Positions 1 to 43,260 of a DNA stretch of 43,260 nucleotides are shown piece by piece. Made by a program: the position numbers and the translations under genes. Numbering within the stretch: position 1 is the stretch's first letter; every line of letters begins with the position of its first letter. Origin of the DNA: Candidatus Micrarchaeota archaeon (GTDB lineage: Archaea; Micrarchaeota; Micrarchaeia; Norongarragalinales; SBBD01); the NCBI GenBank assembly GCA_043813365.1, contig JBDRLB010000045.1:1-43260 (forward strand). The letters run 5' to 3'. The notes under the pieces were generated by a model. The model did no database searches, was not told where the DNA came from, and worked only from the letters and a program-made list of their open reading frames with translations.

Positions 1-122
1 TCTGCGTTTTTTACTACTGAAATCGGTTGATTATTGCTTATTTCCACAAAAAAAGAACGAATGTCGCTAGTTTTTAGGGGTTAAAGAAGCGGCAACGTTT
101 ATATACTTAAAACCGCATTTTA

Positions 123-434
123 GTGGAACGTGGGTGGGGGGCTTTGGCGGACATTATGCTCGCGTACGAGTTCATGATCATTGCAGCAGGCATATGGCTA
201 TTCATGCAGTTGACCTTTGCTAGGGGGACAATCAAGGAGGCCATGGTCATGGCGATGATGGGATTTGTTGCCGTGCAGCTCCTGCAGGGGCAGGGGATGG
301 CTTTCGTTGCCGCAATATTGGGAATAATCGCGTTCTTGGGGCTGAAAATTTACGATGTCGATATGCTGCCGGGAGGCGCGACTGTGCTTTCGTTGATTGT
401 AACCGTATTGCTGCTTTTCTCTTTCTCGGGATGA
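123..434 (+). CDS. small hydrophobic membrane protein, paralog 1 of 3
   Basis: 103-aa ORF, almost entirely hydrophobic. Shares the 'IW(L/M/F)...AM/AL.LA' pattern with the next two ORFs. ATGA overlap with the next gene. GTG start is uncertain. Confidence 0.7.
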   Translation: MERGWGALADIMLAYEFMIIAAGIWLFMQLTFARGTIKEAMVMAMMGFVAVQLLQGQGMAFVAAILGIIAFLGLKIYDVDMLPGGATVLSLIVTVLLLFSFSG

Positions 435-760
435 TGCAAATGGCGATATACTACCTTTCGGATTTGGTGATGGGGACGGATTTCCTGTATTCGGTAATAT
501 TCCTCACATTCGTAATTTGGATGGTGCTGAAGTACTTCTTTCATTTCGACAGTGCAATGCACGCGCTTATACTCGCGGTTATGGCGATTATTTTCCTTCC
601 GTTCATTGTTTATGCGACGCAAATTGGGCCTGCATTCGTGATTATTTTGCTCATAGGTTCGCTGGCATTGTCGCAGACATACCGCTGGCCGCTTTCAACG
701 AGCATGATGATAATGGTTGTTGCGCTGCTTGCTGGGGCAATGCTATTGCCGGCATATTAA
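431..760 (+). CDS. small hydrophobic membrane protein, paralog 2 of 3
   Basis: 109 aa with about 4 TM segments. The pattern FLY...FLT..IW...FLP...Q(I/V)G.AF...L.GS..LS.TY.W.L is shared with 770..1090. Confidence 0.8.
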   Translation: MMQMAIYYLSDLVMGTDFLYSVIFLTFVIWMVLKYFFHFDSAMHALILAVMAIIFLPFIVYATQIGPAFVIILLIGSLALSQTYRWPLSTSMMIMVVALLAGAMLLPAY

Positions 761-769
761 AGTGATAAT

Positions 770-1090
770 ATGGATCTTTCATACGTAGCACAGGCGGTTT
801 TAACACCGGAATTCCTTTACCCTTATGCATTCCTAACGCTCATGATATGGTTCTTCATGCGCGTGCTATTCAATTATGATGATTTGGGGCAGGCGATGGT
901 GCTTGCACTTGTTGCAATGCTATTCCTTCCGGCAATTCTCGCTTCCATGCAGGTGGGGTCGGCGTTCCTGCTCTTGATTTTGGTGGGAAGCATGGTGCTT
1001 TCCTACACGTACCAATGGGATTTGGGGGCGACGATTTTGATATTCCTGATTTCGCTGTATGCTGCGAGCGTCATTATGCCGGTTTTTTGA
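770..1090 (+). CDS. small hydrophobic membrane protein, paralog 3 of 3
   Basis: 106 aa, clearly alignable by eye with 431..760. Followed by a T-rich tract. Confidence 0.8.
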   Translation: MDLSYVAQAVLTPEFLYPYAFLTLMIWFFMRVLFNYDDLGQAMVLALVAMLFLPAILASMQVGSAFLLLILVGSMVLSYTYQWDLGATILIFLISLYAASVIMPVF

Positions 1091-1228
1091 TTGTTTATTA
1101 GTCCGTAAATTTATCCTTTTTCGGCCATTTTTGGGAAAAAGAAGGCAGGAAAGCGTGCATTTGGCGCAAAAGAAAGGTTTATAATGGCTTTCCAGTATAT
1201 TCATACTCTCTTGTTGGGTCGATAAAAT

Positions 1229-1354
1229 ATGTATAAATGTGGAAGGTGCGGGAAGGAATTCAGTGAGTTAGAGTTCACCCGATGCGTGTCATGCGACAAC
1301 AAGATCCTCTATAAGGTTACTCCTCCGGTACTTCATAAGGTAAAGGCGGATTGA
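1229..1354 (+). CDS. rpoP: DNA-directed RNA polymerase subunit P (Rpo12)
   Basis: Not in the ORF track. My translation is MYKCGRCGKEFSELEFTRCVSCDNKILYKVTPPVLHKVKAD*, showing the YKC.RCG...RC..C..KILYK...VKA zinc-ribbon pattern typical of archaeal RpoP. Confidence 0.9.
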   Translation: MYKCGRCGKEFSELEFTRCVSCDNKILYKVTPPVLHKVKAD

Positions 1355-1509
1355 ACTGATTAGGGTTTTTAAGCAGGGGAAATAGCACTTGGTGCCTCCC
1401 TTGCAAAAGATGGGCCTGCAGGAAACGGGAAGGGCACATGTTTCCGAGGCCAAATATAGGAAATCGTTAGTAATGGTCCACATGCCATTATTCATTATTG
1501 TGTGAGTTT

Positions 1510-2478
1510 ATGGGAGATAAGGGGCCCCGCAGGGGATCTTTGGCGTATTGGCACAGGAAGCGTGCTGACAGGCTAGTTCCGAGAATGCGCTCATGGAGCT
1601 TTGCAGGCAAGGGCTTGCAGGGATTCCTCGGCTACAAGGCAGGCATGGGGCAGGTGCTGATGATAGAGGATGCCGAATCGCCCTTCAAGAACCAGGAGGT
1701 AACCAAAGCAGTGACTGTGATTGAGGTGCCCCCGCTTTATGTTTATGCGATTACCGCTTACGAGGATACCACAGTAGGCTTGAAGAAGATCGCGGAAATT
1801 CCCGCATTGAATGCCCCAAAGCAGCTGAAAAGGAGCATGACAGTTGCAAAGAAGGCGAAAATGAAAATCGAGGAGCTGCACAATTTGCCGCTTGCGGATG
1901 TGCGCGTGCTGGTCTGCACCCAGCCATGGAAAATTGATTTGAAGAAAACCCCGGAAATCGCCGAAATTGCGATTTCAGGAAAGGACGCGGTTGAGAAATT
2001 GAATTACGCAAAGGATGTCCTTGGGAAGGAAATGAAGGTCACTGATGTTTTTTCAGACGGCGATGTTGTTGATGCCATTGCGGTTACAAAGGGGAAAGGC
2101 TGGCAGGGGATTGTGAAGAGGTTCGGAGTTGCATTGGGGCCGAGGAAGGCAACTCAAAGGAGGAGGCACGGAGGCTCGATCGGGCCGGAAACTGCAGGGA
2201 AGGTCATGTACACAATTCCCAGGGCAGGGCAAATGGGTTACCATCGCAGGACGGATAGCAACAAGCGAATACTCCAGATAGGGGAGGCTGCAAAGAACAA
2301 GGATATTTTGCCCGCGGACGGTTTTGTCGATTATGGCACGTTGAAATCGGAATACCTGCTTATTGAGGGAAGCCTGCCGGGGCCGGAGAAAAGAGTGATT
2401 ATGCTAAGGAAGAATTACGGCGGAAAAGCTGCGAAGAAAGCGGATGTGAGGAAGCTGTTGTTCAACGCAAAGGCATGA
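1510..2478 (+). CDS. rpl3: 50S ribosomal protein uL3
   Basis: Motifs PRRGSLA, GYKAGM, TKGKGWQG.VKRFG and RAGQMGYHRRT. Start moved to ATG 1510. Confidence 0.97.
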   Translation: MGDKGPRRGSLAYWHRKRADRLVPRMRSWSFAGKGLQGFLGYKAGMGQVLMIEDAESPFKNQEVTKAVTVIEVPPLYVYAITAYEDTTVGLKKIAEIPALNAPKQLKRSMTVAKKAKMKIEELHNLPLADVRVLVCTQPWKIDLKKTPEIAEIAISGKDAVEKLNYAKDVLGKEMKVTDVFSDGDVVDAIAVTKGKGWQGIVKRFGVALGPRKATQRRRHGGSIGPETAGKVMYTIPRAGQMGYHRRTDSNKRILQIGEAAKNKDILPADGFVDYGTLKSEYLLIEGSLPGPEKRVIMLRKNYGGKAAKKADVRKLLFNAKA

Positions 2479-2496
2479 AAATAATTCTGTGATTAC

Positions 2497-3300
2497 ATGG
2501 AAGTAAAAGTTCTGGATCTGGAAGGGAAGGAGGAGAAGCAGGTGCAGCTTCCGGAGCAGTTCGCAACAGAGGTGCGCGAGGATCTCATAAGGCGCGCTTT
2601 CCATTCGGAGAGGAGCTACATATTCCAGCCCAAGGGCGCGTTCAGGCTTGCAGGCATCACAACTACTGCCGAATATTACGGAAGGAGGCATTCATGGAGG
2701 CAGACAATCAACACCGGAAGGTCAAGGCTCCCGAGGGAAAAGATTCCGGGAGGAAGGAGCGGGAGGGTGCTGGAGGTGCCGCATGCGGCGAAAGGAAGGA
2801 GGGCGCACCCGCCGAAACCGGAAAAGAAACTTATCGAAAGGATGAACATCAAGGAAAAGCACTTTGCATTAAGAAGCGCAATTGCCGCAACCCTGAGCAA
2901 GGAGCTTGTTTCCGCGAGGGGACATCTGTTCGATGGCAACGGATTGCCCGTCATTGTCGATTCCTCAATTGAGCAGGTGAAAAAGGCGAAGGAAGCGCGT
3001 TCCATGCTCGTAAAATTAGGCGCAGGAAAAGATTTGGAGCGTGCGCAGAAAAGGAGAAAGATGCGCAGCGGCAGGGCCCGGCTCAGGAAGGGAGGATACA
3101 TAACACCGAAAAGCGTGCTGATTGTTGTTTCGGAGGATAAGGGGATTTGGAAGGCCGCAAGGAATATCCCCGGAGTTGACGTTTGCACAGTTGACAAATT
3201 AACAGCGGAGCTTCTCGCACCGGGAGGGAATCCAGGAAGGTATACCATCTGGAGCGAGAGCGCAATTCTTAGAATGGGGAAGGAAAACCTGTACATGTGA
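2497..3300 (+). CDS. rpl4: 50S ribosomal protein uL4
   Basis: Motifs VREDLIRRA, GRSRLPR, GRRAHPPK, ARNIPGVDV and LLAPGG.PGR.TIWSE. Follows uL3. Confidence 0.97.
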   Translation: MEVKVLDLEGKEEKQVQLPEQFATEVREDLIRRAFHSERSYIFQPKGAFRLAGITTTAEYYGRRHSWRQTINTGRSRLPREKIPGGRSGRVLEVPHAAKGRRAHPPKPEKKLIERMNIKEKHFALRSAIAATLSKELVSARGHLFDGNGLPVIVDSSIEQVKKAKEARSMLVKLGAGKDLERAQKRRKMRSGRARLRKGGYITPKSVLIVVSEDKGIWKAARNIPGVDVCTVDKLTAELLAPGGNPGRYTIWSESAILRMGKENLYM

Positions 3301-3304
3301 GATT

Positions 3305-3553
3305 ATGGCAATTTTATACGCGCAAACAACCGAAAAGTCCGTTGCGGGCATCGAGAAGGAGAACAAGCTCGTCTTCATTGTGGAGAAGGGCGCAACGAAA
3401 AAGACCGTGAAGGAGGAGGTCGAAAAAACATTCAATGAGAAGGTCAAGGATGTTAGGATGATCAACGCATTCAGCGGAAAGAAGAAGGCGATCGTGAAAT
3501 TCGTCAGGAAAAACGCGGCCCAGGACGTGGCTTCGAAATTGAAACTTATCTAA
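3305..3553 (+). CDS. rpl23: 50S ribosomal protein uL23
   Basis: TTEKS...EKENKLVFIV...ATK...KKKAIV pattern and operon position. Confidence 0.95.
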   Translation: MAILYAQTTEKSVAGIEKENKLVFIVEKGATKKTVKEEVEKTFNEKVKDVRMINAFSGKKKAIVKFVRKNAAQDVASKLKLI

Positions 3554-3562
3554 GTGGTATGA

Positions 3563-4294
3563 ATGGGAACCCGGTTAAACGTACAGAAAAGGGGGCATGG
3601 AGGGCCCGCATTCAGGGTGCCAAGCCACCGCTTCGTTTCCGATGCGAAATACCCTGCAACTTCCGGCGATAGGGTACGCGGGGAAGTGATCGGTTTCGTG
3701 CAGGATCCCTCGAAGGACGTGGTGCTTGCAAAAATCATTCTTCAGAACAACAAGGAAATCTACCTCATTGCAGCTGAAGGGATGCATATAGGGCAGATAA
3801 TCCAGATCGGGAAGCAGGTTGAGAACGATATTGGGAACATCACCACTCTGGAAAACGTGCCGGATTCCGTTGCGGTCTACAATGTGGAGCTGGATCCCAT
3901 GGATGGGGGAAAGGTCGCGCGTTCCTCGGGCGCAAACGTGCTCGTTGTTTCGCACGATGAGGATACGGGGATGGTGGAGATCAAGCTTCCCTCGAAAAAA
4001 ACGATTTTCCTTGATAAGGGATGCAGGGCAACGCTGGGAATCGCATCATGCGGAGGCAAGGCGGAAAAACCCCTGAAGAAGGCGGGGACTGCCCACCACA
4101 AATGGCATTCGAGGAACAAATACTGGCCGATTGTAAGGGGAACGGCAATGAGCGCATATGATCACCCGCATGGTGGAAAGAGCTTCGGCAAGAGCTCCAT
4201 GAGGAAGAGGGGCACTCCTCCGGGCAAGTATGTCGGCCACCGTGCTGCAAGGAGAGTCGGCAGGACAAGGGGGAAGTCGGTATTGCAGGAATGA
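3563..4294 (+). CDS. rpl2: 50S ribosomal protein uL2
   Basis: Motifs QKRGHG, DGGKVARSSG and WPIVRGTAM...HPHGG. Confidence 0.97.
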   Translation: MGTRLNVQKRGHGGPAFRVPSHRFVSDAKYPATSGDRVRGEVIGFVQDPSKDVVLAKIILQNNKEIYLIAAEGMHIGQIIQIGKQVENDIGNITTLENVPDSVAVYNVELDPMDGGKVARSSGANVLVVSHDEDTGMVEIKLPSKKTIFLDKGCRATLGIASCGGKAEKPLKKAGTAHHKWHSRNKYWPIVRGTAMSAYDHPHGGKSFGKSSMRKRGTPPGKYVGHRAARRVGRTRGKSVLQE

Positions 4295-4322
4295 AAGTAG
4301 CGTCATGATTTGGTGAAAAAAA

Positions 4323-4706
4323 ATGGCAAAGAAATTCACTTTTCGCGGAATGGAAATCGAGGAGGCAAGGAAGCTCCCGTTGGAAAAATTCCTCCAGCTC
4401 ATCCCGACAAAAGTGCGCAGGAGCATGAGGAGGATGGCCGCTAAAATCAAGATATTCATCAGCCATATGCGAAAAAGGGACCCCAAGAAGCCCATGAGGA
4501 CGCATCTGCGCGAAATGGTGATAATCCCGGAAATGCTCGACAGGCGTTTCCAGGTATATAACGGCAAGGACTGGATCGATGTGCAGGTAACGCTGCCCAT
4601 GCTGGGAAGGAGGCTGGGCGAATTCTCAATCCCAATCAAGCTCGTCAAGCATTCGGGCCCGGGTATCGGGGCAACAAGAGGATCGAAATCAGTTGAATTG
4701 AAGTAG
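4323..4706 (+). CDS. rps19: 30S ribosomal protein uS19
   Basis: Motifs FTFRG, RTHLREMVIIPEM, VYNGK, MLGRRLGEFS and GIGATRGS. Confidence 0.97.
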   Translation: MAKKFTFRGMEIEEARKLPLEKFLQLIPTKVRRSMRRMAAKIKIFISHMRKRDPKKPMRTHLREMVIIPEMLDRRFQVYNGKDWIDVQVTLPMLGRRLGEFSIPIKLVKHSGPGIGATRGSKSVELK

Positions 4707-4729
4707 AAAAAAACACATGTGAATTCCAT

Positions 4730-5437
4730 ATGAGTCTGTATAAATTCTCATTCAAAGTCCGGGACGAGAAGGAGGTCGCAAGGGCGCAGGCATACGATCT
4801 GGATGCAAGCTACAAGGATTTGGCGAACGTATTCCATGCGCTGAAGGGGAAAACCCTTCCGGCAGCGAAGAAGCTGCTCGAGGAATGCATCGCGATGAAA
4901 AAACCAATCAGGTACGTGAAATTCAACAAGGGGCTCGGTCACCGCTCGCAATTGGGAGGGAAGAAGGGAAGGTTCCCGAAGAAAGAGGCAAGGATCGTGC
5001 TTACGCTGCTGAAAAGCGCCGAAGCGAACGCGAATTTCAAGGGATTGGACATTGAGACTCTTGTCGTGAGGCAGGGGGCGGCATACAAGCAGAATGTGAT
5101 GCGCAGGTACAGGCAGCATTTCGGCTCTTCCATTACTTTGGGGTATGGGAAGCAGTCAATCTGGGCGAATTACGAGACGTGCCGTGCTGAAATCGTGCTC
5201 GCGAAGGGAAGCGAGAAGGATCTGATGAAGATGATAAAGGCGCAGAAGAAATCAGCGGAGAAAAAGAAGGCACCGCAAAAGGGAAAAAATGAAAATAAGG
5301 GCAGCAACATTTCAAACGGAACAAAGGCAAACGCTGAAAATAAGGGGAACATTGCGGTTGCAACCCAAACTTTGAAGCATGAAGAGCACAAAACGGCCGA
5401 GCATGCCGGCCACGAGCACGGGGAGCACAAGCATTGA
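4730..5437 (+). CDS. rpl22: 50S ribosomal protein uL22 with long Lys/Asn/His-rich C-terminal extension
   Basis: GRFPKKEA...LLKSAEANA..KGLD core of archaeal uL22, plus operon position. The tail ends HEEHKTAEHAGHEHGEHKH. Confidence 0.93.
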   Translation: MSLYKFSFKVRDEKEVARAQAYDLDASYKDLANVFHALKGKTLPAAKKLLEECIAMKKPIRYVKFNKGLGHRSQLGGKKGRFPKKEARIVLTLLKSAEANANFKGLDIETLVVRQGAAYKQNVMRRYRQHFGSSITLGYGKQSIWANYETCRAEIVLAKGSEKDLMKMIKAQKKSAEKKKAPQKGKNENKGSNISNGTKANAENKGNIAVATQTLKHEEHKTAEHAGHEHGEHKH

Positions 5438-5454
5438 TTATGAGGTAGATGTAA

Positions 5455-6399
5455 TTGGCAACAGAAAAGAAATTTCTCGCAAAATCCATGGATGATCTCC
5501 TGATAAAGCAATACTTGCAGAAGGAGCTCATGAACGCGGGCATTTCCACCATAGTAATACAGAAGACGCCTCTTGCAACCAGGGTTGCAATACGCGTGAA
5601 GAAGCCCAGCATGGTAATTGGGAAGAAGGGCGCAACTGTTAAGAGCATAACAGAGAAATTGGAGAAGGACTTTGGCGTAGACAACCCCCAGCTCGACATC
5701 ATCGAGGTAGAGAACCCATCATTGGACGCAAAATTGGTCGCAGAAAGGATTGCCAGGCAGATAGAAATCGAGGGGAACATCAAGCAGATCATGCGCATGA
5801 ACCTCCGAGATGTCAAGGAAGCGGGAGCAATTGGGACGGAAATCATCTGCTCCGGCAAGGTTGTGGGGAAGGGAGGGAAGGCCAAGGCGCTCAAGATGCG
5901 CCACGGCTACATGAAGAAGGCAGGCGATTTGCTGAAATTGATCGATATGGCAAGGGCGGTCGCATATTTGAAGGCGGGTGCGATCGGAGTAACTGTCAAA
6001 ATCGTGCATCCGGACGTTGTTTTCCCGGATTCCATGAAAATCGATTATGAGAAAGTTGCACAGGGAGTGGTTGAGGGGGTAGTGGTGGAGAAAACCGAAG
6101 AGCAGAAGGCTATTGAGGAGGAAGCCGAAAAGAAAATGAAGGAGAAAATTGCGGCCGCAAAGAAGGAAGCGAAGGAACGTGCAGAAAGAAGGAGGAAATT
6201 CCATAAGCCTGTGAAGAAGAAGCCCACTTACGAGGCGGAAAACCTCATCAAGAGCGCCGAGGAGCCCTCCCACAAGCCAGCTGAAGCTGCAGGTGAAAAA
6301 CCCGCGCACCATGAACACAAGCCGGCGGCTGAGGCAAAGGCTGCAAATGAAAATAAGCCTGCGGAAGGCGAATCGCACGGTGAAAATCCAGCCAAGTAG
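5455..6399 (+). CDS. rps3: 30S ribosomal protein uS3 with charged/His-containing C-terminal extension
   Basis: KH-domain KPSMVIGKKG, plus LDAKLVAE.IA and GA.G.EII.SGK. TTG start preceded by a GAGGT SD-like sequence. Confidence 0.95.
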   Translation: MATEKKFLAKSMDDLLIKQYLQKELMNAGISTIVIQKTPLATRVAIRVKKPSMVIGKKGATVKSITEKLEKDFGVDNPQLDIIEVENPSLDAKLVAERIARQIEIEGNIKQIMRMNLRDVKEAGAIGTEIICSGKVVGKGGKAKALKMRHGYMKKAGDLLKLIDMARAVAYLKAGAIGVTVKIVHPDVVFPDSMKIDYEKVAQGVVEGVVVEKTEEQKAIEEEAEKKMKEKIAAAKKEAKERAERRRKFHKPVKKKPTYEAENLIKSAEEPSHKPAEAAGEKPAHHEHKPAAEAKAANENKPAEGESHGENPAK

Positions 6400-6425
6400 C
6401 CATTTTGCATATTATCGTGATTTTT

Positions 6426-6629
6426 ATGGCAATTGTCAAGAAACGGGATTTGAGGGCAATGAGCGTTGAAGAGCTCAAAATCAAACTGAAGGAGACCGAA
6501 CTCGCATTCATGGAGGAAAGGGCGAACATCAAGGGAGGGAAGAGGCAGAAGCAGATCAAGTACAAACCATTGAGGAAGCTGAAAGCCCGCATTAAAACAT
6601 ACCTTCACCAAAGGGGAGTTAAAACCTGA
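6426..6629 (+). CDS. rpl29: 50S ribosomal protein uL29
   Basis: MAIVKKRDLRAMS.EEL..KL.E...LRK.KARIKT pattern. Start moved to ATG 6426. Confidence 0.92.
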   Translation: MAIVKKRDLRAMSVEELKIKLKETELAFMEERANIKGGKRQKQIKYKPLRKLKARIKTYLHQRGVKT

Positions 6630-6718
6630 TTTTTTGGAGGCATTCCAAGTGATCCAACCAAACCTTTTTTAACCAAGGGCGGCTAACACATATTACAAAT
6701 AAAAAGAGGATATGACTG

Positions 6719-7024
6719 ATGCCCGGGATTTGTCCAAAATGCGGCCTTCCGCTCGACATTCACGCATGTGACTCACTCTCAAAGGAATCGGTTGCCCAGA
6801 TCCGCGTCTATACCACCAAGAGCCGTTACCAGAAGCTGGTTACTGTTGTGGAGGGGCTGAAGGGCGAGGAGCTGGACAAGGCCACCAAGGAGCTTAAGCA
6901 CAAACTGGCCTGCGGCGGCACCCATAAGGACGGACTGATAGTTCTGCAAGGCAACCATAAGGAGAAGACTGTTGATTACCTAGTCAAATTAGGCTACCCG
7001 AAGGAAATCATCAAACTTGGCTGA
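6719..7024 (+). CDS. sui1: translation initiation factor aIF1 (SUI1)
   Basis: CPKCGLP N-terminus and LKHKLACGGT.K...I.LQGNH SUI1 motif. Canonical position after uL29. Confidence 0.95.
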   Translation: MPGICPKCGLPLDIHACDSLSKESVAQIRVYTTKSRYQKLVTVVEGLKGEELDKATKELKHKLACGGTHKDGLIVLQGNHKEKTVDYLVKLGYPKEIIKLG

Positions 7025-7052
7025 TTTTCTCGATTAGCAGTTTAAGCATTTT

Positions 7053-8588
7053 CTACTCCCCTAATTTGCGGATTATCCCTTTCGTTGCATCAACTTCAAC
7101 CTCATCCCCGTCCTTGAGCCATTTGGTCGCTATTTTGGTGCCTATGACGCAGGGGATTTTCAGCTCCCTGCTGACTATCGCGGCATGGCAGGTGACCCCG
7201 CCCTCATCCGTCACAATTGCGCCCGCTTTTTTCATTGCCGGCACTATGTTCGGGTTGGTGGCCATTGAAACAAGAATGTCGCCCTGCTGCATTTTCACCA
7301 TATCGGATGCTTTGCCGATAATTTTTACAACGCCCCGAACCAAACCGGGGTACGCAGGAGTGCCCTTCAGTTCCTTGAGGTTCATGTCCGCCTCCTCATG
7401 CACAACCAATTTTGAATATTTTTCCGCTTCCTTCCCAACATAAATACGGAATCCCTTCTCATCGCAAATCGTGACATTGTGCTTTATGCGCTCATTCAGC
7501 AAATCCGCATCAGCAGTCCCTTTTTGGAGCCACTCCCTTATTTCCGAATTGGTTGCATGCCTCACTTGCTTTGGGGAGAGCTCCAGCCGCTTTGCAAATT
7601 CCCGTATAAGCAGATCGGAATTCCGCGAACCAATGAAAACCGAATCCTTCCTGAGCCCCTTGAGATAGCTGAATTTACGCGCAACTTCGCACCAATATTT
7701 TTCTTCGGAAGAAAGGTTGAGATGCTTTTCAACATCGCGCTGCTGCTTTTCAATCTCCTTCCCATGCGCAAGAAGTGCCTCCTTCTTCCTTTTCCCATCG
7801 GTTCCCTGCTTCAATTCGCTCCGGAGCAAATCGCAGAAGAAGCGGCCATCAGCGAGGTCAGGCCCGTCGTAATGGAAGTTGATCCAATCGTATTTCTCAA
7901 CGTGTTTAAGAAGGAAGGAGTTGATAGCGGGGATTTTATGCAAATTGGTGATGATGCCCTCCAGCTCCATGCTGAAAATCAGCGTTGCTTCCTTATCCTC
8001 CTGTATTTCCTCCAAAATTTTGAAGAATTCTATTTCCTGTTGCTGCAGGAATGAAAGTTCAATTGGCGCTCCAAGGGTGCCGAACGCCTCTCCGGCTGAA
8101 ATCCCGGAGTTGCTTGCCTCTGCCCGCTGCTCCAGGAAAGCCATAATCTTGTTGGTGAGCATGAAATGGCCGAAATCCGCCAAATTGACGATGTCGCCCC
8201 AGCCGTTCATCCATTCCCACTTGTCCAGTAGGGAATCGTAAAGGTCGCACAACTGACCATTTTCAATTTTCGCCAAATCCATTCCCATTATTTTTTTTGA
8301 GAGCTCTTGGACTTCCTTTGCTGTTTTTTCCTGCCCATCATAGGTTTCCATCAGGAAGGCGGGTTTTTCCAGCCTTTTCAGCACGATCTTGCCCAGTTCG
8401 TCCCACTCGATGATTTCCCCGTCCGTTCTAGCGCAGTAGTACCGATGCGCATCCTTGCCATCCAATAGGAGGGTATTATTGGGGACGCCGATGAGTTTCT
8501 CCAGCTTATAATGGGAGCCGCGGATATAGCAGCAGGCGTGGACATATAGGGACGAATGGTCTTCCGCGAATTTCTTCCATTTTTTCAT
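7053..8588 (-). CDS. PEP-utilizer mobile (swivel phospho-His) domain protein with divergent N-terminal putative acceptor-binding region; array member 7
   Basis: C-terminal GDILV...TNPNIVPAMKKAGAIVTDEGGVTCHAAIVSRELKIPCVIGT. No ATP-grasp or pyruvate-binding TIM-barrel motifs. Confidence 0.9.
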   Translation of the reverse strand: MKKWKKFAEDHSSLYVHACCYIRGSHYKLEKLIGVPNNTLLLDGKDAHRYYCARTDGEIIEWDELGKIVLKRLEKPAFLMETYDGQEKTAKEVQELSKKIMGMDLAKIENGQLCDLYDSLLDKWEWMNGWGDIVNLADFGHFMLTNKIMAFLEQRAEASNSGISAGEAFGTLGAPIELSFLQQQEIEFFKILEEIQEDKEATLIFSMELEGIITNLHKIPAINSFLLKHVEKYDWINFHYDGPDLADGRFFCDLLRSELKQGTDGKRKKEALLAHGKEIEKQQRDVEKHLNLSSEEKYWCEVARKFSYLKGLRKDSVFIGSRNSDLLIREFAKRLELSPKQVRHATNSEIREWLQKGTADADLLNERIKHNVTICDEKGFRIYVGKEAEKYSKLVVHEEADMNLKELKGTPAYPGLVRGVVKIIGKASDMVKMQQGDILVSMATNPNIVPAMKKAGAIVTDEGGVTCHAAIVSRELKIPCVIGTKIATKWLKDGDEVEVDATKGIIRKLGE

Positions 8589-8613
8589 CAGAATCCTCCT
8601 TGATTTCCAAATA

Positions 8614-8630
8614 GAGTTATTGAAAAATTA
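8614..8630 (-). promoter_or_regulatory. putative promoter motif, copy 2
   Basis: GAGTTATTGAAAAATTA (+ strand) matches 18453..18469 at 15 of 17 positions. Lies upstream of the 8588 start and its GGAGG SD. Confidence 0.5.
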
Positions 8631-8651
8631 CCGGCATATGAGTTAAAATAG

Positions 8652-9461
8652 CTATCTAAGAAGGAGGCTCCTCTTCCTTTGAACCGCAGTTCCGAATCCG
8701 GTGCCGATCCCGTATTTTTTGCGGATTGCCTCATATGCGGCTTCGGTATGCTTGAACTCAGCTGCGACCCTTTCGCCCATGATCTCGTTTTTCCTATCGA
8801 CCCAGATGATTTGGAAGGGAAGCGATTGCATTTTCAGCAGCACGGCAAGCGCAAGGTCCGCAATGAGCATTTCCCTGACGTTCTGCCACTCATCTTCGTA
8901 GCTTTTGACAATAAGTTTGCGCTCCTTCAGGAGATCCAAAAAGAACCCAGAATAGCACGCTGCCGTTTTTTCCCCTCCATAGGGGATGCTGGAATACATC
9001 TTGCCGATTATGCGAGTTGTGCCGCTCGCTTCCATGCTTTTCTTCATCAAAGCGTCTGTTCCTCGGGAGAAGGAGATGATTTTTAACCCGGCTTTCCGGT
9101 CATTTTCAATGGCATTCCCCTTTTTGAAAACATCCGGGAACGCCACCATCTTGACCTCGCCGCGTTCAATCGCGAGCTCGAGGAAATCATAGTAAACTTC
9201 CCGGGCTTTCGTCCCTCTTTTTGGCGATTTTACTTTATTGAGAACGTATTTTGCGATTTTCCTATCTGATGCATTCTGGTTCATCGGTTCCAGCATTTCC
9301 CGTATTTTCCGCTCGTAAATCCCTCCGGTGCCTTTCATTTCCACAAGCGTGCCGTTGAAATCATACAGGGCGGCCTTTTCGAGGGAAGCGAGGCGAGGAT
9401 GGACTTCGACCTTCCTTTTCATCAACTCATTGAATTTTTGCTCAAATTCCATATTTATCAC
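8652..9461 (-). CDS. HAD-superfamily hydrolase, enolase-phosphatase E1 (MtnC)-like
   Basis: Motif I YDFNGTL, motif II IISFSRG, motif III EKTAACY, motif IV SYED. GEVKMVAFPDV resembles the MtnC cap region. The true start may be ATG 9452. Confidence 0.7.
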   Translation of the reverse strand: MINMEFEQKFNELMKRKVEVHPRLASLEKAALYDFNGTLVEMKGTGGIYERKIREMLEPMNQNASDRKIAKYVLNKVKSPKRGTKAREVYYDFLELAIERGEVKMVAFPDVFKKGNAIENDRKAGLKIISFSRGTDALMKKSMEASGTTRIIGKMYSSIPYGGEKTAACYSGFFLDLLKERKLIVKSYEDEWQNVREMLIADLALAVLLKMQSLPFQIIWVDRKNEIMGERVAAEFKHTEAAYEAIRKKYGIGTGFGTAVQRKRSLLLR

Positions 9462-10906
9462 TTTGTCAGCCTCCGGATAACCCCGTGGTTCGCATCCACT
9501 TCGACCAATTCGCCGTCCTTGAATATTTTCGTGGCGTTTTTCACGGCTACCAAACAGGGTACGCCGAGCTCCCTGGAAACGATTGCCGCATGGGAAGTGA
9601 TCCCTCCCTCTTCAGTCACTATCGCTGCCGCGATCCTCATGGCAACAACGTATTCAGGATCGGTTGCAGGTGCGATAAGGATGTCCTTGGGTGAAATTTT
9701 TTGCAATTCGGAAGCGCTGGAAACGATTTTCGCCAAGCCAATAGCCTTCCCGGAACTCGCGCATAAACCATGGATCTCGATGCACTCCTCCCCGATTTCC
9801 TCATTCCCATAAATTTCGCGGCATTTCTCACGGGCCTTTTTTCCTACAAACACTTCGGGGATTTCCTTCTGGAAAATTGTCAGGGAAAAATGCTGCCTTT
9901 CGAGCAAGGAACGTTCAGGCAGGCCATCATTTTCCATGATTTTTTCGATTTCCCAGGGGAACGCATTCTTCAGTGCCTTAAGGGAATACCCCTTCCTTTT
10001 CCCGATTTCCTTCAATAACAGGTCGAAAAAATGCACCGTTTTGATCCAGTATTTCTTCCGGATGTCCTGGAAATGGCCGAATTCGTCCATAATTTCGATG
10101 TAGGAATATGCGGAGGAAGGGATGCCCATTTTTTTCAAGAGCTGGAGCTTCCCCTTTTTAGAGGGCGGGGATAATTGGGGCTTGTTTTTGCTGCCATCAA
10201 TGTCGGCCTCGATCATTTCCCAAAAATCCCCAGCGGAAAGGATTTTCGTTTCGAGCGAATTGTTCTGTATCCAGAACCACTTTTTTGCATGCCGACCGAG
10301 TTTATTCTTGATTTCAATAGGCAATTGGGCGAAGCGCTTTTTCCGCAGTTTCCTAGTAATTGTCTTGGCGATTGCTTCCCTTTCCGCCTGCTCTGTTGCC
10401 AGGAATGATTTATGCGAGGGCATCAGCAATTGGGAGAGCAATCCGGATTTTTTCGCGTCCGCCTTCGATTTCCCGAACACGGCTTCCATCAGGACCATGT
10501 CGCCAACAATCGGGATGCTGTCCACGAAAATGCTGTCACCCCATAATTGGAAATATTCATCAGAAAGCGTGAGGAATAATGAAGTAAGGAAGGCATCCTC
10601 GATTTTGTGCAATTTTACAGCTTCGATTTTCCCATAAGTTGATTCGAGTTTTTTTATGTCCTTTCGGTAAATCTTCCAGATTTTATTCCTATATTTTTTA
10701 CTTTTGAGCCGTTGGAACGCCCTTCTTCCCATAGCGACAAGATTTTCCTTCGGGGAACTCCATCTTCCCTTGCCGTTGTCAATGACGAAGATGGTTTTTC
10801 CATAATTTACGCCCCATTCCCGCTTCATCCGGATGGATCCCTGCGCAAGTGCGTATGTGGACTGCAAAGCCGAATCGTAGAACCATTCCGCCCACTTATC
10901 TTCCAT
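9458..10906 (-). CDS. PEP-utilizer mobile domain protein; array member 6
   Basis: C-terminal TDPEYVVAMRIAAAIVTEEGGITSHAAIVSRELGVPC. Internal FQDIRK motif. Confidence 0.9.
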   Translation of the reverse strand: MEDKWAEWFYDSALQSTYALAQGSIRMKREWGVNYGKTIFVIDNGKGRWSSPKENLVAMGRRAFQRLKSKKYRNKIWKIYRKDIKKLESTYGKIEAVKLHKIEDAFLTSLFLTLSDEYFQLWGDSIFVDSIPIVGDMVLMEAVFGKSKADAKKSGLLSQLLMPSHKSFLATEQAEREAIAKTITRKLRKKRFAQLPIEIKNKLGRHAKKWFWIQNNSLETKILSAGDFWEMIEADIDGSKNKPQLSPPSKKGKLQLLKKMGIPSSAYSYIEIMDEFGHFQDIRKKYWIKTVHFFDLLLKEIGKRKGYSLKALKNAFPWEIEKIMENDGLPERSLLERQHFSLTIFQKEIPEVFVGKKAREKCREIYGNEEIGEECIEIHGLCASSGKAIGLAKIVSSASELQKISPKDILIAPATDPEYVVAMRIAAAIVTEEGGITSHAAIVSRELGVPCLVAVKNATKIFKDGELVEVDANHGVIRRLTK

Positions 10907-10908
10907 GT

Positions 10909-12438
10909 TCAGCCCTCGAGTTTGTTCACTTCGCCGTGGTTTGCCTTAACCTCCAGCAAATCGCCGTCCTTGAAAACGCGTGTTGCAATGCGGGTGCCTA
11001 TGATGCATGGGATTCCCAGTTCGCGGGAGACTATTGCTGCATGCGAGGTTATTCCCCCTTCATCAGTAACAATAGCGCACGCCTTTTTCATTGCCGGAAC
11101 CATTTCAGGCCGGGTTGCGTGTGCAATCAGAACTTCCCCTTCCTCCACTTTTGGAATGTCTGCGGATAAGAGCACCAATTTCGCCTTTCCAACAGCATAC
11201 CCCAATGAGGCGCAGGTTCCCCTGACGCTGGCAACTGCTGATTTGCCGGAATGCCCGAAACCCTTCAATAAGCGCTTTTCCCGGGCATGCGCATCCTTTC
11301 CGCTGTAAATCTTTACATTGTCATAACCGAAAATCAGCAGGCAGTTGGTGCGGCGTATTTTCAATTCGGATAAAAATTTCCTGTCTGCCAAGTACTGCTC
11401 TTTTATTTCAGTTGGGAGGGCGTAAAGAAGCAGGTCCTTTTCAATCCCGTATCTTTTTTCTAACTCGTTCGCAAGCAGATGTGACCAGTAAACGGCCTTA
11501 AGCATGCTGGTTTTGCGGTAATCCTGGTAATATGCGAGCTTGCTAACCAAGTCCAGCAATGCTGTTAATTTTGGAGGAAGCCTTAGTTCTTCCTGCACCT
11601 TATCCCTTGCGAGCAATTTCCCCTTTTCCTTCATTTTGAATTCGTCAAGGTGCTTTTTTGGGTCGGTGCAGGCCTTGAATTTCTCCCTCAGCATGTTGAT
11701 GAAATAGTTGATATTCAGATAGGGCGTATATGCGTAGTTGTTGTTTATCCAATGGAATTTCTCAATGTGGAGCAATAGCCGTTTTTCAATGGTCGGATAT
11801 TTCTTCAGGGAATCCCTTATTTCATGGATAAGCCCCCGGAATGCCTTCTTCAGCATTTCTTCCATTCCTATCAAGGCCATTATCTCCAGCAGGTCCTTCT
11901 CCTCGGAAATGTGGAAGAGCTCCCCGGAAATTGGGGTGAGATCCACGAAATATTGCGAGTATTTGTTCTCCAGCCCTTTTTCCTTAAGGAACGCGCCCAG
12001 CTTCTCCCTGATTTTATGCTCAAGGTAGAAGTAGGAGGGTTCCATCAGGTAGCTTGGGACATAGCAGGCGGAATACGCGTCATTGAGTTCTTTTTCGAGG
12101 GCGATCAAATCAGTTTCGGAAAGCATCGGCAGGGGCCTGAACCGGGTCTTCTTGATCAGTTTTTCCAGTTTTTTGAACTCATTGGTGAAATCCTTAAGCG
12201 ATTTTCCAAATAATGCGGGATTTTTTAGGATACGCTTAACGATGATTTCACCTGCCTTCAACGTTTCTTTCCTCCGTATGTAGTAGCGCGCGTTCACGCC
12301 CTTGATTGGCACAACCTGCTGCTTGACACATGCCTTCCAATAGCGTTCCATCCTCCTTCCCATGGGTTCGCATGCAGGGTACATTAGAAGCGGCGTGAGC
12401 TCCGCAAAATATTCGTAGAACAACGGTTTCTGCATCAT
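10909..12438 (-). CDS. PEP-utilizer mobile domain protein; array member 5
   Basis: C-terminal TRPEMVPAMKKACAIVTDEGGITSHAAIVSRELGIPC. Internal YQDYRK motif. Confidence 0.9.
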   Translation of the reverse strand: MMQKPLFYEYFAELTPLLMYPACEPMGRRMERYWKACVKQQVVPIKGVNARYYIRRKETLKAGEIIVKRILKNPALFGKSLKDFTNEFKKLEKLIKKTRFRPLPMLSETDLIALEKELNDAYSACYVPSYLMEPSYFYLEHKIREKLGAFLKEKGLENKYSQYFVDLTPISGELFHISEEKDLLEIMALIGMEEMLKKAFRGLIHEIRDSLKKYPTIEKRLLLHIEKFHWINNNYAYTPYLNINYFINMLREKFKACTDPKKHLDEFKMKEKGKLLARDKVQEELRLPPKLTALLDLVSKLAYYQDYRKTSMLKAVYWSHLLANELEKRYGIEKDLLLYALPTEIKEQYLADRKFLSELKIRRTNCLLIFGYDNVKIYSGKDAHAREKRLLKGFGHSGKSAVASVRGTCASLGYAVGKAKLVLLSADIPKVEEGEVLIAHATRPEMVPAMKKACAIVTDEGGITSHAAIVSRELGIPCIIGTRIATRVFKDGDLLEVKANHGEVNKLEG

Positions 12439-13943
12439 TTCACCTTCCTAACCAACCCATGGTTTGCATTCACTTCGACGAAATCTCCGTCCTTTAGGAT
12501 TTTTGTGGCGATCTTCGTGCCGATTATGCAAGGGATCCCAAGCTCCCGGGACACAACTGCCGCATGCGATGTAATCCCCCCTTCGTCCGTAACCACTGCA
12601 GCCGCTTTTTTCATGGCAGGGACGAGTTCCGGGCGCGTCATGCTGCTGACCAGGATGTCGCCGTGCTTCATTTTAACGATATCTTTTGTGTTATTGACAA
12701 TACGCACGTACCCTTCCACCCTTCCGATTGACGCGCATTGGCCCCGCACGTCCTCGCAGGCGCTTTTTTCTCCTGCAAAAAGCATTTTTTCCAGTATTAC
12801 AGCATCCTTTCCAGTAAAAACATCCTCGAACCCTTTCCCGATGATCATAACGCTGAATTTCCTGCGCTCGTGCATCAATTTCTTGTCAAGCTTGCCTTTT
12901 CTGAGATATGCAATAAGCTCGGAAGGTGTCGAATAGACCACTTCGTAAAAAGTTGCACCCAGCCTCCTGGCGAATTCATTTAGGAAGCTGCATGCATAAT
13001 GGTCTCCGATGAGATTCTCCTTCTTTCTTACATCCTGCCACCAAGCAAAGCGTTCAATTATCTCCAAAATCAGCTTCAGCCTGCCATTAATTTCCAATCG
13101 TTTTATGAGCCCCTTTTTCCCTTTTTTTGCTTCAATAGGGAATTTTTCCATCTTCCGGATTTCCTTCAAGGGATCAACTCCCTCCTTCAGCAATTCGGAA
13201 ACCTCATTCGCGAAATCCCCGGCCTTAAGATCGCGTGCGATCAGGTAACTATTCCGGATCCAATGGTACTTTTTTGCATGGGCATCAAGATCGGCCCTTA
13301 TTGCGGGATCCGATAATAGCTGCTTTGGCGTTATTTTCTTTTGAAAATTATTTTTCTTGATTTTATGGACGATTTTCAGCAGTCCCTTGCGTTCGTCATT
13401 CGTAAATGATACGTTCACCGGAGCGGTCAGGGCCGGGAAATATTTTGTGAATTCCTTCTCCGCCCCCCGCCGTTTCAGGAGCGCTATCAGCAAATGCCTT
13501 GCAAGGCTTTCCGAATGGATGCCAATGGCATCCGCAATTATTGGGATGCTCCATTCCCTGATGTATATGCCGATGAATCGATTGTAGGCGCGAATAAGCT
13601 CGGAATCGGGAAGCCCGGCAAGGTCGATTGAATCCAGCCTCCTGCATTCCCTTTCAAATTCACGGAGGTCCTTTTTCCATAAACGGATCAGATTCGAAAG
13701 GTATACCGGGTCCTTTTCAAGCTCCGAAATAAGGCGTTCGGTTATTTTCCTCAAATCCTCCTGGTCATAAATCCATTTTGCGAAATTGTTCCGGTGTATG
13801 CCGATTATTGATTTGTAGCCATAACCGACACGCTCCTGCAGGGACTTGGCAGTAGCTATTCCCGGCAGCCAGATTATTTGAAGTGATGATTCGCAAGCCT
13901 GGATATAATTCTTCCTTTCCTTGAAAACCGAAAAATCCCTCAT
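12435..13943 (-). CDS. PEP-utilizer mobile domain protein; array member 4
   Basis: C-terminal TRPELVPAMKKAAAVVTDEGGITSHAAVVSRELGIPC. Internal WQDVRK motif. 4-nt overlaps on both sides. Confidence 0.9.
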   Translation of the reverse strand: MRDFSVFKERKNYIQACESSLQIIWLPGIATAKSLQERVGYGYKSIIGIHRNNFAKWIYDQEDLRKITERLISELEKDPVYLSNLIRLWKKDLREFERECRRLDSIDLAGLPDSELIRAYNRFIGIYIREWSIPIIADAIGIHSESLARHLLIALLKRRGAEKEFTKYFPALTAPVNVSFTNDERKGLLKIVHKIKKNNFQKKITPKQLLSDPAIRADLDAHAKKYHWIRNSYLIARDLKAGDFANEVSELLKEGVDPLKEIRKMEKFPIEAKKGKKGLIKRLEINGRLKLILEIIERFAWWQDVRKKENLIGDHYACSFLNEFARRLGATFYEVVYSTPSELIAYLRKGKLDKKLMHERRKFSVMIIGKGFEDVFTGKDAVILEKMLFAGEKSACEDVRGQCASIGRVEGYVRIVNNTKDIVKMKHGDILVSSMTRPELVPAMKKAAAVVTDEGGITSHAAVVSRELGIPCIIGTKIATKILKDGDFVEVNANHGLVRKVK

Positions 13944-15454
13944 TTTTCCACCCTACGGACGGAGCCGTGGATTGCATTCACATCGACAACATCCCCATCC
14001 TTGAATATTTTTGTCGCATTGCCGGTGCCGACAATGCATGGAATCCGGAGTTCCCTGGAAACGATCGCAGCATGGCAGGTGATCCCGCCCTCATCCGTGA
14101 CAATCGCTCCCGCCCGTTTCATCCCTACAACGTAATCCGGGGAGGTCATAGGTGCGACCAGCACGTCCCCATGATTCACCTTCATGATATGCATTGCGCT
14201 CATCACGATTTTCACGCGGCCCGTATGCCTCCCGATGGATGCACAGGTGCCGTAGATTTTCAGCCCCTTCTTCTCATCCGGATTTTCCTGGATGTTCCTT
14301 TTTATGAATTCCCTTGATTCGGGCTTATTCAAAAACCGGGTCCTGCCCCTGCTGTCCCAGATGCATACGCTCAGGCCATACCTTTGTTTCAATACGGGAT
14401 TTGGAATCCCCTTTCCTTCAATAAGCGCTTCACGTATTTCCCCGATAGTCATAAACCTTGAAAGCACAACCGTGGTATCAAGGCGTTTTGCGATTTCCTC
14501 GAGAAGCGGGATCAGCAGATAATGCGACTTGGTGAAGCCTTCCTTCTTGAAGTCAATGATGAAGGTCGCGAGCCTGATGTAATCGAAAAGTGATTGGAGC
14601 GACTTTGGCAGGCGGTACCTCAGGATGGCTTCGTCTTGCCTATTTTTCAGTTCGGAAGGGCGCCTTTTAAGGCCATTGAGCATGGCAGCGCAATTCCTTT
14701 TTAAAACGTAGTTCATCAATGCCGAAGCGAAATGGCCGATGTCCCAAATCTGGACGCCATAATCATATGGCAGCCAGCAGTATTTTTTTTCATGAATTTG
14801 CAAATCCCCCCATATTTTGCTGGCTTTCAGAGCGTTGATGATCCTTCCCTTGTTTTTTCCCCTGAAGATTGCCATCATTTTGGGTTTTTTCTGGACCATC
14901 GCGCCCAACCGGAGCAGGTCCTGCTCTTCCTGTGCAATGAAGGACTGCTCGAGAGGCGTTGAGAGAAGGGCTATTATCTCGTTGGCATTCTCCCTGCCAA
15001 CGCATTTGATTGTTTCCCTTTTGATTTCCAAGGTTACCCGGTCTTTTGTTGCCATGGGTACGGGCTCCCCGTATATCGATGCCTCCTCGTATAAAGCAGC
15101 GTAATGGCGGTATTTTTCCCATAGCTCCGTGTTGTCAAGTTTTGACAGGTCCATTGAATTTATTTTCTCCGAGTAACGTAGCAGCTTGTTGAGGCGCGGG
15201 AGGAATTTTCCATAGAGGATCTTCAGTTGGCCCGGATCCCTCAGTATCCGTGAAGAGACATGGGAGAAAAGCGAATTCATCTTCCTCTTGTCCGCATACC
15301 AGGTCATTACGCCGTCCGTGTAGGTCACGAAGAAACTGCCGAATGACTTGCCAAACCAGACGGGGATGGGTATTGCGTATATTTTTCCAAGGATTTCCAC
15401 GTACGGGGAAAGGTAGGCGTGCGTTTTCCTCTGCGCATATACCCATTGGATCAT
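13940..15454 (-). CDS. PEP-utilizer mobile domain protein; array member 3
   Basis: C-terminal TSPDYVVGMKRAGAIVTDEGGITCHAAIVSRELRIPC. Internal YGEP, WLPYDYG and DFKKEGFTKSH. Confidence 0.9.
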   Translation of the reverse strand: MIQWVYAQRKTHAYLSPYVEILGKIYAIPIPVWFGKSFGSFFVTYTDGVMTWYADKRKMNSLFSHVSSRILRDPGQLKILYGKFLPRLNKLLRYSEKINSMDLSKLDNTELWEKYRHYAALYEEASIYGEPVPMATKDRVTLEIKRETIKCVGRENANEIIALLSTPLEQSFIAQEEQDLLRLGAMVQKKPKMMAIFRGKNKGRIINALKASKIWGDLQIHEKKYCWLPYDYGVQIWDIGHFASALMNYVLKRNCAAMLNGLKRRPSELKNRQDEAILRYRLPKSLQSLFDYIRLATFIIDFKKEGFTKSHYLLIPLLEEIAKRLDTTVVLSRFMTIGEIREALIEGKGIPNPVLKQRYGLSVCIWDSRGRTRFLNKPESREFIKRNIQENPDEKKGLKIYGTCASIGRHTGRVKIVMSAMHIMKVNHGDVLVAPMTSPDYVVGMKRAGAIVTDEGGITCHAAIVSRELRIPCIVGTGNATKIFKDGDVVDVNAIHGSVRRVEK

Positions 15455-16944
15455 TTTTCCACCTTCCTAACAATGCCATGGGACGCCTTCACTTCCAGCA
15501 GGTCGCCGTCCTTGAATGCGGATGTTGCTATGCGTGTCCCGACAACGCAGGGGATGTTGAATTCCCTTGCGACAATAGCTGCATGGCATGTGATGCCGCC
15601 GTCATTTGTTACGATTGCGGCCGCATTTTTCATCCCGTGCACGAAATCCGGCGTTGTCATTATTGTGACCAAAATCTCCCCCTTTTTGAGCTTTGGAAGA
15701 TCAGATGCTGAAAGGATGACCCGCGCCTTTCCTCGAACAGTTCCGGCGCATGCGCATGTGCCCTTAAGTTCGGTTGCAACCGCTCTATCTTTTCCGAGGA
15801 GGCCCACTTTTTTGAGGGATGTGTCGGCTTTTTCAGCTGCGATCATTTCCACTTTTCCATTGGTTGAATGAAGCACGCGCAGCATTTTCGGGTTCGGGCT
15901 TATTTTCTCCCCATTCAATGCAGATATAATTTCCGGCGGCGTTGAGGAATATGCCTGTTCCATGCTCCAATCAAGCCTTTTTGCTGCCTCGTGGAGCAGG
16001 TTCCGGTAGGCAAAATGGCTTTTTGTATGGCATTCCTTCTTGAAATCCATGAGGAAACCCGTTATCCGAAGGACATTCAGGTAGGAGGATGTTTTTACAT
16101 CAAGCCCGAGGGTTTTTTCCATATTCCTTTGTTTCTCCCCTATCCGGCCGTAATATTCTGAAATTTCACGGAGCCTTTTATCCGGATCAAAGCCCTGCTC
16201 CATCAGATTCCTTGCCGTATCCGTGAAATATGATGCATCCCAAACAGCCCCTCCGTAATCGAAAGGGACCCAAAAGTATTCTGCTTCATGATCCTTGAAA
16301 AGTGCGGCATATTTCCCGTATGCCTTTCCGGATAAAAATTGCTTTTCCATGCCATTTTTCCGGATGAGGCGGATAACTTTCAGCAGGGATTCCTCTTCCC
16401 TTGTTGCAAACGGTTTTTCAGTAGGGGCAGTGAGCAACGTAAATACGGCCCCGAATTCGCCTGATTTTCCTTTTTCCACGAGTACTTCCTTTATCCCTGC
16501 TTCTGCTAAAGAGGCAAAATGGTCTTTGACAGCGAATGCGAAGGGCTCCCCGTAAACATATGCTTCATCGTATTCTTTCCAATATTCCCTAATGAGTGAT
16601 GCGAGCCCGGCATTGCCCGTAGAATTCAATTTTGAAGGGTTTAGGCGGCCGTTGAAATCAAGCAGCCTCTTGATCCTCTTTTTGAAATTGGCGCAAATCC
16701 CTTCCGCAAGTGCAGGGTTTTTCTCCACCGCATTGCCGCATACGAGCTCCACTTTCCGGATTAGGTCCTCACGAAAGTACGCCTTGAAGCTGCCTTTTTC
16801 CCCAAAAACAGCAATAATTTCGCCATAGCTGGAGCCAGCAGCTTCCTGCATTTTTGCTGTATAGTCGATGCAGATGTTGTAAAGCATATGCAGATGGAAG
16901 CCTTCCTTCCGTTCCTGTACTAATGCCCATTCCATGAAGTTCAC
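15451..16944 (-). CDS. PEP-utilizer mobile domain protein; array member 2
   Basis: C-terminal TTPDFVHGMKNAAAIVTNDGGITCHAAIVAREFNIPC. Internal YGEP, WVPFDYG and DFKKECHTKSH. Confidence 0.9.
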   Translation of the reverse strand: MNFMEWALVQERKEGFHLHMLYNICIDYTAKMQEAAGSSYGEIIAVFGEKGSFKAYFREDLIRKVELVCGNAVEKNPALAEGICANFKKRIKRLLDFNGRLNPSKLNSTGNAGLASLIREYWKEYDEAYVYGEPFAFAVKDHFASLAEAGIKEVLVEKGKSGEFGAVFTLLTAPTEKPFATREEESLLKVIRLIRKNGMEKQFLSGKAYGKYAALFKDHEAEYFWVPFDYGGAVWDASYFTDTARNLMEQGFDPDKRLREISEYYGRIGEKQRNMEKTLGLDVKTSSYLNVLRITGFLMDFKKECHTKSHFAYRNLLHEAAKRLDWSMEQAYSSTPPEIISALNGEKISPNPKMLRVLHSTNGKVEMIAAEKADTSLKKVGLLGKDRAVATELKGTCACAGTVRGKARVILSASDLPKLKKGEILVTIMTTPDFVHGMKNAAAIVTNDGGITCHAAIVAREFNIPCVVGTRIATSAFKDGDLLEVKASHGIVRKVEK

Positions 16945-18413
16945 TTGATTATCCCGACAATGCCTTTGGTGGCGTTCAGCTCCACCATCATGCCGTCCTT
17001 CAGAACATCCGTCGCGATCTTTGTTCCTACGATGCAGGGGATGCCCAGTTCCCTGCTTACAATCGCAGCGTGGCAGGTTAGGCCGCCCGTGTTAGTGATT
17101 ATCGCGGCTGCTTTTTTCATTGCCGGCACTATGTCGGGGTTGGTGGCGGGAGCGACGAGGATGTCGCCCTGATTCATTTTGTGCATGTCTTTCGGGGAAA
17201 GTATCAGTTTTACTGTTCCCTTCGCAAATCCGGGGCACGCGCATTGGCCCCTTAGTTCTTTTGATTCGATGATTTTTTCCTCAAGTACGTCCTCCCTCAT
17301 TATCCGCTGCGCTTCCTTTCCAACATATACTTCGGTAGAGTCATCCTTGCTTATTGCAACCGAGAATTTGAAGCGTTCGTTGTAAAGCGAAGGGTTGGTG
17401 GGGCGGTTTTTCAGCGCTTCTTTTATTTCATTTGGCAGCATAAACCTTACTTGCTTGGGGGTCAAATGGAGCCTCTTTGCAATTTCGGCGATCAATGACC
17501 GCATCTCGAAATAACTCCTGAAAAGGATGTCCTTCCGGTCTGCCTTGAAGAATATCAGGTCGGATGCGATGTCAAAGAGTTTGATTTCGGATTTGGAAAG
17601 TTCAAGGAGGGATATTGTGCTTTTTCTTTTTATTTCATCCTCCTTTTCCTTGTTTTTTATTTTTTCGAGCTCTTTTTTTGCATCTGTTTTCTGCTTCAGC
17701 ATGCTTTCCAGCACGGATTCGAAATGCTCCTTCTTCCAAGGGTCGTTTTCATATGTGCACGGGAGCCATCCATATTTTTTTGTATGTGCGATAAGGAGCT
17801 TTTGAATCTGAGGGGAATGGATGAACTTTGGGCTCTTGATTAGTGCGGCAATTTCCAACAAATCCATGTCCTGCTGCTTCCCAAGGGTGAACTTCTTTGG
17901 ATTGGTGAGCGTTGTGAACAATATGCTAAGCTGGTCCTCGGTTGCATCTGGAAGGTGCCTCCTGATTATTCCCCTCAGCTTGTCCGAAAGGGCGCTGCTG
18001 AGATCGAGTGCGGGTGCGATCCAAGCGTAGCCGCGCATTTCCTTGCACCGCTTGCAGTAATCAGAATAATAAGTCCAAAGTTGTGCATTGGATTTGGAGG
18101 CTAGGGTTATGGACGATATTTCCCCGGTCAATTCCAGCATCCTTTTGCCTAGCCGGTAAGTCTCCTTGATTGCATGCTCGACAAAATCAGGATCGGATGC
18201 TACCTTTTTGCCCAGTATCTCAGCTACTCGTTGGGTGTCGCCCTCAATCTCATAAAAGCCCCACGCGTCCCCCTTGAAGGGGTACATCAGCCCCTTATAG
18301 CTTGCGCCGAGCGCTTTCTGCATGCTGCTGTTCTTCCCGCAGCCGGATTCGAAAAGGAAAATCGGGAACAGGCTCGCGTCGTTCCTGATGTCTACCTTCA
18401 CCCATTTTTCCAC
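16941..18413 (-). CDS. PEP-utilizer mobile domain protein; array member 1
   Basis: C-terminal TNPDIVPAMKKAAAIITNTGGLTCHAAIVSRELGIPC. GTG start with a GAGGGG SD. Confidence 0.9.
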   Translation of the reverse strand: MEKWVKVDIRNDASLFPIFLFESGCGKNSSMQKALGASYKGLMYPFKGDAWGFYEIEGDTQRVAEILGKKVASDPDFVEHAIKETYRLGKRMLELTGEISSITLASKSNAQLWTYYSDYCKRCKEMRGYAWIAPALDLSSALSDKLRGIIRRHLPDATEDQLSILFTTLTNPKKFTLGKQQDMDLLEIAALIKSPKFIHSPQIQKLLIAHTKKYGWLPCTYENDPWKKEHFESVLESMLKQKTDAKKELEKIKNKEKEDEIKRKSTISLLELSKSEIKLFDIASDLIFFKADRKDILFRSYFEMRSLIAEIAKRLHLTPKQVRFMLPNEIKEALKNRPTNPSLYNERFKFSVAISKDDSTEVYVGKEAQRIMREDVLEEKIIESKELRGQCACPGFAKGTVKLILSPKDMHKMNQGDILVAPATNPDIVPAMKKAAAIITNTGGLTCHAAIVSRELGIPCIVGTKIATDVLKDGMMVELNATKGIVGIIK

Positions 18414-18452
18414 GCGTACCCCTCAAAATATGTTAAATAGTAATATTGCAGG

Positions 18453-18487
18453 GAGTTATTAAATAATTATACCCCCGATATAGGGGT
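18453..18487 (-). promoter_or_regulatory. putative promoter (copy 1) with adjacent inverted repeat ACCCC-N7-GGGGT
   Basis: AT-rich GAGTTATTAAATAATTA at 18453..18469 (TTTAATAA on the minus strand). Inverted repeat at 18471..18487, directly upstream in the direction of transcription. Confidence 0.5.
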
Positions 18488-18488
18488 T

Positions 18489-19136
18489 TTAGAGCTCCTC
18501 CCTGAGCGACGCCTTTATTATGGCGCTTTCGGCCTTCCTTAAATGCTCGCGGAAGGTGCTTTCGTCCACACCTTCCTTTTTTGCAACCTCTTCCAGCGAT
18601 TTCTTCCTTGGGAAATCATAGTACCCTTCGGAAGCCGCTTTTTTAATTGCTGAGAGCTGCTTTCCTGAAAGCCTGCCGAAAACATTGGAGATGAACAGGT
18701 CGATGGGCTGCCCATGAATCCCAAGGACCCGCACTTTCACGCCCTTGATTTTTGAAATATGCTTCGCCAAATCCTTCAGGTGCTTCTTGTCCCAGCTCGC
18801 AATGGTCCAGAATTCGTATCCTCTACGGCCGATTATGGGCTTGATGAACAGCACTTCGGAGTTCATCACCTGCGCATTGAACGCATCCAGACTCTCATGC
18901 TGGTAGAAAACCTGGTTGCCCTCGACGGAACGCACCTTGCTTCCGAAATGCCCCACAATCAGTTTCAAGTATATTTCCTTGTCGGGCCCCTGAACCAGCA
19001 CTACCTTGTTCACGAACGCCTTCCCATCCTTCTTGAAAACGTTCAGGTAGTAGGAGGCAATAGTCACATCATAGTCAGCGCTGCCTGCAACTATGACGGA
19101 TTTTTCACGCTTCAACTTTAACTCTGCTACCCACAT
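18489..19136 (-). CDS. HTH_10 (bacterio-opsin activator-type C-terminal HTH) transcriptional regulator
   Basis: C-terminal LSGKQLSAIKKAASEGYYDFPRKKSLEEVAKKEGVDESTFREHLRKAE, the characteristic GYY.PR...ST..EHLRKAE signature. Confidence 0.92.
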   Translation of the reverse strand: MWVAELKLKREKSVIVAGSADYDVTIASYYLNVFKKDGKAFVNKVVLVQGPDKEIYLKLIVGHFGSKVRSVEGNQVFYQHESLDAFNAQVMNSEVLFIKPIIGRRGYEFWTIASWDKKHLKDLAKHISKIKGVKVRVLGIHGQPIDLFISNVFGRLSGKQLSAIKKAASEGYYDFPRKKSLEEVAKKEGVDESTFREHLRKAESAIIKASLREEL

Positions 19137-19145
19137 AAGGACACA

Positions 19146-19739
19146 CTAGAATTGGTAACCCCGTTCGTGGAGCGCCTTTTCGCATTGCTCAAGCGACTGG
19201 AAATGGATTCCGCCAAGGCCCGCCTTTTTCGCGCCATCGAGATTTTCAGGCTGGTCATCAACCATCACGGCATTTTGCGGGGAAACCCAGATGCGGCGGC
19301 AGATTTCCTTGTAGGCCTGCGCATCAGGCTTCTTCATGCCGATGATGCTGGAGGCGAACTCGAAATCAAAAAGGGAATTCAGGCCCATCCTCCTCGAGAA
19401 TGGCTCGTGCGCCTCCCAGTTGTTGTTCGTGAATAGCACTACTTTGTTGTTTTTCTTCAGCCGGTTTATGAGCTGGCGCATTCCTCTCCGTTCATGCAGA
19501 ACTCCCTTGTAATAATCATCTGCCGTTCCAGCAGAAACAACTCCGACGAAATCGAGAATCACCGCCTTTCGGAAAAAGAGGAGCTTGAAATAGGGGTAGA
19601 TGAAGAGTGAAACAAGGTAGGAAATGAGGAGCCAGAGAGCGATTGTGTTCAAATTATCGAAGGGCGCCTCGAAAGTAAACAATGCCGCCACGAAAATGAT
19701 TGCAGTCATCACTCCCGTCCAGTAGTCGCTTCGGAACAT
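19146..19739 (-). CDS. HAD-superfamily phosphatase (IA-type) with two N-terminal TM helices
   Basis: Motifs ILDFVGV, LFTNN, GMKKPD, MVDD..ENL.GA...G. The first ~55 aa are hydrophobic. Confidence 0.85.
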   Translation of the reverse strand: MFRSDYWTGVMTAIIFVAALFTFEAPFDNLNTIALWLLISYLVSLFIYPYFKLLFFRKAVILDFVGVVSAGTADDYYKGVLHERRGMRQLINRLKKNNKVVLFTNNNWEAHEPFSRRMGLNSLFDFEFASSIIGMKKPDAQAYKEICRRIWVSPQNAVMVDDQPENLDGAKKAGLGGIHFQSLEQCEKALHERGYQF

Positions 19740-19818
19740 ATGGGAAAAGGATGGTTTTTTGTGAATAAAAAGATTGGGATTGGAGGAATGGGTGGGCGAA
19801 GGCGGATATGTGAATAGG

Positions 19819-20781
19819 CTAGATTGTGGTAATCGGCCGGCTTTGGACTATGTAGATTTTACCCGCTTCCACCGCGTACTCGATGTCCTGCGGCTTTCCG
19901 TAGTGCTTTTCGATGGAAATGCAAGTTTTTGCGAGGGAAATGATGGATTTGCCATCGAGTTTCTGCTTTGAGCGATTTTCAGCAGGCACAGGAACCTCTT
20001 CTGTTCCCACTTGTTTTCCCTTGATCACTTTCATTATCATTTTTTCCTGCTCATTGACGGAAATGTCGCTCAGGGAAAGGTCTTTCTTTCCAACAACATA
20101 ATTGTCCGGCGTGACTAGGCCGCCAACAACCGCTTCCCCTAATCCGAAAGCGGCCTCAATCACCATCTGGTTAGCATCCTTAGTGACGGGATGCACAGTG
20201 AAGACCACACCGGCAACTTCCGAATTGATCATTTTCTGCACCACAACAGCAACTGATACTTTTTGCGAGGAAAGCTTTTTCTCTATGCGGTAAAAAATTG
20301 CGCGCGGCGTGAAGAGGGAGGACCAGCACATCTTCACCGTGTCCAGCAGATTCGCCCTCTGGATGTTCATGTAGGATTCAAGTTCGCCAGCCCAGCTGGC
20401 TGCTGCGGCGTCCTCGGCAGTTGCTGATGAGCGCACTGCAACAAATTTTGCATCCAGGGAATCGAATTGGGAAAGGATGGCGTTTTCAACATCGGTGCTA
20501 ATCTTCCCTTTGGCAATCGAGGCGCGGATTTCCTTCGATGCGGCGTCAACGGTTTCGGTTTTATTGATGTCAACTGTTTTGAGCATTTTTTCTATTTTTC
20601 CGGAGAGGTTGTTTTCATTTATGAATGTTTCGAATGAATCAACCAGGACGACGAATCCCGGCGGGACAGGAATGCCCGCATTGAACATCTCCCCCAGCTG
20701 AGCTCCCTTGCCGCCTGCGATTGAAACGGATGACTTGCTCAATTTTTGGAACGGCAGCACGTAATTTGGCATTTCATTCAC
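19819..20781 (-). CDS. stand-alone ATP-grasp/nucleotide-binding (PPDK_N) domain of the PEP synthase family
   Basis: Motifs GGKGAQLGEM, VAVRSSATAED, FGLGEAVVGG.VTPD, PQDIEY. Ends at IVQSRPITTI, the domain boundary. No His domain or TIM barrel. Confidence 0.93.
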   Translation of the reverse strand: MNEMPNYVLPFQKLSKSSVSIAGGKGAQLGEMFNAGIPVPPGFVVLVDSFETFINENNLSGKIEKMLKTVDINKTETVDAASKEIRASIAKGKISTDVENAILSQFDSLDAKFVAVRSSATAEDAAAASWAGELESYMNIQRANLLDTVKMCWSSLFTPRAIFYRIEKKLSSQKVSVAVVVQKMINSEVAGVVFTVHPVTKDANQMVIEAAFGLGEAVVGGLVTPDNYVVGKKDLSLSDISVNEQEKMIMKVIKGKQVGTEEVPVPAENRSKQKLDGKSIISLAKTCISIEKHYGKPQDIEYAVEAGKIYIVQSRPITTI

Positions 20782-20792
20782 CCCAAATTTTT

Positions 20793-21725
20793 TCAGGTCT
20801 CGAGGGCAATTTTCCCCTTGGAATACGAGAGCTTCAATTTGAAATCCTCCAGCAGCTTTTTCTGGATTTCCTCATCGGGCAGTTTCTGCTCCTTAATATC
20901 CAGAGCGGCCTTCAAGAGCTCATCGATGTGCTGGAAGTTCTTGTACACATAATCGCCCGCCTTCTGGTAGGAGACTATCTCCTCATCGAATTTCTTTAGG
21001 GCCGTTTGCTGCTGCTGCAAAGTATGCTCCAGGCGCTTTATGGACTTCGGTTCCTGTGAAACGATCTCGTTTTTTTCCTCATCCATCTGCTGCGAAACCG
21101 CATAGTAATATTCGTCAATTGCCTCGCAGATTGTCGGGAACTCCTTTTTCTTGAATGCATCGAATTTTGGGTTTGGGATGGATGAAAAACCGGCAATGCG
21201 TTCGTTGTCATAATAGATTGCGGGCGCTTTTTTCGGTTTTTCTGCAAGCCGGTTCTGGTTCGGGAGTGCAATGTAGGTTTCCAGCTTCTTGATGGCGCGC
21301 TTTCCGGAAATGTCCGATTTGTAGGGCTGCAAAATCGTGTAATCGGCTTTTGTAAAAATGAGGTTGCCCTTTGCGAACATTTCGAAAACAAGGTGGAACT
21401 CCTCCTCTTTCTGCAATGTAAGGACGAGCAGGCGGTCCTCGTTTTCCTGCTTCACTTCGGTTATTTTCGCGTTCTCGAGGTGCTTCCGGAGGAGCATCGT
21501 GTAATTCGTGGGAACATCGGGGGATTCCTCGATGTATTTGGAGAGGTTTGCGCGCAGCCCCAGCTCGACAATGAGGTTGTATTCCTTGTCGCCACGCACC
21601 TTGAACCGGAAAACTTTGGGCCGCAATTCGAAAATCTTGTTCAGGAAGCCGCCAACGAGAACCTGGAGCTCCTCCGCCACGTAATAGTAATCGAGGTTGC
21701 TCATTTTCTGGAGTGCAAGCGGCAT
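20793..21725 (-). CDS. truncated Rqc2/RqcH (NFACT-N plus first coiled coil)
   Basis: MSNLD...EL, P.NY.MLLRKHL, DRLLVL, LVFEMF.KGNLI and EAIDEYY, followed by a coiled coil. Ends near 310 aa. Start moved to ATG 21725. Confidence 0.85.
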   Translation of the reverse strand: MPLALQKMSNLDYYYVAEELQVLVGGFLNKIFELRPKVFRFKVRGDKEYNLIVELGLRANLSKYIEESPDVPTNYTMLLRKHLENAKITEVKQENEDRLLVLTLQKEEEFHLVFEMFAKGNLIFTKADYTILQPYKSDISGKRAIKKLETYIALPNQNRLAEKPKKAPAIYYDNERIAGFSSIPNPKFDAFKKKEFPTICEAIDEYYYAVSQQMDEEKNEIVSQEPKSIKRLEHTLQQQQTALKKFDEEIVSYQKAGDYVYKNFQHIDELLKAALDIKEQKLPDEEIQKKLLEDFKLKLSYSKGKIALET

Positions 21726-21840
21726 GTCATCACGCTGATAAATACCAAAGGCAGGCGAAATATAAACCGAGCAAATATAAACCGGCATTGCTTATTAATC
21801 AGGTGCCTTTCACATGCAAAATCGGGCACAGATCGCAACG

Positions 21841-21879
21841 TTTATATATCTTGCTCAAGTTATATCGTCACCGATATAA
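21841..21879 (+). promoter_or_regulatory. TATA box and palindromic operator upstream of padR
   Basis: TTTATATA at 21841..21848. Perfect inverted repeat TTATATCG-tcac-CGATATAA at 21860..21879, covering the expected start-site region. Confidence 0.7.
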
Positions 21880-21894
21880 TTATGTGGCGATGAT

Positions 21895-22410
21895 ATGGAA
21901 GATCACGGCGCAAAAGGTCTTGTGGAGCTGTTCATACTGAACGAGTGCAGCCACAAGCCGCTTTCGGGCAAGGACCTGATGCAGAAAGCATCGGAATTAT
22001 CCAAGGGCAAATGGGTCCCATCCGCAGGGAGCGTTTATCCCGCGCTTGCAAAAATGGAAAAGGGAGGGTTGGTAAAATCAAGCCTCCGGAAAAAGGGGAA
22101 GGGAAGGCGGGAAATTGCGTACGAACTAACGGCAAAGGGGAAGCATTCGTTCGGCGCGTGCAAGGATAAAATTGAGGAGATGGGCTCGGTGATGGGGGCC
22201 GTCAACCCGATATTCCTGCGCATATTGCAGGACCTTGATGATGAGGAAACGGAAGAGGCGCGCGTGTTTTGGATGAAAATCATTGAATTCCGGAAGCAGC
22301 TGCTTGCAGAGCCCAGGCAGGAAGTGAGGCACAGGCGCCTGGTTAGGATGTTCAGGCTGTTCCAGAAGGAACTTGATGATGCGAAGAAGGAATTAGGGCT
22401 GAGAAAATGA
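21895..22410 (+). CDS. PadR-family transcriptional regulator
   Basis: WVPSAGSVYPALAKMEKGGLV...YELTAKG winged-helix signature. Confidence 0.92.
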   Translation: MEDHGAKGLVELFILNECSHKPLSGKDLMQKASELSKGKWVPSAGSVYPALAKMEKGGLVKSSLRKKGKGRREIAYELTAKGKHSFGACKDKIEEMGSVMGAVNPIFLRILQDLDDEETEEARVFWMKIIEFRKQLLAEPRQEVRHRRLVRMFRLFQKELDDAKKELGLRK

Positions 22411-23147
22411 CTTCCCGTAAAATAGTATTGAAGCTGGACAATGTATGCAAAACCTACGGGGAGGGCGATGTGGCGGTAAAGGCGCTCTGTCATATAAACA
22501 TCGAGCTGAAAGAAGGCGAGGTTGTCGCCATAATGGGGCCCTCGGGAAGCGGGAAAAGCACGATGCTGCACATACTGGGGCTGCTCGACAGGCCGACGGA
22601 AGGGAAATTGTATTTGGACGGCATAGAAACCTCGACATTGACGGATGACGAGCTTGCGGCAATAAGGGGGAAGAAAATAGGCTTCGTGTTCCAGTTCTTC
22701 TTCCTGATTCCCTCATTGACGGTGCTAGAAAACGTGGAGCTTCCGATGATGCTCCTTGGGCTGGATGGGATTGACCGCACAAGAAGGGCGAAGGAGCTCC
22801 TGAAAAAGGTGGGGCTGGAGGACAGGATGCACCATCTGCCTTCCGAACTTTCAGGAGGGCAGCGGCAGAGGACCGCGATTGCAAGGGCGCTTGCCAACGA
22901 CCCCTCAATAATACTCGCGGACGAACCGACTGGGAACCTCGATACAAAAACCGGGAGCGAGATCATGCAGTTATTCGATGATTTGCATAAAAAGGACGGC
23001 CGCACGATCATTTTCGTGACGCACGACCCGGATTTGGTGCAGCATTCGGAGAAGGTCATCCTGCTCCGGGACGGGAAAGTGGAAAAGATCGTAGGGGATG
23101 GGAAAACCCTGCTAACTCATATGGGAAATATTCGTCTTAAAAAATAG
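22407..23147 (+). CDS. ABC transporter ATP-binding protein (LolD/MacB type)
   Basis: Walker A GPSGSGKST, IGFVFQ, LSGGQRQR, LADEPTGNLD and VTHD. Confidence 0.96.
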   Translation: MTSRKIVLKLDNVCKTYGEGDVAVKALCHINIELKEGEVVAIMGPSGSGKSTMLHILGLLDRPTEGKLYLDGIETSTLTDDELAAIRGKKIGFVFQFFFLIPSLTVLENVELPMMLLGLDGIDRTRRAKELLKKVGLEDRMHHLPSELSGGQRQRTAIARALANDPSIILADEPTGNLDTKTGSEIMQLFDDLHKKDGRTIIFVTHDPDLVQHSEKVILLRDGKVEKIVGDGKTLLTHMGNIRLKK

Positions 23148-23158
23148 GTGATAGGGAT

Positions 23159-24709
23159 ATGAACGGAAGGAACATCGGAATCGTTTTTTGCGCATTGCTG
23201 GTTTTGCTGATGCCCCTTGCCAGCGCGGGAGTGCAGGTGGTGAGCTATTCCATTTCACCATCCGTATTGAAGCCGGGAATGAGCGGCACCATAACCATCA
23301 CGTTCAACAACCCCAGCACTACGGAATTCGTGACGGACGCTTACCTCTCTGGCTCTGCATCGGGCATACAGTTCACTTCGGGGAATCGGATCGGCGATCT
23401 GGGCGCATTGGGAACAACGCTTGTTTCCGTGCCATTCAATGTTCAATCAAGTGCGACTCCGGGAATGGTTTCGGCCACGCTGACATTAGGGTATACGAGC
23501 AGCTTGAGTGGCGCAAGCAATTCCAAAGTATTTTCAGTGCCGATAACCATCGCTGCTACAACCCTGCTGAAGGTCACGGACGTGCGAATCAGCCAGGAAT
23601 CCGTCAAGCCGGGGGATTCGTTCACTTTGGAAGCAACCATTGAAAATTCAGGAGGCGCAATAAGGAATTCCTACCTTTCATACACCTCTACAGCCGCATT
23701 CACATTTGAAGGCACCACAAAAATCGACGTGGGCGACCTGAACACTGGCGAGAAGAGGAGAATCACCATCCCCATACTTGCGGGGAACAGCATGACCGCA
23801 GGCTATTACTCGGTGCCCTTCGCATTGAACTTCGACGACCCCGTAACAGCGGGAAACAATGAGACGCTTTATTTCGGCCCCATAACAGCGGTAACGGATT
23901 ACGAGATTTTCTCCATAACCGCGCAGACCGAGGATGCAACCCCGGGCGGAAAGGGAATATTCAGGATCATTGTGAAGAATACGGGCACATTCGATTTAAG
24001 GAACTTCAAAATCGGCCTGCAAAGCGCGACGTTCTTCACCCCGCTCGACTTCACCGAGAAGACCATAGACCTGATCAGGGTAGGGGACACGAGGCAGGTG
24101 GAATTCGAAGTGGGAATTGGAACCAATATCGTCGCTCAAGTATACCCGCTCCCCCTAACAATAACCTACCAGACGAAAAGCGGCAGCCAGACCGTCACAA
24201 AATCGGTCGGAGTTAGAATCGGGGGCGCACCGGACTTATCCTTATATATCAGCTCCAATCCGGCCGTAATCACGAACGACAACAAGCCGTATTCGATATC
24301 CATTCAGGTATCAAATACGGGCAACACGCCTGTAAGGGCGCTTGCTGTGAAGGCAAACTCGAAAGAGCTCGAAATTCTGAGCCCCAAGGATGCGTTCATC
24401 GGCACGCTGAGCCTCGACGATTACAGCACGGTGCAATACGATGCGGTCATCAAAAAAGGGGTTGCCCCGGGGCATTACAACATTGAGATTGAGCTCTCAT
24501 ACAAGGACTCCTACAACCAGCCGCACCTCGAGAAGAAGATGGTCGGATTCCAGATATTCTCGCAGGAGCTGGCATTGGTGGCAAGCAAGCAGAGCGGGAA
24601 CAACCCGTTGGTAATGGTGGTGGTCGTAATAATCGTTGGAGTCGCGGCATACTTCATTTACAAGCGCTTCTTCAAGAGCAAAATGAGCCAGACGCTCAAG
24701 CTGAAGTAG
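23159..24709 (+). CDS. secreted beta-rich S-layer-family (COG1361-like) protein with C-terminal membrane anchor
   Basis: Signal peptide, repeated 'N.G...' Ig-like beta units, and a C-terminal TM followed by a basic tail. This position between ABC ATPase and permeases is typical in archaea. Confidence 0.8.
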   Translation: MNGRNIGIVFCALLVLLMPLASAGVQVVSYSISPSVLKPGMSGTITITFNNPSTTEFVTDAYLSGSASGIQFTSGNRIGDLGALGTTLVSVPFNVQSSATPGMVSATLTLGYTSSLSGASNSKVFSVPITIAATTLLKVTDVRISQESVKPGDSFTLEATIENSGGAIRNSYLSYTSTAAFTFEGTTKIDVGDLNTGEKRRITIPILAGNSMTAGYYSVPFALNFDDPVTAGNNETLYFGPITAVTDYEIFSITAQTEDATPGGKGIFRIIVKNTGTFDLRNFKIGLQSATFFTPLDFTEKTIDLIRVGDTRQVEFEVGIGTNIVAQVYPLPLTITYQTKSGSQTVTKSVGVRIGGAPDLSLYISSNPAVITNDNKPYSISIQVSNTGNTPVRALAVKANSKELEILSPKDAFIGTLSLDDYSTVQYDAVIKKGVAPGHYNIEIELSYKDSYNQPHLEKKMVGFQIFSQELALVASKQSGNNPLVMVVVVIIVGVAAYFIYKRFFKSKMSQTLKLK

Positions 24710-24729
24710 CCCAATTTCAGGGAATTGCC

Positions 24730-25935
24730 ATGACGTCGGACATTGACTTACTGGGGTATGCATTCGACAATATGCAGCATCGTCATCTGAGGAGCTGGCT
24801 CACCATAGTCGGGATAATAATCGGCATCGCATCCATCGTGCTGCTGGTATCCATCGGGCAGGGGCTGGATAAGGAAATAAAAAGCCAGCTCAGTTCCATC
24901 GGGACATCGTACGTCATCATCCTTCCCGGCAGCCCCAATTCGGAAGGGACGCAGTTCGGCCCCCCCACTTTCCGAGGGGCGCTATACCAGAATGATGCGG
25001 ACAGCATCCGCCGGCTTCCGGGAGTGAAATCAGTGTCATCTGCGGTTGTGATCGGCGTTGCCAATCTCGAGTACAAGGGCGAGCGTGCTGGCACCGTCGT
25101 TGTTGGGGCGGAGCCGTATGCGATGGATGATTTCCTTTCCATCGGATTCGAGAAGGGGAGGTTCATAGAGGAAGGCGACCAGGGCGGCGCGGTCATAGGG
25201 AATACCGTTGCTAAGACATTGTTCCCGGATGAAGTGGATTATGGGAAAACATTCAAAATTAATGGGAGGGACTTCCGCGTCAAGGGCATCCTCAATAAGG
25301 GAGGGACGTTCAGCCCCTATGACAGCTTCGTTTTCATTGACATGGGGGTTGCGCGCGAAATCGGCAAAACAGTGGGAAGCAAGCGGATAGACCGGCTATT
25401 CGTTATCGCCAACTCCGCGGAAGAAGTCGCCAATGTGGAAAAAATGGTGACGCAGGAAATCGCCAAGCGGCACAAGGTATCGGTTGAAAACAGGGATTTC
25501 CAGACGCAGACAGCGCAAAGCATTTCGGATTCGGTGAGCCAGATAACAGGCATCCTTTCGGTATTTTTGGGCCTTATTGCAAGCATTTCGCTGATCGTTG
25601 GGATGGTCGGGATCGCGAATGCAATGTTCACATCCGTGCTTGAAAGGACGCGGGAAATCGGGATTTTGAAGGCAGTTGGGGCAACGCAGGCAGCAATCAC
25701 GAAAATTTTCCTTTACGAGGCAGGGCTCATTGGCATGGCCGGCGGCATATTGGGGGCGGCAATAGGCGCGGGGCTGTCCATCCTGCTTTCGAAGTTCGGC
25801 GTGCCTTCATCAATAAGCTTTGAATTCATCGGGCTATGCATCTTCCTTTCATTCCTAGTAGGGCTCGGATCGGGCTTCTTCCCGTCGAGGGATGCGGCTC
25901 GCATGCAGCCTATTGAGGCATTGAGGTATGAGTGA
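24730..25935 (+). CDS. ABC transporter permease (MacB/FtsX family)
   Basis: RSWLTIVGIIIGIAS, GIANAMFTSVLERTREIGILKAVGA and PIEALRYE. Confidence 0.95.
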   Translation: MTSDIDLLGYAFDNMQHRHLRSWLTIVGIIIGIASIVLLVSIGQGLDKEIKSQLSSIGTSYVIILPGSPNSEGTQFGPPTFRGALYQNDADSIRRLPGVKSVSSAVVIGVANLEYKGERAGTVVVGAEPYAMDDFLSIGFEKGRFIEEGDQGGAVIGNTVAKTLFPDEVDYGKTFKINGRDFRVKGILNKGGTFSPYDSFVFIDMGVAREIGKTVGSKRIDRLFVIANSAEEVANVEKMVTQEIAKRHKVSVENRDFQTQTAQSISDSVSQITGILSVFLGLIASISLIVGMVGIANAMFTSVLERTREIGILKAVGATQAAITKIFLYEAGLIGMAGGILGAAIGAGLSILLSKFGVPSSISFEFIGLCIFLSFLVGLGSGFFPSRDAARMQPIEALRYE

Positions 25936-25947
25936 GGTCTGGCGTTT

Positions 25948-27141
25948 ATGGTATCCCTTAAGGAAACGGTGAATTACGCGGTCAGGGGGCTGCGCTACAG
26001 GAAATTGAGGAGCGTGCTGACCATACTCGGGGTTGTGATCGGGATAGCAGCAATAGTGATTTTGATCGCGCTCGCACAGGGGCTTGACAAGGCCGTAAGG
26101 GACGAGATTACGGGCATGGGCACCAATTTCATCCAGGTGATGCCCGGGAAGAGCACGGGACTGACAAGCTTCTTCTCGCAGAGCGGCGCGCTTTACCAGA
26201 AGGATGCAGACTCGATCAGGGGGCTCCCCGGCATCGAAGGCGTTACAGCCATTGTCACTCCGGGGTTTGCGACCCTGACATACAGGAACAGCACGCTTAC
26301 ATCCATTATCGCGGGGATTGAGCCAGACGAGGTAAAAAACTATTACAAGAAATTCGGCATGGAAGCAGGTGAATTCCTCAAGGACTCCGACCATAACGGG
26401 ATCGTTTTCGGGAACTCGATTGCAAAAACGGGCTTCAAGGACGAGGTGCAGGTAGGGAAAATCGTCTATGTGAACGACGTGCCCTTCAAGGTGAAAGGCA
26501 TCATCAATCCCTCTGCGGGGGTCGATTCCGACATCTATATTGACGTGCATGCGGCAAAGCAGTTCATTTCGGATACGGAGGACGAGAACAGGATTTATTC
26601 AATCTTCATAATAACGAAGGAGGGATGGGAAGTTGCGCCAATTGCGAAGCAGATAGAGAAAATCATCGCGAACAACCACCGCGTCAAAATCGAGGACAAG
26701 GATTTCCAGCTCATGACTGCGGACAGCATACTTGAATCAGTTGGGGTGATATTCGGGCTGCTTTCGGTTTTCCTGGGGATGGTCGCAGGCATCGCCCTTC
26801 TCGTAGGCAGCATCGGCATAGCAAATTCAATGTTCACTTCCGTCCTCGAGCGCACCCGGGAGATAGGGATCCTCAAGGCGGTTGGTGCAAGCGAAGGGAC
26901 CATCACAGGGATGTTCCTCGTGGAGGCGGCAATGCTGGGCGCATTCGGGGGCATTATCGGCGTGGCATTCGGTTTTTTGGTAACCGAACTGCTGAAGGCG
27001 TTTGGCGCGCCCCTTTCCGTTTCAATCGAATTGGTCGTATTTTCAATCCTCATTTCGCTCATAGTTGGGGTCATCTCGGGTTATTTCCCGGCAAGGCATG
27101 CGGCCCAATTGCAGCCTGTGGAGGCGCTCAGGTACGAATGA
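25948..27141 (+). CDS. ABC transporter permease (MacB/FtsX family), second paralog
   Basis: RSVLTILGVVIGIAA, SVLERTREIGILKAVGA and PVEALRYE. Confidence 0.95.
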   Translation: MVSLKETVNYAVRGLRYRKLRSVLTILGVVIGIAAIVILIALAQGLDKAVRDEITGMGTNFIQVMPGKSTGLTSFFSQSGALYQKDADSIRGLPGIEGVTAIVTPGFATLTYRNSTLTSIIAGIEPDEVKNYYKKFGMEAGEFLKDSDHNGIVFGNSIAKTGFKDEVQVGKIVYVNDVPFKVKGIINPSAGVDSDIYIDVHAAKQFISDTEDENRIYSIFIITKEGWEVAPIAKQIEKIIANNHRVKIEDKDFQLMTADSILESVGVIFGLLSVFLGMVAGIALLVGSIGIANSMFTSVLERTREIGILKAVGASEGTITGMFLVEAAMLGAFGGIIGVAFGFLVTELLKAFGAPLSVSIELVVFSILISLIVGVISGYFPARHAAQLQPVEALRYE

Positions 27142-27216
27142 GGGCTTTGATAAACCACGGGCTTATTTTCGATAATATTGACGTTTGGATGCGAAAATGT
27201 TGTGGGAGTGGACAAT

Positions 27217-28206
27217 ATGGCAATAATTGAAACAAAGGGGCTAACAAGGAAATTTGGTAGCTTCACGGCAGTGGACGGGCTGTCGCTTGCCATAAATGAG
27301 GGTGAAATTTTCGGCCTGCTGGGACCGAATGGCGCCGGCAAAACCACGACAATTTCGATGCTTTGCACCATTTTGAAGCCCACAGCCGGCACCGGCAGGG
27401 TCAACGGCTTCGATATTGACAAGGAGCAGGATAATGTGAGGAAATCAATCGGGATAGTATTCCAGGACGGCAGCCTTGACGAGGAACTGACCGCAATGGA
27501 GAATTTGGAGATGCACGGCAGGCTTTATGGGCTCGACAATGCAAAGATAAAGGAGAGGTCGGCGGAAGTTCTGGAGATAGTCGAGCTCGCAGACCGCAGG
27601 AACGACGTGGTAAAAACATTTTCCGGGGGGATGAGGCGAAGGCTGGAGATTGGAAGGGGGCTGATGCATTTCCCGAAAGTGCTTTTCCTGGATGAGCCAA
27701 CCATAGGGCTTGATCCGCAGACAAGGGACCACATTTGGGAGTACATACTGAAACTGAAGAACGAGCAGGGAATTACAATAGTGCTTACCACCCACTACAT
27801 GGAGGAGGCGGAGAAGCTTTGCGACAGGATTGCCATTATAGACCATGCCAAAATCATTCTTTTGGGGACCCCTGGCGAACTGAAGGGAAAACTGGACGGC
27901 CAGATGGCAATTTCCATCGTGGTTGCAAAGGAACAGATTGATGTGATGATGAAATTGCTGGAAGGCCAGAAATTCATAAAGAAAATTTCCAAAACCCAGG
28001 ATGCGCTTAATCTTTCTGTTAATGACCAAAAGGGCGCCTTCCCGGCAATACTGGACCTCGCTAATAAAAACCACATAAAAATCGAGAGCATCGAGACGCA
28101 CCGGCCCTCGTTGAACGATGTGTTCATTCATTTCACCGGAAGGGATTTGAGGAAGGAATCTGCCGAGGGGATGTCTGCAATGATGAGGGCAAGGATGAGG
28201 AGATAA
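27217..28206 (+). CDS. ABC-2 type exporter ATP-binding protein (DrrA-like)
   Basis: GPNGAGKTT, FSGGMRRRLEI, LDEPTIGLDP, TTHYMEEA and the C-terminal PSLNDVFI. Start moved to ATG 27217. Confidence 0.95.
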   Translation: MAIIETKGLTRKFGSFTAVDGLSLAINEGEIFGLLGPNGAGKTTTISMLCTILKPTAGTGRVNGFDIDKEQDNVRKSIGIVFQDGSLDEELTAMENLEMHGRLYGLDNAKIKERSAEVLEIVELADRRNDVVKTFSGGMRRRLEIGRGLMHFPKVLFLDEPTIGLDPQTRDHIWEYILKLKNEQGITIVLTTHYMEEAEKLCDRIAIIDHAKIILLGTPGELKGKLDGQMAISIVVAKEQIDVMMKLLEGQKFIKKISKTQDALNLSVNDQKGAFPAILDLANKNHIKIESIETHRPSLNDVFIHFTGRDLRKESAEGMSAMMRARMRR

Positions 28207-28228
28207 TTACGGCGTTTTCACGGAAAAC

Positions 28229-29014
28229 ATGGGGTATGCTGAAAGGAAGATAAACATGGCATTCATGCACGAGCTGAACGGTATAAAAGCGATCTGGCTG
28301 CGCGAATTCATCAGGTTCCGGAGGCAGCGGTCGAGGATACTGACGTCCATCATCCAGCCTTTGCTCTGGCTGTTCCTTTTCGGCGCGGGCTTCAGCAGCA
28401 TCGCCAATGTGGGGAACGGCATAGACTACCAGGCATACCTGTTCCCGGGGATCATCGGCATCACAGTGCTGTTCACATCAATATTCTTCGGTGTTTCGAT
28501 CATCTGGGACAGGCAGTTCGGTTTCCTGAAGGAGATTATGGTGGCGCCGCTTTCAAGGATCTCGATATTTTTCGGCAAAGCGCTGGGAGGGACTACGACC
28601 TCCATGATTCAGGGAACGCTCATACTGCTGATCGGCCTTGCACTGAACCTGAACATGACTCCCGAACGAGTACTCCTCATATTGCCGGTAATGTTCCTTC
28701 TTTCCCTCACGATCGTAAGCTTGGGATTGATCATGGGCTCGATGATGGAAAGCTTCGAGGGGTTCAACCTCATCATGACGTTCATCAACATGCCGATGTT
28801 TTTCCTGAGCGGTGCGCTGTTTCCGGTTGATGATTTGCCTGCGTTCCTCAAGCCGTTGAGCATAGCCAACCCCATGACATATGCAGTTGATGCTTTTCGG
28901 GGCATCCTAATCGGAATAAACGCAACGGAGATTTGGATCGATGTGGCAATCCTTGCCGGATTTTGCATCCTGTTTTTGGGCGTAGGCGCGTACATTTTCA
29001 GCAGGAGGAAATAA
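28229..29014 (+). CDS. ABC-2 type exporter permease (DrrB-like)
   Basis: WDRQFGFLKEIMVAP, PMFFLSGALFP and NPMTYAVDA. Start could be ATG 28256. Confidence 0.93.
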   Translation: MGYAERKINMAFMHELNGIKAIWLREFIRFRRQRSRILTSIIQPLLWLFLFGAGFSSIANVGNGIDYQAYLFPGIIGITVLFTSIFFGVSIIWDRQFGFLKEIMVAPLSRISIFFGKALGGTTTSMIQGTLILLIGLALNLNMTPERVLLILPVMFLLSLTIVSLGLIMGSMMESFEGFNLIMTFINMPMFFLSGALFPVDDLPAFLKPLSIANPMTYAVDAFRGILIGINATEIWIDVAILAGFCILFLGVGAYIFSRRK

Positions 29015-29064
29015 AGAATTGGGGTGGAAGGGTTAGGAAGGAAAATTGGGGCGTAAATAAAACC

Positions 29065-29373
29065 ATGGCAACCGAATCGGGAATCAGGAAAGCGCTGAAG
29101 AACTGCATCGACCCTGAAATCTCAATAAACATTGTGGATTTGGGCCTAATTTACGATGTGAAAGTTGCTGGGGGAAAGGTGCACATCAAATTCTCGCTGA
29201 CATACCCCGGATGCCCGCTGGAGCCGCAGATACGGGAGCAGATGATGGCGGAAGTGGGGAAAGTGAAGGGAGTGAAGCAAATTGTTGCAGAGCTCGTGTG
29301 GGAGCCCGCATGGAGCGAAAAGATGATGACCGCCGACGGGAAGGAAATGATAAAATATTTGCGCGGATTTTGA
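29065..29373 (+). CDS. DUF59 / SufT-MIP18-like Fe-S assembly protein
   Basis: DPEISINIVDLGLIY...LTYPGCP...VWEPAWS signature. Start moved to ATG 29065. Confidence 0.92.
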   Translation: MATESGIRKALKNCIDPEISINIVDLGLIYDVKVAGGKVHIKFSLTYPGCPLEPQIREQMMAEVGKVKGVKQIVAELVWEPAWSEKMMTADGKEMIKYLRGF

Positions 29374-29386
29374 GAGGAAAAAAACC

Positions 29387-30988
29387 TCAAGCTGCCCCTT
29401 TGCATCTGTCAACAACAAATTTCCTATCCTGCACTTCAAGGAACGGAAGCAGTTTGGGCCCGCGCTCCTTCCCGATGAAGATCAGGTAGGCGGATTTGAA
29501 AAATTCCTGGATGGAAATGCCGTTCGCCTCGCAGATTTTCTTGATCTCCTCCTGCTGCTTGTCCGAGTCGGATTCGTTTCCAAAGAATGAGCCAAATTCC
29601 AGAAGGGAATTCTTTTGCTTTTCGGATAATTTTGAAAATTGCCCTTCGGCTTCCTTATCACTGAGAATATGGGCCTTGACATCCTCCGGCGCATGGAGGG
29701 AAATCCAGTTTTTGCATAATGCGAGGCGCGCTTTGGCCGATTCAATCTCCGCAGAGGTGTCAACATGGCCCATCCTCTTCAAAATGGAAATGCATTGCTC
29801 CGTTGCAAATAACTGAACCAGCTGGGCGCCGAAAGAATAGGAGATCCTGCGGGAGTATTCCGCAGGCTTGTTCTCAACGGACAACTCATACATTCTTCTG
29901 GTGTTTTCCTCGCGGTTCTCCGTGCGCTCCTGCTCCTTCCCAAAAAATACCTTTTCAGCTGCATCGTATTCATCCAGAAGCGCCCAGATCCTCGTGAGTT
30001 CCAGATCCCTTTGCTTTTCAGGGCGTTTTGCATAATAGAAAAGGAATGCGTCCGGCTCCATTATTTTCATCATGTCCTGTACGAGGTAAACATTGCCCTT
30101 GCTTGCAGACATCTTCTGCCCATTGACGAGGAAGAACTCGTACACGAACGGGATGGGCGGCTCGATCCCGTAAATGCGCTTCATTATCTCAATGCCGCTC
30201 TTCCAGCTGCCCTCATAATGATCCTTCCCGAAAGGCTCATAAGTGGTGTTAAAAATTCCCCAGAGCGCGGGCCATTCGAAACGCCATTGCAGCTTCCCTT
30301 CCTTCCAGTCAACTTCGCCCTTGAAGCCGCAGCCCTCGCTTTTTTTCTTCTTTATTTGCTTGCCGCCGCAGGTGAAATGCACCTTGCGCGTTTCCAAATC
30401 GAATGCGTCAATGTTCGCCAGCGTCTTGCATTTGGGGCAGATCGCATCGAATGGGATGTAGCTTTCGGATTTTGTCGCCTGGAATTCGGAGATGAGCTTG
30501 CCCGCTTCCGCTGATTTCTCAAAAACCTTCCTTATGTACGGCTCGAATTTTCCGCTTTCGTAAATATCATTCACGGAATAAAGTGTCGGGTGCATGCCCA
30601 GCAGGTTGACACCATCCATCCAGACCTTCGTGAAATGCTTGCTCCAGCTCTGGCAGCATTTGAACGGGTCCGGGACGATGAAAAGCGGCATCCCCAAATA
30701 AGGCGACATGTCCATCAGGTCCTTCGAGAAATGCCAGTTGCCCTCCAGGTCAGGAAGCTTCAGCGGAACGTCCTTTAGCGGGTCGCGGTCATCGGTTGTG
30801 TGCACGAAAGTGATTTCGCGGCCTTTCTCCTTCACAGCCTTGTACGGGAAGAACGCCCTCGCAACATCGTTCAGGTTGCCGATGTGCTTGCCTCCGGAGG
30901 GAGTTTGCTGGCACTTAACATTAGGCACAACCCCTTCCCTGTCAGCGCGTTCGATGATTTTTCCAGCCAGCTGGTCCGCCCAATGCAT
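29387..30988 (-). CDS. lysS: lysyl-tRNA synthetase, class I
   Basis: MHWADQ start, PSG.KHIGN, KLQWRFEWP, EPFGKDH, KMSASKGN and GKERGPKL. True start is ATG 30988. Confidence 0.96.
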   Translation of the reverse strand: MHWADQLAGKIIERADREGVVPNVKCQQTPSGGKHIGNLNDVARAFFPYKAVKEKGREITFVHTTDDRDPLKDVPLKLPDLEGNWHFSKDLMDMSPYLGMPLFIVPDPFKCCQSWSKHFTKVWMDGVNLLGMHPTLYSVNDIYESGKFEPYIRKVFEKSAEAGKLISEFQATKSESYIPFDAICPKCKTLANIDAFDLETRKVHFTCGGKQIKKKKSEGCGFKGEVDWKEGKLQWRFEWPALWGIFNTTYEPFGKDHYEGSWKSGIEIMKRIYGIEPPIPFVYEFFLVNGQKMSASKGNVYLVQDMMKIMEPDAFLFYYAKRPEKQRDLELTRIWALLDEYDAAEKVFFGKEQERTENREENTRRMYELSVENKPAEYSRRISYSFGAQLVQLFATEQCISILKRMGHVDTSAEIESAKARLALCKNWISLHAPEDVKAHILSDKEAEGQFSKLSEKQKNSLLEFGSFFGNESDSDKQQEEIKKICEANGISIQEFFKSAYLIFIGKERGPKLLPFLEVQDRKFVVDRCKGAA

Positions 30989-31059
30989 AATAATCCGGCT
31001 GTTATTAGGGGGGATAAAATAAAAAAGGTGAAAAATGGGGAGAAAACAGGAAAAAGCCG

Positions 31060-32277
31060 TTAAAAGGGTTTCCAATAGCATGAATCCCTGAGCTCCTTTG
31101 TGAGGGGGGTAATGGAGTTGAGCAGTTCTCCCTCCACCGTGCTGTTCTCCTGTATCGACATCTTGGGGTAAACTTTCGCACCGGAAAGATTGGAATGCTC
31201 GCCAATGCGGCATTCAAACCCCACCATTGAAAAATCAGTAACAGATGAGTTTTGGGAGATTGCAACCTTTCCATCAATTATTGAATTTTCAATAATGCAT
31301 TTATCCCCGATTCTGCAACCCTCGAAAAGGATGGAATTTGAGATTTGGGCGCTTACACCGATTTCGCAGCTTTTCATGAGATGCACGTAAGGCCCGATTT
31401 TCGCGTTTTCCTTGATCACGCAGCCCTCTTCGATCACAACCGGGTTGGTTATTTCTGCTGTTTTGGCGATTTTTGCAATCGGGGAGATTTTGGTGCCGTT
31501 CCTTGCTTGTTTTGAGAGCAGGTCAAAGGCCTTCCTATTGGTTTGCAGGTAATCCTCGCAGTTCCCGATATCGCCCCATATCCCTTGGAAGGGGTAGCCG
31601 GAAATGTGCAAATCTTTCACGAAATGTTCCCATAGGTCGCCTATCTTGTCCGCCTTTTCCCCTTTTTTCCTCTTCATTTCAGTGTATGCTGGAAGATGCT
31701 CATTCACGAATTTGGGGTGGAGCGCATATATAGCGGTGGATGCAAGCTTGGAAAGTGCCTCCTCGGGCTTCGGCTTTTCCTGGAAATGCGTTATCCGGCC
31801 GCCGCTGTCCGTTTTTGCAACCCCGAAAAGCTGCACCTCGGTAGCGCTCGCAAGCTCGAATAAGGCAATGCTCGCATGCGCCTTGCGCTGCCGGTGCGAT
31901 TCGGTGAAAGCCCTCATATCGAGCCCTACGATGAAATTATCCCCGCCGATGACAAGTGCGCCCTCCTCTGCGCCCACTTTGGCGAGCACGTAATTTATCG
32001 CGCCCACGGATCCCATCTTCCCTTCCTCATCCGTGAGGGGCTCGTAGATGTACCTGATCTTGACGCCGCTTTTTTTGCCATTCCCGAAGAAATGCTCTAT
32101 TTTCTCCTGGTTTTCCTTGAGGGAAATAATAATGTCCTTGATGCCTGCAGCAGCGAGAAGGTCGATCGTATACTGCAGGATGGGCTTGCCTGCAACAGGG
32201 AGGAGCGGCTTGGGAGTGCGGAGAGTGAGCGGATATAGGCGCGTGCCGTAGCCCCCAGCGAGAAGTATGGCTTTCAT
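31060..32277 (-). CDS. sugar-phosphate nucleotidyltransferase (NDP-sugar synthase) with hexapeptide-repeat C-terminus
   Basis: LAGGYGTRLYPLT...PKPLLPVAGKP, FQEKP and W.DIG, followed by a left-handed beta-helix. Confidence 0.93.
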   Translation of the reverse strand: MKAILLAGGYGTRLYPLTLRTPKPLLPVAGKPILQYTIDLLAAAGIKDIIISLKENQEKIEHFFGNGKKSGVKIRYIYEPLTDEEGKMGSVGAINYVLAKVGAEEGALVIGGDNFIVGLDMRAFTESHRQRKAHASIALFELASATEVQLFGVAKTDSGGRITHFQEKPKPEEALSKLASTAIYALHPKFVNEHLPAYTEMKRKKGEKADKIGDLWEHFVKDLHISGYPFQGIWGDIGNCEDYLQTNRKAFDLLSKQARNGTKISPIAKIAKTAEITNPVVIEEGCVIKENAKIGPYVHLMKSCEIGVSAQISNSILFEGCRIGDKCIIENSIIDGKVAISQNSSVTDFSMVGFECRIGEHSNLSGAKVYPKMSIQENSTVEGELLNSITPLTKELRDSCYWKPF

Positions 32278-32409
32278 ACGTACCAGCAGGAAAAACGGAT
32301 TTGAGGCTTAAAAACCCATCCGGATTATGAGGCAGGTGAAAAAAAGGCGGATCGACTCATGACACAATCAACCTCCGCTTCAAATGAAAAAACCTCATCG
32401 CCCGCCCAC

Positions 32410-33696
32410 TCAAATTATTCTGGAGATGAGGTAGCAGAAACCGGTTGCAAATAGCTTCAGTATCATGTTGGCGAGCGAAAGGACCGAGAATATCAGGAGA
32501 GCGACGAATATCTCGAACCGGTTCTTGAAATCGTTGAAGAACGGCATCTCGTCCAGCTTCTTCCGGATGGCCACCAAATCCTGATCGTTCAAGTCCGCTT
32601 CGGGCTTCTCCTCGATGAGCAATGCAAGCTCTTCCTTCAGCTCGGGCCATGCCTGCTTGAAGGGCGATGAGAGGATTTTCACTCCCTCGGGTGTCTTGAA
32701 GAACGCATACGTGTCGTCCCTAAGCTTCAGCTGCGAGGAAGAATCCAGGAGATCGTAAGTTTTGGGGATGACTCCGTCCGCATATTTCTTTTCTTCCGCA
32801 TTTGTGAACGCATTAATGTTGGCGGCCCTGAAATAAGCATACTGCGCCTTCACCAACGGCTTTACATCATCCGGCTTGAGGTATTTTGAGGGATCCGAAG
32901 AGATCTCGTCAAGTTTCGAATCCTCGATTTTGGTTTCCCTTATCGCATCCGCAAGGGAGCCCTGGAACTGCCCCTGCACCATCGGCGTCAGTTTTGCAAC
33001 GTTCGAGATGAAAAGCTCGTAATAGCTGTCGCGGTCGCCTGACACTTTTACTGCCGTGAACAGCACCGCCACAAGCGCCATGACGAGGAGCATCTGCCCG
33101 AGCCGCTTGTAAATCTCGCCCGTGGATAGGTTCGCCAATACCGTTCCGAAGAGCGACGTAAGCATAAGGCTGAATCCAAGATATACGTATGCAAGGAGGT
33201 ACCGGGAATCAACAAGGTAGCCTATTATCACGGGAATGATGATCAGCGTGGAGAATGCGAACGCATTGGTGGAGCGTATATTGAACCCGAAGAACATCGC
33301 AAATGCCATGGAAAGCGCGTAAAGGAGGAAGAAAAGGATGAATGCTATTGAGAAAATCTTATCGATGTTGTTGGAAACCCTCGAGAAATCGAATATGTCA
33401 TTGAATGAGAAGCCCGTTTTGGCGAACATTATGAATGAGAACGTGGAGAGAAGCAGAACGGCGATCAGGAAGGGCAGCTTGTTTTTAGCAGCCTTGTCAA
33501 GCTCGAAGCTGAAATTGACGCTTATTTTGGATATGCCCTTCTTGTTCAGGACTGATTTTTCAGGCGGAATTTCAGGGGCCGGCTCCTCCTTTGCCAGCTT
33601 GGAGATTATCTCCTTCTGCTTTGCCTTCTTATCCTCCTTTTCCTCCTTCCTGTCCTCTTTCTTGCCGTCCTTCTTATCGTCCGCCTTCTCGGCCAT
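32410..33696 (-). CDS. hypothetical multi-pass membrane protein
   Basis: K/D/E-rich N-terminus, about 6 TM segments, a large soluble loop and a C-terminal TM. No family recognised. Confidence 0.75.
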   Translation of the reverse strand: MAEKADDKKDGKKEDRKEEKEDKKAKQKEIISKLAKEEPAPEIPPEKSVLNKKGISKISVNFSFELDKAAKNKLPFLIAVLLLSTFSFIMFAKTGFSFNDIFDFSRVSNNIDKIFSIAFILFFLLYALSMAFAMFFGFNIRSTNAFAFSTLIIIPVIIGYLVDSRYLLAYVYLGFSLMLTSLFGTVLANLSTGEIYKRLGQMLLVMALVAVLFTAVKVSGDRDSYYELFISNVAKLTPMVQGQFQGSLADAIRETKIEDSKLDEISSDPSKYLKPDDVKPLVKAQYAYFRAANINAFTNAEEKKYADGVIPKTYDLLDSSSQLKLRDDTYAFFKTPEGVKILSSPFKQAWPELKEELALLIEEKPEADLNDQDLVAIRKKLDEMPFFNDFKNRFEIFVALLIFSVLSLANMILKLFATGFCYLISRII

Positions 33697-33766
33697 AAGT
33701 ATCATCCCCCTTCAAATCCCACATCGGAAATGAGTAATCAGAGGTGGTATATAAAGCTAATTAAAT

Positions 33767-35506
33767 CTAATCGGAATGCGCCTTATGTTTCCCTATTCTG
33801 TCCTCCACTTTCCCTATTTTTGTGGTTTTTTCCCTCAGCTCCTTGATTGTGATCCCCTCCAATTTACGGAACAGGATTTCGCTTTTCCCGATTTTATGCT
33901 CGTGCGGCAGCAATTTTGAAGCATCATCCCAATCGTATTGCTCCTTCAGATTTAGAATTTTCCTGATTTTACCAGCGGCTTCCGGAATGATGGGGGAGAG
34001 CATTACCCCAAGCGATTTGCAAATGTTTGCACACGTCCAAAGCACCGCTTCCTGCCTTTCCACTCTCTTCCAAGGCTCGTTGCTTTGGAGGTACTGGTTT
34101 CCTTTTGCAGAGAGCTCGAGAATAGTCTGGATGGCGGAAACTAAATCTATGTTGTCATACAGCTTGTCAACCTTCTCCACATATACTTTTATCTGCTTCA
34201 CCATTTCCTCGTCTTCGGCAGTGAAGTTGGCCGGTTTTTTTATTTCGCCAAAGTTCTTCGTTTCTATGAAACTCGTCACGCGGTTGAAAAAGTTGGAGAG
34301 GTTGCCCATCAATTCCGTATTGACACGGCTCTCAAATTCGCTCCATGTAAATTCTGTATCGCGGACCTCCGGAAGCTTTAATGCAAGGTAAAATCTCCAC
34401 ACATCAGCTGGAAGCGCGTCTCTCGCATCCTCGATGAAGGTTTCGCAGAATATGCCGTGCCCCTTGCTCTTGCTTATTTTCCCGCCCTCATAATTCAGGA
34501 ATTGGTAGCCGCTCACCTGGTAAGGAAGGTTGTAGTGGCCTTCGCCGATAAGCATTGCGGGGAAGAAAATGGTGTGGAAGGGGATGTTGTCCTTCCCGAT
34601 GAAATGGAATAATTTTGTTTTCTTGTCAATCCACCACTTCTTGAATTCGTACTCCTTGTTTTCTATGCCCTTGTCTTGCCCGATCCATTCCTTTGTTGAG
34701 GAAATGTAGCCGATGGGCGCATCGAACCACACGTAGAGCACCTTTTCCTCGTACCCTTTGACGGGGACTTTCACGCCCCACTTCAGATCGCGGGTAATTG
34801 CGCGTTTCTTCAGGCCTCCCTTGAGCCAGCCCATCGCAAGGTTTTTCACCTGCGGCTTCCAGTGGGAATTTTCCCTTATCCATTCCTCTAGTTTCGGCTG
34901 CAATTTGTCGAGATTAAGGAAGAGGTGGGTGGTTTCCTTGATTACGGGTGCGCTTTTGCAGAGTACGCAGTGGGGTTTGATCAGTTCTGAAGGGGTTAGC
35001 ATGGTGCCGCACTGCTCGCATTGGTCTCCCCTTGCTCCCTCGTGAGCGCAATGGGGGCATTTCCCTTCAACGAAGCGGTCAGCAAGGAAGCGCTTATCCT
35101 TTGCGCAATAGGGCATTTTCATCTTCTGCTGGGAAATGAATCCGTTTTTCTGCAATTCGAGGAAAAATTCCCTCGTAATCTCGTGATGGATCGGCCGGCT
35201 GGTGCGCGAGAAATTATCATAGGAAAGCTCAAACCAGTCGTAAATTTTCTTGTGTATCTCAAAAAAAGTATCGCATAATTCGGTTACTGGAATCCCAGCT
35301 TTCTCAGCAGCGATTTCGGAAGGGGAGCCGTGCTCATCCGTGCCTCCAATGAAAACCGTTTCCCTCCCCTTCAACCTGCAGTATCGCGCGAATATGTCCG
35401 CCGGTAGATGGGAGCCGACGATGTTCCCTATATGGGGCACATTGTTCACGTACGGCAATGCTGCTGTTATGAGGTAACGTTCCGGCATAAGCTCACTTAG
35501 GAGCAT
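33767..35506 (-). CDS. metG: methionyl-tRNA synthetase (no C-terminal tRNA-binding appendix)
   Basis: ITAALPYVN.VPHIGN, GTDEHG, Zn knuckles, YVWFDAPIGY, IGKDNIPFH and KISKS. Start may be 35488. Confidence 0.96.
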   Translation of the reverse strand: MLLSELMPERYLITAALPYVNNVPHIGNIVGSHLPADIFARYCRLKGRETVFIGGTDEHGSPSEIAAEKAGIPVTELCDTFFEIHKKIYDWFELSYDNFSRTSRPIHHEITREFFLELQKNGFISQQKMKMPYCAKDKRFLADRFVEGKCPHCAHEGARGDQCEQCGTMLTPSELIKPHCVLCKSAPVIKETTHLFLNLDKLQPKLEEWIRENSHWKPQVKNLAMGWLKGGLKKRAITRDLKWGVKVPVKGYEEKVLYVWFDAPIGYISSTKEWIGQDKGIENKEYEFKKWWIDKKTKLFHFIGKDNIPFHTIFFPAMLIGEGHYNLPYQVSGYQFLNYEGGKISKSKGHGIFCETFIEDARDALPADVWRFYLALKLPEVRDTEFTWSEFESRVNTELMGNLSNFFNRVTSFIETKNFGEIKKPANFTAEDEEMVKQIKVYVEKVDKLYDNIDLVSAIQTILELSAKGNQYLQSNEPWKRVERQEAVLWTCANICKSLGVMLSPIIPEAAGKIRKILNLKEQYDWDDASKLLPHEHKIGKSEILFRKLEGITIKELREKTTKIGKVEDRIGKHKAHSD

Positions 35507-35604
35507 AAATTAGGGAGAAGAAGCTCTAAAAAGGGCATCATTGGGGTGCGGGGGAAAGGAAATTATAATTAGGGAATGAAAAATAAAGGGAAAAAGGGGG
35601 GAAG

Positions 35605-36336
35605 CTACTTTCTGCTCTTGACCGGCTGAGCCTTCCCGAAAAGCGAATACCTCCTATCTATCCGGAGGAAGCCGGAGCCGAATTTGCTCTCCAGCCTTGC
35701 GAGAACCGCGTTGAACAGCACGAATGAGAGTGCAATGCCTACTGCAAATGCCGCCCTTTCATAAACCACAATCGGCATCAGTGCAGCCCAGAACCCTGCA
35801 GTTGTTGGGAAGGAGTACAGCCATACAACGCTGCCGATGGAATGCGCGGCGAATGTTGCACCCAGGGAGCGAGCGAGCAAGTTATCCTTGAAGAATAGCG
35901 CCGCGACTACCGGGATGAGCCAGAATAGCGAGAAATACCATGCCTCCCCGCCTACCGGATGAATTACGAAGAGGAGCATTGCCGCAACCGGTGCAAGCAA
36001 TGCGTAATTTCCCTTCAGCCCTCTCTTGGAGCCGAATGTTGCGAAATAGTATGCTGCAAAAAGCATGGGAGTAAGACGGAGGATGTTAATGGCGTCAAAT
36101 GCCTTGCCTAAATAGATGAAGCTGATGAGTTCCGCGAACAGCACGGAAATCACGCCGACAACAGGCCCGAGAATGCCTCCAGCAATTGGTCCGATGAATT
36201 GGAATGCGGTGAAATACTGGCTTGCAGCGCCCCATACTGCGGAGAATTTAATCTGATCCGCAATGAGCACCGCGAATGAGAAGATAGCAATGAATAGCGC
36301 GCCTTTCCCCGAGATCCATTTAGAGATATTTTCCAT
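35605..36336 (-). CDS. membrane protein, possible ECF-transporter S-component
   Basis: About 6-7 TM segments. FIGPIAGGILGPVVG resembles the G.L.GP..G motif of S-components. Confidence 0.55.
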   Translation of the reverse strand: MENISKWISGKGALFIAIFSFAVLIADQIKFSAVWGAASQYFTAFQFIGPIAGGILGPVVGVISVLFAELISFIYLGKAFDAINILRLTPMLFAAYYFATFGSKRGLKGNYALLAPVAAMLLFVIHPVGGEAWYFSLFWLIPVVAALFFKDNLLARSLGATFAAHSIGSVVWLYSFPTTAGFWAALMPIVVYERAAFAVGIALSFVLFNAVLARLESKFGSGFLRIDRRYSLFGKAQPVKSRK

Positions 36337-36462
36337 AACTTCGAGTGCACCTCTTAGAAAACCAAACCCACGGGAATAACTTGCGCCAGCGGATTTAAAT
36401 TGGTTTCGTTTAAAAGGAAAATGAAAAAGGGAAAATCCTTCCGGCGTTGGGATGCGCCTTGC

Positions 36463-37581
36463 CTATCTTATCAGCCTAATGATTTTTGTCTTCCCGGCAT
36501 TGGATTTGGGGTCGCTAGCGAGTTCGGCTGAGATCAGGCGGGCGGATTCGAACATCTGCAGGTAGTTCATTATGTGCCTCTCGGAAACCGGCTCCTTCCT
36601 TTCCTTCTTCCTAAGCTCATTGAATTTCTGGTAAATTTCGCCTGAAGTGAGGGATTTGCCCTTCTCCTTCGCATCCTTCAGAATTTGCAAGAGCATTTTT
36701 TCGTTCTCCCCCATCAAATCCACATTCTTCATAAGTGAAGACTCGGCAGCTTTTTCAATAACAGCCTTCACATCCGCAACCTCTATTCTGCTTTTTTCCT
36801 TGGAATCCGCCTTCATTGCCGCTTGGAGAAGCGTTTCAATTGCAATCCTGGCGTCGCCTTTGTTTTTCGCACCATGGGCGGCGCAGAGGGCGATAATTTC
36901 CGCTGAGTAAGTGCCCTGCTTGAGCGCGATTTTCGCTCGCTCTTCCAGAATGTCCTTAAGTTGCTGCGGCGAGTACTGCGGGAAGTGCATTTCCTTTAGT
37001 GAGAGCGAACTGCGGATGCGGTCATCCAACGAATAGAAAATCTCCGGCACGTTGGTTATGCCGATTATCCCGAAAACGATTTTATAGTTCTCATCTGAAC
37101 GCGAGAGCTGGTAGAGCACGTCGGTTTCATTTTTGTGAAGCAGCCGATCGACCTCATCCAATGCAATGATGGCGGATTTCTTGTCGTATTTGAGCTGCTC
37201 GATTATGCGGCGGAATATCTCATCATCCGCGAGCCCTCTCCTTGCAAGCCCCAAACCGATTTTTTCAGCTATGTATGAGAGTATCGCCTGCTTGGAGGGG
37301 AATTCCCAGCAGTTGATGTGGATGCAGTGCACCTTGCCGGAGAATTCCTTGAGCTCGTTGAAAACGTATTTTACGCTGGAGGTTTTGCCAGTTCCGGTTG
37401 GGCCGTGAATGAGGAGGTTTTGGGGCTTGAGGTGCTTTAGAGTTGGCTTGAGTGAATCCGCTATTTCCCGGATTTGATTGTCGCGGTGGAGCAGCGATGA
37501 AGGGACGTATTCGGGCATCAATGCCTGCTGGTTCCTGAAGATGCGGCTTTCCTCCATTGAAGGCGAGAATAATTTGTCCAT
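36463..37581 (-). CDS. cdc6: Cdc6/Orc1 replication initiator AAA+ ATPase
   Basis: L.PEYVP..L.HRD, Walker A GPTGTGKT, INCW, Walker B IALDEVD, F.QYS..QL.DIL.ER, GDARIAI and a C-terminal wHTH. Confidence 0.95.
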   Translation of the reverse strand: MDKLFSPSMEESRIFRNQQALMPEYVPSSLLHRDNQIREIADSLKPTLKHLKPQNLLIHGPTGTGKTSSVKYVFNELKEFSGKVHCIHINCWEFPSKQAILSYIAEKIGLGLARRGLADDEIFRRIIEQLKYDKKSAIIALDEVDRLLHKNETDVLYQLSRSDENYKIVFGIIGITNVPEIFYSLDDRIRSSLSLKEMHFPQYSPQQLKDILEERAKIALKQGTYSAEIIALCAAHGAKNKGDARIAIETLLQAAMKADSKEKSRIEVADVKAVIEKAAESSLMKNVDLMGENEKMLLQILKDAKEKGKSLTSGEIYQKFNELRKKERKEPVSERHIMNYLQMFESARLISAELASDPKSNAGKTKIIRLIR

Positions 37582-37653
37582 ATTACCGAATAGGTTACTG
37601 CTGCAAATTTATTAATGCCTTTTACCCACCCGAAATGACCCTGCGAAAATAAT

Positions 37654-38481
37654 ATGTTTAATCAGTCCGTTTTAATGCTCATGGAGAATATCGTCGAGGA
37701 AGAAGCATTTTTAGGGACGTATAAATATAGGACATTTGGGGAAAAAGCGTTAAATAAATACAGGCATTGGTTTCCGGTCAAATCATCAGCGGATCTTTCT
37801 GAAATTGTGGCGAGTTTGCTAACGGATGGGCATTTGGAAGGAAGAAAAGTGCAGGATCATTTCAAATACGATTATTTCGGTTATTTCTCAAAAAATACTG
37901 AGGATCTGGAGCATTTCAACGGATTGTTGAAAAGGTGTTTTGGTATCCAAGGAAAAATTAGGAGTTGGGGAAAGCGGTTAAATGGTGCAAGTACCGGGGT
38001 CATCGTCTGCAATTATGCACTCTCAAGAATTCTTTTTCTTTGTGGAGCTGAAAGGGGCGATAAAATAACAAAGGAATATCGCCTTCCGGCATGGATTTCG
38101 AATGGATCACTTGATACAAGGGCAGCTTTCCTGAGGAGGGCATTTTCATGCGAAGGGACAATAACCCGCGATAATAGAGGCTATTGGGCATTGAAGTATA
38201 CCATGGGAAAAACTGAAGCTATTTCGCAAAACGGGATTACCTTTCTTACAGACATGAAAAAAATGTTATATGAGTTCGGAATAGAGTCAAACAACATATT
38301 CCTAAACCAGAAGATATTGAGGAAGAAGGATAATACAACAACATATATGTACTGCTTAAAGATATTGAGGAAATCAATTCCGGTTTTTGCGGATAAAATC
38401 GGCTTCGACATAGGATATAAAAATGATAGGCTTCAAAAAGCTAGAGCATGGGCCTCTACATCTAGGGTCTCCCCTAACTAA
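37654..38481 (+). CDS. free-standing LAGLIDADG endonuclease-like protein (two motifs)
   Basis: Motif 1 LSEIVASLLTDGH, motif 2 AAFLRRAFSCEGT, and an F..KIGF...KN.RL C-terminus. Visibly AT-richer than its neighbours. No intein splice-junction residues seen. Confidence 0.8.
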   Translation: MFNQSVLMLMENIVEEEAFLGTYKYRTFGEKALNKYRHWFPVKSSADLSEIVASLLTDGHLEGRKVQDHFKYDYFGYFSKNTEDLEHFNGLLKRCFGIQGKIRSWGKRLNGASTGVIVCNYALSRILFLCGAERGDKITKEYRLPAWISNGSLDTRAAFLRRAFSCEGTITRDNRGYWALKYTMGKTEAISQNGITFLTDMKKMLYEFGIESNNIFLNQKILRKKDNTTTYMYCLKILRKSIPVFADKIGFDIGYKNDRLQKARAWASTSRVSPN

Positions 38482-38605
38482 TCAGTTAAGGGGGCTAGCT
38501 CTTGTAGCTTAGTCTGGTTGGAGCGTTCGACTGATATTTTCCCGGCTCATTTGGGTCGGCAAGTCGGACATCGAAAGGTCCCCGGTTCAAATCCGGGCAG
38601 GCCCA
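38465..38605 (+). tRNA. tRNA-Ile(GAU) with two BHB introns: 38468..38500 (position 3/4) and 38537..38569 (37/38)
   Basis: The spliced sequence GGG|CTTG TA GCTT AGTCTGGTTG GAGC G TTCGA CTGATA|A TCGAA AGGTC CCCGG TTCAAAT CCGGG CAGGCCC A folds into a full cloverleaf. The 37/38 BHB is CTGA/TCGG with 3-nt bulges. The tRNA and the 37/38 intron are secure; the 3/4 intron is less so. CCA is not encoded. Confidence 0.88.
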
Positions 38606-38611
38606 TTTTTT
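38606..38611 (+). terminator. oligo-T terminator after tRNA-Ile
   Basis: T6 immediately after the discriminator base. Confidence 0.55.
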
Positions 38612-38772
38612 GGATGTCTTAGGGGTGTTCCCAGAAACCCAAAGTTTCTGGACACGCCTAGATCTAAAGATCTAGTGCGAACCCAGGTTCCCCTGCTACC
38701 ACCCTATTTACCGGCAACTTTCCCCTCAAAACCAATATATACCAGTTTGGGCAAATAATTTGGGGGGATCGC

Positions 38773-39015
38773 ATGGATAGGAAACTCATACTTGCGGGGA
38801 TTGTTTTGGTAAGCATGTTCTTCGCCGTGAGCTTTGACCCGCTCGGCCTTAGCAAGAAATTTTCAGCTGAAAATGCGATCGAGGCTGGCACAACCAGCTC
38901 AACGGGTTTGGTGACTGCAGGGAACATCTACCAGACGGTTCTTCCGGGAGCTTTCTTCCTTGCGCTGATAACTTTATTCTACTATTTTGCAAGGGAGCAG
39001 GCTGGGGAGCAGTAA
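38773..39015 (+). CDS. small membrane protein (2 TM)
   Basis: 80 aa with N- and C-terminal hydrophobic helices and a GGGGG SD-like sequence upstream. Confidence 0.7.
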   Translation: MDRKLILAGIVLVSMFFAVSFDPLGLSKKFSAENAIEAGTTSSTGLVTAGNIYQTVLPGAFFLALITLFYYFAREQAGEQ

Positions 39016-39044
39016 AAATAAAGGAAAAAAGCTATTTGCCTAGT

Positions 39045-41477
39045 TTACTCCTTCCCGAATGAGAGCTTGTCGTCCACCGCGTTCGCTTTCTCCAGCTGCA
39101 CCTTTGCCTCAGCTGACGCGATGCTCCGTCTTGTGATATCGATCACATCGGGATTGCAGGAGATGCTATCTATCCCATAACGCACAAGCGCTTCCGCAAA
39201 TTCGGGGTAAACTGACGGAGCTTGGCCGCAAATCCCAACCTTGACGCCATATTTGTGGCACACCTGGATGACGTGCTTGATGGAGTTCATCACTGCAGGG
39301 TCGCGCTCGTCGAAATCCTCCGCAACTACGGGAGAATCGCGGTCAACACCGAGTGTAAGTTGGGTAAGGTCGTTGGAGCCTATCGAGAAGAAATCAACTC
39401 CTGCTTTGCAGAACTCCTCAGCTGAAATGACGTTTGAGGGGATTTCGCACATGATTCCTAATTTGAAATCAAAGTTGCGCTCCAGCCCTGCATCCTCGAT
39501 GAGCTTCTTGCACTTCTTATAGTCCTCCACCCTCCGGACGAATGGGAGCATCACCCAGAGGTTCTTCATCCCGTACTGCTCGCGGACTTTCTTTATTGCC
39601 GCGAGTTCCATTGCAAAAATCTCCGGTTCCTTGATGTACCTGAAGCAGCCGCGGTAGCCGATCATGGGATTCTCTTCCTGCGGCTCATACTTGTCGCCGC
39701 CCTCCAAATTGCGGTATTCGTTGGTTTTGAAATCAGTTGCCCTGTAAATCACTGGCCGCGGGTGGAACGCTGCGCAGAATTTCCTCAAGCCTTTTGCAAG
39801 CGCCTCGATGTACTCCTCCTGCCTTCCTGTTTCAAGCATCATTTTGGGGTGCTTCCCAAATCCGGCTATCATGAACTCAGCTCGGAGAAGCCCGACACCA
39901 TCCACGTAATTTTCTGCGATTTCATCCGCCTTTTCTGGTTCCGCCAAATTGACGTAGAGTTTGGTACCGGTTATTGTGAATGTTTGGAAGTGAGCGGAAG
40001 GAACGCCGACTCCGCCCTCGGTTGCGGCTTTCTTCTCCTCCAGCTTCACGCGGCCGTCGTAAACGATGCCCCTTTTCGCATCAACGGTGATGATTTGCCC
40101 CTCTTTCAGTTTTTTGGTCGCTTCGCGGGTGCCTACAACGCAGGGGATGCCGAGCTCCCTTGAAACTATGGCAGCATGGCAGGTTGCACCGCCCTCATCT
40201 GTGACAATTGCAGCAGCCTTCTTCATAGCCGGAACGAAATCCGGAGTAGTCATTTTCGTAACAAGAATATCGCCCTCATAAACCCTGTTGATTTCCTTGA
40301 TGTCGGCGATGATTTTCACCGGGCCCCATGCGATTCCGGGTGAGGCTTTTGAGCCAATGAGCAATTGAACTGCCTTATCAGCTGAAATCTCCTGCACCTC
40401 GAAAGGATCGTCTGTCACTTGCTTTTTCGGGCCGGTCATTTCGCTCATGGTTGTCACCTCTTTTTTCGTTTCAGTCGGGGTCCCGTCGGGCTTCGCCTGC
40501 TTTTTCTTTAGCGTAGTTATTGCCCTGCTCTGGACCACATAAATTTTCTTTCCCTCTATTGCCCATTCCATGTCCTGCGGGAATCCGTAGTGCTGCTCTA
40601 TCATGATGCCGTATTTTGCGAGGGTGATGATCTCTTCTTCTGAGAGCTTCTGCACCTCCTGCAACTCCTCTTCAACCTTGAGGGTTTCGTTCTGGCCCTG
40701 CACTTTTGTTATGAGGATTTCCTGCTTGCTTATCACTTTCTCAACAATTTTCACGCTGCGCTTGTCAACAACATAGTGGTCGGGTGTGATTGAACCGGAA
40801 ACAACCGCTTCCCCCAAACCAAATCCCGCTTCAATTACAAGCATGGAGGGATCCATTGAGATGGGGTCGACTGAGAACATTATCCCGGATTTATCGCTTT
40901 GCACCATCCTTTGCACAACTACCGCGATCCCAACTTTCAAATTGTCGAAATGCTGCTCTCCCCTGTAATAAATCGCCCTTGTCTCGAATAGGGAGGCCCA
41001 GCAGTTCTTCACCGCATTCACAACGTCATCCTGCCCCTTGATGTTGAGGAAGGTTGCCTGCTGGCCTGCAAAACTAGCTTCCGGGAGATCCTCTGCGGTA
41101 GCGGATGAGCGAACAGCCACCCATAATTCCTGCTGCTGCGTAGGCATCTCGGCGCCGCAGAGCTGGTTATAGGCACGAATAACATCTGCGCGGATGTCGC
41201 CGGGCATTTTTGCGTTGGAAATGACTTCCTTCAGGTATTTTGAAATGTCCTGCAGTTTGGAGGTGTCCTCCGTATCCATGTTTTCGGTTTGCTTTGCGAT
41301 TATGCCGTCTATTCCAGTTGCCTTGATGAATGCGAAATAGCTCTCAGCTGAAAGTATGAAACCTTCGGGGATGGGGAAGCCGTGGTTGAACATTTCCCCC
41401 AAATTCGCGCCCTTTCCCCCTGCGACATTAAGGGAATTGCGGGAAAGCTCATTGAACCAATAGATGTTCTTGACCAT
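39045..41477 (-). CDS. ppsA: phosphoenolpyruvate synthase (pyruvate, water dikinase), full length
   Basis: ATP-grasp (GGKGANLGEM, VAVRSSATAED), His domain (GGATCHAAIVSRELG) and TIM barrel (GVGLLRAEF, EENPMIGYRG, FSIGSNDLTQ, GICGQAPS). Start moved to ATG 41477. Confidence 0.97.
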   Translation of the reverse strand: MVKNIYWFNELSRNSLNVAGGKGANLGEMFNHGFPIPEGFILSAESYFAFIKATGIDGIIAKQTENMDTEDTSKLQDISKYLKEVISNAKMPGDIRADVIRAYNQLCGAEMPTQQQELWVAVRSSATAEDLPEASFAGQQATFLNIKGQDDVVNAVKNCWASLFETRAIYYRGEQHFDNLKVGIAVVVQRMVQSDKSGIMFSVDPISMDPSMLVIEAGFGLGEAVVSGSITPDHYVVDKRSVKIVEKVISKQEILITKVQGQNETLKVEEELQEVQKLSEEEIITLAKYGIMIEQHYGFPQDMEWAIEGKKIYVVQSRAITTLKKKQAKPDGTPTETKKEVTTMSEMTGPKKQVTDDPFEVQEISADKAVQLLIGSKASPGIAWGPVKIIADIKEINRVYEGDILVTKMTTPDFVPAMKKAAAIVTDEGGATCHAAIVSRELGIPCVVGTREATKKLKEGQIITVDAKRGIVYDGRVKLEEKKAATEGGVGVPSAHFQTFTITGTKLYVNLAEPEKADEIAENYVDGVGLLRAEFMIAGFGKHPKMMLETGRQEEYIEALAKGLRKFCAAFHPRPVIYRATDFKTNEYRNLEGGDKYEPQEENPMIGYRGCFRYIKEPEIFAMELAAIKKVREQYGMKNLWVMLPFVRRVEDYKKCKKLIEDAGLERNFDFKLGIMCEIPSNVISAEEFCKAGVDFFSIGSNDLTQLTLGVDRDSPVVAEDFDERDPAVMNSIKHVIQVCHKYGVKVGICGQAPSVYPEFAEALVRYGIDSISCNPDVIDITRRSIASAEAKVQLEKANAVDDKLSFGKE

Positions 41478-41671
41478 GGAATGCCACCCCAAAGCTGACG
41501 AATAACTGTTAGAAATCAGGGATCCTTTTTAAATGGTTCGAAAATGCGAGGGGAAAACGGAATGCATGCTACTCGATGGAAGGGGTAATCATGGGTAAAA
41601 TCAACTGCCGGTTTAGCGGAAAATCCACCGAAGTTTAATTAAGGGATAAAATGCAATAAACATGAAAAAAC

Positions 41672-42070
41672 ATGTTGAAATATCCCGATAAGGAGAAAAT
41701 CAAAAAATTGAACAAGAGGGCGGTTCTCGAATCTGGGGATCCTTTTGCTATCCTTAGCGAAGGCAACCTGGATTATGCGGTTAACGCCATTAGCTATAAA
41801 TTCGGCAATAAACCGGATGAGGAAGCCATCGTCCTGAAGGTTGCAGTTATCCTGGATCTAATAGCCGCCAAAGGGCACATTTTCGCAGAAGGCAATAAAC
41901 GGACAGCATACACGTCAGGCTTGGCCCTTCTTGAAGAAAACGGGTACTGTTTAACTGATATACCGGAAAAAGAGGCCGTCGAATTCATGCTGAATGTCGC
42001 AATGGGAAAATTGAAATTCGATATGATCGTGGAATGGCTAAAGCCAAGAATAATAAAGAAGGGGGATTAA
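41672..42070 (+). CDS. Fic/Doc family (death-on-curing type) toxin
   Basis: GHIFAEGNKRTA matches the Doc-type HxFx(D/E)GNKR motif. Also L..NGY. Confidence 0.88.
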   Translation: MLKYPDKEKIKKLNKRAVLESGDPFAILSEGNLDYAVNAISYKFGNKPDEEAIVLKVAVILDLIAAKGHIFAEGNKRTAYTSGLALLEENGYCLTDIPEKEAVEFMLNVAMGKLKFDMIVEWLKPRIIKKGD

Positions 42071-42080
42071 TATGTATAAT

Positions 42081-42191
42081 ATGGAACAGAAAGGGGACGG
42101 GCACAAGAAGAAGGAGGAGGATTTTGACAAGTTAGTTGACCGGATATTCAAGGAGCACAAGAAGGTGCTGGACGAGCTTGCAAAGCACTAA
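42081..42191 (+). CDS. putative small Doc antitoxin
   Basis: Not in the ORF track. Translation MEQKGDGHKKKEEDFDKLVDRIFKEHKKVLDELAKH*, 10 nt after the doc stop. Amphipathic helix ending L.ELAK. Alternative ATG at 42072. Confidence 0.6.
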   Translation: MEQKGDGHKKKEEDFDKLVDRIFKEHKKVLDELAKH

Positions 42192-42206
42192 ACAGGCCGA
42201 TTGCTT

Positions 42207-42739
42207 ATGGAAATCAAGGAAATGAGGAGGGGCAATTTCAGGGTAGAGATGACGCATGAGGAGGCGCATCCGATGTTCAGGGAATTGATGGAAAAAGCGC
42301 ACTCGCTGAGAAAGAAAGCTTTGTGGAAAGAGGTGCCGATGTCTCTTATTGCGAGTGGGGCCGTTTATTCAGTCACAAAAGGAAAAATGGTTGGGCTTTA
42401 GGGCTTGGAGCGGCTGCATTAGGCCTGAGGGAGTGGGCGAGTTGGAACAGGTACGATATTGATGAAGCTTTAAGGGATGTTGGAAGCAAGGTGCAAATTG
42501 ACACAATCCATGATCCTTCCAGCATAGATTCTTCCGGCAAGAGGACGGAAATAATTCAGAGGATGAAAGAATACCTTCGGCCAAACCTACGAACGGTGCC
42601 GGGCGATGGGAAAAAGGAAATATTCTTCCGGGTAACCAAAAAGAAGGTTGTTTTCAGCACAAAGCCGTTCCTGCTCCGAGGTCTTCGCCATCACGGGTCA
42701 ATTGAAAATCTGCCTGCTCAAAGATTGCCAATGGCCTAG
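42207..42739 (+). pseudogene. probable single hypothetical membrane-protein gene split by a -1 frameshift
   Basis: ORFs 42201..42401 and 42323..42739 join at GGAAAAATGG (~42381-42390) into a plausible TM hairpin, SLIASGAVYSVTKGK/NGWALGLGAAALGL. Confidence 0.4.
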
Positions 42740-42957
42740 CTCTCCAATCGAGAGGTTTTTAAACCTTAATTGCGGTATAAATAGGCTATTTTTCCCGTCT
42801 AACTGCATTTTCTTTCCCGAGGGTTTCTTTTGGGAAAAGAAAGGCTCGCAGGAGGGAATTGAAAGCATTGGTTTTGCTTTCTCAATTAATGGAAAAATAA
42901 GCTGTATGGGATGCAGCGGTTTGGAGCTCTCTCATTCATTCACAATTTGATGTTTTT

Positions 42958-43260
42958 ATGGAAAGGAAGCAGCTCATTGCAGCAATAGAGGAAATACTCA
43001 AGGAGAAGGGAAAGCGCAAGTTCGTGCAGTCCATCGACCTTGCAGTTAATCTCAGGGATGTGGATTTCAAGAAGCCCGAGAACAGGGTCAATGTGGACGT
43101 AGTGCTGCCGTACGCACCGAGGGAGAGCAAAGTGGCGGTTTTTGCGGATGGCCAGATGGCTGTTGATGCGAAGAAAATCGTTGATTTGGTCATTTCCGGG
43201 GAAGAGATCAGCACTTATGCAACTGACAAGAAGAAGCAGAAGGAGCTTTTGAAGTACACA
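42958..43260 (+). CDS. rpl1: 50S ribosomal protein uL1 (partial, runs off window end)
   Basis: Not in the ORF track. Translation MERKQLIAAIEEILKEKGKRKFVQSIDLAVNLRDVDFKKPENRVNVDVVLPY, showing the RKF.QS.DL..NL...D..KPENR signature of archaeal uL1. Confidence 0.93.
   Translation, partial: MERKQLIAAIEEILKEKGKRKFVQSIDLAVNLRDVDFKKPENRVNVDVVLPYAPRESKVAVFADGQMAVDAKKIVDLVISGEEISTYATDKKKQKELLKYT

Follow-up and report, generated by a model that had tools for sequence, protein, structure and literature searches.

Seven adjacent archaeal genes each encode a swivel domain with a phosphate-accepting histidine but no domain that binds ATP: where would their phosphate come from, and where would it go? The window, the whole stretch of DNA analysed, is 43,260 nucleotides from a Candidatus Micrarchaeota archaeon. 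As the original prediction held, seven co-oriented paralogs of 482-511 aa are found at 7053-18413 on the minus strand, all with a C-terminal PEP-utilizers swivel-His domain. The array also contains one gene of another kind.

7053..8588, (-): paralog 1, 511 aa; PF00391 E 5e-25
8652..9461, (-): HAD-fold-like gene inside the array, 269 aa; motif I DFNGT, without Asp+2
9458..10906, (-): paralog 2, 482 aa; PF00391 E 1e-25
10909..12438, (-): paralog 3, 509 aa; PF00391 E 7e-25
12435..13943, (-): paralog 4, 502 aa; PF00391 E 3e-25
13940..15454, (-): paralog 5, 504 aa; PF00391 E 9e-26
15451..16944, (-): paralog 6, 497 aa; PF00391 E 7e-25
16941..18413, (-): paralog 7, 490 aa; RPH-type substrate domain plus swivel-His

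PF00391 (PEP-utilizers) is the sole Pfam match in all seven paralogs, covering the last ~72 residues (E 2e-26 to 7e-25), and each carries GG[IVL]T[CS]HAA (regex GG.T[CS]HAA) fewer than 50 residues from the C-terminus. Neither PF01326 (PPDK_N) nor the ATP-grasp string RSSAxxED occurs in any of the seven, in agreement with the earlier description of swivel-His ends without ATP-grasp motifs. The tight run of six paralogs is likewise as described, with four 4-nt ATGA/GTGA overlaps and one 2-nt gap at the paralog-paralog junctions. A further 4-nt overlap joins the 269-aa gene to this run, and paralog 1, the seventh in order, lies 63 nt beyond that gene.

The N-terminal ~380 aa point to what the paralogs may act on. 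The original prediction had allowed that these regions might hold a nucleotide-binding fold of their own; what was found instead is the fold of the RPH rifampin-binding domain, at ~19% identity to RPH. A profile of the paralog family matches RPH residues 453-866 (E 9e-35), and the family's invariant Lys aligns with RPH Lys670, which belongs to the phosphotransfer motif reported for RPH, Arg666/Glu667/Lys670 (PMC4844700). HpeH, a characterised split homolog, is described as standing in the same relation to RPH (PMC12167813). Among the array paralogs the substrate domains are 16-26% identical and the swivels 49-65%, and this combination of conserved swivels with diverged substrate domains fits one common docking partner and differing substrates.

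Closer family assignments were tried and rejected. The paralogs are not RPH: the genes are split instead of encoding a three-domain single polypeptide, and NCBIfam RIF_Ptrans_rph (NF041857), with a cut-off of 999, gives them only 49-73 bits, far under it, and 271 for the free ATP-grasp gene introduced below. Nor are they PEP synthases. The likeness to PEP synthase/PPDK lies in the ATP-grasp and the swivel (about 42-43% and 59% identical, respectively, to those of the genome's own PpsA), and the chemistry from ATP to His~P is presumably the same, but the paralogs lack the C-terminal PEP/pyruvate-binding domain. PRK06464 (PpsA) scores 113-137 bits on them, over positions ~350-461 only, and 342 on the free ATP-grasp, under its cut-off of 598. 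On the paralogs, the NCBIfam models PRK08296 (‘hypothetical protein’, 568-633 positions) cover the swivel part alone. We found no indication that rifamycins are substrates.

Two genes in the window could supply the phosphate.

19819..20781, (-): free ATP-grasp subunit, HpeI/PpsB-like, 320 aa; PPDK_N only (PF01326 E 4e-99)
39045..41492, (-): full-length PEP synthase (PpsA), context and possible alternative donor, 815 aa; PPDK_N and PEP-utilizers in one 827-aa frame

The first encodes the ATP-grasp domain alone, as had been claimed, with PF01326 spanning residues 20-319 of the 320. The crystal structure of HpeI (9GOJ) matches it at E 7e-48, and the ATP-grasp of RPH in isolation (5hv6) at E 5e-62. 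The motifs GGKGA, RSSATAED and QSRPIT are conserved across its complete orthologs, and the copy in locus L008 has a divergent, truncated C-terminal end. PF01326 has only two matches in the genome, PpsA and this free gene. PF00391 has 16: PpsA, the 13 ORFs hit by the N-domain HMM, and 2 more. The count of seven paralogs is thus right for the locus but too low for the genome, where the total is 13. These acceptor-type subunits, at least thirteen in number, take up 1.4% of the bases of the 1.34-Mb genome, against one free ATP-grasp found; because the genome is 88.6% complete, a second free ATP-grasp is possible. The aligned swivel His is kept in all 13, one copy reading GGLLSHAA.

We propose that the locus is probably a split RPH-type small-molecule dikinase, in which one ATP-grasp hub serves many substrate-specific paralog spokes. 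The 320-aa protein would bind ATP, and the swivel of a paralog would dock on it transiently; the His of the swivel would take over the beta-phosphate as ATP is converted to AMP + Pi. The charged swivel would then swing back to its own ~380-aa helical substrate domain and pass the phosphate to a bound small molecule. We infer that the single ATP-grasp gene charges all 13 genome paralogs in trans, the 7 of this locus included, and that each paralog has its own substrate. A separate HTH_10 regulator would belong to each paralog gene or run, and HAD-like partners lacking Asp+2 may have the phosphorylated products as their targets or take part in the flow of phosphoryl groups. Candidate roles for such a kinase set are the trapping of diffusible compounds, detoxification or biosynthesis. 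In a DPANN-type tiny genome, one ATP-binding subunit with at least 13 diverged partners suggests a shared ‘charger’ for many substrate-specific kinases.

The closest known systems are PpsAB (phenylphosphate synthase), CreHI and HpeHI, already described as two-component split small-molecule dikinases (PMC12167813). They share with the present locus a separate ATP-grasp subunit (here resembling HpeI), a second subunit that combines an RPH-type substrate domain with a C-terminal swivel His, adjacent genes, and GGxT[SC]HAA near the C-terminus. However, each is reported as one H/I pair (PMC12167813), whereas here one ATP-grasp gene stands against 13 acceptor genes, and the catalytic His of HpeH is given as residue 581 in the same report, whereas the paralogs here have ~490-510 aa. 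The known systems have phenolic substrates and aromatic-catabolic gene contexts, traits of the characterised two-component members and not of their architecture; no aromatic-catabolic genes lie near this array. The neighbouring genes (HTH_10, HAD-like, NFACT_N, PadR, ABC exporter) include no carboxylase or ring-cleavage genes and no catabolic or biosynthetic locus genes that indicate a pathway. The host also differs, being an archaeon with a reduced genome, and an HTH_10 regulator is paired with each unit. Compared with RPH, which is one three-domain polypeptide, the domains here are split and the acceptor is multiplied. What is new is the one-to-many layout and its context; the remark in the original prediction that no characterised system with a 1:7 layout was known holds in that respect, but the split architecture itself is known. 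The bacterial PTS, in which Enzyme I and HPr serve many sugar-specific Enzymes II, is an analogy only. Its donor is PEP, whereas here it would be ATP via ATP-grasp; each specificity subunit here carries its own swivel, and no transport component is evident.

Charging in trans was modelled as had been suggested. The complex prediction, with ATP and Mg included and with own alignments, scored 0.47 (runs 0.47, 0.47 and 0.46) against 0.00 for the best of three controls; the runs share at least 97% of contacts, with partner pLDDT of at least 86. Of 80 solved complexes 58 reach the mark used, as do 2 of 110 mismatched pairs, but only 7 of the 80 do so with scores of 0.60 or less, where both passing mismatches also fall. 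An important caveat is that RPH is a solved fused homolog, so the pass may reflect likeness instead of binding, and we take the model as weak support for charging in trans. HpeH and HpeI are reported to form no stable complex (PMC12167813), which makes a shared donor mechanistically plausible.

The distribution of the free ATP-grasp also bears on the identity of the donor. Ten relatives are expanded, that is, have 4 or more paralog matches. Eight of these have exactly one free (short-frame) PPDK_N, which lies beside paralogs in seven; the exception is G085, where it is not on the paralog-carrying contig. Among the relatives the free gene was found solely in paralog-bearing genomes: in 0 of 5 same-order genomes without paralogs and, clearly, in one (G115) of the five with 1-2 paralogs. 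The other two expanded relatives, G126 and G149, have none by Pfam model or protein search; they carry 6 to 12 or more paralog matches, and PpsA is their only PPDK_N. G126, at 90% completeness in 8 contigs and with at least 12 matches, has a six-gene array syntenic to the present locus. Arrays independent of a free PPDK_N had been named as evidence against a shared donor, and they occur in these 2 of 10 relatives, while the other 8 have the gene. The earlier reading, a shared ATP-grasp charging interchangeable subunits, is accordingly favoured by a free PPDK_N that is intact, the only one and mostly adjacent, and weakened by the two genomes that lack it.

Those two genomes could instead mean that PpsA is the main charger, through its ATP-grasp in trans or from His to His, and that the free ATP-grasp serves only a neighbour or is auxiliary. 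The swivels of the paralogs are 59-60% identical to that of PpsA (paralog 7: 59%) and 59-65% identical to those of fused family members; being as close to the one as to the other, they could also be charged by PpsA, whose gene lies in the same window. We consider this unlikely as the main route. The free ATP-grasp is nearer to the ATP-grasp of fused three-domain members (50-55% identity) than to that of PpsA (42%), and occurs only where paralogs exist, beside them in 7 of 8 genomes. Furthermore, in G085, which carries both paralogs and a free ATP-grasp, there is no PPDK_N frame of PpsA length, and in the established domain order the PpsA ATP-grasp is tethered to its own swivel.

Returning to the hub-and-spoke reading, two further genes lie between the ATP-grasp gene and the array.

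18489..19136, (-): HTH_10 regulator, directly upstream of the array, 215 aa; PF04967 E 9e-17
19146..19739, (-): membrane-anchored HAD-like protein, 197 aa; Pfam Hydrolase E 5e-17, also HAD_2

The PF04967 match confirms the predicted HTH_10 regulator, and 15 of 16 homologous regulator genes (10 loci) are directly upstream of a paralog or paralog run. In its structural model (pLDDT 87) the C-terminal HTH is sigma-4-like, and the N-terminal part has weak fold matches only. In HAD phosphatases motif I reads DxDx[TV], and its Asp+2 serves as the general acid/base. The protein of 19146..19739 has a hydrophobic N-terminus. It retains the Asp nucleophile as well as the Thr of motif II, the Lys of motif III and the DD of motif IV, but its motif I is DFVGV, without Asp+2, and all 3 orthologs compared show the same DFVGV. 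A HAD domain that is fused to a paralog in the relative P0042 shares 31% identity with this protein (E 2e-11). The 269-aa gene has no Pfam or NCBIfam matches; it is called HAD-fold on leads in the ESM Atlas, with a feature score of 0.94 and structure TM of 0.53-0.61, and in the G126 array a homolog stands in the corresponding position (E 1e-53). Of the ‘two HAD phosphatases’ claimed for the locus, one is thus a HAD family member and the other a putative one, and with Asp+2 missing from both, their role as phosphatases is unproven.

In HAD chemistry, loss of Asp+2 should slow the hydrolysis of an aspartyl-phosphate. This, with the retained nucleophilic Asp and the P0042 fusion, would suit paralogs that are regulatory or relay phospho-His proteins, passing phosphate to proteins such as the HAD-like Asp or modulating enzymes. 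VadK, a PPDK-derived autophosphorylating histidine kinase, is reported to have such a regulatory role (PMC13400623). We find this quite improbable for the array, because an entire substrate domain with the RPH ligand-binding fold is present, with its conserved Lys at the Lys670 position, and its low identity among paralogs fits differing small ligands. In addition, the locus has one HAD of the 19146-19739 type against 13 genome paralogs.

Slightly more doubtful again is that the paralogs are ATP-independent phosphotransferases, moving phosphate between phosphorylated metabolites and acceptors via the swivel His. HpeH alone is reported to have moved phosphate from 4-phosphoacetophenone to acetovanillone (PMC12167813), and the arrays of G126 and G149 agree with this. 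However, most relatives conserve the free ATP-grasp gene, intact and in an adjacent position, and the three-domain fused relatives P0061, P0120 and P0133 carry an ATP-grasp of their own.

A reading of the array as recent duplicates, decaying or redundant and without separate functions, is hardly credible: outside it, one genome copy (C44:25113-26114) has a shortened ORF preceded by an in-frame TAG, but each of the seven genes in the array is intact and retains its catalytic His, 5 of 7 pair or group with G126 genes at support 1.0, and the substrate domains of the array are highly diverged.

The set is old and maintained across genera: in the tree, support is found for a counterpart or clade partner from a second genus for no fewer than five of the seven genes. 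Paralogs 3, 4 and 6 pair with the G126 genes L007:9182, L007:10714 and L007:13773, respectively (support 1.0 each), the pair formed by paralog 6 has paralog 5 as its sister (support 0.99), and paralog 7 pairs or groups with G126, which is of another genus, at 1.0. The pairing of paralog 2 with L007:15261 of G126 is weak (support 0.26). Paralog 1 forms a clade with genes of G132, G119, G142, G126 and G020 (support 1.0). Its orthologs in L010 (G132), L013 (G142) and L014 (G119) each stand as a lone paralog, in the first two loci downstream of genes for ATP-grasp, HAD and HTH_10, and in L014 downstream of ATP-grasp and HTH_10 genes, with no HAD homolog found there.

The ORF listing and Pfam scans bore out both the gene map and the split dikinase that had been recognized in the original prediction. 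The genes of the locus are read from the minus strand, beside a divergent group of genes on the plus strand.

Genes of the dikinase locus in transcription order, followed by the divergent neighbours (Pfam scan)
20793-21788, minus strand: NFACT_N gene, first in transcription order
19819-20781, minus strand: free ATP-grasp, 320 aa, PPDK_N domain (PF01326) alone, E 4e-99
19146-19739, minus strand: HAD-family protein, 197 aa
18489-19136, minus strand: HTH_10 regulator
9458-18413, minus strand: six paralogs of ~490-510 aa, with a 4-nt overlap at four junctions and a 2-nt gap at the fifth
8652-9461, minus strand: 269-aa gene, 4-nt overlap with the sixth paralog
7053-8588, minus strand: seventh paralog, with a 63-nt gap before it
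21895-29014, plus strand: PadR, ABC ATPase, CARDB/NPCBM_assoc surface-type protein, two MacB_PCD/FtsX permeases, and DrrA-like ABC ATPase with ABC-2 permease

The sole Pfam match in all seven paralogs is the swivel domain with the catalytic His (PF00391, E ~1e-25), which occupies the last ~72 residues and carries the motif GG[IVL]T[CS]HAA[IV]V[SA]RE in 7/7; the Pfam scan found PF01326 in none of them. The NCBIfam models for PEP synthase, rifampin phosphotransferase (RPH), PigC/RedH and the PRK08296 'hypothetical protein' score the paralogs far under their cut-offs and mostly cover only the swivel part. An anti-phage defence system was rejected, as PADLOC models matched 0/5 of the locus proteins. 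The public sequencing runs with the locus list no RNA run and have small DNA shares (0.08-0.17), and have no bearing on expression or habitat.

Neither Pfam nor NCBIfam has a family for the N-terminal region of the paralogs. A family alignment of 32 members was used to build an AlphaFold2 model of the paralog at 16941-18413 (mean pLDDT 92.1, pTM 0.88), and its top six Foldseek matches in the PDB are all RPH-Lm entries (E 1.9e-15 to 1.1e-12), every other match covering only the swivel. By sequence, positions 104 to 503 of the family profile match RPH residues 453-866 (E 9e-35); the RPH substrate domain is reached by the full-length profile only, and the profile of the N-domain alone, run against the PDB sequences to a limit of E 0.01, finds no match. 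The HMM alignment places the invariant Lys of the paralogs' '[DQ]x[RK]K' stretch on RPH Lys670, in a register that may be off by 1-2 positions. According to PMC4844700, the Arg666/Glu667/Lys670 motif of RPH, to which this Lys belongs, is critical in the second phosphotransfer. Based on the fold match and the profile alignment, the N-terminal 380 residues are predicted to be an RPH-type substrate-binding domain with no nucleotide-binding fold. The paralogs had been expected to lack such a fold of their own, and its presence is indeed ruled out by the lack of a Pfam match, the RPH rifampin-binding fold and the absence of RSSAxxED from all seven. One of the seven, 10909-12438, has a Walker-A-like string in its linker (residue 393) that we take as chance.

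The free ATP-grasp belongs to this dikinase family and is no fragment of PpsA, the full-length PEP synthase at 39045-41492: fused family members have ATP-grasp domains that share 50-55% identity with it, versus 42-43% for PpsA. Its matches include archaeal PEP synthases, the crystal structure of HpeI, the ATP-grasp of a two-component dikinase (9GOJ, E 7e-48), and the RPH ATP-grasp in isolation (5hv6, E 5e-62). Its nucleotide-site motifs are kept in complete orthologs, and one copy (locus L008) has a divergent, truncated C-terminal end. Apart from PpsA, eight of the ten relatives with expanded paralog sets encode a single PPDK_N in a frame of 232-366 aa, and in seven of these eight the short-frame gene adjoins paralogs. 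It also adjoins the paralog in G115, a genome with a single paralog match, and is found in 0/5 same-order genomes without paralogs. Loci of the window's genus share a conserved core made up of NFACT, ATP-grasp, HAD, HTH_10 and the 7053 ortholog; in the window, the six-gene block and the 269-aa gene lie between the HTH_10 regulator and 7053.

This association is not universal. In G126, a relative of a different genus in the same family (8 contigs, 90% complete), a syntenic array starts with HTH_10 and five paralogs, continues with a homolog of the 269-aa gene and ends with a second HTH_10 and a sixth paralog; a free ATP-grasp is found neither in this locus nor in the rest of the genome. None was found in G149 either. 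Among the five genomes with 1-2 paralog matches, it is absent from G137 and G144, and the PPDK_N matches of G070 and G087 are weak and lie in ~550-aa frames. The expected dependence of arrays on a free PPDK_N gene thus holds in 8/10 expanded relatives and fails in G126 and G149. For the original interpretation, in which one ATP-grasp charges all paralogs, the substrate domain without a nucleotide-binding fold and the family-type ATP-grasp are in its favour, and the array genomes from which the free ATP-grasp is absent count against it.

Structure prediction hints at a complex between the ATP-grasp and a paralog. With ATP and Mg, the ATP-grasp and the paralog at 16941-18413 scored 0.47 (three runs) versus 0.00 for the best of 3 controls, with at least 97% contact agreement between runs and a partner pLDDT of at least 86. 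The mark for this score is reached by 58/80 solved complexes and 2/110 mismatched pairs, and passing scores of 0.60 or below comprise only 7/80 solved complexes and both passing mismatches. The pass may reflect likeness only, because RPH is a solved fused homolog.

We favour a split RPH-type dikinase in which, probably, a single ATP-grasp serves all paralogs. ATP would be bound by the free ATP-grasp, and the swivel of a paralog would dock transiently so that its His takes the β-phosphate. The swivel would then return to its own substrate domain, where the bound small molecule would be phosphorylated. The same ATP-grasp would act on every paralog. The analysis shows the domain assignments, the gene counts, the synteny and the conservation; from these we infer that charging is shared and that the substrates are distinct. 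PpsA is a possible alternative donor because its swivel is 59-60% identical to those of the paralogs; as the main donor we consider it unlikely.

Homologs of the HTH_10 regulator lie directly upstream of a paralog or paralog run, on the same strand, in 15 of 16 cases (10 loci), and each of the three regulators of this type in the window's genome is the closest gene upstream of a paralog. This pairing suggests that each paralog module is under separate control, possibly by its own ligand. The regulator model (pLDDT 87) contains a sigma-4-like HTH, and its N-terminal part of ~145 residues has weak fold matches. At another locus of this genome (L001, contig C32), a 236-aa ORF without a Pfam match (604-1314) ends 7 nt ahead of the paralog at 1321-2853, in the position held by HTH_10 at other loci; it was missed by the regulator search.

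In the HAD protein at 19146-19739, the N-terminus is hydrophobic and motif I reads DFVGV, invariant in three orthologs. The nucleophilic Asp and motifs II-IV are kept, and the Asp+2 is lacking. A 721-aa database protein, P0042, is a paralog with a C-terminal HAD fusion of the same Asp+2-less type (motif I DFSGV; 31% identity to the window's HAD domain, E 2e-11), and this fusion argues that the HAD type is functionally tied to the dikinase. For the 269-aa gene (motif DFNGT), a HAD-like fold comes from ESM Atlas leads only. The two proteins may hydrolyse the phosphorylated products, accept phosphate themselves or have some other role. In a rival reading, to which we give little credence, the paralogs have a regulatory or relay role, with proteins (the HAD-like partner, for example) as the recipients of phosphate, or a role like that of VadK (PMC13400623).

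The split architecture itself is not new, because the free ATP-grasp matches HpeI, which belongs to a known split system. According to PMC12167813, HpeI is the ATP-grasp, HpeH combines an RPH-like substrate domain with the swivel, and HpeHI has homologs in CreHI and PpsAB (phenylphosphate synthase); no stable complex forms between the two Hpe subunits. Split RPH-type dikinases so far comprise three bacterial phenol-type systems, each one described pair. HpeH by itself moves phosphate between substrates, a capability that lends some plausibility to ATP-independent phosphotransfer by the paralogs, which we nevertheless regard as very unlikely. The locus is a member of this known kind, sharing with HpeHI the separate ATP-grasp and substrate/swivel subunits. 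In contrast to the single pairs of HpeHI, CreHI and PpsAB, the window's genome has 13 specificity subunits and one donor gene. New are this one-to-many layout, an expansion of such size and age within a reduced archaeal genome, the cassettes with regulators and a HAD partner of unusual type. A literature search, with subscription journals and supplements outside its scope, found no report of such an expansion, a one-to-many split dikinase, regulator cassettes or the HAD partner in Micrarchaeota or DPANN.

The window's genome (G000; 1.34 Mb, 78 contigs, 88.6% complete) contains 16 PF00391 matches and only two PF01326 matches, PpsA and the free ATP-grasp. The N-domain HMM identifies 13 ORFs, seven in the window and six over five other contigs. 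These ORFs total 18,684 nt, so that 1.4% of an archaeal genome is given over to diverged, individually conserved putative specificity subunits with one donor gene, and same-order genomes are alike. Among the seven array paralogs, identity is 16-26% (mean 20.7) in the substrate domain and 49-65% (mean 55.6) in the swivel. We built a FastTree phylogeny of 61 family members, of which 25 are database proteins and 36 are locus ORFs; to be included, an ORF had to reach 400 aa and an N-HMM E <1e-10. Paralogs 12435, 10909 and 15451 pair one-to-one with G126 array genes (support 1.0), 16941 and 7053 fall in clades shared with G126 genes (support 1.0), 13940 is sister of the 15451/G126 pair (0.99), and 9458 has a weak G126 pairing (0.26). 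The supported pairings indicate that the set is old and its members individually maintained, which in turn argues for distinct functions. That the paralogs are decaying duplicates is scarcely credible, being contradicted by these cross-genus pairings and by the catalytic His kept in 13/13.

One ORF elsewhere in this genome (C44, 25113-26114; 10405-11463 of locus L003) is a shortened paralog of 352 aa with one in-frame TAG in the upstream homologous frame, and may be a pseudogene or have a mis-set start. Two G126 paralog ORFs of 588 and 611 aa (locus L007, contig C7, 15261-17027 and 10714-12549) have upstream in-frame sequence that overlaps their neighbours; their lengths probably reflect mis-set start codons, not longer proteins.

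A broader reading, which we offer tentatively and hold to be rather doubtful, is a panel driven by ATP that captures or detoxifies compounds. One charger would serve at least 13 subunits, each with its own regulator and each trapping or inactivating a different membrane-permeant compound of host or environment by phosphorylation; the HAD-like partner would be an integral phosphoryl-handling step, not a generic phosphatase, and the whole would be a major metabolite-acquisition or defence strategy of a Micrarchaeota-like order. Such a panel would be the kinase counterpart of the logic of the PTS, with its one general and many specific components. No pathway genes lie within the dikinase locus. 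The plus-strand genes at 21895-29014 comprise two export-type systems beside the RPH-like kinases; these ABC neighbours would fit a detoxification theme, and may be coincidence. If one ATP-grasp does charge many carriers, this is a modular kinase design without description in the literature searched, and its 13 substrates would bear on how biosynthesis-poor DPANN archaea obtain or neutralise small molecules. The paralog proteins, soluble and ~500 aa in length, are readily assayed in vitro.

The N-domain profile (E up to 1e-5) matched 22/151 sampled genomes of the phylum, which besides the window's own are 12/18 of the same order and 9/132 of others; ten relatives have from 4 to at least 12 matches each, counted as matches and not as genes, with a ceiling of 12 scored per genome. 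Among 1.84 billion cluster representatives it found 5198 proteins with E no higher than 1e-3, 1087 of them reaching 1e-30 or lower, a large enzyme family without functional annotation. Our label 'Micrarchaeota-like' for the lineage of the window's genome rests only on the source names of four homologs, three Candidatus Micrarchaeota archaeon and one Candidatus Norongarragalinales archaeon. Of the 146 top-ranking representatives that this search added, 108 are 450-560 aa long and 18 exceed 900 aa. P0061, P0120 and P0133 (814-830 aa) fuse ATP-grasp, substrate domain and swivel. P0030, P0031 and P0036 (1027-2309 aa) are single predicted proteins with 2-4 complete paralog modules, P0030 having four swivels and one PPDK_N; they could be genuine fusions of several modules, or else artefacts of gene calling or assembly.

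Two leftover swivel proteins of the window's genome are of other kinds than the paralogs. At locus L004 (contig C47), a stand-alone 154-aa swivel protein (2416-2880; PF00391 E 1e-27, motif GGITSHPS) could be a free phospho-carrier or part of a reversed or split arrangement; the end of its gene is overlapped by a 401-aa ORF without a Pfam match (2843-4048), and an EamA transporter gene adjoins. At locus L005 (contig C53), a 490-aa protein (656-2128) with a weaker swivel (PF00391 E 2e-18, motif GGVLSHTAI) and an N-terminal ~410 aa unmatched by the paralog N-domain HMM may represent another acceptor type that is more distantly related.

ARAGORN found zero tRNAs in the entire window, and Rfam reports a tRNA of 108 nt at 38498-38605 on the plus strand (all 71 model positions, 43.4 bits) that may be an intron-containing archaeal tRNA. 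On the minus strand, the ORF of a class I lysyl-tRNA synthetase (29387-31213) shares ~150 nt with an upstream nucleotidyl-transferase/hexapeptide ORF (31060-32277), and the true start of the synthetase gene is probably later than listed.

Follow-up and report, generated by a model that had tools for sequence, protein, structure and literature searches.

How non-canonical tRNA introns arrive and spread is called an open question in the accessible text of a 2014 review (PMC4090602) and again in that of a 2026 preprint (bioRxiv 10.64898/2026.10.13.758758), and the words homing and LAGLIDADG are absent from the preprint's main text as far as it is available. The tRNA-Ile(GAU) gene studied here raises this question for an intron in the acceptor stem. 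The gene lies in a stretch of 43,260 nucleotides of archaeal DNA, hereafter the window. An earlier note on this DNA proposed that the gene has two introns, at 3/4 and at 37/38. Its splice model stands, but the reading is incomplete, since it overlooked a LAGLIDADG gene that overlaps the tRNA gene. The overlapping gene is the more interesting part of the locus: the tie between nuclease and intron makes the spread of odd tRNA introns testable, because the locus offers a named enzyme, a candidate target of 20-30 bp, alleles that are empty or filled in nature, and an assay that is simple to run in vitro.

Two introns in the tRNA-Ile(GAU) gene

The sequence supports a gene with BHB introns at 3/4 and 37/38, both of which we infer to be spliced. 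All coordinates given in the earlier note for this locus, including the 33-nt length of both introns, agree with the sequence. The parts of the gene are as follows.

38456..38464, plus strand: 5′ leader; forms the outer BHB helix and three of the central pairs
38465..38467, plus strand: tRNA exon 1, tRNA positions 1-3, GGG, the same in 10/10 loci
38468..38500, plus strand: 3/4 BHB intron, 33 nt
38501..38536, plus strand: tRNA exon 2, tRNA positions 4-37; anticodon GAT at 38533-35
38537..38569, plus strand: 37/38 canonical BHB intron, 33 nt, present in 4/10 carrier loci
38570..38605, plus strand: tRNA exon 3, tRNA positions 38-73, with no encoded CCA
38606..38611, plus strand: T6 run, a possible terminator

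When left unspliced, the acceptor stem fails at pairs 2 and 3, and the contiguous Rfam alignment, which starts at 38498, is non-standard there. Excision of 38468-38500 gives seven acceptor pairs, one of which is G-U. At the 3/4 junction, a central helix of CTAG (38462-65) with CTAG (38495-98) is flanked by the bulges GG/T and CT/C. Past one T-T mismatch, the leader sequence CTACA (38456-60) forms a 5-bp outer helix with TGTAG (38503-07). The hairpin of the 3/4 intron has 11 positions with one C-A mismatch, and the central helix of the 37/38 intron is CTGA with TCGG. On a scoring scheme of our own, the combined acceptor and BHB score is 20, and none of 2000 dinucleotide-shuffled versions of the upstream 110 nt attains it. 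Minimum-energy folding of the locus gives no BHB, as expected for bulged motifs.

Removal of the introns restores the cloverleaf, with ARAGORN scores of 119.9 for the spliced and 112.1 for the unspliced form. The earlier note suggested that standard scanners may mis-call the gene. In accordance, ARAGORN reports 0 genes in the whole window, and ARAGORN with introns allowed and Rfam both place the gene start at 38498, so that standard scanners get the 5′ end of an essential tRNA wrong here. Assembly error at the locus is ruled out by two public DNA runs from two studies, one of which may be the source sample: whole contigs match with 0 differences (X2, 38403-38577; X3, 38354-38504).

Comparative support for splicing at 3/4

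When 574 single-intron placements are scored per locus, the 3/4 placement ranks first in 10/10 loci with a broken acceptor. The spliced acceptor is paired 7/7 in eight loci and 6/7 in the other two, and the length of the 3/4 intron ranges from 31 to 42 nt. The earlier note proposed covariation of the BHB in relatives as a check, and compensatory changes are seen across the 10 loci. In the alignment, 90.7% of 150 cells are paired and 9/15 pairs have changed on both sides; the paired share and the covariation score are each reached by 0/500 shuffles. Control structures slid along the alignment pair 29-43%, a comparison that favours the reference structure, since it was derived from one of the aligned sequences. 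The central helix is 97.5% paired over the 10 loci, and 2/4 of its pairs have changed on both sides. In 6/10 loci, including that of the source genome (G000), the first outer pair is mismatched, which corresponds to the relaxed BHB form.

Another 5′ end can be drawn further upstream.

38450..38455, plus strand: GGGCCT, rival 5′ end (6/7 intron), rejected; codes W-A in the nuclease ORF

The mature tRNA would then begin at 38450, and a 48-nt intron at 6/7 would be removed instead. In G000 and G004, this form has full acceptor pairing and a central helix of 4 bp. It starts 34 nt past the TATA-like box described below, as several intact genes do, and receives an ARAGORN score of 121.2, against 119.9 for the 3/4 form. 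However, its acceptor and BHB score is 17 as compared with 20, and 17 is reached by 56/2000 shuffles. It is weak or mispaired in G003, G005, G044, and L091, G050 has no upstream GGG, and it ranks second in G000 and G004 only. On its lower score and its failure to form in several relatives, we reject the 6/7 intron as very improbable; GGGCCT may be left over from an earlier 5′ end of the tRNA. That the 3/4 segment stays unspliced, with the mispaired acceptor used as such, the tRNA edited, or the gene a pseudogene, is hardly credible, given that the BHB helices covary, that tRNA positions 1-3 would all be mispaired in 8/10 carrier loci, and that each carrier genome holds one sole match to the Ile(GAU) anticodon-arm pattern (a single occurrence in the assembly of G000, which is 1.34 Mb and 88.6% complete).

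Promoter, processing enzymes, and order of steps

The predicted promoter of the tRNA gene lies within the upstream nuclease ORF.

38416..38423, plus strand: TATA-like box TATAAAAA, inside the nuclease ORF (Y-K-N codons), 49 nt upstream of G1; predicted promoter of the tRNA

The box TATAAAAA is invariant and located 46-49 nt before G1 in 10/10 carriers, and it is retained in G027, where the remainder of the ORF is lost. The range of 30-49 nt given for Thermofilum tRNA promoters in the available part of PMC3218864 covers this spacing. A sigma-70 promoter scan, whose model is unsuited to archaea, gives chance-level output.

The genome encodes a broad-specificity splicing endonuclease of the kind that the earlier note links to such introns: a 388-aa epsilon2-type EndA matches PDB 4FZ2 over its full length (395 aa, E 2e-128). 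We take 4FZ2 to be the epsilon2 EndA of ARMAN-2. Enzymes of this type cut both strict and relaxed BHB motifs, according to the accessible portion of PMC3239211. Together with the covariation in 10 loci, the enzyme backs the double-intron reading. RNase P RNA is present in the genome, and the ligase RtcB is found in pieces on two contigs, C27 and C7; the piece on C27 appears to contain an intein.

Of the four bases on the 5′ side of the central helix, three belong to the leader, so splicing probably precedes RNase P trimming. The RNA-level scheme, in which the gene is transcribed from the embedded box, spliced by EndA with the leader still attached, and ligated by RtcB, is almost certainly right. 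Transcription would start ~25 nt past the TATA-like box that the nuclease ORF contains. The leader would pair with the end of the intron and with exon 2, and the epsilon2 EndA would cut at 38467/8 and 38500/1. RtcB would ligate the exons, and only afterwards would the acceptor stem be complete for RNase P.

A LAGLIDADG gene overlaps the tRNA gene

The gene directly upstream of the tRNA, its predicted acidic residues, and its left neighbour are located as follows.

36463..37581, minus strand: cdc6, divergent left neighbour
37654..38481, plus strand: free-standing two-motif LAGLIDADG ORF, 275 aa (PF14528, E 6e-9, above cut-off); probable start 37681 (266 aa)
37825..37827, plus strand: D58, acidic residue of motif 1; D in 10/10 aligned homologues
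38152..38154, plus strand: E167, acidic residue of motif 2; E or D in 10/10 aligned homologues

The acidic residues of LAGLIDADG motifs have an established catalytic role in this family. In the predicted structure (pLDDT 84.8), the order alpha-beta-beta-alpha-beta-beta-alpha appears twice. The best NCBIfam similarity of the nuclease is to intein-borne domains, below cut-off, and a search of PDB sequences with the nuclease profile gives 0 matches at E<=0.01. Within the genome, this is the single PF14528 match in a short ORF; the five others lie in frames of 974-1791 aa. Among the closer nuclease pairs, pN is 0.17-0.31 at near-saturated pS, indicating purifying selection.

The 3′ end of the ORF spans the TATA-like box, the leader, and exon 1 of the tRNA gene, and its stop codon (38479-81) is located in the loop of the 3/4 intron. 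The body of the ORF is thus upstream of exon 1 and its last codons alone enter the intron, so the nuclease is not intron-encoded in the manner of I-DmoI. Neither a large intron around the nuclease nor an orphan 5′ exon upstream of it is seen by eye in the left flanks of six carriers, and both readings are rejected.

Distribution of nuclease and intron

In the order, 49 of 67 sampled genomes have a recovered tRNA-Ile(GAU) locus. Every gene with a 3/4 intron has the nuclease ORF (eight full) or a remnant of it (G027, E 9e-5), 9/9 in all, and none of the 39 intact genes scanned has one (best E 0.019). In 8 of the intact genes the 3′ acceptor strand is missing or misread; their 5′ ends start with GG. 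Fisher values for this association, computed on a table without G043 and G061, overstate it, since the number of independent events is ~3-4. G061 has just 156 nt of upstream sequence. G043, which has a 13/14 intron, was outside the main order scan and was examined separately; it has no large upstream ORF except one resembling ribonucleotide reductase. The metagenome loci L089, L090, L092, and L093 are duplicates of G004, G003, and G044 and are not counted. On a host tree of five ribosomal proteins from 59 genomes (FastTree, midpoint-rooted), carriers occupy four places: genus g1 (6/6 genomes), G044, G050, and G027. Close kin of G044 and of G027 are intronless.

The phylum sample comprises 401 genomes, of which 302 show the anticodon-arm pattern and 247 an intact 5′ pattern. 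All 55 differing genes were inspected. Five are sequence variants, and the others have introns at 3/4 (10 genes), at ~9/10 (7), at 13/14 (11), or in the D-loop (22), with positions beyond the 10 scored loci assigned by eye. Close homologues of the nuclease (E<1e-60) occur in nine genomes, each time immediately before a tRNA-Ile(GAU) gene that has a 5′ intron, and in 0 of the 247 genomes with an intact 5′ pattern. The association is one-way: the nuclease predicts the intron (9/9 in the phylum sample) and the reverse fails. Among the 50 genes with introns in the 5′ region, nine have a full nuclease of the clade found at tRNA-Ile, three have a nuclease of a second LAGLIDADG clade, and two have clear remnants. 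The second clade is located upstream of tRNA-Ile in 3/11 loci with a 13/14 intron. G197, of another family (L194/L243), has a 3/4 intron in tRNA-Ile(GAU) and no detectable nuclease. A scan of the 22 D-loop-intron loci with the Ile-clade profile finds no nuclease; the upstream ORFs of 12 of them were put to Pfam. Nuclease clades sort by the gene that they adjoin: tRNA-Ile, tRNA-Pro, or a gene presumed to be carB.

The nearest homologue outside the order belongs to G254, of another order. It adjoins the same tRNA, with an intron at ~9/10 and rpL15 on the left, and its ORF likewise ends inside the intron. Two genus-mates of G254 show other states of this site: G300 has rpL15 and an intact gene, and G142 has rpL15 and the 9/10 intron with no nuclease. 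The cassette is thus found in three gene contexts, and for each of them there is a relative with an empty site. Where cdc6 is the left neighbour, the empty site is that of G006, of the same family, in which cdc6 faces a tRNA-Ile that has no intron, and no endonuclease lies between the two. Where SfLAP is the neighbour, the gene follows intronless in G023, and in L091 a small ORF and then the nuclease lie between SfLAP and the 3/4 gene. The rpL15 context is that of G300 and G254. The alleles are patchy: G006, G023, and G300 are empty, nine are full, and G366 (a nuclease copy with an internal deletion), G027 (in which the remnant starts just before the TATA-like box, and promoter and leader alone are retained), and G142 are decayed or lost.

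Proposed joint homing of nuclease and intron

We propose that the 3/4 intron shields the target of the free-standing homing endonuclease, and that nuclease and intron spread together. On the sequence evidence we consider this rather likely. The intron would interrupt the recognition site, a reading that we infer from one nuclease clade being associated with two intron positions (3/4 and ~9/10). In a cell with both alleles, the nuclease would cut the empty allele within roughly tRNA positions 1-20, a target predicted from position alone. The gene left of the cassette and the body of the tRNA would provide the homology for repair, and repair would copy in the nuclease, the promoter, the leader, exon 1, and the intron. 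The embedded promoter would make clean loss of the cassette hard; therefore, the nuclease would decay while promoter and intron remain.

Two observations are hints of mobility. The nucleases of G044 and G050 are 64% identical (dN 0.26), as compared with 57% for their ribosomal proteins (rpL2 dN 0.42). The nuclease gene of G004 (L034) is a mosaic, in which the first half is 79-88% identical to that of G001 and the second half is mostly 52-54% identical to G001 and 70-85% identical to G000. Several points speak against the proposal. An intron without a nuclease is common (9 full Ile-clade nucleases among 50 genes). Two of the five nucleases of the tRNA-Pro clade lie beside a tRNA-Pro without a visible intron, so adjacency needs no intron. 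G044 and G050 share a host clade, and one gain plus loss could explain both. Position 3/4 marks the border of the conserved sequence, and we assume that an intron so placed can protect the target.

Two other explanations have to be weighed, both of which we regard as unlikely. According to the first, the homing endonuclease cuts elsewhere, in the left neighbour or deeper in the tRNA, and the 3/4 intron is a co-converted passenger that gives no protection. Free-standing phage endonucleases do often cut far from their own gene, as described in the available text of PMC2988022, and the two tRNA-Pro-linked homologues without an intron would fit. However, the left neighbour varies (cdc6; metK, HTH-CBS, or SfLAP; rpL15) whereas the tRNA is constant, and one nuclease clade is found with introns at two different positions.

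According to the second, which we hold to be as probable as the first, the intron is an ordinary non-canonical gain tolerated by the epsilon2 EndA; the LAGLIDADG gene is old, locked in, or domesticated, and kept for the tRNA promoter, and intron and nuclease alike are passed on by vertical descent. In genus g1 the cassette is fixed (6/6 members) and under strong purifying selection, with a dN near that of rpL2, which fits long vertical inheritance or domestication and counts against the homing proposal; within g1, the nuclease diverges at least as fast as the ribosomal proteins. The frequency of 5′ introns without any nuclease points the same way, as does the retention that embedded promoters favour, according to the part of PMC2988022 at hand. 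Against vertical inheritance, the nuclease is lost and the tRNA kept in G027 and G142; the spread is patchy, with empty sites and one mosaic gene; the members of one nuclease pair resemble each other more than their hosts do; and both acidic residues are retained. Joint homing with protection by the intron is the reading that we prefer.

More tentatively, free-standing LAGLIDADG genes that dock on the front ends of archaeal tRNA genes may perhaps be a general engine of non-canonical intron gain. Each clade would target one gene, take over its promoter, fix a spliceable insertion that breaks the site (3/4, 9/10, and 13/14 in tRNA-Ile), and decay, leaving an orphan intron. If so, many introns of DPANN tRNAs that have no nuclease beside them would be traces of earlier homing. 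If cleavage holds for the enzyme studied here, it would be a new nuclease with a long site, directed at a conserved tRNA gene.

Comparison with known systems

Introns at 3/4 are already known from Pyrobaculum, and the 3/4 intron alone is a rare but known kind of BHB intron. The new part is the intron's tie to an overlapping endonuclease, the two intron positions per nuclease clade, and the series of full, empty, and decayed alleles. In a search of mainly open-access literature, we found no paper in which a free-standing LAGLIDADG gene is described as the partner of a tRNA intron in archaea; supplementary tables of intron positions may list 3/4 cases in tRNA-Ile.

The non-canonical BHB introns of Thermoproteales and ARMAN-2, as far as described in the accessible parts of PMC3239211 and PMC4090602, have in common with this locus the 3-4-3 BHB geometry, two introns per gene, and a matching EndA. 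In contrast, the intron here is at the extreme 5′ end, includes the leader in its motif, and is tied to an overlapping nuclease gene. A closer parallel in enzyme type is found in the 16S rRNA of Pyrobaculum oguniense, where, according to the available text of PMC4496867, Pog.S1213 cuts the intron-minus site of the hairpin intron Pog.S1205 and co-converts it; both systems combine an archaeal LAGLIDADG enzyme with a neighbouring ORF-less hairpin BHB intron. Pog.S1213, as that text has it, lies inside its own BHB intron in an rRNA gene, whereas the nuclease here is free-standing and upstream of a tRNA gene, and its ORF supplies promoter, leader, and exon 1; cleavage by it is predicted only. Intron-encoded LAGLIDADG enzymes of the I-DmoI type and intein endonucleases have the two-motif monomer and PF14528 in common with our nuclease, but here the ORF is outside the intron, and the 266 aa contain no intein splicing domains.

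The partner of the phage enzyme F-CphI is reportedly an ORF-less group I intron. Collaborative or trans homing in phages (F-CphI and T4 mobE; accessible parts of PMC2988022, PMC2790892, and PMC6083498) likewise involves a free-standing endonuclease whose inferred target holds an adjacent ORF-less intron. This trait is present here, in that the free-standing nuclease adjoins an ORF-less intron with which it is co-distributed (9/9 vs 0/39 in the order). T4 segG, as presented in the available portion of PMC2988022, has a host promoter embedded in the nuclease ORF, as here. Unlike the phage systems, the present one is on an archaeal chromosome, with a LAGLIDADG enzyme, a protein-spliced intron of 33 nt, and a tRNA target. 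Other related literature, available in part, is PMC4033280 and PMC8450103.

Related nuclease genes and other features

The second LAGLIDADG clade upstream of tRNA-Ile(GAU) is found at L195 (G377), L231 (G146), and L237 (G382). Its ORFs are ~360-390 aa long where complete, with an HTH match in G377, and read into the tRNA-Ile(GAU) gene at all three loci. G043, G199, and G266 have similar upstream sequence without the ORF. Nucleases of the Pro clade are located directly upstream of tRNA-Pro at L041/L173 (G016), L042 (G056), L043 (G012), L044 (G024), and L241 (G044), four cases being in the rpL13-rpS9 cluster. By eye, tRNA-Pro has a 3/4 intron in G012, an anticodon-loop intron in G016, a D-loop insertion in G044, and no intron in G056 and G024.

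At L183 (G057), L047 (G009), and L242 (G005), a LAGLIDADG-like ORF ends just before a gene with a BHB-type intron of ~30 nt, which splits the N-terminal codons and has a GCCG central helix. The three nucleases form one clade, and we take the downstream gene to be carB on the basis of a sequence motif. Related free-standing nucleases with no tRNA nearby are found at L170, L171, and L174 (G301, G322, and G320; family f19), where they end convergently on a conserved protein gene. At L018 (G007) and L212 (G281), the tRNA-Ile gene is preceded, at a distance of 60-110 nt, by a short copy of its own 5′ end.

Several further tRNA genes of G000, on contigs C11, C28, C42, and C46, have insertions or occur as fragments, and ARAGORN reports 10 tRNA genes in this genome as compared with 18 Rfam matches above cut-off. 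Elsewhere in the window, seven near-tandem ORFs of ~500 aa occupy 7053-18413 on the minus strand; each of the three tested has a PEP-utiliser mobile domain at its end, and PPDK_N is encoded by a gene of its own at 19819-20781.
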